From contig CP075495.1 in assembly GCA_021613535.1 (NCBI GenBank), positions 15,128,001 to 15,192,000 of the forward strand: 64,000 nucleotides of DNA. Reading direction: 5' to 3'. The position numbers and the translations under genes were made by a program. This DNA is from Adineta vaga. Lineage: Eukaryota > Animalia > Rotifera. The notes below the pieces were generated by a model. That model ran no database searches. It saw only the letters and a program-made list of their open reading frames with translations, and had not been told where the DNA came from. Positions 1 through 64,000 of this stretch are shown here, in pieces; within the stretch, counting starts at the first letter, position 1, and the number at the start of each line of letters is the position of its first letter.

Positions 1-3000
1 TAATTATCGTATTCAAGATTTAATCGATTTAAATATTCTTCGAATTGAAAATTTCGATGTCTTTTTACAAATACATAAACATGCAATGCGAGAACAGAAA
101 TTAAAAGAAAAATTAGCACAAATGCAAACATGGATCAATGAACTTTATTATCGAATGATTAAATATGGATCTGCACATAAAACTACTACAAGTAAAATCG
201 ATTTCCTGGAATGATTAATATTAAATTTTTGATTTTAGTTCAAAATCGATTAACATCATCTTATCGTCAAAGATTAAGTCGATATCGTGAATTACGTGCT
301 CGACAATCAGCAAGTCAAGAAAATCCATCAAAGACCATTTCCGCTACGGAAACATCAATTGGACTCAATGAAGAATCCTATTTAATGATTAATTCTCAAG
401 AAATTTTTCGTTTAATTGAAGATCGTTTATTATTATTACATACAAATGAACCATTTCATATTGATATTGATAATTGTCGAGAACAATTTCAACGATATTA
501 TACTTTCTTTGATGAGATTAAAATTTTAACACAATTATGGTATGAAACACAAAATAAATGGATATTTATTCGAAATGCTTTAGCGAATTTAATGGAAATC
601 AATGATGATCGAATAGTTTTAAAAGAACTTTATCAAAAATTTATCGTTGTTGATCAAGCTTTTCGAGTAAGAAATATACAAATTCCTATTAAATGAAATT
701 AATAAATTTCTTGTTTTCAACAGAGTTTTCAAAAAACAGCTTTTCAAAATCCATCAATTGCTGGTTTAATTAAAGGTGAAACAAATCAAAAACTATTTAA
801 AACCTGGCTCAATACTTTCGTAAGTAAAAATTCAATGTCTATCAATCAAATTCATCTTTAGTTTTAGAATGAATTAACTGTTGAACTTGAATTTTATTTG
901 AATGAACAATATCGATCGAATTTCGGTCGATTTTATTTCTTATCAACAGATGAATTAATTGATTTAATATCTTTTGGTCTTGATCCAAGATACTACATAC
1001 CATATGTCAGACAATTATTCAAAGGTATTCATAATATTCAATTTCAATTACCTGATCAATCAATTGGTGCATCAACAAATCAACAGGTCAATTCCGCTGC
1101 AATTGATATCTATGGTAAAATATTCAATACGGAATTCATATTAATCAAAACATTCTTTTTCTTTGTCTTGTAGCTTATCGTTTACAAGGTGCATCAATTT
1201 CAAATCGATATCATGAAGAATTGCCGTTAATATCGAAATTAAAATTAAGTTTACCAACAGTTGATTCATCTGGATTGAATACTCATCTAATTAGTAGTCA
1301 AAGTTTAACACAATGGTTTCAATCATTAGAAAATTTAATGAAATATTCATTAGCAAAATTAGTTTTTGAATTATTCGATGAAAAGATTAACGAACAATTA
1401 AATCAAATTCTTTTCAAACAAACAGCAAAAATATCCAATGAGAAATCGTATCCATTACAAGTACAATTACTTGTTGAACATATCTTCTTTTGTTTAAACA
1501 TTCAAAAACATCTTGAAAATCAATCGATTTCTTCCATTAGAAAAATCAAGTTTGTTCGTATTCTTTCTCGATCAAAACTAATTATTCATTTAGATCTGAA
1601 ATCGATAATACATTGATGAAAAACTCGAATAACCAACACGATTGTTTAATTATTCAACGATTATATTTTCGAGATATTTTAACAAGTAAAGAATATAACA
1701 AGATCAAATTTTATCGTATTTTTTTGTTAATTTTTCGATAGAATTTATTGAAAATGAAACAAATTTAACATTGAATAGTTATGAATGGTTGTCATTTATT
1801 AAATATGAAATTGATCCAAATGTTCGAACAGATAAAAAAATTCATTTTGTTCAATTCTCAAATCGTATTCATTATAATTTTGAATATATCGGTATGATGA
1901 GTTTTTCTTTATATGAAATTTAAATTTTATCTTTTATGTAGAACCATCATCAACCTTTATTATTTCACCATTAATGGAACGAACATTATTTCAATTAACT
2001 CAAGCGATTTCTTCATATCGTATTGGTGTTCTTCATGCTAAACCACAATATGGTCGATCAACGATTATTGAAACTTTAGCACAGGTAAGTTTTATTTCAT
2101 TCGTGGAAAGCTGAACTGAACGTAAATATTTAGTTATGTGGAACCAATCTGATTAGTGTATCATGTACTTCAACAACAGAAATTGAACAAATGAGAAACG
2201 TTAATCAAGGTTTAATTACATCAAATAGTTGGTGTCTATTGAAAGATATGCAACAACTCTCAAGCGGTATATAAATATGAAGATGAATTTTTGAATAATT
2301 CAATCAATTGTATTTTTAGATTGTTTATCAACTTTGGCAGTTACTATGCGTCAAATTCGTGTTCAGTTAGAAGAATATCAAATTCTATTTAAAAATTCGA
2401 CATCATCTCTAAAACGAATTAAATCTCAATCTGATTTATCTTCTCTATTACATTCTCAACATGTATGTATCGGAAAAGAATTTTATCTTTAACCTAAATT
2501 GAATTGAATCGTAGAAGAAAGCTCGTTCAAATGAATATCCAATGGGAAAGAAAATTGCAAATGAATATAATTTTATCATTTCGAATAATCAAGAAATTCT
2601 TCGATATCCATTAACATTTGGATTATTTGCAACATTCGATGATTTCTATCAACCATTATCATCAACTATCAAAGTAAATCATATTCTCTTAATCTTTTGA
2701 AATCAAATTCTTTTCATAGTTTGAATGTCGAACAATATCTATTTCACGTCCAGATTTAAAAATCATTACTGAATCATTATTATATCTCCATCGATTATAT
2801 ACTTTAAATGAACAAACCAATTGTCAAACAATTGCACAAAATCTTGTAGATTTTATTGAATCTTTACGGCTAATTGTAAGTTAAGAGAATGAAAATTTAT
2901 CTAAATAGAATTGATTTATTTTATAGTATGATGAAATGAAATCATTTCCTTCTCCTTACGTTCTTCTTCGATCCATCATTGAACAATCAATTCATATGAA

Positions 3001-6000
3001 TATGAAAGAAGCAATTGTTACTGTTTTGAAACAAAATCGTCTATATGATTCGCAAATTTCTGAATTACTCGAACAATTTTTTCACGAAGATCAAACTCGA
3101 TCGAATGCGAAACAAGATGAACTTTGTTTTGTTGATATTTTAAAACAAGAAGCATATGATGATAAAATTACATTTGATAATGATGAAGAATTATTTCAAA
3201 ATGTAAGTTTCCTTTTGAGAAAATCAAACAAAATATCATTTTTTCTTTAGGCTTCTCGTTTAATGAATGCAATTCAACGATTTAATATGATATTTCTAAC
3301 TGGACAAAGTGGTTCTGGAAAATCAAGTTTAATTCGTTTAGTTGAACGAACAATTAACAAACAAATGAACTCAACAAATGTAAGTAGACTAAAAGATTTT
3401 GTTTAATTTATATGAAGATTTTATTTTTCATTAGGATGATTCGAATGAAGAGAAAAAACAAAAATCAATTATAACAAATACAATATTTCCAAATTCATAC
3501 GATGAAGATCACGTAAGACTATGCAAAAACTACAATTTCTCATAAACATCTTTATTTTTTCATAGTTTTATCAAATAAAGAATAGTTTTATTGAACAATG
3601 GAAAGAACAACAAACAATCAAATCGGCAAATGACATGGTACGATGATTTTCGAGTCAAGTACAGATATTAAAATGATTTTCTTTTAGGATTCGGAACAAT
3701 ATTGGATTATTTTTGATATTGATTCTCATTCAAATTGGTTAATACCTGAAAAAATTCAATATCTTTACAACGAACTTCAATCCGTTATAATTCGTCAAAA
3801 TGGTATTTTGAAACTGATAATCGAATGTGATCATCTTCCGATTGATATTTCTCATCATGATTCCATCTATAGTCAAATTTTCGTATTATATCTTGAAAAA
3901 TTTCAATCTCGAATAAAATTAATTCATTCAGCAATCATAAATCTTGAATCAAAACTTCATTTTCGTGATGGAACGTACGTATAATTTAAAAAAAAGAGAA
4001 ATTTCTCTGCAACTATTTGTATTTCTAGATTATCATCAATTAAAGAATTTGTTAATGATATTATTGAACCTTATATAAAATATCTTGAAAATGAACATAT
4101 TCATGAATCACATATTCATCATTTTACTGATTCATTTATAAAAATTCTTTGTGCATTTATCGAACAACATGTAATCGATGTTCAAAATCATCTTCAAGCA
4201 CTTAATTATGTTTTTACTTATTGTTTTCTCTGGTCTTATGTTCATCCAATTCATCCAAAGTAAATTTGTTCATAAAAATCCCTCATTTTCCATGAATTTT
4301 ATTTAGATATGAACAACAAATCAATTCTTTCGTTCGAGATCTTCTTAAATCTTATCAATTACCTTCGAATGATTGTAAATTAACTGATCTATATCCTGAT
4401 ATGTCTGCATTACCATCTGCTCGTTTTATTCCAATTCAATTCTGGTTAAAAACACATGATATTACCTATGATTGTATACCAGAATTTCAAGGCGCAATGC
4501 GTTTAATGTCAATGTTAATTACCTATAATCATCCAATTGGAATCTATAGTCATGAACAAGGTTGTGGAAAAACAACATTGATAAGAAATTTATTAACAAA
4601 TCTTTCACATGTTCGATTGATTTCAACGAGTGAACGAAAATATTTATTACGTGATGAAATATTTCAAAATACTTTACCACTTTTTACTCATGGAAAAGTT
4701 ATTCAAAGTACAAAATATATTCTTTGGTTTGAAGATGTAAAAAGTGAAAATATGGATTTAATTCGTTCATTAATTGATGAATATTCTTCAACAAAACAAC
4801 AAAGTTTGAATATTGTTTTAACAGGACAATCATTTCATTCATATCCAGTACGTTTTTCACGACATTTTGTTCCAATATTAATCCATCAACCTATTTCAAC
4901 ATTAATTTCATCGGTTTATTCAATTCCAATTAAAAATTGGTTAGAAGAATTTTCTGTCGATGCAATTAGTCATCCGCTCGAATTAGCACATGCATGTGTT
5001 ATAACATTGGAAGAAATCTTTGAATTTTTAAAAGAAAATTTTCGAAAAATTCAATGGAATTTACATCACGTTGAAGCAATTATTAATGGAATGTTACTTT
5101 TAGAAGGAAAAATGAAACAAACCGGTGGTGGTGGAAAAAATAAAGATTCGAATAAAATTTCAACAAAACTTTCAAAGAAAAAACAAGGTGAACAAATCGC
5201 CATTATTGTTCGCTTATTTTGTCATGAACTTTCACGAATTATATTCGATCGATTAACAGAAACAAAAGGTTAGTTTCTCCTTCAATTCCTCTCTCTATCA
5301 ATGGTTTATTTCTTCTATTTAGATCGTATTCTCTTTCAAGAATTTCTTTACAAGACAATTATCACGAATTTTTGTACAGAATTAGAATTTGATACATTTC
5401 CTACGGATACATCTCAAACAAATACATCAATTGTCGGAAGAAAACAAGTCAAATTCAAAGCAGGTCTTGTTGAAGAACGAACAGCTGTTGCGTCTCTAGA
5501 AGGTCCTCTTGTTACCTTCGGGAAAATCATTGGTATACCAAAACTAAAAGATCCTTCACAAATGCCTGAAGCTGAAGGAATATTCGAAAAATTGATTCAA
5601 TCTACATATTTTTCTAAATATATTCTTTCAATTCATAATGAATTTACGAATACCAAAGATCCATATAAAGGTCAATATCAAGAATCAAATGACACTCAAA
5701 TGAGCACGGCACTTCGTTCATGTCAATCTCAAATGGGTAAAATAACACATATGGACTTAACATTTCTTCCTCGTACAATGCGATCTATTACAAATCTTGT
5801 TCGAGTTTTTTCTCTTTCACAAAATGGACATGCTCTACTTCGAGGCAATCAAAACGGTTTAGGTCGTCAAGATCTTGTTCAATTTGCTGCTTTTATTGCT
5901 GAACAACAATTTTATGATGCACATAGTTATATTCCAATGATGAATGAAAATGAATCAGTCAAACAATGTCTTCGTGCAAATTGTCTTTTAGCTGGATTAA

Positions 6001-9000
6001 AACAGAAGAATATTGTTATACTTATACGAGAGAATCTTCTCTCCAAACAAATGATGGAAGAATTATATTTATTTACATGTGAAGGATATTATCCCGGACT
6101 TTATTCGAATGAAGAACTTATTCGAATTGCAGCAGCATTATCACCCGGTTCACCAAATAATCGTCGAACAACAAAAACAAATTCGGTATTAAAAACATTC
6201 TATGCAAGAATTCAACGAAGACTTCATTTAGTTATCTTGGAAAATGATCAACGTTTGTTGATTTTTATCATTTTGTTTACATGATTTCATTCGAAATTGT
6301 TTTCTAGATCTTCAACATTCTGGTTTATTATCTTCATGTTATGTTGAAGAATATCAAAATTGGACAAAAGAAGAAATTATATCAATTGCAAAATATTGGA
6401 TGGCAAAAAAACTTGTAAGATTCAAGATAAAGAATAGAAAGTATAGATGATTTCCTTGATGTTTTAGAATATAATCAATACAATTGATTCAACATCATCA
6501 TTTGATTTAGCTTGTCAAGCTTTAGCAGATATACATTTATCTCTCGATCATTTTCGATTATTTACTTTGAAAAATATTCGAAAATCAATTGAAATATTCT
6601 TAAAATTCTATCAAATAATTCAACAAAAAGAAGCTGTAAGATTGAATAACTTTTCTTCTGAATGAAAATTTATCTTTATTACTTTATAAAGTATCGTTTA
6701 TCTCGTTGTCAATCAATGCTTCAACGTACAAATAAATCGAAACATTTGATCGACATGAATGAACAATTATGTGTTGAACTTCAAAATGAAATTGATCATT
6801 TACAAGGAAAATTAGCTGAATTAGATCATGAACTGCAACTTAAGAAGAAAAATTTTTCTTTAGTAAGTTTTGTTTGATTTGGTTTGAAGAAGAAAAGAAT
6901 TTCTTTGAATAATAGGCAGTAGAAGATTGTCGTGAAGAAGAGAAATTAATCAATGAAATGAAAATTGCATTAGATCGTTTGAAAAAAGATGTTGAAGCAG
7001 CTGTTGAAAATGCTAATCCTCAATATGAAAATGCTTTAAATGCATTAAGATTATTAAATAAAGCAGATTATGATGAAATTCGAACATTTCGACAACCACC
7101 TCAACCCGTTATTGCTGTCATGAATACAATTTGTATTATGTTCGATCGAAAACCTGAGTATGTCATTCATAAGATCTCTTTTTTTATATTAAAAGAAATA
7201 TTTTAGATGGTTGGAAGCAAAAATTTTAACAACAAAAGACGATTTCTTTGATGATTTAGTCTTTTATGATAAAGATAATGTTTCCGATGAAGTCTTCGAT
7301 ATGTTAACAAAGATTGTTAGTTTTGATACATTTACTCCAACATATATTGCTGCTGCATCAAAAGCAGCATCAAGTCTTTGTGCATGGATTTTAGCTGTTT
7401 ATGAATATGCAAAAGTTGCACGAGCACAGAAATCTTTACGAGAACAAGTAAAAGCTTATGAAAAACTCTACAATAAAGTATGTATAGATTCGTTCTATGA
7501 CTTTGAAAATGATGTGTTTGTTTTAGCGTCAAAAAATTCTTGGTGAAAAACGTCTTTATGCTGAAAAATTAAAAGAAGAATTAGCTGATTTTATTTCGAA
7601 ACGTCGTGAACAATTTGCTGAATTACAATCGAAAGTAAAACGTTTAAATCATCTTCGATCTGTTATTGAACAAACACGAGCAATGTTAAAATTAATTGAT
7701 AATGATATTCATCATTGGCAAGAAGAAGTTAAACAAGCTAAACTTAATCAACAAACAGCAATTACAGATACACTTCAAATATCACTTTATTTTACTTATT
7801 TATCACAATTTAATATTGATCAACGTCAACAATTCTTATTACAATGGCAAAAAGATATTTTACAAACTTTATTACCAATTCGTACAGATTTTAATCTTCT
7901 TCATATGATTATGAATGAAAAAGGTAGAAGAAATATTTCAATTTGATTTGTTTTAGAATTCTTTCTTCATTTTTAGAATTAAATGAGTATTTATTAAAAT
8001 ATGATTCAACATCAATCAATGATCAAAATTCCATATTAAATGCAGTTATTTTAGCTAATCAATTAAATACGACATTTGTTTTATTTGTAAATAATCCTGA
8101 AACTGATATTTTACCATGGCATGATTTGTTACTTGATTTCAATGGAGAAAAAGCTAATTATGGTTCGATAACAACAAAAAACGATCTTGTGAAATTTAAA
8201 TATTTTCTTTTGTTTAGAAATTCAATTATATTTAGAATATAAACAAAATAGAATAAGTTTATCATCAGGAACAAGTAGTCGAATAACAACAACTCAAGAT
8301 CAATCACAAACTTATCAACGTATTAGTTCAAGTAAAACAAATGTCACTGATGTCACTGAGAAATCATCAGTTTGGGAATCATCAAGTGTTGCTTCAAGAC
8401 CAGGAACAGGAACACGTTTATCAAAACCAGTTGGAAAAGTTTCATTAAATGATTTCGAACAAAAGAAATATTCAATAAACATACCAGAATTTTCTCTTGA
8501 AGAATATGAAAGACCAATAAATAATATTATTCATCTATCTGGAAAACAATCGGATGATTTTGATAAAGATTTATTAACTGCAATGTTCTTTGGTAATATT
8601 GTGATTGTAGATGAATGTGATTTATTAAATTTAAATCCATTTATTTATCGATTTTTACATTGGTCTTCTCGACATGATCAATATTCTTCAACATTTCCTA
8701 ATCTTTATCGTTTTGATGATCAAGAAATCTTTATTAATTCATCATTTCGTTTAATTCTTAATTATCATCAAATCGATCGTCTTCGTATGTTTTTTGAACA
8801 TCGTAAATTTATCCAATTCATTTCTTTGAATTTTAGAATGGAGAAATCTTTTGTTAAACAATCGCTCGATTAATATGAGTTTAAGTTTAAATAAATTAGA
8901 GAATGATTTTTGGCTTCGTCTTATCGAATATCGTTGTCAAAAAGATTTTATTAAACAAATACGTATGAATCATCAAAGACAATTAATGTGTCTTAATGAA

Positions 9001-11645
9001 CAATACAAACGTCGTGTATGATTCTTTCAAATTCAACTTTTTCAAATCAGAAACATTTTCTTTCTCCTTCTAGGAAAACTTGATCGATCTTCTTGAAACG
9101 AAAGAAAATCTTACCATCGATTCGAATGAATTATTAGGAGAATTGAAAAAATCGAATGAAAATCGTATTTATATTGAAACAGAATTGAATGAATATCGAG
9201 TTCAATGTGAAGTTCTTTGTAAGAGAACAGGAAGTCATGCATATAAAGATATTTCCCGACAATTAACACAATTTTATATATTATTACGAGATGGTGTTGA
9301 TCAATTAAAGCTTCCAATTAAATGGTTTTTACAAATATTAACAATGAACTTATCACGACGAGTTGAAATAACAAAAAATACAGATTTATCAAACTATAAT
9401 TCTGATATGATTAATAAAGTTCAAGCAAGAGAAACGTATCTTCGTTGTTTTGAATCAATTTATTCTTATCTTTCATCAAGCATGTCCAATGAACATTTAG
9501 AATATTTATTAATTCTATTTTCATTTATAACACAAACTAAAATTGAAGATATTCAATTATTTCAAATGATATTGACAAAATTAGATTCGAGAAATCAACA
9601 AGTCATTCCGGAATTTCTTGATGATGAAAAACGACCATCATTTATTGATAGACATTCATGGTTACTTTGTCTTTCGGATGAGATCAATAGAAAATATCCA
9701 AATTTGTCTGAACATTTGATAAATCATCAATATGAATGGAAAGAATATTTATTTTCAACAACAAAACTTGATTTTATGAATAAATCTCCATTTGAAGACA
9801 CAGCAACAATTAGTATTATCGATCGATTTCTTCTTTCAATTATCTTATTACCAAACAAAATTCCTGATTTAATTCATACATTTCTAATCTATCATTATGG
9901 TAGTTTACTTCATGATAAATCTATTTCATCTATTAATGATGTATATCAATTAACAAACACAAATCTTCTTCAACCAAAAAATAATGCTATTCTTGTTTGG
10001 ACAAATTCATCAGCATTTGTTGATCCTATCGAAGAAATTCGTACATTAGCAAATGAAATGAATCAATCGATTCGACTTGTTTCATCAATTGATAAAAAAC
10101 GTTTAGAACGATTTCTTCGAAATGAAAGAGATTCATGGTTAATTATTACAGAAATTCATCTTTTCGATGATCATCTACAACAAATTCAAGTAAATATTTA
10201 TTGAAACACTTCAATTTGATCTGATTTACTAATTTTAGAATTATCTTTTATCACGAACGAATCAAATGATTTGGCTTCTTTGTGATCCTTCCTATGAAAG
10301 TCAAATACCACGTAAATAATTTAATCGATTCAATTCGTATGAAAGACTATTGTTGATATGTATTTTAGATTGGTTAACACAACGATGTTTACAAGTCTAT
10401 CTAAGTGATTCAACTCCATCTGCTCTTCAACTTCGTTTACAACAAAAACTTTTATTGAATGAAACATATCGTAAATTTAACAAACAAATCGACCAAACTC
10501 TTGATATTTATACTTATTTCATTTCGAAAAGAGTTTTTGCCAAGAATTGGACAAGGTAATCCTTTTTCTTTCGAAAATATTCTCAAGAATTAATTTTTTT
10601 TGCATTAGTTTAACTGAAAATAATCTATATATGGATTTGAATCATTATCTCAACATCAAATCATCAACTACGTTGGATTATACAAATTATATTCAAACTG
10701 ACGATGAACAAATACTAATCGATTATCTTAAACAAGTAAATAATCTTTTCATTTTCAAGCGTATTATTATTCGTTTAAACTGAATTTTATAGAGTACAAA
10801 TCCATGTTCAGTGATTCGACAGATTCCTGATTCAATTCGATTACCAACTACTCAATTTTTCTTCACATTTGACCGTTTATTTGATAGCATACTCTTATCA
10901 AAAGAAAGCATTGATCCGACGAAAGAAAACGAGATGATTCTCGTTGAATCGATTGTTCGTTATTATTTGGATTGTCTTCGTTCAACTGACTCTCAACAAT
11001 CTTTGCGTTCTATATGTTCATCGTCGATAGATTTGTTTGTTTTAAATGAATGTGCTTTACTGAGAGAATTATCTAATGATTTATGTGATCGAATAAATCA
11101 TCTTTTGGAAATTTTTACTCGAGTGGAAACTGCTTCATTAGAAACGAAGTTATTCATTCGTTCAATTTTATACGGTTCAACAATGGCTGATCTCGTTGCA
11201 AATTATCACTTAGCTTCGGAACATATTTGTAAAACAGATTCTGAGAATATTAATTTGAAATTTATTCGACGACGAAAACAATTTCTTCAACTGATGCGCC
11301 TTGAACAAGGGCGTCAACAACATGTTAATCTTGTCTTTCATGTAAGTTAATTCTGATTAGAAAAATCAAATCTCTCATTTTATTTTTCATTAGATCAAAT
11401 GTGATAATAAATCTACAAAATCAAATGTTTTGACTATATTAGGTGTTCATTCATTGACGAATAGTAGTAGTAAATGCATAAATATCTGTTTGGATAATGG
11501 TTCCTCAGACGAATCTACTATTCTATCAAATATTAAATTGAATACGAATGATAAAAACATTCCATGTTACCTTCCAGTGATAAATAATGATAAAACTAAT
11601 ACCTCCGAGCTTGTTTTATTATCGATTGATCGACCTCATCTTTAA
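1..11645 (+). CDS. Dynein heavy chain domain-containing protein (DNHD1-like), multi-exon, 5' part outside the window
   Basis: Chain of ORF fragments joined by ~55 nt GT-AG introns. Linker 'RSNFGRFYFLSTDELIDLIS'; AAA2 P-loop GQSGSGKS (~3302); AAA3 GCGKT; AAA4 'GHALLRG..GLGRQDLVQFAAF'; stalk/microtubule-binding domain 'LNKADYDEIRTFRQPPQPV...YDKDNVSD...AASSLCAWILAVYEY'. Last exon 11394-11645. Confidence 0.85.
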
Positions 11646-13065
11646 CAAGAATATGAAAAAAATTTCTTTTTTAATGCCTTTATATATTTTCTTGTAACGT
11701 TCTTTTTGCCGGTTTTCTTAACAAAGTGTGAATAAATGAATAAAGAGGTTATCAATGAACGATACTATTTTTTCAACTTTCAATATAACGAAATATTATT
11801 TGAAATTGACGCTGATCGATATACAAGAAATATTCCAATTCTAATGTGGTTAAATACACATGATATTACATATAATTCTATACGATAATTTCAAGGTTCT
11901 ATGCGTATAAGTCTAATGTTAATCTTAATCACTTCTAATTATTCAATTGTAATCTATAGTTCTGAACAAGAACAAGATTTTGATAAAACAATATTGATGA
12001 ACACTTTATTAGCGTATATTTTCCATTATCGAATGATTTCAACTGGTGAACGAAAATGTGAGTCTATGAAATCAAAAAAAATCCTGAAAGCCCGGGAAAT
12101 ACGAAATCTACCGTTTCCCCCCTTGCAAAAGATTGACTGTGACAGGTGTTCGTGCATCAATAAAAATCAATTGAAAATGTCCATACTGTCTTTTTTTTGA
12201 CGACTGTATCGCAATTCGATTGCAATAGAAAACATGGGTGTTGTCATTGGTGATTTCTTTTTAATTTCATCAATAGAGACAACATTTTCTATAATATTCT
12301 TTTTAATTGATTATAAAGATGAGATACTTTTGAGAAAGTATTATACCTTGGATTTAAGTGGTGAATAAGATAAACTTCTGGATTTCATTGCTCTAAAATC
12401 TATAATAAACAATGATAAAACTACTGAAAACTGTTCTGATCAATTGAAGAGATAGCAAGAACTCTTTCTCCTGAATTTTCCGGTTTATTTATCTGACCAG
12501 AATCGAAAGCTATATAGTCATTAATAATTTGTTCACGAAGTTTGTCATCGTGTGGTTTCATATATTCGAGTTCTGATTTACGATATGTTCCGCCATTTGA
12601 AAAATTAGAAAGAAAGTACGTACTCTTTAATCCTTTATTCTGTCAGAAAACCAGTAAAAACTAAAACTACTAGAAAATATATGAAGACACAAAATAAAAC
12701 TATTTTTACGTAATCCTTTGACTCTCAGGTACTATAAATTAGTCCAGGTGTGTTGTTTTTCGTCATTATTTGTCATAGAAAGATAGTATGGATTATTTCT
12801 ACCATTTGCATATCCATGTAATGTAAGATAGAATAATAGAGTCGTTTGAAAACTTATTATCTAGTCATATCATGCGGTAATGTTATCTATTACGTATTTT
12901 CAAACAGAAAGACGAAAAGATGTAAGAAAACATCAAATGTTTGTTCTTACTTTGATAACATATAAACACATATACATTATTTCGCAGTAAAATTTTCTTT
13001 CTTTCTGCAAGATAAAGTACAATTATTGAGTAAAATTTGTTTTATCTTTGTCATCATTTTTCGAG

Positions 13066-13073
13066 TATAAAAA
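13066..13073 (+). promoter_or_regulatory. TATA box of the repeat-protein gene
   Basis: TATAAAAA about 80 nt upstream of ATG 13149. Confidence 0.5.
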
Positions 13074-13148
13074 AGAGCGACAAGATACATCAAATATAAC
13101 ATATACAATTCTTTTTTATTACAATAGTTTCAAGAAAAATTCATAATA

Positions 13149-13475
13149 ATGTCAGCACCAACATCATCCGATCGAAACGATGAATCTGCAGGTAATCCAT
13201 TAGGTGCACCAGGTGTTGAAGCTAAACAAAAACTTGAACAACAAGCGGCATCAGATAATCCTGCACATCGATTAGGTGAAGATGGTGCAGGACAAAAGCA
13301 TTTACTCGGCCAAGACGGTGCCGGTCAACGTAAACTACTTGGACAAGACGGTGCTGGTCAACGTAAATTACTAGGACAAGATGGTGCTGGACAACAACAT
13401 CATCAACTTGGTGAAGATGGTAGTGGTCAACGTCATTTACTAGGCCAAGATGGTGCTGGACAACAAAAATCCTAA
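13149..13475 (+). CDS. Small hydrophilic Gly/Gln-rich protein (108 aa) with six ~11-aa repeats
   Basis: Intronless ORF, GC-richer than its flanks; repeats (H/K)LLG(Q/E)DGAGQ(R/K/Q) at 13266-13466 differ mainly at synonymous positions; TATA upstream, AATAAA at ~13557. Confidence 0.8.
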   Translation: MSAPTSSDRNDESAGNPLGAPGVEAKQKLEQQAASDNPAHRLGEDGAGQKHLLGQDGAGQRKLLGQDGAGQRKLLGQDGAGQQHHQLGEDGSGQRHLLGQDGAGQQKS

Positions 13476-14349
13476 CTTATCCTCAGTATCCACACAATTT
13501 CCACAATGATATGTATAGATTTCCGTTTGTTTTCATAAATTTCGTGAGTTTATTGAAATAAAATTGTTTCCTTAAAATTCATCTTCGTCGAATACAGAAA
13601 CCGATCTCAGATGTATTTGTAATTTTTTCAATATTATTCAAAGTAGATCGAAATATTGAATAACAATCCGCTAAGTTCTTGTGGAGCATTATTTGAATAA
13701 TTCTGCCTGTTTCGTCATGCTTTACTTGAAAAATCGAATTCAGTTTTGGATAAACATCCAATAAGTTCATTGTCTAATATGAAGAAGAGAAAAATAAAAA
13801 TTTGAGAACGAGATGCGCATGTATTTACTTGCTTGTCTTCGAAATGTCCTTAACAATTACTATCAAAGTACCAATAAAGATATTCAAAGTCCATTCCAAA
13901 TATTTTTCAAACAAGAATAAGGATAAAATCCTTGGTCGAAATTTTTACGCATTTAAAATTTAGAATCCAAGAACGAATCGAATACACACAAATGGTCAGT
14001 TAAGTCAAGTAATAATTAGATCGAAATCCATATTATATCACGATTCAGAGCATTCGTTTCTTTCCATCTATATGCCTAATGAGAAGAGAACTGATAGACA
14101 ACAGATGAAAGGAAAAATTAATGTGTGAGGTTATATAGCAACAAAATAAACTTCTCGAAATATTTTAATTGAAATATTCAATTGAACTAATCATAGTTAT
14201 ATTTAGTTAGTTACGGCATGAAGAATGCTTCATCCCAAGAATATGAACTATGACTTCTAACTCTTCATCTTTCTATTAGCGAAACGATTAGGTCTATTCG
14301 CACTGATATTTCTTTATCTATCTTTTTCTGTTTAGTTAGATAATTAAAG

Positions 14350-15029
14350 CTACCGGCCAGGTCAGGTGCCTGCGGTTGGTGAATAGTTTACCAATGTAAA
14401 CGAGGAATAGAGATCGAGCATTATCACTATACGTTTTTAAAAAAATAAAGAAGAATGGTGTCTCCCTTTAACTGCAAATGTAAAACATATTAGATCCGTT
14501 TATTTCACATCTTTTCATTTTTCTTCCATAGATAATAATTATTGAAATTCAACAATGTCAAATGATGATCTTTTCATTCTATGAAAACTAATATGAAATT
14601 TTACTCTTCTGATATTCCTGGATTTTGAAAGTCCAATATTTATGAAGTTTCTCTTTTGTAAAAATTTGCCAGGCAAATCCATTCAATTCCAGCAAGTAGT
14701 GCTGGTTTAGTATTGAATAGTAGAAGAACCTGTTTAAATCCCGAACAATTGAACAATGTGATATGCATTCGATATTGTTTGTTTTTCTCAAATTATGCTC
14801 ATATCGTCGAATGATATTGTTTCTTTAACTTATTAAATGTGAAAAATAATTGCTCAACTCTTCGACTCATGTTAACCTTTTCTGAGGACGTTTTGCTACT
14901 GTTTTATGAAACTCATTCTATAGGTGCGTGTTAGCTTAAAAACTTTCTAAATTCAAAAACATTTAAGATGTCATTTGGCCTGGTTTAGCATGTAGGCCAG
15001 GCCGGAAAAGTGGCCTATTGGCAACTCTG
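14350..15029 (-). mobile_element. Possible degenerate hAT-like remnant
   Basis: Minus strand begins CAGAGTTGCC at 15029 (hAT-like terminus), with GGCC-rich subterminal motifs at both ends. Decayed peptides 'LHKYWTFKIQEY' and 'QLKGDTILLYFFKN' resemble a hAT C-terminal domain. Second TIR and TSD not found. Confidence 0.3.
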
Positions 15030-16093
15030 ATTCAATTGGTGTCAAGTATAATAACTCATTCGTATTTCTCACTACTTGTTTCATCAATACAGTGCTTTTC
15101 TCCAACAAAAGGATTGAAAATCTACTGTTACTTTTGTTAAATTTATATAATATGCAGTAAATCAATAAGAGATGCATCTCTAGCATCTCTAAAAGCATCC
15201 TTCGACATCCATGATCTGCGGGACATGTGACACCACTCTTTTTTCTAGTTTGCTTTTGTAAGTGTATGTGCTGATTAAAATAAAACAATTCCATTAAAAC
15301 GTTTTTTTTTCTCATTGGATATACAGCCTGATAAGAATATCAGTATCAAAACACTTGTTGTTTCGGTTGATAAAAATACGAGAAACATTGCAAATATTGG
15401 TATACGGTTGTCCTACAAATTTAGGTAAGTTATACACAAATAGATATGTATCTTATACTGCTATTTCGTAAAGTTTGGATCGTGTTTAAGTCGATGTGGT
15501 TAAATGTGTTGCTTTGTAATTTTTTAATAGAGATTCTCATACTATATATTATCGTGATGATATATTGTAAATTGTTTTATTGTTTTGATCGTCTACTATA
15601 AACTATATGATCAACAGCTAGAAAAGATTATATTGATGGTAAAATGCCAATTTAATGTGTCATCGTATTTGATAGGGTGGTATTTTATATGTAAATTTCG
15701 TTTTATTCGAAGCTGTATGATTTATCGTTAATGTTCTCTATACATATTGTTTCTTCTTTTTTGAGTACTGTAAGTATATAAAAACAAAGAAAACATACAT
15801 GCAGACATACGCTGATAAGACAATGACAATAACATTTAATAGCGATATCTTTCGTTCTTGTATACTAAATACATGATTAGTCAATATACAAATTGAATGA
15901 GTGATTATTTTTTTTTGTTTTCGCCTATTGCGTATATATTTCAAGGGAAGGGACAAGCGATGAGAAGAACGTACTTATCATCACCTATTTCTACTGTTGA
16001 AGATAACAGGAAAAAAAAACTTTCGCTCTATTAAGATAATGATTTGAAATATTGATTGAATAGATGTGTTAAAATATCTGTTGATGAGAACTA

Positions 16094-18151
16094 ATGGCAC
16101 TGGAATCAGATTTTTCAATATTAAAAGATGATAATTTCGAAACTTATTCACTTATTTGGCTTGATCCATCAGTGAATTCTGAATCTTCGAATGAAACTCG
16201 AATAAAACTTCGATCATTTATTAGTTATTTACAATTATTTGAAGATGTTGAACAATGCGAAAATCATCTTCAAACTATTTCCGTATATGATCGTGTTATT
16301 TTTGTTACAAATGGAGATTTTGCACAGAAATTAATCAATAAAGTTCATTTACTTCAACAAATATTTTCGATCTATATCTATTCAACAAATAAACAACTTC
16401 TCCAACAATGGAGCCAACAATACTTCAAAGTAACGAATCCATCTTGAGTTTTTCTCTCGTTAAGTAAAGTATCTACTTGTTAATTTCAGATAAAAGGAAT
16501 CTTTGAAGATTTCAATGAATTAATTAATCAACTTCAATCTGATCAAGTTCGCCGAAGACAAGACAGATGTGATGAACCCATATCGATGAGTATATTTGAT
16601 GAAAATAATGATTGTGAACAATCAACAACTGGACTTGATGGTCGATTTCTTCATTCTCAATTATTAATATCATGTCTTCTTCGAATGGAAAGTTCATCAC
16701 AAGATAGACATGAACTTGTTGCCAAATGTCGAAAACTTTATAAAGAAATTCCAAATCAATTAAAAATTGTCGATGAATTCGAAAAAGAATATTCATCGGA
16801 AGAATCATTAAGATGGTATACAAGAGAATCATTCCTCTATCGATTATTAAATAAAGCATTACGAGTTCAAAATATTGATTTTCTTTTTCTCTTTCGTTTT
16901 TTTATTCATGATCTCGAAAAACAACTTCATCAACGACGACATTCCACGCCTATTCGAGTTTATCGAGGTCAATTAATGGCGATTGAAGAATTGAATATTT
17001 TACAGAAATCCAAAGGAAAATTTATTTCAGTCAATTCATTTTTCTCTACAAGTTCTAATCGTGAATTGGCATTGTTATATCTTGGTAATCATAGTGCTGA
17101 TCAATCTTTATATCGAATTTTATTTGAAATCGATGCCGATCCAAGAAAAATTGATGTGAAATCATTTGCTGATCTTTCAAGTTTAAGTTATTTTCCTGAA
17201 GATGAATTTTTGATGGCATTAGGATCAGTTTTTTGTATAAAAAATGTTTATCTTGGTCAAAATCAAATTTGGTTTATTGAAATGAGTTTATCTAGTAATA
17301 ATGATGGTGATTTACAAGATACGTTCTTTCATATGCATAATCAATATAATACAAATAATAAAGATTTACTTCTATTAGGAAATCATCTGATTGATATGGC
17401 AAATTTTGATGATGCAGAAAAATATCTTTGTCGATTATTAAAACAATTATCAACAAAAGATAAAGATATTTGTAAGTGTTATCATGGACTAAGTAAAGTT
17501 TCATTTGAAAAAGGAAATTATCCTCTATGCTTGAACTATCTTAAAAAAGCTTGCACAATTTTACAAAAAATTGATTCAAATGATACAGGAATCGGTTATC
17601 TTTATAATAGTATGGGAGAAGTTTATCAAAAACAAGGTGATCAAAAACGCGCATTAGAATATTATTATTTAGCATTGACAACTTTTGAAAGAAAATTCGA
17701 TCGAAATGATGAAAATATTGCTTGGTGTTATAATAATTTAGGTATTGTTTATCTTGAACAAGAAGTTTATTACATTGCACGTGGTTATTTTTCACAAGCT
17801 TTGAAAATTAAAACCAAATTACTTCCACCAAAACATCCTTGTCTCGGTAATACATATAATAATCTTGCTAATGTTCATTATTATCTAAAAGAATATGATC
17901 AAGCATTGGAAAATTATCAAATATGTTATGAAATCTTCCAAAAATCGCTTACAGTACGACATCCTTCGATTGCAAGAGTTTTGAAAAATATTGGAATTGT
18001 TTATGAAGCCAAACGTGAATTTCAGAAAGCCTTAAAACACTATCAAAAAGCAGCGGCGATTCGAGAGAAAATTATGTTAACAACACATCCGGATTGGATT
18101 GAAATCAAAAATGATCTTATTCGTGTTTTATCCAAATTAAAATTAAAATAG
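16094..18151 (+). CDS. ADP-ribosyltransferase (R-S-E type)-TPR protein, copy 1; exons 16094-16429 and 16490-18151 (~665 aa)
   Basis: Intron 16430-16489 joins the 117-aa and 521-aa ORFs in frame. ART motifs 'VYRGQ', 'FFSTS', 'FPEDEFL'; C-terminal TPRs ('YNNLG', 'YNNLANVHY', 'KNIGIVY'). Confidence 0.9.
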
Positions 18152-18359
18152 ATAAACAAAAATATGCGCTTTTATAGATGTGGTAGTTTCTTTTCTTTCT
18201 CTTCATAGTACATATTGTTTTAAAATATGGTTTGTATATTTGCAATAATGAAACTCCGGAATTATTTTCAAAGAATATTCTTTTGCTTATCAGGAAAATA
18301 AAGATTGAATGAAACGATTTTATTATGTCATCATGAATATTTCACAATTTTAAAATCTT

Positions 18360-18545
18360 TCAAAGAAATTGTTGAAATCCTGGTTTAGTAACAGCTTTGG
18401 TACATCCACAAGCTGATCTGCAACATTTTTCATCATCGGCACATTCACTATCATCTCTGCATCCAGCTTTTTTGTCAGAGAGCAATGAAAGTGAATTAGG
18501 TGAACAATAAATAGCACACGTCATTACGTGCATTGAACAAAAGCC
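18360..18545 (-). pseudogene. WAP (four-disulfide core) gene copy 1: exon 2 only, one Cys deleted
   Basis: Homologous to 26005-26207 and keeps the acceptor, but the sequence turns unrelated at ~18570 and the signal-peptide exon is absent. A 12-nt deletion removes NRCT. Confidence 0.7.
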
Positions 18546-19567
18546 TACAAAAAAAATGAGATGAAAGTTTGCGGTAGCGGTGTATCCAAGGCCTGGCATG
18601 ACCCGGCAGGTAGGTTTAGCGATGTGAAATATGTTAAAACTACTGCACGCAGTAGTATGCTTGACTTCACTCCAAGTGATTTATTCTTAGTCACCACTGA
18701 AAGAGACTTCCATATGGATTGTCAAAATAGAATTCATTTTTTTGTCGCTCAAGATGGAAGAAGTCGAATACTATTAGAACAACTCAGTTTTCTTTACTAT
18801 TTAATTTCTATTTAAACTTTGGTGATTGCCGTCGCGCCGCATAGGTGAAGGGTGGAAATAGAACGGTATTCTTTCTTTTGATATAACCACAAGTAAGACT
18901 CGTCTGAGGATTTACTCAGCTGATTGGTAAAGTATAATAGCGTTTCTAAACTATGACCAGACTATTAATTTATAAGATTTAAACAGAAAAGAAGTCATTT
19001 CGAGTTGCTCGACTACGATTGCCTTTAGCTAAGTTTGCTGGAGAATAATTGGATATAGAACACTTATAGTTTGCGTCAAAGATGTCGAAATGATGAGGTT
19101 GTTGAGGCTGCGACGCCTCGCGCAATATTGGAAAATTTAACTTCTTTAGCTCACCAGTTTTTCAAAATTCTAATAATATTCAGAAAATTTTGCAGAAACT
19201 ATTGACTCTCCCTCTATTTTTTGCCTTTTGATAAGCACTTGTGAAAATTATAGATTCAACAGTTTTTTTATTGATTTAGTCAAAAATATGCGATAAAGTA
19301 TTATTTTTCTGTTTTTATCTGAATCGAAAATATTTATTTATAAATTAAATGTTTAAGACTATGAGAGTGCGTTGCTTGTTTGATAGAAAGAAGTTGATCC
19401 TCACATTTTTCATTTATAAAATAATACCATGAATTTTGCTTTGGTTGATATTATTGTCAAGTGGCGCTATCTATTAATCACTCTTGGCCTCGAAAACGAG
19501 CTGATCGTGAGAGAGGCAGAAGTATAGTAGGAATGGTTATCTCATTCTATTAACACTTAACTTACAG

Positions 19568-21220
19568 TACAATATAGGAAGCAACAGGAAAAAATGACCA
19601 GTTCAGGAAATCTTGGTGACCCAGGGCGAGTAATCCGGGATCCGGATCCCGTCGGATCCTGTCGGAAACCCTACTAAATCCGATGAATTCCGACAGGAAT
19701 CCGACAACTTCCGACAGGATCCGTGTCGGAAATCGCCGGAATCTTTAGTACAGGAATCCGACCGGAAATGGTCGGATGTCGGATCCGCCGATTTCCGACA
19801 CCCGGATCCGATAGTCGGAAAATCTCGGAACCGACAGGATCCAGCAGGTTTTTTACAGGTTTTCATGCCCAGGATTTCCATTACTTTTTTTCAAATTTTA
19901 TATTTACGTATATTCATTTATTGAAATTATTTATAAAAAAAAGACAAATAGATAGTTGAAAAACAATTTTTACCTATGGAATCTTTTCATAGAAAAGATT
20001 TTTTTAAACTGTTAGTATATAAAAAAAAATTTCAAATAAAATATTCGATTCTAAAATGAAAACAAAATACAATTGTTAATAAAAAATTTTTACAAATCTA
20101 ATTCGAGTAGAACGGAAGTACAAATGACTGTATCATGTCGAAGAAATGAACGAATGAAATGAACATTTTTTCAATCAGATCGTCACATGACTTGCTGACC
20201 ATCTAGAAAAACTGTTAATAGATGTCGCTTAAGCGTACAGTTAATCTTTCTAAATAATAAACATCTACTTCTTGCAAACATACTGATAAATATCAGTTAT
20301 AATGAGTCAAATATTGTCTAAAGACCATTGAAAAACCTATCACGAGTAAGAATTGACTGAAGTAGATTACATAGTATTTGATAGTATAAAGCCTTGACGG
20401 TTCCGACACTTTCCGACAGTCGGATTATGTGAGATCCGACAGGTTCCGTATGTCGGAACTCTCTGGATCCTGCTGTCGAATCCTGGATGCGCCGACCATC
20501 GGAATGTAACGGAAACTAAAGGATCTTATACGAAATCCGATCATCGGAATCCCATCAAATCCGACCGTCGGATGTTGCCGGATTATATAGGGATCCGACA
20601 GGATCCGATGGGATGGTTTCGACCTGGGGATGCAGCACTGAAAATAATTGCTGCTGAAACTTTAGACAAAAACTCATCTGTTTATCAAGAGAATCTCTCT
20701 AAAGTAATTATCACAATAACACCACATTTCATCATTATTTTTATTTTTTCTTCTTTCTTCAAAGATGTTACAAGAATGTTTTCAAATTCTGGAACATGTA
20801 TCTGTTACTAACGAATCTAATGAAGTATCATTATTAAACATGTTAAAAATTCGTGCGCATAAAATACGTATTTTCTCATGGAATGGTAGTATCAATCAGT
20901 TAGATAGTAAGTCTGGAAATTTCATCACCTTAACTTATTACTTTATTTTTAGCGATACAAGAAAGTTGTTATGAATTAGGAAAACTGGAGTACTCAATGA
21001 ACAATGATGAAATGAATATTTTAAATGCAATGTTGTGAGTATTCTTTCTTGTTTTCATTCAATTTATGTCTCTTTTTTTAAATTTCATGCATTCAGTCGA
21101 AAGGCAGTTCATCAATCGATGAACTCTATTGCTAATGCCGTGAACCATCTGACCATAAACGGTAAGAAAAATTCAATTAGTCAGAGAGCAAAAATATCAC
21201 GAGGAAGGTGTCCTATGTAA
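19568..21220 (+). pseudogene. Spliced gene of unknown function interrupted by a DNA element
   Basis: Removing 19620-20628 plus one GA restores exon 'QYRKQQEKMTSSGNLGDAALKIIAAETLDKNSSVYQENLSK'. It then splices in consistent phase to exons 20765-20906, 20953-21034 and 21097 onward. Confidence 0.55.
19620..20628. mobile_element. Non-autonomous TIR element, CMC/EnSpm-like (CCCAGG termini, 2-bp TSD)
   Basis: Starts CCCAGGGCGA and ends TCGACCTGGG; GA on both flanks; GC-rich subterminal arrays of CCGAC/GGATCC in inverted orientation; AT-rich core. Confidence 0.8.
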
Positions 21221-21873
21221 AAAAAAGATTGATTAATCGGGTGAAAATCGATTTTGTTTGAAAAAATTATGCAAAATCGATTAATTATAGTCGTTTTCCA
21301 CTAAATTTTACGAAAAAATTGATTCTCATCGATTTCATAATAATAACCCAATAAAATACACTTTATACTGAAAAATCGTAGAAAATTATTCAAAACAGAA
21401 TCAGTCTTATCCGATTTCTCTTTAATTTGTTAAAATAGATTTTTCCATATGTAACCTAACGGAATCATTAGTATCAGAAGAATTTTAATCGATTAAGACA
21501 CATTTTTCTAAAAACGAATCAATGGAAATCAGTTTTTTTGGAGCAATCAAAATAATCAATTAAAACAGATTTTTTTAATTAAAAGGCTAATCAATTTTAA
21601 CTCCGCTGATCCAGAAACTGAGTTTTTCTGGAGTTTGAGTCAGTCAGATCAAAATTTTGATCACTATTTCTGAATCTTCGCGTCGATACGCGTATTATAC
21701 TATGGTAGTTTTTATAGGTGAACACTTTGGACTTTACGAATAGTGGGATTTAAACTAACTACACAATTGCAATTAATTAAGAAAAGATGAAAGATCTAAT
21801 ACTAGAATTATTGATTTTTAAATAGAAATAATCGATTGTAATCGGGTTCTCTGATCGCTTTCTTCTACATGAG
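21212..21873. mobile_element. Possible degenerate TIR element related to 30420-31532
   Basis: Ends CCTATGTAAAAAAA ... TTCTTCTACATGAG, with many AATCG/CGATT motifs; TSD not convincing. Confidence 0.3.
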
Positions 21874-22178
21874 CGTTCATGCCCAGCAGGTTTTAGAGCA
21901 ATTGAAAATTTGCGCATTTTTTTAAGATGGCATATTGAAACATACAGCAAACAATCTGATTATTTATGGTGATGAAATTTGTTTACAACTATTTAATGGG
22001 TACATCGATCTAATTTTTTTGAGATGGTTTCATATAAAGTCGAAACAATTTTAATTAAGCATCTTTGAAATAACTAAAACAAGTTAATTTTTATCGATTT
22101 TTTTTCTTTCTGTTTAGACCAATAAAAAACTCCGCAGTGCTTCTTCGTCACCTCGAAAAAAGCTCACAAAAACAAGTA

Positions 22179-23766
22179 ACGGGTGTCACAAAATGAATGA
22201 GCCTCTCCGTATTTTTCATTTTTCTCCCCTATTTTTCGGCATGGGAAAGCAAATTTTTTTATCAAAAGATTCCTCGTCAAATTCTCTACAAACGTAGATA
22301 CTTTTATTATCTTAACTAATTTCCACCATTCTGTGACATACGATACAATCTATTGGTCCAAGAAGCACAACTTTCAAAGACAATATTTTTTCGAATTTTT
22401 TTTACTGCACGTTTTAATTCTTGGATCAATGTTGGTTTAGATGTCACTTTATTCCAGTTGATCACCTTCACAAATTCATCCCAAATACAGTAATCCAATG
22501 GGTTAAGATCAGGGCTGTTAGGTGGCCAATGGTCTTTATCAATAAATACTGGAAAATTGTCTCGATCCTCTTTTTTTATTTTCTCAACATTTTTTGCAAA
22601 AGATTCAGTTTTTTGATAATGAAAAGCGAAGATTTACAGAAAGTGGTAGCCTTGAAACATCAAAATGGTGACAATCCAACGAAGGTTTTTCGTGATTTGA
22701 ATGGGGTAATCGGTTTAGCAACTATCAAAAGATGGTACAAAATGATTGATGAAACTGGTTCTATCAATTTATCAGTGTCATCAGGTCGTCCACGTACAGC
22801 TCGAACGAATGCCAACATCAAGAAGGTCAAGCAAAAGCTACAACGAAAAAAGATATCGACTAGAGGACTTGCACTTGATCTGAGTATATCGCACGAAAGT
22901 GCTCGCAGAATTCTTCGGGATGATCTTGGCTGTCGACCTTATAAACATGTGATCGAACCAGCACTTACCGAAGAGCAGAAAGAAAAAAGAAAAAAGTTTG
23001 CCAATTGGATACGAACAAATTTTCGAAAGCAGGAAACATTGAAAATTCTGTTTTCTGACGAAAAAATGTTCGACATTGATGGAGCTTACAATAGCCAGAA
23101 CGATCGTATATGGGCTGCAAATCGTGATGAAGCTAATCAGAAAGGTGGTATTCATCAGAAAAAAAAATTTCCTGAAAAAGTCATGGTATGGCTTGGTGTA
23201 TGTTCCAAAGATGTATCTCCATTGGTGATATTTGAAAAAGGTACAGTCAACCATGATCGATACATTAAGGAGGTGCTTCCTGTGGCACTTAAATATGGAA
23301 ATCATGTGTTTGGAAACGATTGGACATTCCAACAAGATGGGGCTAGACTCCATACTCATCGTTTAACACAACAATGGTGTCATGACAATTTTCCAGCATT
23401 TATTGATAAAGACCATTGGCCACCTAACAGCCCTGATCTTAACCCATTGGATTACTGTATTTGGGATGAATTTGTGAAGGTGATCAACTGGAATAAAGTG
23501 ACATCTAAACCAACATTGATCCAAGAATTAAAACGTGCAGTAAAAAAAATTCGAAAAAATATTGTCTTTGAAAGTTGTGCTTCTTGGACCAATAGATTGT
23601 ATCGTATGTCACAGAATGGTGGAAATTATTTAAGATAATAAAAGTATCTACGTTTGTAGAGAATTTGACGAGGAATCTTTTGATAAAAAAATTTGCTTTC
23701 CCATGCCGAAAAATAGGGGAGAAAAATGAAAAATACGGAGAGGCTCATTCATTTTGTGACACCCGT
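22179..23766 (+). mobile_element. Tc1/mariner superfamily maT (DD37D) transposon with 383-bp inverted arms
   Basis: TA on both flanks (22177-78, 23767-68); termini ACGGGTGTCACAAAATG; 22179-22561 is the reverse complement of 23384-23766. Confidence 0.93.
22619..23638 (+). CDS. DD37D transposase (339 aa), intact
   Basis: HTH-type N-terminus, 'FSDEKMF', 'FQQDGA', 'WPPNSPDLNPLDY'; 37 residues between the second and third Asp. The ORF-track start at 22421 is read-through of the inverted arm. Confidence 0.92.
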   Translation: MKSEDLQKVVALKHQNGDNPTKVFRDLNGVIGLATIKRWYKMIDETGSINLSVSSGRPRTARTNANIKKVKQKLQRKKISTRGLALDLSISHESARRILRDDLGCRPYKHVIEPALTEEQKEKRKKFANWIRTNFRKQETLKILFSDEKMFDIDGAYNSQNDRIWAANRDEANQKGGIHQKKKFPEKVMVWLGVCSKDVSPLVIFEKGTVNHDRYIKEVLPVALKYGNHVFGNDWTFQQDGARLHTHRLTQQWCHDNFPAFIDKDHWPPNSPDLNPLDYCIWDEFVKVINWNKVTSKPTLIQELKRAVKKIRKNIVFESCASWTNRLYRMSQNGGNYLR

Positions 23767-23956
23767 TAGCACACCATCTGCGATGGCTTCCATTTCTTCT
23801 ATTACGAAAAACATATCCAATAGTTCCGAATTCATCGACCAAATTCTTCGTAAATTCAAATAATAACCATGAACGTCTTGTCATATAAAAAACATAAAAC
23901 AATGTTTTTTCTCTTGATATCTGTTTCTATGTTCTTTTTCTCATTTTTTTTATACA

Positions 23957-24228
23957 ATGAAAAGTTACCTATCAACAGTATTGTTGGTTCTTAGTGATTT
24001 TACCAGGAAATTTCTTTGTAAAATTCATTCACTACAACAAATATTTGCAACTGATATTCACTCAACACCCAATTAATCATTTGATCGACAACGAATTTAT
24101 CAACATTGTAGAGTAAGTCTTAATTTTTCTTCTTAAATTAAACATAATTGTTATAATTATTATTGAATCAAAGAAATTTTTCAAGAGCTTAATCACTTAA
24201 TTGATGAAATCAAAAGAGATCAATTTCG
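23957..24228 (+). pseudogene. Decayed, diverged 5' part of ART-TPR copy 2
   Basis: 'SDFTRKFLCKIHSLQQIFATDIHST' aligns with copy 1 'GDFAQKLINKVHLLQQIFSIYIYST'. Stop at 24074, donor at 24113, acceptor lost, then 'IKEIFQELNHLIDEIKRDQF' (copy 1: IKGIFEDFNELINQLQSDQV), out of frame with ATG 24229. Confidence 0.75.
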
Positions 24229-25794
24229 ATGAGTCTATTTGATGAAAATAATGATTGTGAACAATCAACAACTGGACTTGATGGTCGATTTCTTCATTCT
24301 CAATTATTAATATCATGTCTTCTTCGAATGGAAAGTTCATCACAAGATAGACATGAACTTGTTGCCAAATGTCGAAAACTTTATAAAGAAATTCCAAATC
24401 AATTGAAAATTGTCGATGAATTTGAAAAAGAATATTCATCGGAAGAATCATTAAGATGGTATACAAGAGAATCGTTCCTCTATCGATTATTAAATAAAGC
24501 ATTACGAGTTCAAAATATTGATTTTCTTTTTCTCTTTCGTTTCTTTATTCATGATCTCGAAAAACAACTTCAGCAACGACGACATTCCACACCTATTCGA
24601 GTTTATCGAGGTCAATTAATGGCGATTGAAGAATTGAATATTTTACAGAAATCCAAAGGAAAATTTATTTCAGTCAATTCATTTTTCTCTACAAGTTCTA
24701 ATCGTGAATTGGCATTGTTATATCTTGGTAATCATAGTGCTGATCAATCTTTATATCGAATTTTATTTGAAATCGATGCCGATCCAAGAAAAATTGATGT
24801 GAAATCATTTGCTGATCTTTCAAGTTTAAGTTATTTTCCTGAAGATGAATTTTTAATGGCATTAGGATCAGTTTTTTGTATAAAAAATGTTTATCTTGGT
24901 CAAAATCAAATTTGGTTTATTGAAATGAGTTTATGTAGTAATAATGATGGTGATTTACAAGATACGTTCTTTCATATGCATAATCAATATAATACAAATA
25001 ATAAAGATTTACTTCTATTAGGAAATCATCTGATTGATATGGCAAATTTTGATGATGCAGAAAAATATCTTTGTCGATTATTAAAACAATTATCAACAAA
25101 AGACAAAGATATTTGTAAGTGTTATCATGGACTAAGTAAAGTTTCATTTGAAAAAGGAAATTATCCTCTATGTTTGAACTATCTTAAAAAAGCTTGCACA
25201 ATTTTACAAAAAATTGATTCAAATGATACAGGAATCGGTTATCTTTATAATAGTATGGGAGAAGTTTATCAAAAACAAGGTGATCAAAAACGCGCATTAG
25301 AATATTATTATTTAGCATTGACAACTTTTGAAAGAAAATTCGATCGAAATGATGAAAATATTGCTTGGTGTTATAATAATTTAGGTATTGTTTATCTTGA
25401 ACAAGAAGTTTATTACATTGCACGTGGTTATTTTTCACAAGCTTTGAAAATTAAAACGAAATTACTTCCACCAAAACATCCTTGTCTCGGTAATACATAT
25501 AATAATCTTGCTAATGTTCATTATTATCTAAAAGAATATGATCAAGCATTGGAAAATTATCAAATATGTTATGAAATCTTCCAAAAATCGCTTACAGTAC
25601 GACATCCTTCGATTGCAAGAGTTTTGAAAAATATTGGAATTGTTTATGAAGCCAAACGCGAATTTCAGAAAGCCTTAAAACACTATCAAAAAGCAGCGGG
25701 AATTCGAGAGAAAATTATGCTAACAACACATCCGGATTGGATTGAAATCAAAAATGATCTTATTCGTGTTTTATCCAAATTAAAGTTAAAATAG
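24229..25794 (+). CDS. ART-TPR copy 2, N-terminally truncated (521 aa)
   Basis: Four amino-acid differences from 16586-18151 (I/L, H/Q, S/C, A/G); catalytic motifs retained. Confidence 0.8.
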   Translation: MSLFDENNDCEQSTTGLDGRFLHSQLLISCLLRMESSSQDRHELVAKCRKLYKEIPNQLKIVDEFEKEYSSEESLRWYTRESFLYRLLNKALRVQNIDFLFLFRFFIHDLEKQLQQRRHSTPIRVYRGQLMAIEELNILQKSKGKFISVNSFFSTSSNRELALLYLGNHSADQSLYRILFEIDADPRKIDVKSFADLSSLSYFPEDEFLMALGSVFCIKNVYLGQNQIWFIEMSLCSNNDGDLQDTFFHMHNQYNTNNKDLLLLGNHLIDMANFDDAEKYLCRLLKQLSTKDKDICKCYHGLSKVSFEKGNYPLCLNYLKKACTILQKIDSNDTGIGYLYNSMGEVYQKQGDQKRALEYYYLALTTFERKFDRNDENIAWCYNNLGIVYLEQEVYYIARGYFSQALKIKTKLLPPKHPCLGNTYNNLANVHYYLKEYDQALENYQICYEIFQKSLTVRHPSIARVLKNIGIVYEAKREFQKALKHYQKAAGIREKIMLTTHPDWIEIKNDLIRVLSKLKLK

Positions 25795-26004
25795 ATGAAC
25801 AAAAATATGCGCTTTTATAGATGTGGTAGTTTCTTTTGTTTTTCTCTTCATAGTACATATTGTTTTAAAATATGGTTTGTATATTTGCTATACTGTAACT
25901 CCGGAATTATTTTTAAAGAATGTTCTTTTATTTATCAGGAAAATAAAGATTGAATGAAACGATTTTATTATGTCATCATGAATATTTCACAATTTTAAAA
26001 TCTT

Positions 26005-26357
26005 TCAAAGAAATTTTTGAAATCCTGGTTTAGCAACAGCCTTGGTACATCGGTTAGTACATCCACAAGCTGGTCGACAACATTTTTCATCAGCATCACA
26101 TTCATTGTCAGCGCGACAACCACCAATTTGTCGTGGAGATAATATCAATGAAATTGGATTAGGTGGACAGTAGATAGCACACGTCATTATATGCATTGGA
26201 CAAAAACCTATTAGAAATGAAAATTTTATCTTCTCTTTTCGAAATGTTTTCAAGACAAATCCTTACCAACATGTGCTGCTTGAAGATCTGGTACTAAACT
26301 TAAGGCAGTACTATAGCAGATCAAGACAACGAGTGAGATAAGAGCAAGAAAACGCAT
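26005..26357 (-). CDS. Secreted WAP-domain protein (97 aa); exons 26357-26267 and 26207-26005
   Basis: Signal peptide MRFLALISLVVLICYSTALS; 59-nt GT-AG intron; 'GFCP..C...C...CRADNECDADEKCCRPACGCTNRC' WAP cysteine pattern. Confidence 0.85.
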
Positions 26358-26582
26358 TTTTACTGATGAAAATAAGGATATCAATGAGAGGAGGAGCAAT
26401 ATATAGCAATGTGAAATAACATCTGTATTTTTTTCTCTCGTTATTCACTTTCGATATTTAATCACGTAGAAAAACAAAATCATTTTTACTTCACTTATCT
26501 TATTGATAAACACTTAATTATAGAATCAAGTTTTTATTGATTTAATCAAAAATATTTTTCTCTGTCTATGAATTTAAAATAT

Positions 26583-27335
26583 TTATTTACAAACTAAATC
26601 TTTAAGATTACGATAATGCGTTCGTTGTTTAATCGAAAGATGTTCAATTGCATAACTTAACATAATACGTGGCATTTGTGCAGCATATTGATCGAGAAAC
26701 TTCAGAAGAATTTTCTTATTAATTCTTTTCCCTGTTTCACGTAACATCCATCCAACAGCTTTATGCATTAAAGGTTCACGATCATGTAAAAGTATTTTTG
26801 CCAGATCAAATGTTGTTGATCCATCTTTTCGTTTGATAAATGCAAATGTAGCAATAATAGCTGCTCGTCTTTCCCATAATTGAGAACTCGATGCTAGATC
26901 ATAGAGTAATTGACGTGATTGATCTTCAAGATAATTTCCAAGCAAATGTTCAGCTGAGCAATCAACCAAATCCCAATTATTTACTCGACCACGTTTCAAT
27001 GCTTTGACATAGAATGATGACAATTCAGCACGAAGTTTATCATCACGTGTTGTTGATCGACTTGCAGCAAGATATCGATAAACAAGAATGAAAAGAGCAG
27101 TTTGACGATGTTCATGTATAGGACTGTTGAAAAGATGATCGATTTCGATTAGAGATAGAGTAAGAAAACGTTTAGCGACTAGACGATTCGCAGGAACACG
27201 AACACCGATAAAAATATCACCGTGTGCATATTCACCTTCACCAGTTTTAAAGAAACGTTGCAAAATAGGAATTCGTTTTGAATCAGCTTGTTCAGCAAGT
27301 GCTAGTTTGACATCTTCTGCAGTTTCTGTACTCAT
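26583..27335 (-). CDS. alkD: DNA alkylation repair enzyme (AlkD-family HEAT-repeat glycosylase), bacterial type
   Basis: 'RFFKTGEGEYAHGDIFIGVRVP', 'VNNWDLVD', 'LWERR', 'HKAVGWMLRE' motifs; probable 5'UTR intron 27387-27336. Confidence 0.88.
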   Translation of the reverse strand: MSTETAEDVKLALAEQADSKRIPILQRFFKTGEGEYAHGDIFIGVRVPANRLVAKRFLTLSLIEIDHLFNSPIHEHRQTALFILVYRYLAASRSTTRDDKLRAELSSFYVKALKRGRVNNWDLVDCSAEHLLGNYLEDQSRQLLYDLASSSQLWERRAAIIATFAFIKRKDGSTTFDLAKILLHDREPLMHKAVGWMLRETGKRINKKILLKFLDQYAAQMPRIMLSYAIEHLSIKQRTHYRNLKDLVCK

Positions 27336-28146
27336 CTAAAATACATTTATCGAATAGATTTAAATATTCTTTCATTAACAAACATACATTTTGTTTATGT
27401 AATGATAAATTATACTGTAGTCGAATTAATCTTTGAGTGAAATATTTTAGAAGAATATCTTTTTGAAACATAAAATTTATTTATAACATAATCAATGTTT
27501 TCTAGAAAAAAGAGAAGTGTGAAAATCTTTTCGTAACTGTCATTTAATCAACAGAGTATATCAAATAGATTCTATTCTTTTTATTTTTAGTTCTTTATAT
27601 ATTGCCATTGATTGCACAATCCTATAGAAAGAATTCAACGATATCAGAATTCAGAATATGTTTCGAATAATAACTCTAAGTTTTAATGAACGATTAGTAT
27701 ATTCGTCTATAATTTAACCAATATTATCTTCGGACTATCCTTGAAGTTCTATCTATTCGAAATGAGAGATTTATCATAAAGTATTTTCCTCAAAATTATG
27801 TTTATGAAAATAAATTCACTTTTAATCATTGTAAAACGAAGTTAATCTAGATGTCGTTAGTTGTAGTTTGTGATTGATGATATATTTTTAACAAGTTGTT
27901 TGAATAATTTATAAGTGTTTCAATGCATTTAATAGAATTCGAATGGTTCCTTTACATTCAAACTAATTTGTTTATTCAAATAATTGATTTTATCAATATT
28001 TTTTTATGTTTCTTCATAATAATAACATGCCTGTATTCGTTTACGGTTGAATACCTTCTCATATCAATATTTATATCATTTGTATTTTCAAACATTTCAT
28101 TTTGTATCTATACGAAGAACACCAATATAACAAGTAACTTTCAACA

Positions 28147-29067
28147 ATGTACGCAAAAGATCATGGCTCAACAATTCGATTAATGACCTACAATATTCGA
28201 ATGGACACACCTGATGATGGAAGTAATCGGTGGGATCGTCGAAAAGATCGTGTATTTCGATTAATTCAACATTATCAACCTGATTTATTTGGAGTCCAAG
28301 AAGCCCTACCTAATCAACTTGCTGATCTACAAAATGCATTTCCATCTTTTGGTTGGTATGGTGTTGGTCGTGATGATGGTCAAAACAATGGAGAATTTTC
28401 TGCAATATTCTATCGTCGAAATGTATTTGATTTACAACAACAAGGAACATTTTGGTTATCTGAAACACCTGATACGCCTGGTAGTAAAGGGTGGGATGCA
28501 GCTCTACCACGTATTTGTACTTGGGTTATACTTCGACATCGCCGAACAAATCAAAAGATAGCTCATTTTAATACACATTTAGATCATGTTGGTCAAACTG
28601 CTCGTCGAGAAGGTGCTCGTCTAATTGTCTCACGTATTCAACAAATCACTCGATCGGCAATGCCAACAATTTTAACAGGTGATTTCAATACAGATCCACA
28701 ATCGGATGCGTATGGTGCAATTGTTGCAGAAAGTTCTTTACAAGATGCCAAACAAATAACAAAATCACCTCATCGTGGACCCGATGGTACTTGGTCAACA
28801 TTTAATACATGGCGTCGAATTGGACAACGATTAGATTATATTTTCGTTACACCTCAATACATTCGAGTATTAAATCATTCACATTCGACATTTTCAGAAA
28901 ATTTACGATATCCATCTGATCATTTACCAGTCATTGCAACTTTAGCTCTTCAAACGGGAAATCATAAACGAAGACATGTTAGAAAATATCCAAGATTCTA
29001 TCCACATCATTATTACCCATCAGCAGCAGTACCTCATTTTCCACATCGAAATTATTATTATTATTAA
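28147..29067 (+). CDS. Endonuclease/exonuclease/phosphatase (EEP) family protein, bacterial type
   Basis: 'MTYNIR', 'PDLFGVQE', 'GVGRDDG', 'TFWLSETP', 'NTHLDH', 'TGDFN', 'LDYIFV', 'PSDHLPV'; intronless. Confidence 0.9.
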   Translation: MYAKDHGSTIRLMTYNIRMDTPDDGSNRWDRRKDRVFRLIQHYQPDLFGVQEALPNQLADLQNAFPSFGWYGVGRDDGQNNGEFSAIFYRRNVFDLQQQGTFWLSETPDTPGSKGWDAALPRICTWVILRHRRTNQKIAHFNTHLDHVGQTARREGARLIVSRIQQITRSAMPTILTGDFNTDPQSDAYGAIVAESSLQDAKQITKSPHRGPDGTWSTFNTWRRIGQRLDYIFVTPQYIRVLNHSHSTFSENLRYPSDHLPVIATLALQTGNHKRRHVRKYPRFYPHHYYPSAAVPHFPHRNYYYY

Positions 29068-29150
29068 ACTTTTGGAATGAAAGCAATTTTTTTTCAATTG
29101 TTATTTTTTATTAAATAATTCTATAAAATTCGTCTGTAGTTTTTTCAGAA

Positions 29151-29448
29151 CTATATGATCGATTTAAAATTTACCACAAATTCAAATTCCTTACGAGCTT
29201 CGATTTACATAGAGAATGACACAATGTGGTATTCATTTTCAATCAGTCAGTCGATGTTTGTATTCAGATTTTATTAGAAGAAAATCATTGATGACACACA
29301 TGTTCTTCATGAAAATGCCCTAAGAAAGAAAGTACCAGGAAACTTCTAAGTCGCAATATATACTTGAAATTGAATAATATTATTGAAAATATACTTTAGG
29401 CTTGGGACCCATTGTAAATAATCACTCATGGAAGGTAAGTTAATATAT
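29151..29448 (+). repeat. Duplicate of 32578-32871 (upstream region and non-coding first exon of DED-jacalin gene A)
   Basis: Near-identical ~295 bp; both copies end just after GAAG/GTAAGT. Confidence 0.85.
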
Positions 29449-30093
29449 TTTCGCATTATTACTTAGTATTTCTAATATGGACGAATATTTTCCGTACGTT
29501 TGTTTTGATGCTACCATCATTAATCATTCAGTTGTAGTACGAGCTATAGTTGCCTAAAGAGACTGCGGCGTATATGATGAATAATCGTTTTCGCTTTAGT
29601 GTGAATAGCTCTATTCAACTTTTTTTGTTTTCTTATTGAGATTATAAAGTAGAAAATACCAAGGAGTTGTTGTAATCAGTCAACATTAACATTAAGAATG
29701 CTTCAATTAAATGAAGAATATAGAAGTGTTACATATAATCGGAAGTTGAATGAATTCTATTGAAGTAGTAATTCAATAGGGCTTGAAAAACGAGATTAAA
29801 AGTTATTCGAAAAACAAAAGACTAAAGATGAAATCATTTCTGAAATGAAAAAACAGTTTTTATTATTATGATTAAGATTTCTTTTCTGAAAATTCATTGA
29901 TTATCTCAGGTTAACTATTTTGAGACTCAAATGAAAATATCTTCACGATTCATTACGTTCAGATTTTACAACGTTATTACATCATCGTAATAGAATCTGT
30001 TAACAAGATAATCGAGATGGTTTAGAATCATATCAATTCTTGTATTCATCTCCTCTCTCAAGTAAAGATTGAATGAGTCCATCATATGGTGAT

Positions 30094-30398
30094 GAGTAGT
30101 GTAGAAATCGTTAATTCGATTCGAGTATTAAACTTCTTCAACTTCTAAAGTTTCAGTTTAGAATTCGAGTACTCGAGTTTTAAACTATGGTATTTCATAA
30201 GTATCCTAACATATGGTATCGTCGATTATTTTAAATGTGCATTTAGGTTATATAGTGTAAATGCTTTCAAGACCGTTATCAATCAATGTCTTTCCCGCTG
30301 AGTACGCTTTTTGTGTGTTCAGTGTGACAGAGAGGTCCAAAGCAATCTCCATTTGTTCTTTGCGTTCCAACATCCTCACCCACGCCCACACCCTCAAG
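30094..30398 (+). repeat. Dispersed repeat; internally deleted copy at 47033-47133
   Basis: 'GAGTAGTGTA.AAATCGTTAATTCGATTC...GAGTAC' and 'CCCACACCCTCAAGA' occur in both places; they are ~200 bp apart here and nearly adjacent at 47 kb. Confidence 0.7.
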
Positions 30399-30419
30399 AA
30401 AAATATTTTTGAGGAAGTA

Positions 30420-31532
30420 CCCATGTCGAGAAAATCGCCGCGATTTTTGCGATTTTAAAAAAAATCGGCGTAAAATCGCGATTAATCATATTTTTAAAAA
30501 AAATCGCCGATTAAATCATGTTTAATCATGATAATGATGAAAGAAACGATTTTTAAGAAATCGCCGATTAATCGCAACGATTAATCGTGATAGATTGGAA
30601 TTTTTTACGTCAGGTGTACGATTTTTCTTATATTACCTTAAGTTTGATATATTCATACATAATTTCTATTTTACATATATCAGATTATGTTTTTAGACAT
30701 TTAATTACAAGAAAAAAAATTATTGTTGAATTTGATGTCGTTAGTGTCGCGTTCATTTGGTTGGGTATTCATTATATAGACTAACGTCTCGTCTGTCGTC
30801 TATGGTCTTTGTAATAATTATTTCATTATGTATAGAAGAAAATTTGCTAAGTCTTAGAACACGACTTATTTATTGATTTCTTTTAGATTTTATCACTATA
30901 CTTTTGAATCAAGTTGAAGTTCCAGTATTAATAACAAGTGCTGAATCTGTAAGCATCATAGGCATAAATATATTCACTTTTCCTTCTAATTTTTTTTCTA
31001 ATTAGGTTCACAAATCGCGTATTAATCGAAGAAACTGATCGTTTTGAAATTCCAGCTGCAAAAACAGCATAGCGAAACTCTTTTTACTCTCCTTCTTTAT
31101 CTTAATATTTTTTTTGTATTATAACTATATTTTCTCGTTCATATCTCTACATGTGTTAATTGTAACTTTCTTTCTCGTTTTATTGTATATGTACTGTGAT
31201 CTTTCTCATGTGGTTTTTCTTTCCAAAATCAATTTAACTGTAACAGGCGTTCTAGTGAATAATTGTAGTTGAATAAAATATGATTTAAAAACCTAGCTAT
31301 ATCTATTCCATCAGCTTGTAGGAAAACTACCGATTAATCGCGATTATACCGAATATAATCGGCGATACTACTGCAGTAATACATTGAAAAATCAGCGATA
31401 AATCGTGATAAATCATGGTAATCGTCACAAATATCGTGAAAAATCGGCGATTAATCGCTGATTAATTGGACGATTATCGTTTCGATAAATCGCGATATAT
31501 CGCCAATTTTTGAGCGATTTTCATGACATGGG
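30420..31532. mobile_element. Non-autonomous TIR element, CMC/EnSpm-like (CCCATG termini)
   Basis: CCCATGTCGAGAAAATCGC ... GCGATTTTCATGACATGGG; TA on both flanks; subterminal AATCG(C)CGATT arrays. Confidence 0.82.
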
Positions 31533-31700
31533 TAACAGCGGATTTGTATTCCTCGACCTCGATTACCTCTGATGAATCATTGTCTGATGACTCGGGGTAG
31601 GTTTTCATCGATTTATAAGCTGCTTTCACCTGATTGGCTTGGACAAACAAACTTTAACGTTTTTTAACGCGCCTATAACCCTTTCTTTCAGAAAAGGGAA

Positions 31701-32166
31701 CAACAACAAAGAACATTTTGGTTATCTGAAACACCTGTACGCCTGGTAGTAAAGGGTGGGATGCAGCTCTACCACGTATTTGTACTTGGTTTATACTTCG
31801 ACATCGACGAACAAATCACTCGATCGGCAATTCCAACAATTTTAACAGACGATTTCAAAACCTCATCGTGGACCTGATGGTACTTGGTTAACATTTAATA
31901 CATGGCGTCGAATTGCACAACGATTAGATTATATTTTTGTTACATCTCAATACATTTGACATTTTCAGAAAATTTACGATATCCATCTGATCATTTACCA
32001 GTCATTGCAACTTTAGCTCTTCAAATAGGAAACCATCAACGAAGACATGTTAGAAAATATCGAAGATTGTATTCCCATCATTATTACCCATCAGCAGCAG
32101 TACCTTATTTCCCATATCGAAATTATTATTATTATTACACTTTTGGAATGAAAGCATTTTTTTTTC
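31701..32166 (+). pseudogene. Deleted, frameshifted duplicate of the EEP gene 3' part
   Basis: Aligns to 28435-29096 with three internal deletions, 1-nt indels, and the stop TAA changed to TAC. Confidence 0.9.
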
Positions 32167-32974
32167 AGAATAACAAAAATCAGTATGCATCCCTCAATTT
32201 TGTTTTATTTAAGGAATCTCAATGAAACATATTTCTTTAGTTTTTTTTCTGTACATGTTATTTATATCTCTTTTATTTTCGTCTGATGATTTAACACGTT
32301 TTATCCGTTTGTTCTTTCTGACGGCTCTATACATCAAAGCATATTATTCAGATTCTTTCTTCCTATACATGAAACCCAATGTCACGTCCTTCGAAGACAG
32401 TAACTATATCATAGTGATAAGCATAAGAAAATCATTTTCTTTAAAAGTCAATTAATTGATGAATATTATTACTATAGAGTATAAGAAATTGTTATCAAGG
32501 TAAGAAGAGGATAGGATTTTATTAATAGAGTTGCAGAGATTTATTATGCACTTCTATAACGTTGACGGCTTGTATCGCTATATGATCGATTTGAAATTTA
32601 CCACAAAATCAAATTTCCGACGAGCTTCGATTTACATAGAGAATGACACAATGTTATATTCATTTTCAATCAGTCAATCGATGTTTGTATTCAGATTTTA
32701 TTAGAAGAAAATCATTGATGACACACATGTTCTTCATGAAAATGCCCTAAGAAAGTACCAGAAAACTTCTAAGTCGCAATATATACTTGAAATTGAATAG
32801 AATTATTGAAAATATTCTTTAGGCTGGGGATCTATTGTAAATAATCATTCACGGAAGGTAAGTTAATATATACACATGAAATTAAAATGCTAAACAGAAT
32901 GCTTATCGATGTGATGAATAAATTTCTAAAAGAAAAAGAATCATTTGATGTATTTTGCGTCTTTTAGATGTTAA

Positions 32975-34556
32975 ATGGATAATCAGCATTTTCGTTCGAT
33001 TCTCCTAAAACTTCAAGATCGTTTAAGCGATAATGATCGTCAACGATTGCACTTCTTTCTGGGAAATGACATCCCTAGAAGAATACGTGATAATCCAACA
33101 TTAAATGGCACTCTGAATTTATTAGAATGCCTTTTTGATCAAGACAAAATCAATGAACAAGATTTCACGTTTCTTATAAATGCTTTTACACAAATTCAAT
33201 GTGTTGACGCAGTTAAACTTCTCAAAGGTACATCCTATCCCTATTATTCATGGATAGATAGAACTGCTATTTAAGTATTAAGAGATGACAAAAAGGGCAT
33301 CGTACGTTTATACTACACATTATTACTAATTATCAGTTAGTCGTAATAGCTATTTTTAGTACAAGAGTATCATCCTAGAGCTATACTCTTTTGGAATGAA
33401 TATATCGATCTGTCGTCAAGAAGCAAAAGAAATTGTCTTTTTGACATAGAATATAAACAACAAATGCAAATAGGTTGCTGTAATCAATCAAAACTAACAG
33501 CGATAATGCCTCCATTAAGTGAAGAAGTTATGATGGATCAAGATTTTGATAAAAGTGCTTCAGTTAATCGTAAGTTTAAATCCTAAATACAATTTCAAAT
33601 TTGTTTAATTTTAATCGAATAGTTTTAGGACAAACCAGTAGTTTTGGTAATTATAATCAAATAATAAATACTACTAGTACAAATATAAATCCTGTAACAA
33701 TTACTGTTGATAATGGAGAATCTTCATCGTCAAAATCGAAAGAAAATCGTTTGTTTTATTTTTCATTAAAAACGGTTCTATATTTCTTTTTTATTATTTT
33801 ATTATTATTAACGATTATGTTTGTTTTATTATTATTATTAAGCAAATTTATAGTTAAAACCAATTCAATGGATCTGCAAAAAAATTATGAAAATCTCTTA
33901 ATAGAACAAAAACGTAAAGATGAAATTATGTTTCAAATGAGAAAACAAATAGAAAATGCATCGATTGAACAACAGAATCACAAAAGTAAAGAAAAGAATA
34001 TTCGTTTTCTTTTTTTTTGTAAATATATCTTTTAGGTAATTTATTAATCTTCTTGGGTCAACAATTCGGTGATTCGAATGAGAAATCATTTGATGATTCT
34101 CTTCGTTCGGACTTTATAAGTTCTTATTTTTTAAATGGAATCTATGCGCAAGATGATGGTCATGGTTTCGAATCATATCAATTCTTCTATTTATCTCCTC
34201 ATGATGATCGAAGTGTGATTGACTCAAATCGTCATGGAAATCAAACGGTTGATTTTAGATACAAATTTTATTTTTCAAAAAATGAAAAAATCAACAAAGT
34301 TGAAGGAAGATTAGTTAAAAAGGATATCCCTTTGCCGAATGGAACGAACCGTTCAATGACAATTATCACAGGACTACGTTTTTTTTCAAATGAACACCGA
34401 GCAAGTCCGTCGTATCATTATGAATTAGGTGAAGAATTTAGTGAAGAACATAAAGGATATACATTAGGATATGTTACAGGAAGATCAGCGGAATATCTTG
34501 AACAAGTGCAATTTGTTTGGTATCGAACACTTAGTCAAAACTCGGATGAAGATTAA
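32975..34556 (+). CDS. DED - transmembrane - coiled coil - jacalin-like lectin protein A; exons 32975-33227, 33450-33569, ~33623-33985, 34036-34556 (~418 aa)
   Basis: N-terminal DED-like 'FRSILLKLQDRLSDNDRQRLHFF...LLECLFDQDKINEQDFTFLINAF..IQC'; TM 'VLYFFFIILLLLTIMFVLLLLL'; jacalin motifs 'IITGLRFFSN' and 'GYTLGYVTGRSAEYLEQVQFVW'. All splice phases are consistent; 5'UTR intron 32858-32967. Confidence 0.82.
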
Positions 34557-35128
34557 TCTGAATACATCTATTTACATTTTTTCTTTTTTCTGTTCTATTA
34601 TAATAAATGCAATATTGTTAAGAATTATACAAAAAAATAACAAGTTGAACTATTCTATTATTAGGCTAAATATTGATTTAACTTTACTATTTTAGTAAAT
34701 CTCGATGGTTGTTTTCTAAAAAATATATAAGAAGGAACATGTGTCTATCTTTTCCTCATCAGCATAATATGTTTTAAATAAGAACAAATGTTAAGATTAC
34801 TTAAAACTTGTAAATATGATGTGTCTTCATTTGGTTTGTACTTTCGACTAAGCGATATCTATTGAGATTTTATCTATTCTATTCATTCTTCATATCGTGC
34901 CATTCGTTTGTCTCGAATAATATATAAAAACGAAAAACAACAACCCTTCTTTCTTATATTCATTCCATTCTTGATGTTTTTTATGCAGATAATAAAAAAT
35001 TGATCAGTTAGATTGAAACAATTCAAGTTAATCCTAAGATTTCTGGTGCTTTTCTATCAATGAATAATTGAACACATGGTAAATGTTCAATCATAGTCTG
35101 ACGTTGAATAATGTATGATTATAGATAA

Positions 35129-36631
35129 ATGACAACGAGTCAAGCAAGAGTTGATAATTTACGTAGTGTTCTTGTTCAAGTTCCCGGTCTCCTCAGTGAG
35201 AATGATCGATATAGTTTTCATTTTTTAATTGGAACATATGTACCACGAGTAATTCGCGAGAATCCAACTTATCAGGGAACATTTGCACTTATTGAATCAT
35301 TATTTGATCAAAATATTATTAATGATGATGATATTACGTTTCTTATTGATGCATTTAAAACGATTCGATGTTTTACAATTGCAAACATTTTAGAAAGTAA
35401 GCTTGTTTTTTTTTACATCATAATTCTTCATTGTAGTATGTTTTTTTCTTCTTCAATATTTTAGATTATATAAATCAAATTAAATCAGATTCAAAACATG
35501 ATTCTAAACAAATAGTTCGATCACTCATTGATGAACTTAATTCAGATCACATTGATAAAATTATTGTTCCAAAAAGACGTGAGTAATCTTAAATAGAAGC
35601 CACTAAAACAATTCTTCTCTCTCATTCAATCAGCTCCCGGATCTCCATCAAATCATAAAAAGAAATCAAAATTATCTGTAGATTCAACTAAAATTACCAG
35701 TGAAACCCGAGACTATTTATCATCGAGAAGAAAAATCTATTCTATTTTAACTTTTCTATCAATCATTGGATGTATTGTAATAGTTGCTATTTCAACAAGA
35801 AAAACTAATCTGAGAAATGCTACACAAACAACAGAAGATTTCTCAACAACAACAAAAATATATGGAAACGTGAAAAAAGCAGTTAATATTCCCGTTGAAA
35901 AGCGAAATTCAACTTTATACAGACAGGTATTTGGTACATCAAACAATGAAGTTTTATCAACATCAACAAAAAAAGACGAAAGTGCGAAAACAACTCATAG
36001 TGTTCCTATTGAATATGAAAATAGAATTAAATACGGACGGGTATTTGTTAAATCAAACGTTAAAGATTTATCAACATCAGCAAAAAGAGACGAAAATGCG
36101 AAAATAACACTTAGTATTCCAAATGGAGATAGAAATCCAATTAAATATGGAGAGGTATTTGGTAAATCAAACGGTGAAGATTTTGATGATAAGGATATAA
36201 ATAGTTTTAAACCCTTATCACATTATCTTCATGGAATCCGTGTATACGATAATAAGACTGGTTTAGAATCGTATCAATTTATATATATACTTAGTCCCAA
36301 CGATCAAAATCCTATTGTATCAAATCGTTATGGAAATCAAACGAACCTTCTCGACGATGAAGATAATGTTCCAAAAGATGAAAAATTTACCAAAGTTCAA
36401 GGAAGACTAATCAATAAGAATATCACTTTAACGAATGAAACGAATCATTCAATTACGATTATTACAGGACTTCGTTTTCGTTCAAATAAAGATCGACTAA
36501 CTTCATTGTATGATTATGAATTAGGTGAAGAATTTAGTGAAGAATATGAAGGATATACATTAGGATATGTTACAGGAAGATCAGCGGAATATCTTGAACA
36601 AGTGCAATTTGTTTGGTATCGAACAATGTAA
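35129..36631 (+). CDS. DED - transmembrane - repeat stalk - jacalin-like lectin protein B; exons 35129-35396, 35465-35578, 35634-36631
   Basis: Paralogous DED exon; TM 'IYSILTFLSIIGCIVIVAIS'; same jacalin C-terminus; phases consistent. Confidence 0.82.
35835..36175 (+). repeat. Three 114-bp (38-aa) coding tandem repeats in the stalk of protein B
   Basis: TT(A/C)TCAACA anchors at 35840, 35954 and 36068; units end 'YRQVFGTSN', 'YGRVFVKSN', 'YGEVFGKSN'. Confidence 0.8.
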
Positions 36632-37369
36632 AAAAAATCTAATGAAGATTAGTTACTGAATTTTTCTTTGTATACTTATTGAATTCATATAAAAATTATA
36701 ATAAATAATGTTATGATTCCCATTTCTTTTAATTACATATAATATTTTTCTTTAAGTAATCACTAACTACCATTGATTAGATGAAAGATTTTACTTATTG
36801 ATGATAACGAATTAAATTCATGAAGATCAAAGAATACTGTAAGGTAGCATGCACAATTATTTCATACATTCTTCATAGAGATAAGATTCCTCACTGAATT
36901 TTATAATATATACTTATTTATTCTACTCAGATATTTTCCTTTTTATCGCATATCCATTTGTTCTTGATGATTCTGCTTCTTTTCGTAGATTGTTTGAATT
37001 TTATTAGTTAGTTGATTTTCCTTTCTGAATAAATTCATCAAGAAATCTGCCGGAAATATTCAGTTTTAACTATTTTTCATAATGTACTTGAAGTTAATAT
37101 ATCAAATTCTAAGAACAAATAAAACTTAAAATCTACGACTTTCAATTCAAGTTCGTGAATTCAATCATGTATAAATATCTGACATCATTTTTTTGTTTTG
37201 TTTTTGAAGAATTTTATTAAGAATATAAGATCAAAAAGTGAAAAGAAAAAGTCGACAAATCGATGAATAAAATACAAACAAAAGAGAGGAAAACGAAAAG
37301 AATAATTATTCATTCATTCATTTCTCTCATTTTGTTGTTGTTCTTCTTCATTTGATTGTGTTCTTGCAC

Positions 37370-37951
37370 TTAACAGAATCGATCGAGACGGTATCCTTTG
37401 ACTGAAAAGTCAAACATTTCACCAACAATATCACGTGATAAGTTTGTATATTTGTCACCTTCCATCATAGCAGCTTCAGCTAATTCAGTTGTTTCAAGTT
37501 TGTATGTACGGAATTGAAATGTACCAGTGATTTGTTTGAAGTTTTCCATGTTCAAACGAATGATGTTGTGATTTAAAGCCATACTTTCTGGTGATTTGAC
37601 TGTTGAAAACATGAATCCGAAATCTTTCATTTCAATTGAACTAATTTGTTTAGCATCACATCGCCATTTACCATTGAGATCACCGCGTGGTTGGAAGAAT
37701 AATTCGCTGGCTTCGAGTTGTTTGAAACCAGTTTGATCGTTTCCACTCCATGTATAACTTCCATCAGCACGCATTGTCAAGATCATGTACCATGAGTGTT
37801 TTGGTGAAGTCATATGTAAATAATACATACCAGCAAATCGTGAATAACATGTTGGAACAGCTGAACATGTCATTGGTTCTTCAGTAACTGGTGTTGTTGC
37901 TTGAGCCAAAGCAAATAAGGCAACAGCAATGATAACTGCAGCTTTGAACAT
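37370..37951 (-). CDS. Secreted 193-aa protein of unknown function, copy 1
   Basis: Signal peptide MFKAAVIIAVALFALAQA; intronless; TATA at 38028-38035; four Cys. Confidence 0.85.
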   Translation of the reverse strand: MFKAAVIIAVALFALAQATTPVTEEPMTCSAVPTCYSRFAGMYYLHMTSPKHSWYMILTMRADGSYTWSGNDQTGFKQLEASELFFQPRGDLNGKWRCDAKQISSIEMKDFGFMFSTVKSPESMALNHNIIRLNMENFKQITGTFQFRTYKLETTELAEAAMMEGDKYTNLSRDIVGEMFDFSVKGYRLDRFC

Positions 37952-39586
37952 TTTGATATTGTTTAAGCGAAATAAATAAATGAATTAAATCAAATGAATG
38001 GATAAAGTTTCATATGAATTTGCAGAGTATTTATACTGATCAGCATCACAATGTTAACTACCTGGAATTATGTTTTTCTTCTTTATTATCATTGTTAAAC
38101 ATTGTTGTAGGTCATCTTCTTTCTTGTCAGTATGACTAGTCCAATGTACATAGTGTGAATCTATTTCTTTCTTCCACGTGATGATGATTTCATATCGTCG
38201 ATAGAAATCGACGAAGGAATAATACGAAGACGATTACTTCTTGAAATAGAAGAACGAAGAAAAAAATCAACGGGTCGAACGATATCTTTTTCTTGTGTTA
38301 AATATAACAGAAACTGTCGTACCTTCATCCACACCCTCAAGATAATATTGGACGTCGATTTGTTTTTTGTTGTGTTAATGGAAAAGCTCGAGAATAAAAA
38401 TCTTTTTCTGAAAGTCTAATTCTGATAAATTCTCGTCTGTCATCGATTATTTAATTCTATGTAAAGAAAAGTAAATTCAAATACGAGTTGAATTATTGTT
38501 GATAATGATAGTGATAAAATATGAAATATTTATGTCTGGATAACATGATGTTACTAAAAACTAATTAAAATATATATGAATGGTTGAAAATATCCTTTTT
38601 ATTTACCGAAACAGAGGTTATATCAATCAATTTCACTTAGTCTTAATGTTTTTATCTTTTGGAAAGAAAGTCTAAAGTTCTTCATGTCAATTTTATTCTA
38701 TAGCATTAGTTGATAAATCGAAACGTTACATATCGTAAGATTACTGACAAAAACTGTGTTTCGAATTTCAACTTTTGAGAATCAATGGACATACAAAGTA
38801 AAAGATGATTTATCTATTAAGATCGTTTACAGATTAGAGTTTTTCATTCTCGAGTAATTTCTTTAATCATTCAGCTTCTGTTGTCGCAAAAATCTTCAAC
38901 GAATACACAATATTTCGGTAGTTTTCATTTTATCAGGACTTCAGGGAAAATAAAATTTAATATTCATAAGTACAAACGATTTCAAGAGTAAATGAATAGA
39001 ATTCCATCCTAGTTTTAATACGATCAACTATTAACTCAGTATTCTATTATAGATCATGAAGAACAACCAACACTTTTCTTCATACTTAGTTTCTGAATTA
39101 ATTTCAATAGGTTGTTAAAGATATCAGTTCTAATTATGAAATACAAAATCTGTCATGATCTAGTTTTATTCATTGCATTCATAAGAACAATGATCAATAT
39201 AATATCTATGTTATTGAGTGATGAACATGATATTTTATATCTTATATCACAATTCGATGTTTTCATTAATACTAAAGAGCAATAATGAACATGACATAAA
39301 TGTATGTATATCTTTATTAGCTTCAACACGGGAAAAGATATCGATCGACCCGTTGATTCTTTCTTCGTTCTTCTGTTTCAAGAAGTAATCGTCTTATTAT
39401 TATTCCTTCGTCGATTTCTATCGACGATATGAAATCATCATCACGTGGAAGAAAGAAATAGATTCACACTATGTACATTGGACTAGTCATACTGACAAGA
39501 AAGAAGATGACCTACAACAATGTTTAACAATGATAATAAAGAAGAAAAACATAATTCCAGGTAGTTAACATTGTGATGCTGATCAG

Positions 39587-39594
39587 TATAAATA
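39587..39594 (+). promoter_or_regulatory. TATA box (mirror copy at 38028-38035)
   Basis: TATAAATA ~80 nt upstream of ATG 39671, conserved in both arms. Confidence 0.6.
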
Positions 39595-39670
39595 CTCTGC
39601 AAATTCATATGAAACTTTATCCATTCATTTGATTTAATTCATTTATTTATTTCGATTAAACGATATCAAA

Positions 39671-40252
39671 ATGTTCAAAGCTGCAGTTATCATTGCTGTT
39701 GCCTTATTTGCTTTGGCTCAAGCAACAACACCATTTACTGAAGAACCAATGACATGTTCAGCTGCTCCAACATGTTATTCACGATTTGCTGGTATTTATT
39801 ATTTACATATGACATCACCAAAACACTCATGGTACATGATCTTGACAATGCGTGCTGATGGAAGTTATACATGGAGTGGAAACGATCAAACTGGTGTCAA
39901 ACAACTCGAAGCCAGCGAATTATTCTTCCAACCACGTGGTGATCTCAATGGTAAATGGCGATGTGATGCTAAACAAGTTAGTTCAATTGAAATGAAAGAT
40001 TTCGGATTCATGTTTTCAACAGTCAAATCACCAGAAAGTATGGCTTTAAATCACAACATCATTCGTTTGAACATGGAAAACTTCAAACAAATCACTGGTA
40101 CATTTCAATTCCGTACATACAAACTTGAAACAACTGAATTAGCTGAAGCTGCTATGATGGAAGGTGACAAATATACAAATTTATCACGTGATATTGTTGG
40201 TGAAATGTTTGACTTTTCAGTCAAAGGATACCGTCTCGATCGATTCTGTTAA
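39671..40252 (+). CDS. Secreted 193-aa protein of unknown function, copy 2
   Basis: Five amino-acid differences from copy 1. Confidence 0.85.
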   Translation: MFKAAVIIAVALFALAQATTPFTEEPMTCSAAPTCYSRFAGIYYLHMTSPKHSWYMILTMRADGSYTWSGNDQTGVKQLEASELFFQPRGDLNGKWRCDAKQVSSIEMKDFGFMFSTVKSPESMALNHNIIRLNMENFKQITGTFQFRTYKLETTELAEAAMMEGDKYTNLSRDIVGEMFDFSVKGYRLDRFC

Positions 40253-41735
40253 GTGCAAGAACACAATCAAATGAAGAAGAACAACAACAAAATGAGAGAA
40301 ATGAATGAATGAATAATTATTCTTTTCGTTTTCCTCTCTTTTGTTTGTATTTTATTCATCGATTTGTCGACTTTTTCTTTTCACTTTTTGATCTTATATT
40401 CTTAATAAAATTCTTCAAAAACAAAAGACAAATTTTAATGTATTTGCGAAACAATCATAGTTATTTAGAAGTAGAAAACGAGATAAGGAAATATCAAAAA
40501 CAAAGAATATTGAAAAAATCCTCTTTTAGTATGTGTATCTGTCGTGGAAAGAACTCGTTCAGAATCATCAAGGATATATATGAAGAAAAGAAAAACAACT
40601 TTGACAAATATCAGTTTTAGATTTCAAAGTTTTGTTTCTTTCTGCTTATTCAAATTGTTTTTCTATTGCAATGAAACCTTGTTGGTTGAAGTAAAAAACA
40701 CGATTATTTCACATTTATTTCTCAGTATAGACGGAAAGTCGAAGGCACTGGTGTATATCATTCTTCAACATGTATTTTATTACGGTCACGATTCGTTTAG
40801 AAAGATTTTCAAATGTTTTTGAAACGATAACAACATAACGAACAATCGTTTGAAAGAGAATTTCATGAGATGTTTCATTATGTTTAGTATTGTTACGTTA
40901 AGAGACAGTTAACTCTTTATGAAATTATTGTAGATTCAGATTCAGTTATAGTGTGCTGTTTTTTGCATAGAAGATTCTTTAGAAAATAGAAAACATAAAC
41001 ATCTTGAAAACATATTTTCTCTCAAGTAAATAATTTTTTTGATGTTTTCTTTGCAACATATTTCGTTATAATATTTCATTCTTCTCAACGGTGAAAACAC
41101 TAGAAATATGTTTGTTTATGGATTTGATTCGCATCCTAGCAACTTAATCTGCCTCTTTTTTTCTTTTCTTTTCTTTTCTTTTCTTTTCGGCGATGAAACC
41201 ACTAAATTTTCTAATCGACACCGTTACTGCGCATTTATGAGAAACTGACAGTTGATGATATTCAAGTTTTTGCAAGAAACAGGAAAAAAATATGCTAAGA
41301 AAATCTTTTTTAAAAAAAAACTGGAAAAGAGGAAATGCGACGCATGATTTTCTGATGAAGTTATTCAAATTAATAGTAACCACAATTCTAAATTTACCAT
41401 AGAGACATGACTGAATCGTCTAGTTCATTTTGACAAAGCATTAATTATTTAGATCATTCCTACGCCTTCATCTTTCACTTAATAAAACGATTAAATCTAT
41501 TTTTTCTTTTTTATCTTTATTTATAACTATCAACCTCAAACAAAAGTAACCCATAGTCATCATGAAGTATCGTAAATAATAAAGTAAATTTTTATGTTTT
41601 TCTACTGCTATCTTACAAGTATAACATTTTTCTCCGAAAAAAATATCTCAAAACATATTAGATTAAATTTTCAGTTCTTATCGAACAGCTAAATATATTA
41701 ATAATTCTTTTTTCAATTTTGCAGACAAACTTAAA

Positions 41736-44641
41736 ATGTCGACTGATCGTTCATCAACAACAAATGATTCATTTTGTCGTACAGAACATCTTTATACAAA
41801 TCATTTTACATGTTCACTTAAAAATGATATTCAACTTTATCAATATGATATATCAGTTGAAGAGTTGATTCTTACGAATTGGACTAAATGTGAAAATCGT
41901 TTACGATGTGCTAATATTGTTCGAAAGTTAACACCAAATAATCAATTGGAACCAAATCTATTTATATGGTATGATGAACAAGGATATTTATATAGTACAT
42001 CATATTTGGAACCACGATCGATGCGCAGTAGAGATGGTCAAAGTCAATTTCATATTCATGGATTATGTGATCAGTGGTCAACAAATGATATTATGGATTA
42101 TATTGAAGGAAAAACGAAAACATATCCATATAAAGCTATAAATTGTCTTGAATGTCTTTTAAAAAATTCTCTTCAAGGTCGAATAAGAATAATTAAACAT
42201 AAATATTATTTTACAGATGAATCAGCAACAACACTTGACAATGGTTTTGAATTAGGATACGGATTTATACAATCACTTCATCTTGTTGATCATAATTTAA
42301 CATTAAATATTGAAACAAAATCAACAATATTCTATCCGAATATGTCACTATTGCAATTTATTCATCAACAAATCAATTCAAATCAAATATTAACATACAA
42401 AGATTATGATCAACTTAATTTTAGATTACAAAAATGTACTATTATTAGTACAGGTGAATCAAACAATGGATTTGATTATGAATTTAATAAATTTGATGAT
42501 CGTCGTCCTGCTAATATACAACATGAAACAGGTCAATCATTAATTGATTATTATCAAAATGAGAAAAATATTCAATTAACAGAATTAAATTATCCATGTA
42601 TTGAAGTATATCGACGAAATGATTATACGAAAAAATATTATCTACCATTAGAAGTTTGTTACATTAAACCATGACAAATTTATGAATCTGTAAGTTTATT
42701 TTAATAAAAATCATACTTCTTTTTATTCAGTTTTTTTCAGTCACTTGAAATGCAAAATGATAATACACATATTCCAACACCAGAAGAACGTTATAATTAT
42801 ACAAGACATGTCCTAGATCATTGTGAATATAATTCGAGTCTACTTTGTCAAGCAGTTGGTTTGCATATTGATGATGACGAAATGTTAGAATTTAATGCGG
42901 GAATTTTACCATTACCATATATCAAAACAAGTTTGAAATACCAAGCTCATATAGATGTTGATAGTGGTCAAATTCTTCTCGATGAACGTTTACAAAAACC
43001 AAAATCAATATCAACTTTAGCTGTAACATATTTTGGTAGAGATTTTCAAGGAAGAAAAGAAGTTTTTGATTTATTTACAGATAAATTAATTGATGTGAGT
43101 CGTTATTATTGAAATTTGAGAATCTAATATTTATTGAAATTATTTTATTTTAGACTATGGAACGTTATAGTCTTTATGGACGTCATGAAGAACATATTGT
43201 CGAACCAAATTTCGAACAAATTTCTCAATACTTTCGTTCAATGAGCGAACAGATGTGTGAATTTGTTGTTTGTATTATGCATGGACAGTCCGAAGAAGAA
43301 CTTACAGAACTTCGAAATAATATTAAAAAATGTGGAACAATTCTATATGGTAAATGATCTGTTAGATACCTATTTTGAAAGTCTTAATTTATTTAGGTAT
43401 TATGACTCAATGTGCTGTATATTCTGAAATATATATGGATGAACGAATGACTAATTATTGTGATAATTTAATACGAAAAATTAATTTTAAAAATGGAGGA
43501 ATTAATACAGAAGTTGTTTTATATTCAGCATTCAAGGATAGAAATATCGATAAAGATAAATTGATGTTTTTTGGTGGTGCTGTTTTACATCCAATGAATG
43601 TAACTTGTCAGAATCCATCGATTGCAGGTATGAAATGATTAATGATGATTTCGTCTTCTAATTAAGTATTCCATTTTATTTTTTTAGCCATAGTTGGTTC
43701 AGGTAATTCATCGTGTTCAACAACAGCTACGCGTGTTTCTAAACAATATCCAAAAGAAGGAAATCGTTCGATTCATATGATTGTTGGTATGGCAGAAATG
43801 ATTATAGAATTATTAGATTATTATCGTCATGAAAATCAATATTTACCTAATAAAGTTATCTTTTATAGAGATGGTAAATACATTATTCTTCAAGAGATAT
43901 CTCATGGAAAACAATGTTTGATTTTAGGAATCAATAATGAAGAATTTTTAGAAGTTCTTGATTATGAAATAGCAGCAATTCGTCGTGCATTTTTTAGTTA
44001 GTACAATAAATATCTACTATTGCTTTAAAATATATTTTTATTGTAGAAATCTATGGTGATAAACGTAATCATCCTCATCTTACTTTTATTATTGTTAATC
44101 ATCGACATCATACACGGTTTTTTACCTACAAACGAAATTTATATCGAACAGATGATGCATCAGGAGAACGCCCAAAAGAAACAGATAATATGTCAATTGG
44201 TTGTGTTATTGATACAACAATTGTTCATCCATATCAACATAATTTCTATTTAAATTCACATAACACTGATCGTGGTGTGAATAATCCATCGCTTTATGAT
44301 GTTATTCTAAATGAAAATGATTTCACATTAAATGAATTAGAATTATTAACATATTATTTATGTTTTACTGATTCTCGATCATCATCATCAGAAGCTACTC
44401 CATCAGTTGTTCATCAAGCAAATAAAGCGACAATAAATGCTCAAGATTTATTTGATAATTCTACCAAGTAGGATTAAAGAAAAAGCAAGAAACTTCTTTT
44501 AAAACTTAAATGTATTTTAGTTCAACAGGATCAAATCGTAATAAAAGAATGCAATCATTACAAAATACAATTCCAATTGATTTAGATTATGAAATTCTTC
44601 AAGTTCATGAAAATCTTCGTAATCGACCTGTTTTTGCTTAA
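41736..44641 (+). pseudogene. Divergent Argonaute (N-PAZ-MID-PIWI), 8 exons, with one in-frame TGA at 42672-42674
   Basis: 'LYTNHF', 'LYQYDISV', PAZ end 'YLPLEVCYI', 'TQC', 'KINFKNGGIN', 'IFYRDG', 'RHHTRFF', 'FYLNSH', C-terminus 'VHENLRNRPVFA*'. Exons 41736-42689, 42741-43094, 43154-43349, 43397-43627, 43688-43873, 43928-43996, 44047-44467, 44521-44641 are all in phase. Confidence 0.85.
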
Positions 44642-45239
44642 ACAAGCTTCTTTTATATGAACATTTGAATGATCATATTTTTCTGTAATTCAGAATATTT
44701 CTTTTATAAAATTAGATATTTTTCCATCTTAGATTTAATAGAAAAATAAACGTCTTGTGTATTCCTAATTTGATTTGCTCAGGATCTCTTTCTTGAAATA
44801 CATTCGTACCCATATCAATGTTGAACGAGCTGAAAATATTGTAGATTATATTGTTCAATTTTTCGTCACTAAATGAATACTTGAGATTTAGTAGTTTATG
44901 TGATATGATGAAAAAAAGTGATCGAGAATAACGAGACAAAAACAAGTAAAGCTGAATTTTCATCAATTATCTTAACTCTTTTCGATCATAATCAATTTTT
45001 TACTCGATTCGAATCGATGACAATCGGGGAAACTTGAAATAATCGATGAAAATTCTATTTTTGGTTATTTTTTATTAAAAATCGACTTTGATCCGCTTAT
45101 ATTTATCTAATTTGTTTTACATAGGTAGTGATCTTAGTTTAGTAAAGGAGATACTCCCAATCATATTCTTTCTTTGTTCTAGATCTGTTCTCTTTGCAAA
45201 CATATTTAGGTTTTTAACGTTCATTTGCCATGTCAAACA

Positions 45240-45363
45240 ATACGGACCGTTTCCGGTAGTGAGATTCATCCAGTTGTCTTCGGAAATGGAAGCAACCGCT
45301 GTTTTTTCCTGCAGGTTTCTGTCGGAATTGCACTGGTACGGCTATCAGAATCATTGTCCTGGG
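45240..45363. mobile_element. Terminal fragment of a CCCAGG-type TIR element
   Basis: Ends TTGTCCTGGG, with TTCCGG/CGGAA subterminal motifs. Confidence 0.4.
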
Positions 45364-46860
45364 TTGTACAAACAAAGTTTAAAGTGTATGTTCAAATTGC
45401 TGAGGAAGGTCTCTTTTCATCACAAATACGTCTGGAACTGGATGACAATATGTCTATCGTTTGCCTATTTGAATAAATATTTGCCTGATGCAGCCGGGCT
45501 GAAATACAAGGACAATTCAGACAGATGGCATGGGTTAATCAGAGATGGGCAACTCCAAATTAACTTTAACTTCGTACGCTTTTTAAAATCTATCTCCAAT
45601 TCAGAGTTGGAGTTGTCCATCTCTGCAGTTAGTAGCTGTATTTGATTAGTTTTCTAATGAGAGTCGATAATAACATATTTTGATTGTTGCTTTCATCTCG
45701 AATTAAAAATTCTCATGTAGTTCATATTGATTTTTGAATTCAACCGATCCAATCTATTTTTTTACTCATTTTGCAATCGCTATGTTTATATTCTCAATAC
45801 TTTCATATATCTCATATTTTATCTGAATTATTTCTGTTTATTTCTCTATGCCAATAAAAGATAATCAAATTCTATTTGATAAACATTTTGATCCAAATAC
45901 AATATATATTGTTCATCGTCCAATTGGTAAGTTTCTCTATATGTATGAATGTGTTAGAAATCTTCTCATAAGTTCACGCTTAACATGTTCTTGTGATCGT
46001 AGATAGGATAAGGGTGAGAATAAAGATTGAATGAGGATGATTTTAGGTAGGGAAAAGCGTATGAAGGTAATCTGTATATCTTAGTGGTTTCAACTGAAAG
46101 TGACAATGACAATGGCGGTGACGTTTATTTTCCTTCCTTTCACCATACGTTTTACTATTATTGCTATTCATTCTCACACTTAAATCTTTAATTCATGTAT
46201 TTATCAGCTTTACGTATCATCACACCCTCATCCAAGTCCTTTTTCTTCTAATGACTCAATGAGTAAATGAAAAAATCTACAAAATATAGAGTTTCGACGG
46301 ATGAAAACGAGAAATGACGATTGCAAAATCTCGGCTCATTATTTTTCAACGTTAACAAATATTTGCATCAGCGAATAAGGTAATTAGAACCTTTGTGTTC
46401 TGAAAAATAAACTATTGCTATTCCTTTCGTAGAGAAACACCAGATGTACAGGAAAAATAATGTTTTTCATAGATGGCTTCTAGTAGCGAACCGACGAGAA
46501 TTGTTGTTGATGATTGAGCTTGATTCTTTTCTTCTTCTCACCACTTTTTCTTTTTCTTTTTCCTTTAAAATAAAAAAACCTACATAACAGAAGTGAAAAG
46601 AAAAAATGTTCATAAAAAACAGCATCTATATTTCTTCATATTTGCGTATATAATAATTTTGTTTTTGTATAAATTATTTTTCAATTTCTTTGATTTTCTT
46701 CAGCTCATTCATTATTTCATATTTGAACTTTTTCTTTTTATCAATATATATAGTTATATCAGCAAATTTTTTGCTAATAGAGTTACATGAATCATCATCA
46801 GCTGTGGTAATTAATCTAAAAATAAATACTATTACATGTAAAATCACAATTAAAAGCATA

Positions 46861-47370
46861 CCCAGGTCGATCAAAACAGAGCCGTTTACAATGCGTTCTC
46901 GAGACGTAAACTGCGATAGAACGGTACTTTCACGGCAGTAATAGGGCCCTTTCGCCCTGTAATTACGGGCGCACTTTTACGGCTTCGTAAACGGACTGTA
47001 TTCTTCAAAATGGCTACTTTTCGGCTATGCAGAGTAGTGTAAAAATCGTTAATTCGATTCAAGTATAAACTTCTTCAGCTTCTAAAGTTTCAGTTCAGAA
47101 TTTGAGTACCTACCACTCACCCACACCCTCAAGATGCTAGTTCCAAAACGTTCCAACCGGAAAACTCAGGACAATGGAAGCAGTATTCCGATCGGAATTT
47201 CTCGGACTGTTCCGGTGAACTCCAATCGGAATTGTCAGAAAACAACTGGAACTTACTGGAAGTTAGTCAGAAGCGAGCGGAAAAATCCGAAAATATCTGG
47301 TTCTGAATCCTGCTGCCACGAAATTGCCGGAATGTTCTGGTTCCGGCGGGATCCGGCTCGAATTTTTCGT
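46861..47370. mobile_element. Nest of TIR-element fragments
   Basis: CCCAGGTCGA terminus at 46861 (same as the 19620-20628 right end), the 47033-47133 repeat, and CTCAGGACAATGG followed by CCGGAA arrays from 47165. Confidence 0.5.
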
Positions 47371-47911
47371 CGTGTAAGAAAAAAATTTGAGCCAAATAAG
47401 AAGAATTACAAGACACAAGGTATGACTCGTTTATATTAGAAACATTTCTACGATGGGCTTGCAAGTTTGTTTGAAGAAATTCAATGGAACATGTCTGTTT
47501 CTTTTCTCTCGATTTAAAGAAACCTACGCAAGATGAAATTCAAGCAGAACGAGATGCAATACTGAGAGAAGATTACCATGACCCAATTGAAAGACTTCCT
47601 GGAAAAATTAATCAATTATTAAATGCATCGAATAGAGTATGTAAGATTTTTATTACTAATAGATTTATATGAGTGACAATAGAGGAACATGCACTCGTTC
47701 GAAGAAAAAAGTTAGATTTGTTCTATAAAAACTAATTTTTTGTCATTTGTTTTTCGAATATTTACACAATCGATATCTTTGTCTGGTTGATATGCACTGA
47801 AAATGATATCTATAGTAAAACCATCAGAGCTCGTTTATTTAAATAGAAGACAAATATTCTCTTTTAAGAAATGTACAACAACACCAACAACAACTAATGA
47901 ATAAAATAAAT

Positions 47912-50900
47912 TTATGAATATAGATTAATTTTTTTCGTGATAGGTTTTCGACAAATATGACAAGTTTTTAATGGATGAGCACAATTTGAACACGCTGTAT
48001 GTCCACATAAAAAAGCAACATTTCGTGATCTTTCCATACAAATAGAACAACATTGTCCGTCTTCTAATTCTTGTACTTTTGTTTCAAGATCTCGTACAAC
48101 TTTATTTATTATTTCTCCATCTGAATTATTATTTCCAGTTGTTGTTGTTGTTGTTGATGATGGTAATCGATGAGTATGACGAGTTACATTAACAGATGGA
48201 CTACTTACCAATTGACCATCTAAATAAATTGAATATATTTAGAAAAATCGATTTCTCTAGAAAAATGAATATTTCTTACCATGTGTATATTTTGCATCAA
48301 TATTAAGTTGACATAAAACACATCGTTTCATTTTGATACAACATTCTTTACAAGCTATTTTATGTTTACATGGTTCAAATAGAATATCAGCTGGACAATC
48401 ATCACATATAATACATGGTGATAATGCTGATGTATTTGGCATAACTTGTTTAATAATTATTGATCGATTTAATAGAATAAAATATTCTTTTAGTTTTTGA
48501 TCACTAACATAATCTAAAGGCAATTTATTTTGACGATTTTTAACTAATAATGGTGCATCACATTTGATTAAAAATGCAGCTAGAACAATATTTGGTGTTT
48601 GGCGATAATCAACAGGCATTTGTGGAATTAAATCAGATGCAAGTAATGCTAAACATGAATCATCTGATTGTTGACTTTTTGAAAGAATTAAATGAAGTGG
48701 TGTATCACCATCTTCATCTAAAACTTTAGTTGATGCACGATGATCACGTACTAATAAAATAACAATAGATGAATGTCCTTGTGCAACAGCTAAATGAAGT
48801 GGAGTTTGTTTACGACTATTACAGATCTCAACTGTTGCATGTCCACAACGTAATAATAAACATGTCACTAATAAATGACCATTTAGACAAGCTAGATGAA
48901 GTGAGGAAAATCCATCATCTTTTTTTGAATCAACTAATTGTCGACATAATTCAATTAAACGCCATGTAACACTATGATAAGAAAGAAAAGAAATGTGAAT
49001 TGATATCAAATAAGAATAATGTTCATACTAGGCATTTCCTTTGAGAGCGGCATGATGAAGAACATTGAAACCTCGTTTATTTTTTAAATTGAAATTAATA
49101 TTTGATACTGAAAGAAGAAGATCAATCAGTTCTCGACCATCGACACATTCATTATTTGAACTAAAAGTTTGAAAGGAAAAGAAATAGAAATTTTAAAAGA
49201 ATTCTTTCTAATTACCGATCAGGCGATGTGCTTTCCGATGGAATGAGACTTGTTTGATGACGAGTTTCTTCTAATTCTTTTATTAAATTTAAAATACTCG
49301 AATGAGTTTCACCTGAAGCTAATTCATCAAGACCAGCAAATTGACCAAAAACACGAGTATTTGCTAAAAACGAAAAAAATCTATCTATTAAAAAACTTCT
49401 CAAACTCATTAATTCTTACCAATATCATGTAGTGCTGTATCTCCATAAATATCTTGTAGATTAACATCAATTGCTGGTTGTTGATGACCAAGTAATCTCT
49501 TTGTACATTCTAATAATTGTTTATTAATTGCAATATGAAGAGATGAACAACCTGTCGAATTTATTGAATTAATATCAGCACCTTTCGATAATAGTAATGA
49601 TATGCAATCTGGTTGATTACCAAAACAGGCATAGTGAAGAGCAGTATCACCATCAGCATCGCGTTGTTCTAAGTTAGCTCCATGAGAAAGAAGAATTCGA
49701 ACAATATCGACATGACCTTGATGTGCTGCTAACATTAAAGCAGATTTATCACCAGATCGACTTTCAACCTAAAGAATTTCAAATATCAATAAATATACAT
49801 TAGAATTAGACATAGAAAAAGTTTATCTTACTAATTGAGGATTTTTATTTAGAGCATCTCGAACAGCTTGAATTTTTCCTTGTGCAGCATCTCGAACAAT
49901 TGCTGATGATGATAAAGCATCATTATGTCCCAAAAGTGTATTATAAATTAACATTTGTTTACATGACGATGAATTTGTTGTACCACCACCAATGGATGAA
50001 CCACCTTGTAAACTCCAATCAACACTTGAAGCATATTCCATTTGTTGTTGTGCTTGATATGCTTGCAGTGTATTATGACTGGTTGAATTCAGTAAACTTG
50101 ACGATGCTGCTGCTGCTGTTGTTGTTGTTAATGGTATACAACATTGAGGATTGAATGTAAAGGATTGTCCATTGACACTAACACGAATATCACCATCTCC
50201 ATAAACTTGTAAAACTCTTCCTTGTTTTCCAAGTACACCAATCATATCATGTGACCATTCACCATGTCCTTTTTGTGCTTGTCTTAAACGTTGTTCATCA
50301 GCACAAATAAGAACTTGATCACCAGTTGTAAATGAATATATTTTACTTAATGCACCTGGATGAAATGTCCAACGATTTTGTTGTGCAACTGAAGATGATG
50401 ATTGATCTTGATTATTGTCATCATTTAAATGAAATTGTACACGTACATCACCTCGTTCTGTAACACGATGAACATGTCCTTCTTTACTTAAAACATCAGC
50501 CATACGTATATTCCATCCACCATGACCTTCTTGTAATTGTTTAACAAGATCAATATCAGACATAACACGAACTTTATCACCAACAGAAAATTGTGAAATT
50601 TCAAGTGGAGGTACAAGACGTTCAATATGTTCACCAAGAACAGGTAAATGTGTTTTATAATATTGGCCACTTTTAGATTCATGTACATATTTTAAATCGA
50701 CTTTTCCTTTATGTCCAACACGATAAACATTTGCTACATGGGGATTATGTAACCAGGCAACAGCTGCAACACTTCGTCCAGATTCATTTTCCCAACCTTT
50801 AATTTCCTGAACTTTTCCTTGACCACCTTGTCCACCATCTTGATCACCCCAATCCCAATCAGCACCACGTACAACGACAGCACCTTTGAATATACCTTTT

Positions 50901-51565
50901 GCAATCAAACGAGAATCAAGACTTTGACTTCGAGGTGGAACTTTCACGCCCTTTTCGATAGAGAAAGAAAAAACGAATCGAAATCAATAAAATCTTTGTT
51001 AAATAGCTTCTTGTCAATATTTACTTGTGTATTGGTAGCTGTTTCGAAACGAAGAAATGGATGAGTAAGATCATGTTTGTCTAAAGCCATATAACAATGT
51101 GTACAAAGATCAAAATCAAAACATCGAGCACATTTCCATCTCATGCCAATAATTCCATGTTTTCGACATGCATCACATATTACATTTGGATGTCGAACAC
51201 CAATTGGTGCATTATCATAAACACGTAAATCATATGCTGATTGATATCCAACACGATAACTAAAATCAATCATATTTAGTCTTTTATTTATTTCGATTAG
51301 CTAATTAAAATTACTTTGTTCGAGAGCCTGAATCCCATTGAACAACAACAGTTTTATCTGGAGATGTATTGCTTCCTGGTTTACCTAGTTCAACAACTGT
51401 ACCAACATGACCTTCACCATCATCTTGTTGAGCCCATTTCCAGTCGGGACCACGAACCTTTTTGTTTTCAAATAAAAAAAATATTCACTAATTAGCTTCA
51501 GAGAGAAAAAGAAAACGAAGAAAACAAGAATATATTTTTACCACTCTTAGACCAATTTCAAGCAT
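47912..51565 (-). CDS. mib2: E3 ubiquitin ligase mind bomb 2
   Basis: [16 protein letters not shown] (MIB-HERC2 domain), ZZ finger '[25 protein letters not shown]', second MIB-HERC2, two Mib repeats, ankyrins, and two C-terminal RINGs (MIB1 has three). Confidence 0.92.
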
Positions 51566-52262
51566 GTTGGTCCAGATGATCGCATTTTTATTAAACAACT
51601 ATCTTCTTGTCCGATTGAATATTTGTTCATTGTCTACTCCTACTTGTTCGTTCGTTCAATCAATCAATCAACTGACTATTTTCACGAAGTCAAAAAAATA
51701 TACTACAAACATCCAATCATATCTTTGACATCTACAGATGGCGCTCTTAATTGTAAACTTCATACTATCAAATTTGAATATATATACCTTATGATCATTG
51801 ATCTTGTTTTGTTACAAATTCAACGTAATGATATATATTTCTTAGAATTCTTCAACCGTAATAAAAACTTAAAGTCATATGTTTTAACCTGAAAAACATC
51901 TTAAACGTTGCAACTAACGAATGATTATCGACAGAAATAAATACACGAGAAAATGACTGTAAAATTATATCTATACTAGTGAGAGAAAGTTTATCAGCTC
52001 TTAATTATAAATGTGAACTCATTCTCTTTGTTACACACAATAGTAAATATTTAATAATAGAATCATAGATGTGTTTTTACTTTTCCTTTAACAAGCTTTT
52101 CTTTATGACTCAGTTTACAGTTTTAAAAAAAGGACTTTTTTCACATTCACAAAGATGATTTAGGTTTAACTTATTTATTTTAGATAAAAGTTTGATTGGA
52201 TACGTCGATGTTTTAATTTGATTATAAAATATTTCATAAGAAAAAATGACAAATTATTTTTT

Positions 52263-53618
52263 ATGAAATATATTGACACAAAGACTCAAAATCATATTTT
52301 ACTGAATGTGATGCGTGTCTTTTCCATTCGTCGTTTATTGTTCTTATTTATAATAATTTTTAGTTTTACTATTTATTTGTTTTACGAAAGAACTCCTTTG
52401 ATCAAACCACAAAAGCTTCATTATTTTTCACCATCAGATGATATTGATTTATCACTCAAACAATTCTTTGAGCCTTCAAGTACATTAGAAGACATTCAGA
52501 TTTATTGGAATAAATTAATAGAAATTTGGAGGAAGATCTTAGTGAAATTTCTTATCGATGGATGCCATCTTTGTCATAATAATATTTATATTCAATGTTA
52601 TAATTCAACGGATATTCAACTTTATATCTTTTATATTAATAATTCATTTTATCCAAGTAATCAAAATACTCGACTAGACGGAATAGGTTTATATTATAGA
52701 TTTGATTTGAAATTATTGCGTTCCTTGAATAATTCAATTCTTTCAACAGATGTTAATCTTTGTGATTATTTTCATATGATGCAATTATTAATCCATGTTC
52801 AAACTATTCTTCATGAATTACAAATTAAATATTTTATGACAAAAGGAACATTTATTGGTTCACTTCGACATCATGATATCATACTACGGGATACAGATAT
52901 TGATTTATTTATTCCTCAAGCATCTGTTTTTAAACTTAAACGATCTTTTGAACAACAAAACAAATTTATAAATGTAGATGAAAATGATCATTTCATCAAT
53001 ACCAATGAATCAAAGTAAATATTCAACGGTTGAAGTTTTATACAAAAAAGAATAGTTTATTTTAGTACACCATTGTATCGACAAGATCTTGTTGTTTATC
53101 AATATCGAAATACACGTCGAGTAACATCATATAAGATTTTTTCTATTTATTCATCTCTTATTGATGGAACACATTATCGATGGCCCAAAATTGATATGTT
53201 TCCTTATCAACAAAATCGTACACATGTATTTGAGTTTCCTCGACATGATCATAATCTTGGTACAATGAAATATCTATCAATAACTGATCTTGAACCTTTC
53301 CATTTGCGACTATTAGGACCGCTTTTAATCCCAAGTCCTCGACATCTTCTTTCATCGCTGAGAGCTATGATTCAATTAGCAAAAGCAAATGTATTTGTCG
53401 CATGTGAAGGCAATAAATTTCTTCTTCGTCAAAATCGTCCATCTACTGAATCATGGCGTGTTCCTTGTCGAGTACTTACTCCATCATATCCTTTTGTCAA
53501 AAGTGATTATGATCCAAATAATAAATTATGTACGGAATCAATTATTTTCAATAATAGAACTAATCTTAGTTCATATATGTATAAATGTAGTGAATATGTT
53601 CAACGGACGATGGATTGA
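52263..53618 (+). CDS. LicD/fukutin-related phosphotransferase, type II membrane; intron 53015-53065
   Basis: N-terminal TM; 'GTFIGSLRHHDIILRDTDIDL'; 'WPKIDMFPY'. The start could also be 52311. Confidence 0.8.
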
Positions 53619-54215
53619 TCGATGATGAAACTAATTAAAAGCACGTTTTATAAAGCTTCTTATTTTGTATACTTAAATCCATTCTTTAATAAATAAATAA
53701 AAGGAAATTGTACTCAAAAAACATTTTTGTTATAGTCTTTGTACAAGAAAGAAGTGAACATTTTACATTTATGTCAATGTTCTTTGTTTTTATTCCGTTA
53801 TTTCATCCATCGGTGACATGAATATATAATGAATTGTTGAGAAAGAAGCAAAATATTCTTTGTATCTTCGTACAAATTTTCTAGGTCATTTCAATAATGT
53901 GTAAATGGAAAGGATGATGATACTTTGTCTGCAAGACAAGCTTCAGTTTTTAGAGGCTTCTTGGCTATGCGTCAAAATTCTATATTGAATATTTTTTAAT
54001 TTGAAAATAAAAATACTAAAACAAATTGAATATTTTCTATGGTTTTCTTATTACGAATAAAACAAAACTTCTTCTTTCTATTTTTCAGAGATATTCATCA
54101 TATAATTTCAAAAACACGATTCTAGTGAGTATAAAAGTAACTTATATATCCTATCTATTCATTCGTATTGATGAAATAATATTGATTATAAACATTACTT
54201 TCTTTCAGATTAAAA

Positions 54216-57167
54216 ATGATCAATCTGTTCTTCTATTTTATCATTGTTTCTTCTTTTTCTACTGTGTATGCGAATCATTTTTATGGAGGAACAGTCAGTT
54301 GGAAACCAATGAATAATACAGATTTCAGTCTAACACTTCCTATAATGTTCACACAATCTTATCAATGGCGTCGAACACAAACATATTGTGATCAAACCTT
54401 TATTGGAAACCAAACAAGAAAAATTCCGATGAATGGAGATAAACTTCAATGTGTTACAAATTCATCTTTGTGTGGAAACTATGCACCATTAAGTGTCAAT
54501 GGATATTGTACTGATTTTAGTACATTTATTGATACAAGTTCAAGTCAAATATCAAATATAGAAACAATTACAATGGATTCAAAATTTTGTGTTGCTTATC
54601 AAGGTTCAACATGGCCAGGTATCATATCATCTAAATGTGGTTTTAGTTGTTATTTGGATAATGCAAGATGGTCACTTGGTTGTTGTATCGATTTGACAAC
54701 ACGAGAAGATGGTTTCATTAATACAGCACCAGTTGCAACAGTTATTTCACGTATATTTCTATACTTTTATGTGATGAATATATTCTACGTTATCTATTTT
54801 AGCTATTTGTGTACCACCAAATACCATAAATACTATCACTATTCCTGTTACAGATGCTGATGATGATGTTTTACGGTAGGATGATTGGTTTATTTTAAAA
54901 TTTTTCATGTTTTGTTTTTAATTGTAGTTGTCGTTGGGCAAGTAATATTTCAATATTCGATGAATGTGGTGATATTTGCGGAATAGTTCCTGGAAGTACA
55001 CTTTATGAAGAGAATTGTACACTTGTATTTGATAGTACGGGAAAACAACCAGGAGATTATTATGCTGTAGCATTAATGGTTGAAGATTTCTATAATGATA
55101 CAAATAGTACAGCATTAAGTAGTGTTTCGATACAATTCTTAATTCGTATTGTTGCTGGACCATCATGTTATTTCAAACCAATAATTACTTTAAATTCATC
55201 AATAAATTCTACTTTAAAAGTTGGAACAAATTATTCACTTGTTTTTACAATCAGTACGAATTGTTCAGGTGTATCGATTGTTGATTATTTTCGATCTCCT
55301 TTATTAAATATGCGAAAAAGTAATTTAACATTCGATGCAATTAATAATCTATGGATTATTACTGAAACATGGATGCCAAATGCAGAACAAGTAGGTTCTC
55401 AAATTTATTGTGCTGTTGCAACTGATAGGTATTTGTATTGAATGATATTAAAGTAAATATCTTCGTTATTCTTTCTCGTAGTGTTTCAATTCAATCAGAT
55501 TTATATTGTATAAAATTTACTATAACTTCAACTTATGATGATGAAGATGAAGATGAAGATAATTCTAACAATACAGGAGGGTAAGATAGATGATCACTTG
55601 TCAATAATTTTTATCTATTGATAACTTTTTTTTCTTTATATATAGACCTCCCAATGGCTACTCGTATGATCTTATTGTTTTATTATATCATTCTAATCTT
55701 TTATTTTTTAGTAATCAATATGGTGTCTCTAGTACAGCTTCTACTTCTGAATTGGCCACAACATTTGAAATTACAACAACTACATCAGAAACAACAACAA
55801 CAACTACTTCGGAAACGACAACAACCACATCAGAAACAACAACAACTACATCAGAAACAACAACAACTACTTCGGAAACAACAACAACTACGGAGACTAC
55901 TACAACTTCAACCGCATCAACATCAACTTCCGAAACTAGTTCGACTAGCACATCAAGTACATCGAGCTCATCGAGTACGTCACATCAACTTCTACAACCA
56001 GTTCGTCAAGCTCATCGAGCACATCGACATCGTCAACATCAACTTCTACAACGTCCACTACGGACACTACATCAACAACATCAACAACATCAACTACAAC
56101 GACTACAGAAACTACAACGTAAAATTTAACTCGTTCTTCAGTGTTCTTCATATACATTTTTTGCTATTTTAGAACAACAACATCGACGACGACAACTACG
56201 GCTCAAGAATCTGTAACTGTTATAGGTCTAAACATTCAATTTCATTGAAATCAATCTTTATATATTGTAAATCTTTTTTTTCAATTTAGTTACAATACCA
56301 GTTTCAACGAAAGATAACTCCGGATTATTAGGTTTAGGACTAGGACTTGGTTTACCTCTAGGTTTGGCTTTCATAGCTCTGACCGCATATGGCTTGTATC
56401 GTGGACCTGCTGCATTTTTAGGGTATGGCAATATTCTTTAGCTGATCGTTTTCTATAGATATCCTTTAAACTTTTAGTCAGATTTAAAATGTTTTTTTTA
56501 AATTGTTTTTAGGTTCGATTCAAATTACAAATTTTTTAATCGTCCTGCCAGTTCAATCAATCAAGTTGGTTCAATTGAAAAATTTCCTGATGATATAAAT
56601 GACAGTGTTAATTCTGAATATCATCATGAAGAAATCAATGAAATTCTATCAAATAAACAAACCAATATCCAAAGTCAAAATCTTAACAGTTCACAACCAT
56701 CATCAATTGATAATCAAATCAATAATCCTAGTCGTATTGAATCTTTATCAAACGAACAAACACTATCAACGAATGAACAACTACTTCCAAAAGGAAATTC
56801 TTTCACTACTATCTCAATATCTGATTTTGAACTTAATAATTTGGATAAAACACCATCACCACCACCACCACCATCAATTCAACCCTTACTTCCACCGCCA
56901 TCGGCTGATGAAACTGTTCGACAAGCACAAACACTCTCTCTGGATATGAATCAAAAACCACAAACACAAACATTTTCATTAGATATGAACTCAGCGCCGC
57001 CAACAAAAACAACAACACAAATGCTTTCAATAGACATGAATTCATTGCCATCAACACAAACATTAACAATGGACATGAATTCATCACAACCAAATGGTTC
57101 GGTTCTTGTCAATGCTTATTCTGATCAAGAAAAAGACAAATTTACCACTGTTCATCAACTCGCTTGA
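54216..57167 (+). CDS. Type I membrane protein: Cys-rich 'HFYGG' ectodomain, Thr/Ser mucin stalk, TM, Pro-rich tail; 1-nt frameshift at ~55982
   Basis: Signal peptide then 'NHFYGGTVSWKP'; 'INTAPVATVIS', 'DADDDVLRCRWA'; SETTTTT repeats; TM 'LLGLGLGLGLPLGLAFIALTAYGL' (56290-56422); tail repeats 'TQTLSLDMN'. Confidence 0.75.
55770..56118 (+). repeat. Coding ACA-rich mucin repeat (SETTTTT / STS)
   Basis: Tandem ~21-nt TCAGAAACAACAACAACTACA units followed by Ser/Thr-rich sequence. Confidence 0.8.
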
Positions 57168-57685
57168 AACAAAAGACTTGAATAATATTCATTTATTTTG
57201 CTATCTTCCTCTTCTTGATTTCTATATAAAAATAAAAATACTATAATCAATAACTCGGTCACTAAAACCTATGATGTCATGAACTATTCCAAAGTTCTTC
57301 TAGGTCAAATCTTGATGATAATAATAAAGAATTCTATGATACAGATACGCCCATAGAGAATTGATTCATTTCTACAGGTTTCATTTTTGTCCTTACATTT
57401 TTCTATTTGTTTTCTCGGTTTAATTATCATTCATCAACAATCTATTATCAAAAAAATCTACAGATTATCAACCAATTTCGAAGATATATGACATTGCTCG
57501 ATTTGAAAAAGATCTATGATAAAAAATCCTGTAACAATACAAATTTATAATTGAATTTTTTTTCTCCATATTTTATATTGAAAGCATCCTTTGAAATTCT
57601 TTCGTCTAATCAATTTTATGTTATATAGTTTATTTCGAATAAAACAACGTACAACGAAGAGAATAAAACTTTCTTATACTAATAA

Positions 57686-59044
57686 ATGTATATTCTTATT
57701 ATCTTATATTCTTTATCTGTAATCAAATCATATCCATTGTATGATAAATCGTCGATATCCAAATTAGTAATAAAAAGATCGATGGATGTATTTGTACCTG
57801 AATGGCGACGATCATCATGTGAGTTTAACAAAAAAAAATTCAATTGATTATTTTTCATGTACTTAGAGAATAGATTTTCATAACGATTTAACCAACACTG
57901 AACAAAGATCATTATATAGATTTGAAAGAGCTTTGATACAAAATGGTAAGATAAAAAGAAATGTAATAAAACTGTTCTCTCTTTTTTTGTTTTTTTCATA
58001 GGTTCAATTTTTATTGATTCAGAGAAAACAATTGGACTTTCAAACTTAGATTTGATTCTAGGTCTTGGATTGGGAATACCTCTTGTGTTAGTTTTTGCTA
58101 CATTGCTTATTTTTGGATGTTGTTGTCATCGTTTCAAATGTTTCAGGTTGGAATTAAGTTTCAATCAGAATTATCTTGATTAATAGAATGTCTCGTTTAG
58201 ATCTTGTCTTTCAAAGCTTTATAATTATGGTGATGATGACATGAAATCAAATCAAAACTTAGTCGATAATTCAAAAACTCAAAATAATTCTAGTTCTTCA
58301 AAAGATGTGAAGAATACCAAAAATTCGAAAAAAGTTATTCAACGTTCAATTACCACTGAAGAATATCTTTCTGGAAATAATTCTTCTGATAAAAAAGGTC
58401 TTAACATCGCTAAAGATACATATAAAAATGAAGATATGAAACTGGCAAACAATTCGAATAACAATAAAGGTCAACTATTTGACAATGAATCAATGAGCGA
58501 CAAGAATCGTACGCCTATTAATGAATCTAAAGATAACAAAAATTCTTCCGACGTTAACGAAATCGATGATAATACAGATAGTGGAATTACAAGTATTACA
58601 TCAAATGATAACAATACAACTGTTGATCTAACAGCGAAATCCTATGGAATCAAAGAACTTCGATTGGCATATGATTTAAACGATAATCAAGATCTTTCTA
58701 TGACCAATCAATTAAGAACTGTTAAGTTACTTCAATCTTTCGATGAAACAAATAATAATGAAAATATTACCGTTGAATCATATGACAACAAGATTGTCCA
58801 AAACGATGCAAGACCTATATCTCAAACCTCCACATCCACATCACTTTCGAATAATCAATCATCGACCATGAATATGACACGAACAACACTATTTTCGCCT
58901 TCTGTCAATGTTCTTCCAACAACCGATGTACAATATATAACAACAACATTTCCATCAGAAACTACAGATGTGAATAAACAAGATTCAATTCTTGTTCGTG
59001 CATATACGTTACAAAGAAATGACAAACTTGATTCGATATCATAA
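57686..59044 (+). CDS. Single-pass membrane protein with short ectodomain and long Asn/Ser/Thr-rich tail; exons 57686-57818, 57874-57945, 58002-58146, 58201-59044
   Basis: Signal peptide MYILIILYSLSVIKS; TM 'LILGLGLGIPLVLVFATLLIFGCCC'; splice phases 1,1,2 are consistent. Confidence 0.7.
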
Positions 59045-59142
59045 GAAATTTATTTTTAAATAAGAATAAATTGTGAGAAAAAAAAGTGAAATATACGATA
59101 AAATTTTTCTTATTCTCTAACTAATTGAATAAGCTGAATGTT

Positions 59143-59498
59143 TTAAAATAAACGCATTGGTGGAAATGGATCACTTAAACTTTTGACACAATAGTAGCGA
59201 TCGACTGCTCTTGCACCTAATGGTTCAAATGGTAATGGTGAGACGCCCATAAAACAAGTATTCCACGGATCTCTTGTATAACCACTACCTAAAAGTCGAT
59301 AATTCATTGATGGAACACCATCGATTATTCTTTCATTGTAACGAAATGAATCTCTTGAATAACCAAAATCAGGCCAATCTAAATGTGCCATGAGAAATAT
59401 TGACAAAATAATAAATCCAACTGTTGAGTATTTCAAATAACTATCGAATTGGGCATATAAATACCGGTAATTTGTGCAAATATTGACGTGAATTTCAT
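59143..59498 (-). CDS. Small secreted or membrane-anchored protein (~103 aa) of unknown function
   Basis: A 44-nt intron (59464-59421) joins MKFTSIFAQIT to VGFIILSIFLMA...; two Cys; AATAAA-like 3' region. Confidence 0.6.
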
Positions 59499-60239
59499 CT
59501 CATTATGTTATTGATTCTTTCGATCACCTGATAAAAAATCGATGAATAATACTGAGGCGAGTTACCGTATATAATATCTTATCAAAACTATGCATTAATA
59601 ATTAGATATAATATTCAACATGATTATGTAAACGAGATGGACTGATTCAAAGTACGAAACAATTTTATTTGTGTCAATGATTAATAAGACACTTTTTTTT
59701 CTCTAGCCTTGTTGATAATATAGGCAAAGTCGCTTCGAAAATCAATCCTTGTAGTTTAGATTAATTTTGACACAAACATACCGTTCATTGAGTTAGCACA
59801 TTTTCGAATGAATATAATATCATCATCATCATCATCTTCGACAATATTCAATGTGCTACGTATGAAACAAGGAAAAATATGTCATTAGAGACAAATAATA
59901 AGCTCCATAAAATAAAACATCAGTTCTGTATATTGATACAATTATAGTCAATTACAACATATGGTGTAAAACTTCACTGTACCAGCAAATATTCACAGCT
60001 GATTTGAAAAGTTTTTGGCAAGTATTATATTTTTGTTGTTGTATACGATTTAGAAAATATGTATGAAATTAAATTAATATGGAAACCTTTTCCCTGCGCT
60101 ATTCTGTTACAAACTTATGTAGTATCTGTTTTCCAACAAATTTTATTATCATTTATCCTTTTTTTATTGCTAATGAAAAGAACAAAACGAACGGTATAAG
60201 AAATAAGAACAACATTTATTAACAAAAGCTAATCATGCA

Positions 60240-60790
60240 AAAAACATATCATTAGCAAAATTGATGTAAATTTCAAGTCCTCAACGATTGTAGCTTTTTC
60301 TCCTTGAAATTTACGAATACTACCATAACTCAAACTGTTAATAATAATTGTGAAAATTGAAATATTCCAAGTAGAAAAGTTTGTGTTGGATCTATAGAAT
60401 TCGATAATATTGCTGTAATTATCGGCATACAAGCTAAAAGTGATACGGAGACTACTTCATTGAGTAGAATATGCATCAACATGGTGTTGTATATAGCCAT
60501 AAGATAACCAGTGTAACGTAAGTATTGTAAGTTTGTTTTAATATAACATGGCAATTGGAGTCAACTAATGCTTCAAATTGATTAATTCACGAATATTTCG
60601 GTATTAATTGATCATGAACACATACATTTTTATTTATATCTTGCACGAAAAATTTTGTTTCTTGGATCATGTGAAACGTTGGATTGTCAAGTAGTGTTTG
60701 TTTATCGTTGATAACGCCGTAAAAATACGCAGACACGAAACTGAAAAGACAAATTGCTACTGAGAAAAACCAAATGATAGTGTCAGACAT
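60240..60790 (-). pseudogene. Frameshifted multi-TM fragment, possibly a 7TM chemoreceptor remnant
   Basis: Hydrophobic segments spread over three frames with stops; truncated at 60790 by a TAGGCGGCGG...GGGGG TE-like end. Confidence 0.3.
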
Positions 60791-61770
60791 AGGCGGCGGA
60801 ACAAACTCAGTTTAGGGGAGGCTAAAAAAGATTCAGATAATGACGAAGGAGAGACAAAGAATTTGTAGCTAATTTTCAGAATTTTTCAATTTTAAGTCTC
60901 GCTAACACTGTGTTGCTTTATTACACGATTACTACAATATTTAGAATAGGCTGTCGAGCAATACATTAAAGTGACAAATAGATCTTGGTCATTTTTTGAC
61001 AAACAATACGACTGTCTCGGTTCCACATCATCTCTTCAAAAGTGTCCATTAATTCTAACTAAAACATAACAAAACAAAATGCAACGTTGTTGTGTTTTTT
61101 GTACAGATCCTCGATACAATCGAATTCGTGCAAGAAATGGTGAGAATCTTAAAAAGATCACGAGAAAAATCTCATCGTTAACATGATGAAACAGTCGAAC
61201 CGATTAATCAATTAGAACACGAAAATAAACAATCAATTGAAGGCATTCAAATCATGAAACCACGCTTTGACTATAATTATAAGATTTCTTTAATTCTTGT
61301 ATGATGTCCTCATCTAACACACGAAGGTGTTGTATGGATCCAGTAAAACCTACCATCGAAATGTGTTAAGAAAACTCGATTTTTTTATCTGCTTTACACT
61401 AGACAACGATGAATTGAAGGACTTGGATCATTACAGTTTAAGTGTGGACGCATTGGTATATGAAAGTAATTTTCAAAGAATAGATCATAATAACATTACT
61501 ATGTTGAAATATTATTAAAGAAAATACAGATTTCACTAGATGCTTAGATTTTCTTGCATACATTGATGTGGATATATATATGAATATTCATATAAGTCTC
61601 GAGACGATATTGAGAAGGTCCAAAACAAATAACAATCATCTGTATAACATGAAGGGTTGATACACTGTCAACTAATCTTTCATTATAATAGACATTTCAT
61701 GAATCTTTTGTATAACCAAAACCAGCCGAATTTTAAAATGTGCCATTTTGAAATCAATCGAACATACAAA

Positions 61771-61998
61771 TACTGGTAATTTGTGCAAATATTGATATGA
61801 TCTTAATCAGCTGATCAAAATAATACTAAGGTGAGTTGTGACCGTACATAATATATTATGAAAACTATGCATTGATAATGTATGTTGTTTTTTCATAAAA
61901 TTATTTACCTGTCTAGATCAAAAGTGATATTCTAATCAGCAGGTCAATCGTTAACACATTATCCAAACGAGTTGATTCGATTAGGTACGAAACAATTT
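61771..61998 (+). repeat. Diverged direct copy of 59462-59665 (exon 1 and upstream region of the small gene)
   Basis: Shared blocks GGTAATTTGTGCAAATATTGA, AAAACTATGCATT and GTACGAAACAATTT in the same order. Confidence 0.65.
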
Positions 61999-62187
61999 CA
62001 ATATATGTGAACAAGCAACATCTATCGAGCCAATTTTGTGTTCTGCCATTTTCAGTTTTTTTTTGTCATTTGACTCATTGATGACTGATATCATTGCACA
62101 ACAGAAAAAAAAAGTTGCACACGTGGCGTATCAGTGTTCTTGAAATGTATATAAATTCTTTTATCTATCGTCAGTTCTGTATTCAAA

Positions 62188-63439
62188 ATGTCGGTAACTG
62201 ATGAGAAAGATTTACATTCCACTACTGCATTTCCAGATTCTGATGGTTTTACAAAATCTTTTTCTATAGAACAAACGACGGAATTTGTAGATTTCTTTCA
62301 AAAATATGGATTTGTCGTTATACGTGATATTATTGATTCAAAATTACAAATTGAAGATACAATTAATGAAATTTGGGATTTACTTCGAGTATTAAATCCC
62401 AAAATCAATAAAAATGATAGTTCAACATGGGAAAATACATACTGGCCAATTCAAATGGGTCTTAAAGATGGTGGTTTTATATCACATATGTCTGATGTTG
62501 CAACAAAAATGTGTTGGCAAAATCGACAACATCCAAATATTGTTAAATTATTTCAAATTCTTCTTCAACGAGATGATATTTGGGTTAAATTTGATCGCTA
62601 TGGAATGATGAGACCAACAAAAGGTATTACCTTCAAAAATCCTGACGACGGATCAAACACAATCGAAGATCGATCTGAATGGCGTTCAAAACCGAATTGG
62701 TAGGACCATTGTATTCTTTTTTTTTTTTATTCAAAATAATTTCTTTGTTTACTTCAGGTTGCATTGGGATCAAGTAAGTACAGATAATTGATACTTTTAG
62801 AATATTCATCAATATCTATTTTGAAAGAATCCTTGGAAATATCCAGATTTTATGGGTATACAAGGTCTCTTAGCATTGAGTGATACAAATCCAAATACAG
62901 GCGGTAAATATTCTTTCAAATCCACGTTCTTTTCGGCTTATTATTTTCTATGTTGTAAATAGGATTTCATTGTGTTCCTGGATTTACTCATCGTTTCAAA
63001 CAATGGTCAATTGATAATGAAAAAATGCATCGATCTCGCGGTGGACTTGTTAATGTTCCAACAGATGATCCTATACGAAGTGAAGTTAAACAAATTCATG
63101 TTCGAAAAGGTTCTTTTATTGCTTGGGATTCACGATTACCTCATGGTAAACAATGAGAATTCTTTTCTTTTAAAATAAAAATGAGTTTATTTAGGAAATT
63201 TTCCCAATGAAAATAATCAATTTCGTATTGTTCAATATATTGCATTTGAATCAGCAAAAGAAGATGATGAACGTGAATTAATAAGTCGAATCGATGCACT
63301 TCATATGCGTCAACTTAGTTCAAAAGCTGCTGAACAACTTGAAGGATTTCCTGAACCACAATTAACAGAATTAGGTGAAAAGATTATTGGAATTCGAAAT
63401 TGGAAAACCAATGAAAAAGTGAAAAGTTCTTTTGAATAA
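62188..63439 (+). CDS. Phytanoyl-CoA dioxygenase (PhyH)-family Fe/2OG enzyme; exons 62188-62699, 62758-62773, 62828-62903, 62963-63145, 63195-63439
   Basis: 'FFQKYGFVVIRD', 'WLHWDQNPW', 'QGLLALSD...GGFHCVPGF', 'WDSRLPHGNFPN...RIVQY'. Confidence 0.85.
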
Positions 63440-63462
63440 GGAAAAAAAGAGTTTTATTTTAA

Positions 63463-64000
63463 TTATTTGTAATTTATAATGACAAGTATCAATATAACAA
63501 TAATAATAAGAATAAAAACGATATAAAACCATGGTTTCATAGTTGATGATGAATGAAGAATTTTTGATTCTTCTTCATTTATTTTTTTAATTTGTTCGAG
63601 ATTTATACCAGTTGCAAATAATCTCAATGCTTGATGATGAGCACGAATTGTTATTTCTTTTGCTTCTAGTAATTCACCATCACATGCCCAATTACCAAGT
63701 TCTTTTTCTTGATTAATAATTGGATGAAGACATACTTCCGTTGCTCGAAATCGTTCGACAGTGGACAATCGTTCGATTGCTCCGCTATTATTTGCTATAT
63801 GATGAAGAAAACGAAGAAATTGTAAACGCCATGAATGTTTCACAAGAATAACATCAAATGAACCATCAGCTGAAAAGAGAAATATTATATTTCTGGGGAA
63901 GACATCAAAGTAAGTTTATATACCTAAATGAACAGTTGGAGACATGCCAAATTTACTTTTGTCACAACGACAAGGCATATTAAGACAAATAATTGTTTCA
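63463..64000 (-). CDS. cerk: Ceramide kinase, 3' end (partial); intron 63923-63870
   Basis: 'MPCRCDKSKFGMSPTVHLADGSFDVILVKHSWRLQFLRFL...VERFRA...WACDGELL...IRAHHQALRLFATGI' matches the CERK C-terminal lobe. Confidence 0.8.

Follow-up and report, generated by a model that had tools for sequence, protein, structure and literature searches.

Tandem genes of the bdelloid rotifer Adineta vaga encode predicted type II membrane proteins with an N-terminal death effector domain and a shuffled ectodomain

To our knowledge, death effector domains (DEDs) have been described almost exclusively in soluble proteins that belong to the caspase-8 pathway. Type II lectin receptors like Dectin-1 carry a stalk and a C-terminal lectin-type domain of the C-type lectin fold, and they signal through tyrosine motifs. 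The closest precedent for a membrane protein with its own cytosolic DED comes from the oyster Crassostrea virginica, for which about 50 single-pass proteins with a Cys-rich region, a transmembrane (TM) segment, a DED and a TRADD-N domain were predicted as a lineage-specific expansion (Kaur et al. 2021, PMC8195603). In these proteins, which are known as predictions only, the N-terminal ectodomain does not vary; variation lies in the cytosolic part, where TRADD-N comes after the DED (PMC8195603). Amphioxus TNFR-caspase hybrids and invertebrate NLRs with a DED-NACHT arrangement show that a death fold can be fused straight to a sensor by domain shuffling (PMC2575513).

We analysed a window of 64,000 nt of Adineta vaga DNA (contig CP075495.1, positions 15,128,001 to 15,192,000) that harbors two tandem genes. 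The original prediction gave both proteins an N-terminal DED, one TM helix, a stalk and a C-terminal jacalin domain with N-glycosylation sequons, and Pfam, the fold models and hydropathy agreed on this architecture. Like the oyster proteins, the rotifer proteins have their own predicted cytosolic DED and belong to an expansion of about 50 members. In contrast to the oyster proteins, their order is DED, linker, TM helix and ectodomain, so that the DED comes first in a predicted type II topology; no other cytosolic domain was found, and the part that varies would lie outside. By this order, they do not match the oyster arrangement of an N-terminal Cys-rich ectodomain and a TRADD-N after the DED. 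With Fas and TNFR1, which act with FADD and caspase-8, they share the DED fold, the FL-type patch and the expected assembly of death folds upon clustering by ligand. They differ from them by the type II build, the lack of the TNFR Cys-rich domain, a DED in place of the death domain and a replaced RxDL motif; furthermore, no DED-caspase or DED-death domain adaptor was detected in the rotifer genome by a search that gives lower bounds. The direct fusion of death fold and sensor is common to the DED-NACHT NLRs and TNFR-caspase hybrids, but the rotifer proteins have neither NTPase nor caspase, are membrane-anchored and use a swappable exon as the sensor. Type II build, stalk and C-terminal lectin-type domain resemble Dectin-1, while fold and signaling domain differ. 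No paper on this rotifer DED-TM family was found in a search of mostly open literature. For the literature searched, the statement that no receptor of this build has been characterized still stands, with the predicted oyster TM-DED proteins (PMC8195603) as the nearest case.

Gene 1 (plus strand; exons 32975-33227, 33450-33569, 33623-33985 and 34036-34556) encodes 418 aa, and gene 2 (plus strand; exons 35129-35396, 35465-35578 and 35634-36631) encodes 459 aa. Enumeration of GT-AG pairs left 12 open models for gene 1 and a single one for gene 2, and the joints were taken from RNA-like contigs. All five GT..AG joints of the two genes were present in such contigs. Three runs, each from a different study, were used, and every joint occurred in at least two of them; a DNA-like run contained none of the five. 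The RNA nature of the three runs was guessed, with the skipped introns as evidence, and the check covered the window pair only. An acceptor at 33629 for exon 3 of gene 1 was rejected, as the RNA contigs use 33623. A single spliced contig of 1160 nt spans gene 1 from the DED exon to the jacalin exon and thus excludes separate transcripts for this gene. The exons of gene 2 were connected by a chain of contigs only, with TM helix and jacalin domain in the same exon. The predicted splicing of DED and jacalin exons into one message was thereby borne out for gene 1 and is supported by the contig chain for gene 2. An artificial fusion of separate DED and jacalin genes by the prediction might be suspected, since the public model of gene 1 (I4U23_010528 of Adineta vaga, 329 aa, 99-100% identity) omits the DED exon and the family has false fusions among its database models (P0069, which was excluded). 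Such an artefact is extremely improbable: it is already refuted for gene 1 by the spliced contig, the A. ricciae orthologue of gene 1 has the same four exons (DED 88%, jacalin 63% identical), and the same build occurs in Adineta and Rotaria species.

In all three RNA-like runs, contigs begin with an AG acceptor at position 32966, which is 9 bases upstream of the start of the DED, and one of them bears eight non-genomic letters, which seem to resemble the rotifer spliced leader. Trans-splicing is documented for Adineta (PMC4824033). Based on the contig ends, the stretch 32966..32982 (+) contains a probable trans-splice acceptor (AG 32966-32967), followed by an upstream ORF of four codons (32968-32982) that overlaps the gene 1 start. 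If trans-splicing occurs at 32966, no signal-peptide exon lies upstream of gene 1. A rotifer lectin survey left out membrane proteins by design (PMC8878817), which together with the missing DED exon in the public annotation may explain why the family went unnoticed.

Exon 1 of gene 1 (32975..33227, +) encodes the DED (aa 1-84) and ends in phase 1, as seen from Pfam, profile, AlphaFold, Foldseek and contigs. Exon 1 of gene 2 (35129..35396, +) encodes a diverged DED with 49% identity to the gene 1 DED (Pfam, contigs and alignment). Pfam matched a DED with E-values of 1.4e-8 and 3e-4 for the two genes, both just under the curated cut-off, and the DED family profile matched DED1 of caspase-8 (E 6e-4). 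AlphaFold predicted six helices with a pLDDT of 91. All 50 Foldseek matches listed for this model were DEDs (PEA-15, FADD, caspase-8, cFLIP and vFLIP; TM ≤0.79), with weak E-values (>0.1), as is usual for a domain so short. When each domain was compared with the PDB as a single sequence, no match was significant, while profiles and folds succeeded. Using the DED motifs of PMC4915230, we found the FL-type motif of helix 2 aligned with KFL of caspase-8 (F27 in 35 and L29 in 28 of 37 members), and the helix-2 acid D21 was kept in 36 of the 37 DEDs. The E/D-RxDL triad is incomplete, with C-x-D-A instead of RxDL in nearly all of the 37 aligned members. Since RxDL is missing in caspase-10 too (PMC4915230), this loss does not affect the assignment of the fold. 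The models confirmed the anticipated N-terminal death fold, and the exon 1 domain is predicted to be a six-helix death fold of the DED subfamily.

The DED is followed in gene 1 by a cytosolic linker in exon 2 (33450..33569, +; contig joints), an exon that A. ricciae and A. steineri share. Exon 3 (33623..33985, +) encodes further linker, the TM helix (~33772-33843, aa 175-198) and a stalk that is probably a coiled coil (hydropathy and contigs). In gene 2, a linker exon (35465..35578, +; contig joints) precedes exon 3 (35634..36631, +), which combines the TM helix (~35735-35797, aa 162-182), a Ser/Thr-rich stalk and the jacalin domain (Pfam 36152-36610) in one exon, as indicated by Pfam and hydropathy. 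A tandem repeat of 114 bp (35834..36184, +; 3.1 copies, 75% matches) constitutes the stalk of gene 2 and extends into the first jacalin strand. Each protein has a single hydrophobic helix (21-24 residues) that is preceded by some 80-90 aa of low-complexity linker, and hydropathy revealed no N-terminal hydrophobic stretch in gene 1. The sequons named in the original prediction (NGT/NRS; NIT/NET/NHS) are present. Topology was judged from hydropathy and from statistics over 34 family proteins, which as relatives are not independent, so that p-values look stronger than they are. The net charge was +3.3 on the N side versus +1.5 on the C side in these related proteins; it was higher on the N side in 24 of the 34 and lower in 8. 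On the C side 110 sequons were observed versus 63 expected in the same non-independent set, and on the N side 64 versus 55, the excess over expectation being counted for the C side only. Charge bias and C-side sequon excess support the predicted type II topology and led us to infer strongly that the DED lies in the cytosol and the ectodomain outside, where it would be glycosylated. The TPR ectodomains of some relatives are unusual outside a cell and are a point against the reading favoured below.

Exon 4 of gene 1 (34036..34556, +) encodes the jacalin beta-prism ectodomain (Pfam 34062-34514) with three sequons and with replaced GG loop and GXXXD motif (Pfam, fold and alignment). The Pfam jacalin E-values were 4e-10 and 2e-9 for the two genes, and the jacalin model showed the beta-prism (I) fold (Foldseek E 2.6e-7). 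This fold is shared with the mannose-binding jacalin-related lectins BanLec, Heltuba and ZG16p (PMC4059138). Unlike these lectins, the rotifer proteins are predicted to be membrane-anchored, are fused to a DED and contain a long hairpin insert that is predicted to be glycosylated. The mannose site of ZG16p and plant jacalins is formed by GG loop and GXXXD (PMC4059138). In both window genes AEYLE occupies the position of GSLID of ZG16p, and the Gly-rich (GG) loop is absent as well. Both elements are also absent from Adineta relatives of the window genes, while the paralogues L002 and L010 and the Rotaria proteins P0014 and P0017 retain both. Paralogues with intact GXXXD lie at C3:3862978 and C1:11396529. 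As far as the alignment tells, the window pair probably does not bind mannose by the canonical route. As the canonical site is lost, the pair may bind another sugar or a protein, or may serve paralogues whose site is intact as a co-receptor or decoy. The proposed sensing of glycans by the jacalin lectin therefore held with respect to the fold and was weakened for this pair by the missing GG loop and GXXXD (PMC4059138).

The degenerate ligand site would also suit membrane-tethered DED inhibitors or decoys in the manner of cFLIP-S and PEA-15, in which the ectodomain sets the location or releases a brake. The single DED without enzyme and the lost RxDL fit this idea, and the upstream ORF may limit gene 1 translation. 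We nevertheless consider it quite unlikely, because a brake needs no dozens of different ectodomains and several paralogues retain GXXXD and the GG loop.

To view the pair within its family, we searched the A. vaga assembly (100.8 Mb, 6 contigs). Searches used exons by reference and, at full length, the database proteins P0004 and P0064; joined models were used for hydropathy, alignment and trees. The genome contains 54-55 related DED exons, which lie on all six chromosomes and several of which have stops. The TM exon comes next, within about 650 bp, in 30 of 32 other DED loci examined, and 24 DED loci, including the 14.94-Mb cluster on C5, were assessed from coordinates alone. Ectodomains of this genome, including those of the window pair, comprised nine jacalin domains, eight NHL propellers, four TPR and three DM9 domains, and ten further ones had no assignment. 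Among 1.84 billion cluster representatives there were 260 matches, and every named one that was looked up was from a bdelloid (Adineta, Rotaria or Didymodactylos). Other bdelloids add ricin-B and GH16 ectodomains to the family. Two GH16 members do not have the catalytic motif ExDxxE (pseudo-GH16), and non-catalytic glucan-recognition proteins likewise do without it.

The ectodomain exon of the family is spliced in phase 1 to the DED/linker/TM cassette. All introns were in phase 1 in 13 of 15 models, whatever the ectodomain; these models came from a crude splice scorer to which phase was not supplied. On the tree of DED plus linker 11 ectodomain changes were needed, with a minimum of 5, given a short alignment with many open forks. 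The AU test on the cassette tree rejected one clade of all jacalin members (p 0.0015), and one NHL clade was rejected as well. The locus C5:666983 and a locus of A. steineri, both genomic models, have orthologous cassettes that are 80% identical in DNA and then continue with NHL and pseudo-GH16, respectively. Phases, trees and this locus pair indicate that ectodomains were swapped repeatedly on the DED-TM cassette. The assumed membership in a diversifying receptor-like family was thus upheld by about 55 DED exons with swappable ectodomains.

Several database models of the family have no TM exon. These may stem from errors that skip an exon and were not taken for soluble forms. At L056 (G000:C4:11108000-11117999) four DED-jacalin genes are clustered; no TM exon was seen in one of them, C4:11117166, which may be soluble. 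Together with the TM-less database models, this locus suggests that some members may be soluble. P0165 (Didymodactylos carnosus) and P0102 are DED proteins that lack a TM segment and end in a small Cys-rich motif, which resembles a zinc finger and has no Pfam match; by their sequence they are candidates for soluble DED partners.

The two window paralogues are 58% identical in the jacalin domain, with a nearly identical 3' end, versus 49% in the DED. They differ in the stalk and the N-terminal half of the lectin, and the C-terminal binding loop is identical. The strong divergence in lectin loops and stalk that had been proposed was hence found in the stalk and the N-terminal lectin half, but not in the C-terminal binding loop, and divergence is greater in the DED than in the lectin. 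A tract at 34403..34522 (+; alignment), which covers the last lectin loop, matches gene 2 at ~36500-36620 with 87-100% DNA identity. This identity versus only 49% protein identity of the DEDs suggests gene conversion, which probably ran across the last lectin loop. Gene 2 groups with another A. ricciae protein, and as each gene has its A. ricciae counterpart, the duplication predates the species split. A decayed relic of a third copy (29666..30055, +) comprises pieces of linker, stalk and jacalin start and has no DED; it follows a duplicated copy of the DNA that lies upstream of gene 1. This segmental duplicate (28767-29448 versus 31860-32871, 88-93% identical) includes the 3' end of an endonuclease/exonuclease/phosphatase gene, the intact ORF of which is at 28147-29067. 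Between relic and duplicated segment, at 30240-30580, the G+C content is higher and the words AATCGC/GCGATT recur; this stretch looks like the end of a DNA transposon.

The A. ricciae counterparts imply that these two genes are stable. A gene 1 orthologue and a close gene 2 relative in this species favour non-immune recognition or adhesion (cell-cell, matrix, self-recognition, or ER/Golgi quality control), with a DED that only clusters or scaffolds. PEA-15, which binds ERK through its DED, was among the top Foldseek matches. NHL and TPR are general binding modules and the sugar site is lost in the pair. A large dispersed set with stops, tandem clusters, ectodomain swaps and four carbohydrate-binding folds fits a defence family better, as does a DED beside an RLR-like helicase (see below), and we regard a non-immune role as rather unlikely.

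The window contains several further features. An inverted duplication (37190-38290 versus 39333-40432, 98% identical) carries an ORF of 193 aa (37370-37951 minus, 39671-40252 plus) with a signal-peptide-like start and no Pfam family. Inverted repeats of 385 bp (22177-22561 versus 23384-23768, 99.5% identical, ~820 bp apart) are possibly a foldback or other non-autonomous transposon, and an ORF of 405 aa over them has no Pfam match. A gene for a 521-aa TPR protein is present as a direct duplicate (16580-18547 versus 24223-26210, 96%). An intronless gene for a DNA alkylation repair enzyme (26583-27335, minus; PF08713, E 2e-52) may have been acquired horizontally. An Argonaute N/PAZ exon (41736-42674), a mind bomb-like gene (48257-50947; MIB/HERC2, SH3, ankyrin, RING) and a LicD-family ORF (52218-53018) are also present.

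The recruitment of DED caspases, which had been proposed for the pair, found no support. None of 70 caspase matches and none of 15 Death-domain matches in the genome fell in a gene with a detected DED, in exon-wise searches that give lower bounds. The caspase match nearest to a DED was 4.6 kb away, beyond a complete TPR reading frame. Rotifers were reported to lack a DED-containing CASP8 (PMC12066828), and bdelloids have divergent caspase-like genes, most of which show no induction by a fungal pathogen (PMC11258130). Adaptor-free death receptors that bind microbial glycans, recruit a DED caspase and kill the cell would agree with a DED profile closest to DED1 of caspase-8, the conserved FL-type patch and the 70 caspase-like matches. 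In view of the caspase results and the degenerate mannose site of the window pair, we judge such receptors to be very unlikely. A genome search for TNFR_c6 was blank, but its control was silent too, and the search was uninformative; searches for CARD and the RIG-I C-terminal domain were likewise blank and uninformative.

At G000:C5:14943574-14948903 three DEDs lie within 4.5 kb, and by coordinates the genome's best match to a ResIII-type helicase starts 400 bp behind the last one. DED and helicase fit a DED-RLR module, a probable cytosolic sensor. A cytosolic sensor thus seems to use the same type of DED, and this speaks for one DED hub common to both. A. vaga has MLKL-like proteins without RIPK (PMC11476962), and a link of these proteins to the DED receptors is speculation.

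The reading that we favour, and consider probable though far from certain, is that the window pair encodes exon-shuffled type II sensors of the cell surface (or of a lumen), in which clustering by ligand and DED-DED assembly would lead to a caspase-8-free defence output. A multivalent ligand, most likely a microbial surface, would cluster the receptors, and the clustered DEDs, with their FL-type patch kept, would assemble homotypically. The assembly would signal onward through another DED protein, with neither FADD nor caspase-8 involved, and the output would more likely be a defence signal than classical extrinsic apoptosis. Within this scheme, the window pair itself would respond to another sugar or a protein, or assist or mislead paralogues with an intact site as co-receptor or decoy. 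The change from RxDL to CxDA and the loss of GXXXD and GG loop in the pair count against the favoured reading. More tentatively, and with some doubt on our side, the genome may hold a whole caspase-8-free DED system, in which about fifty phase-1-shuffled type II receptors with lectin, pseudo-glucanase, propeller or TPR ectodomains and a DED-fused RLR-like helicase feed one DED hub.

Pathogen recognition in bdelloids is largely open, and work so far has dealt with effectors. The pair points to a candidate for a previously undescribed innate sensing pathway. With a large DED receptor family in an animal that was reported to be without DED-caspase-8, it becomes testable what a DED assembly activates. 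The cassette moreover provides a natural case in which exon shuffling has built receptors, here in an animal that is largely asexual. If the caspase-8-free system is true, it would represent a new class of animal pattern-recognition receptors and a new output of DED assembly.
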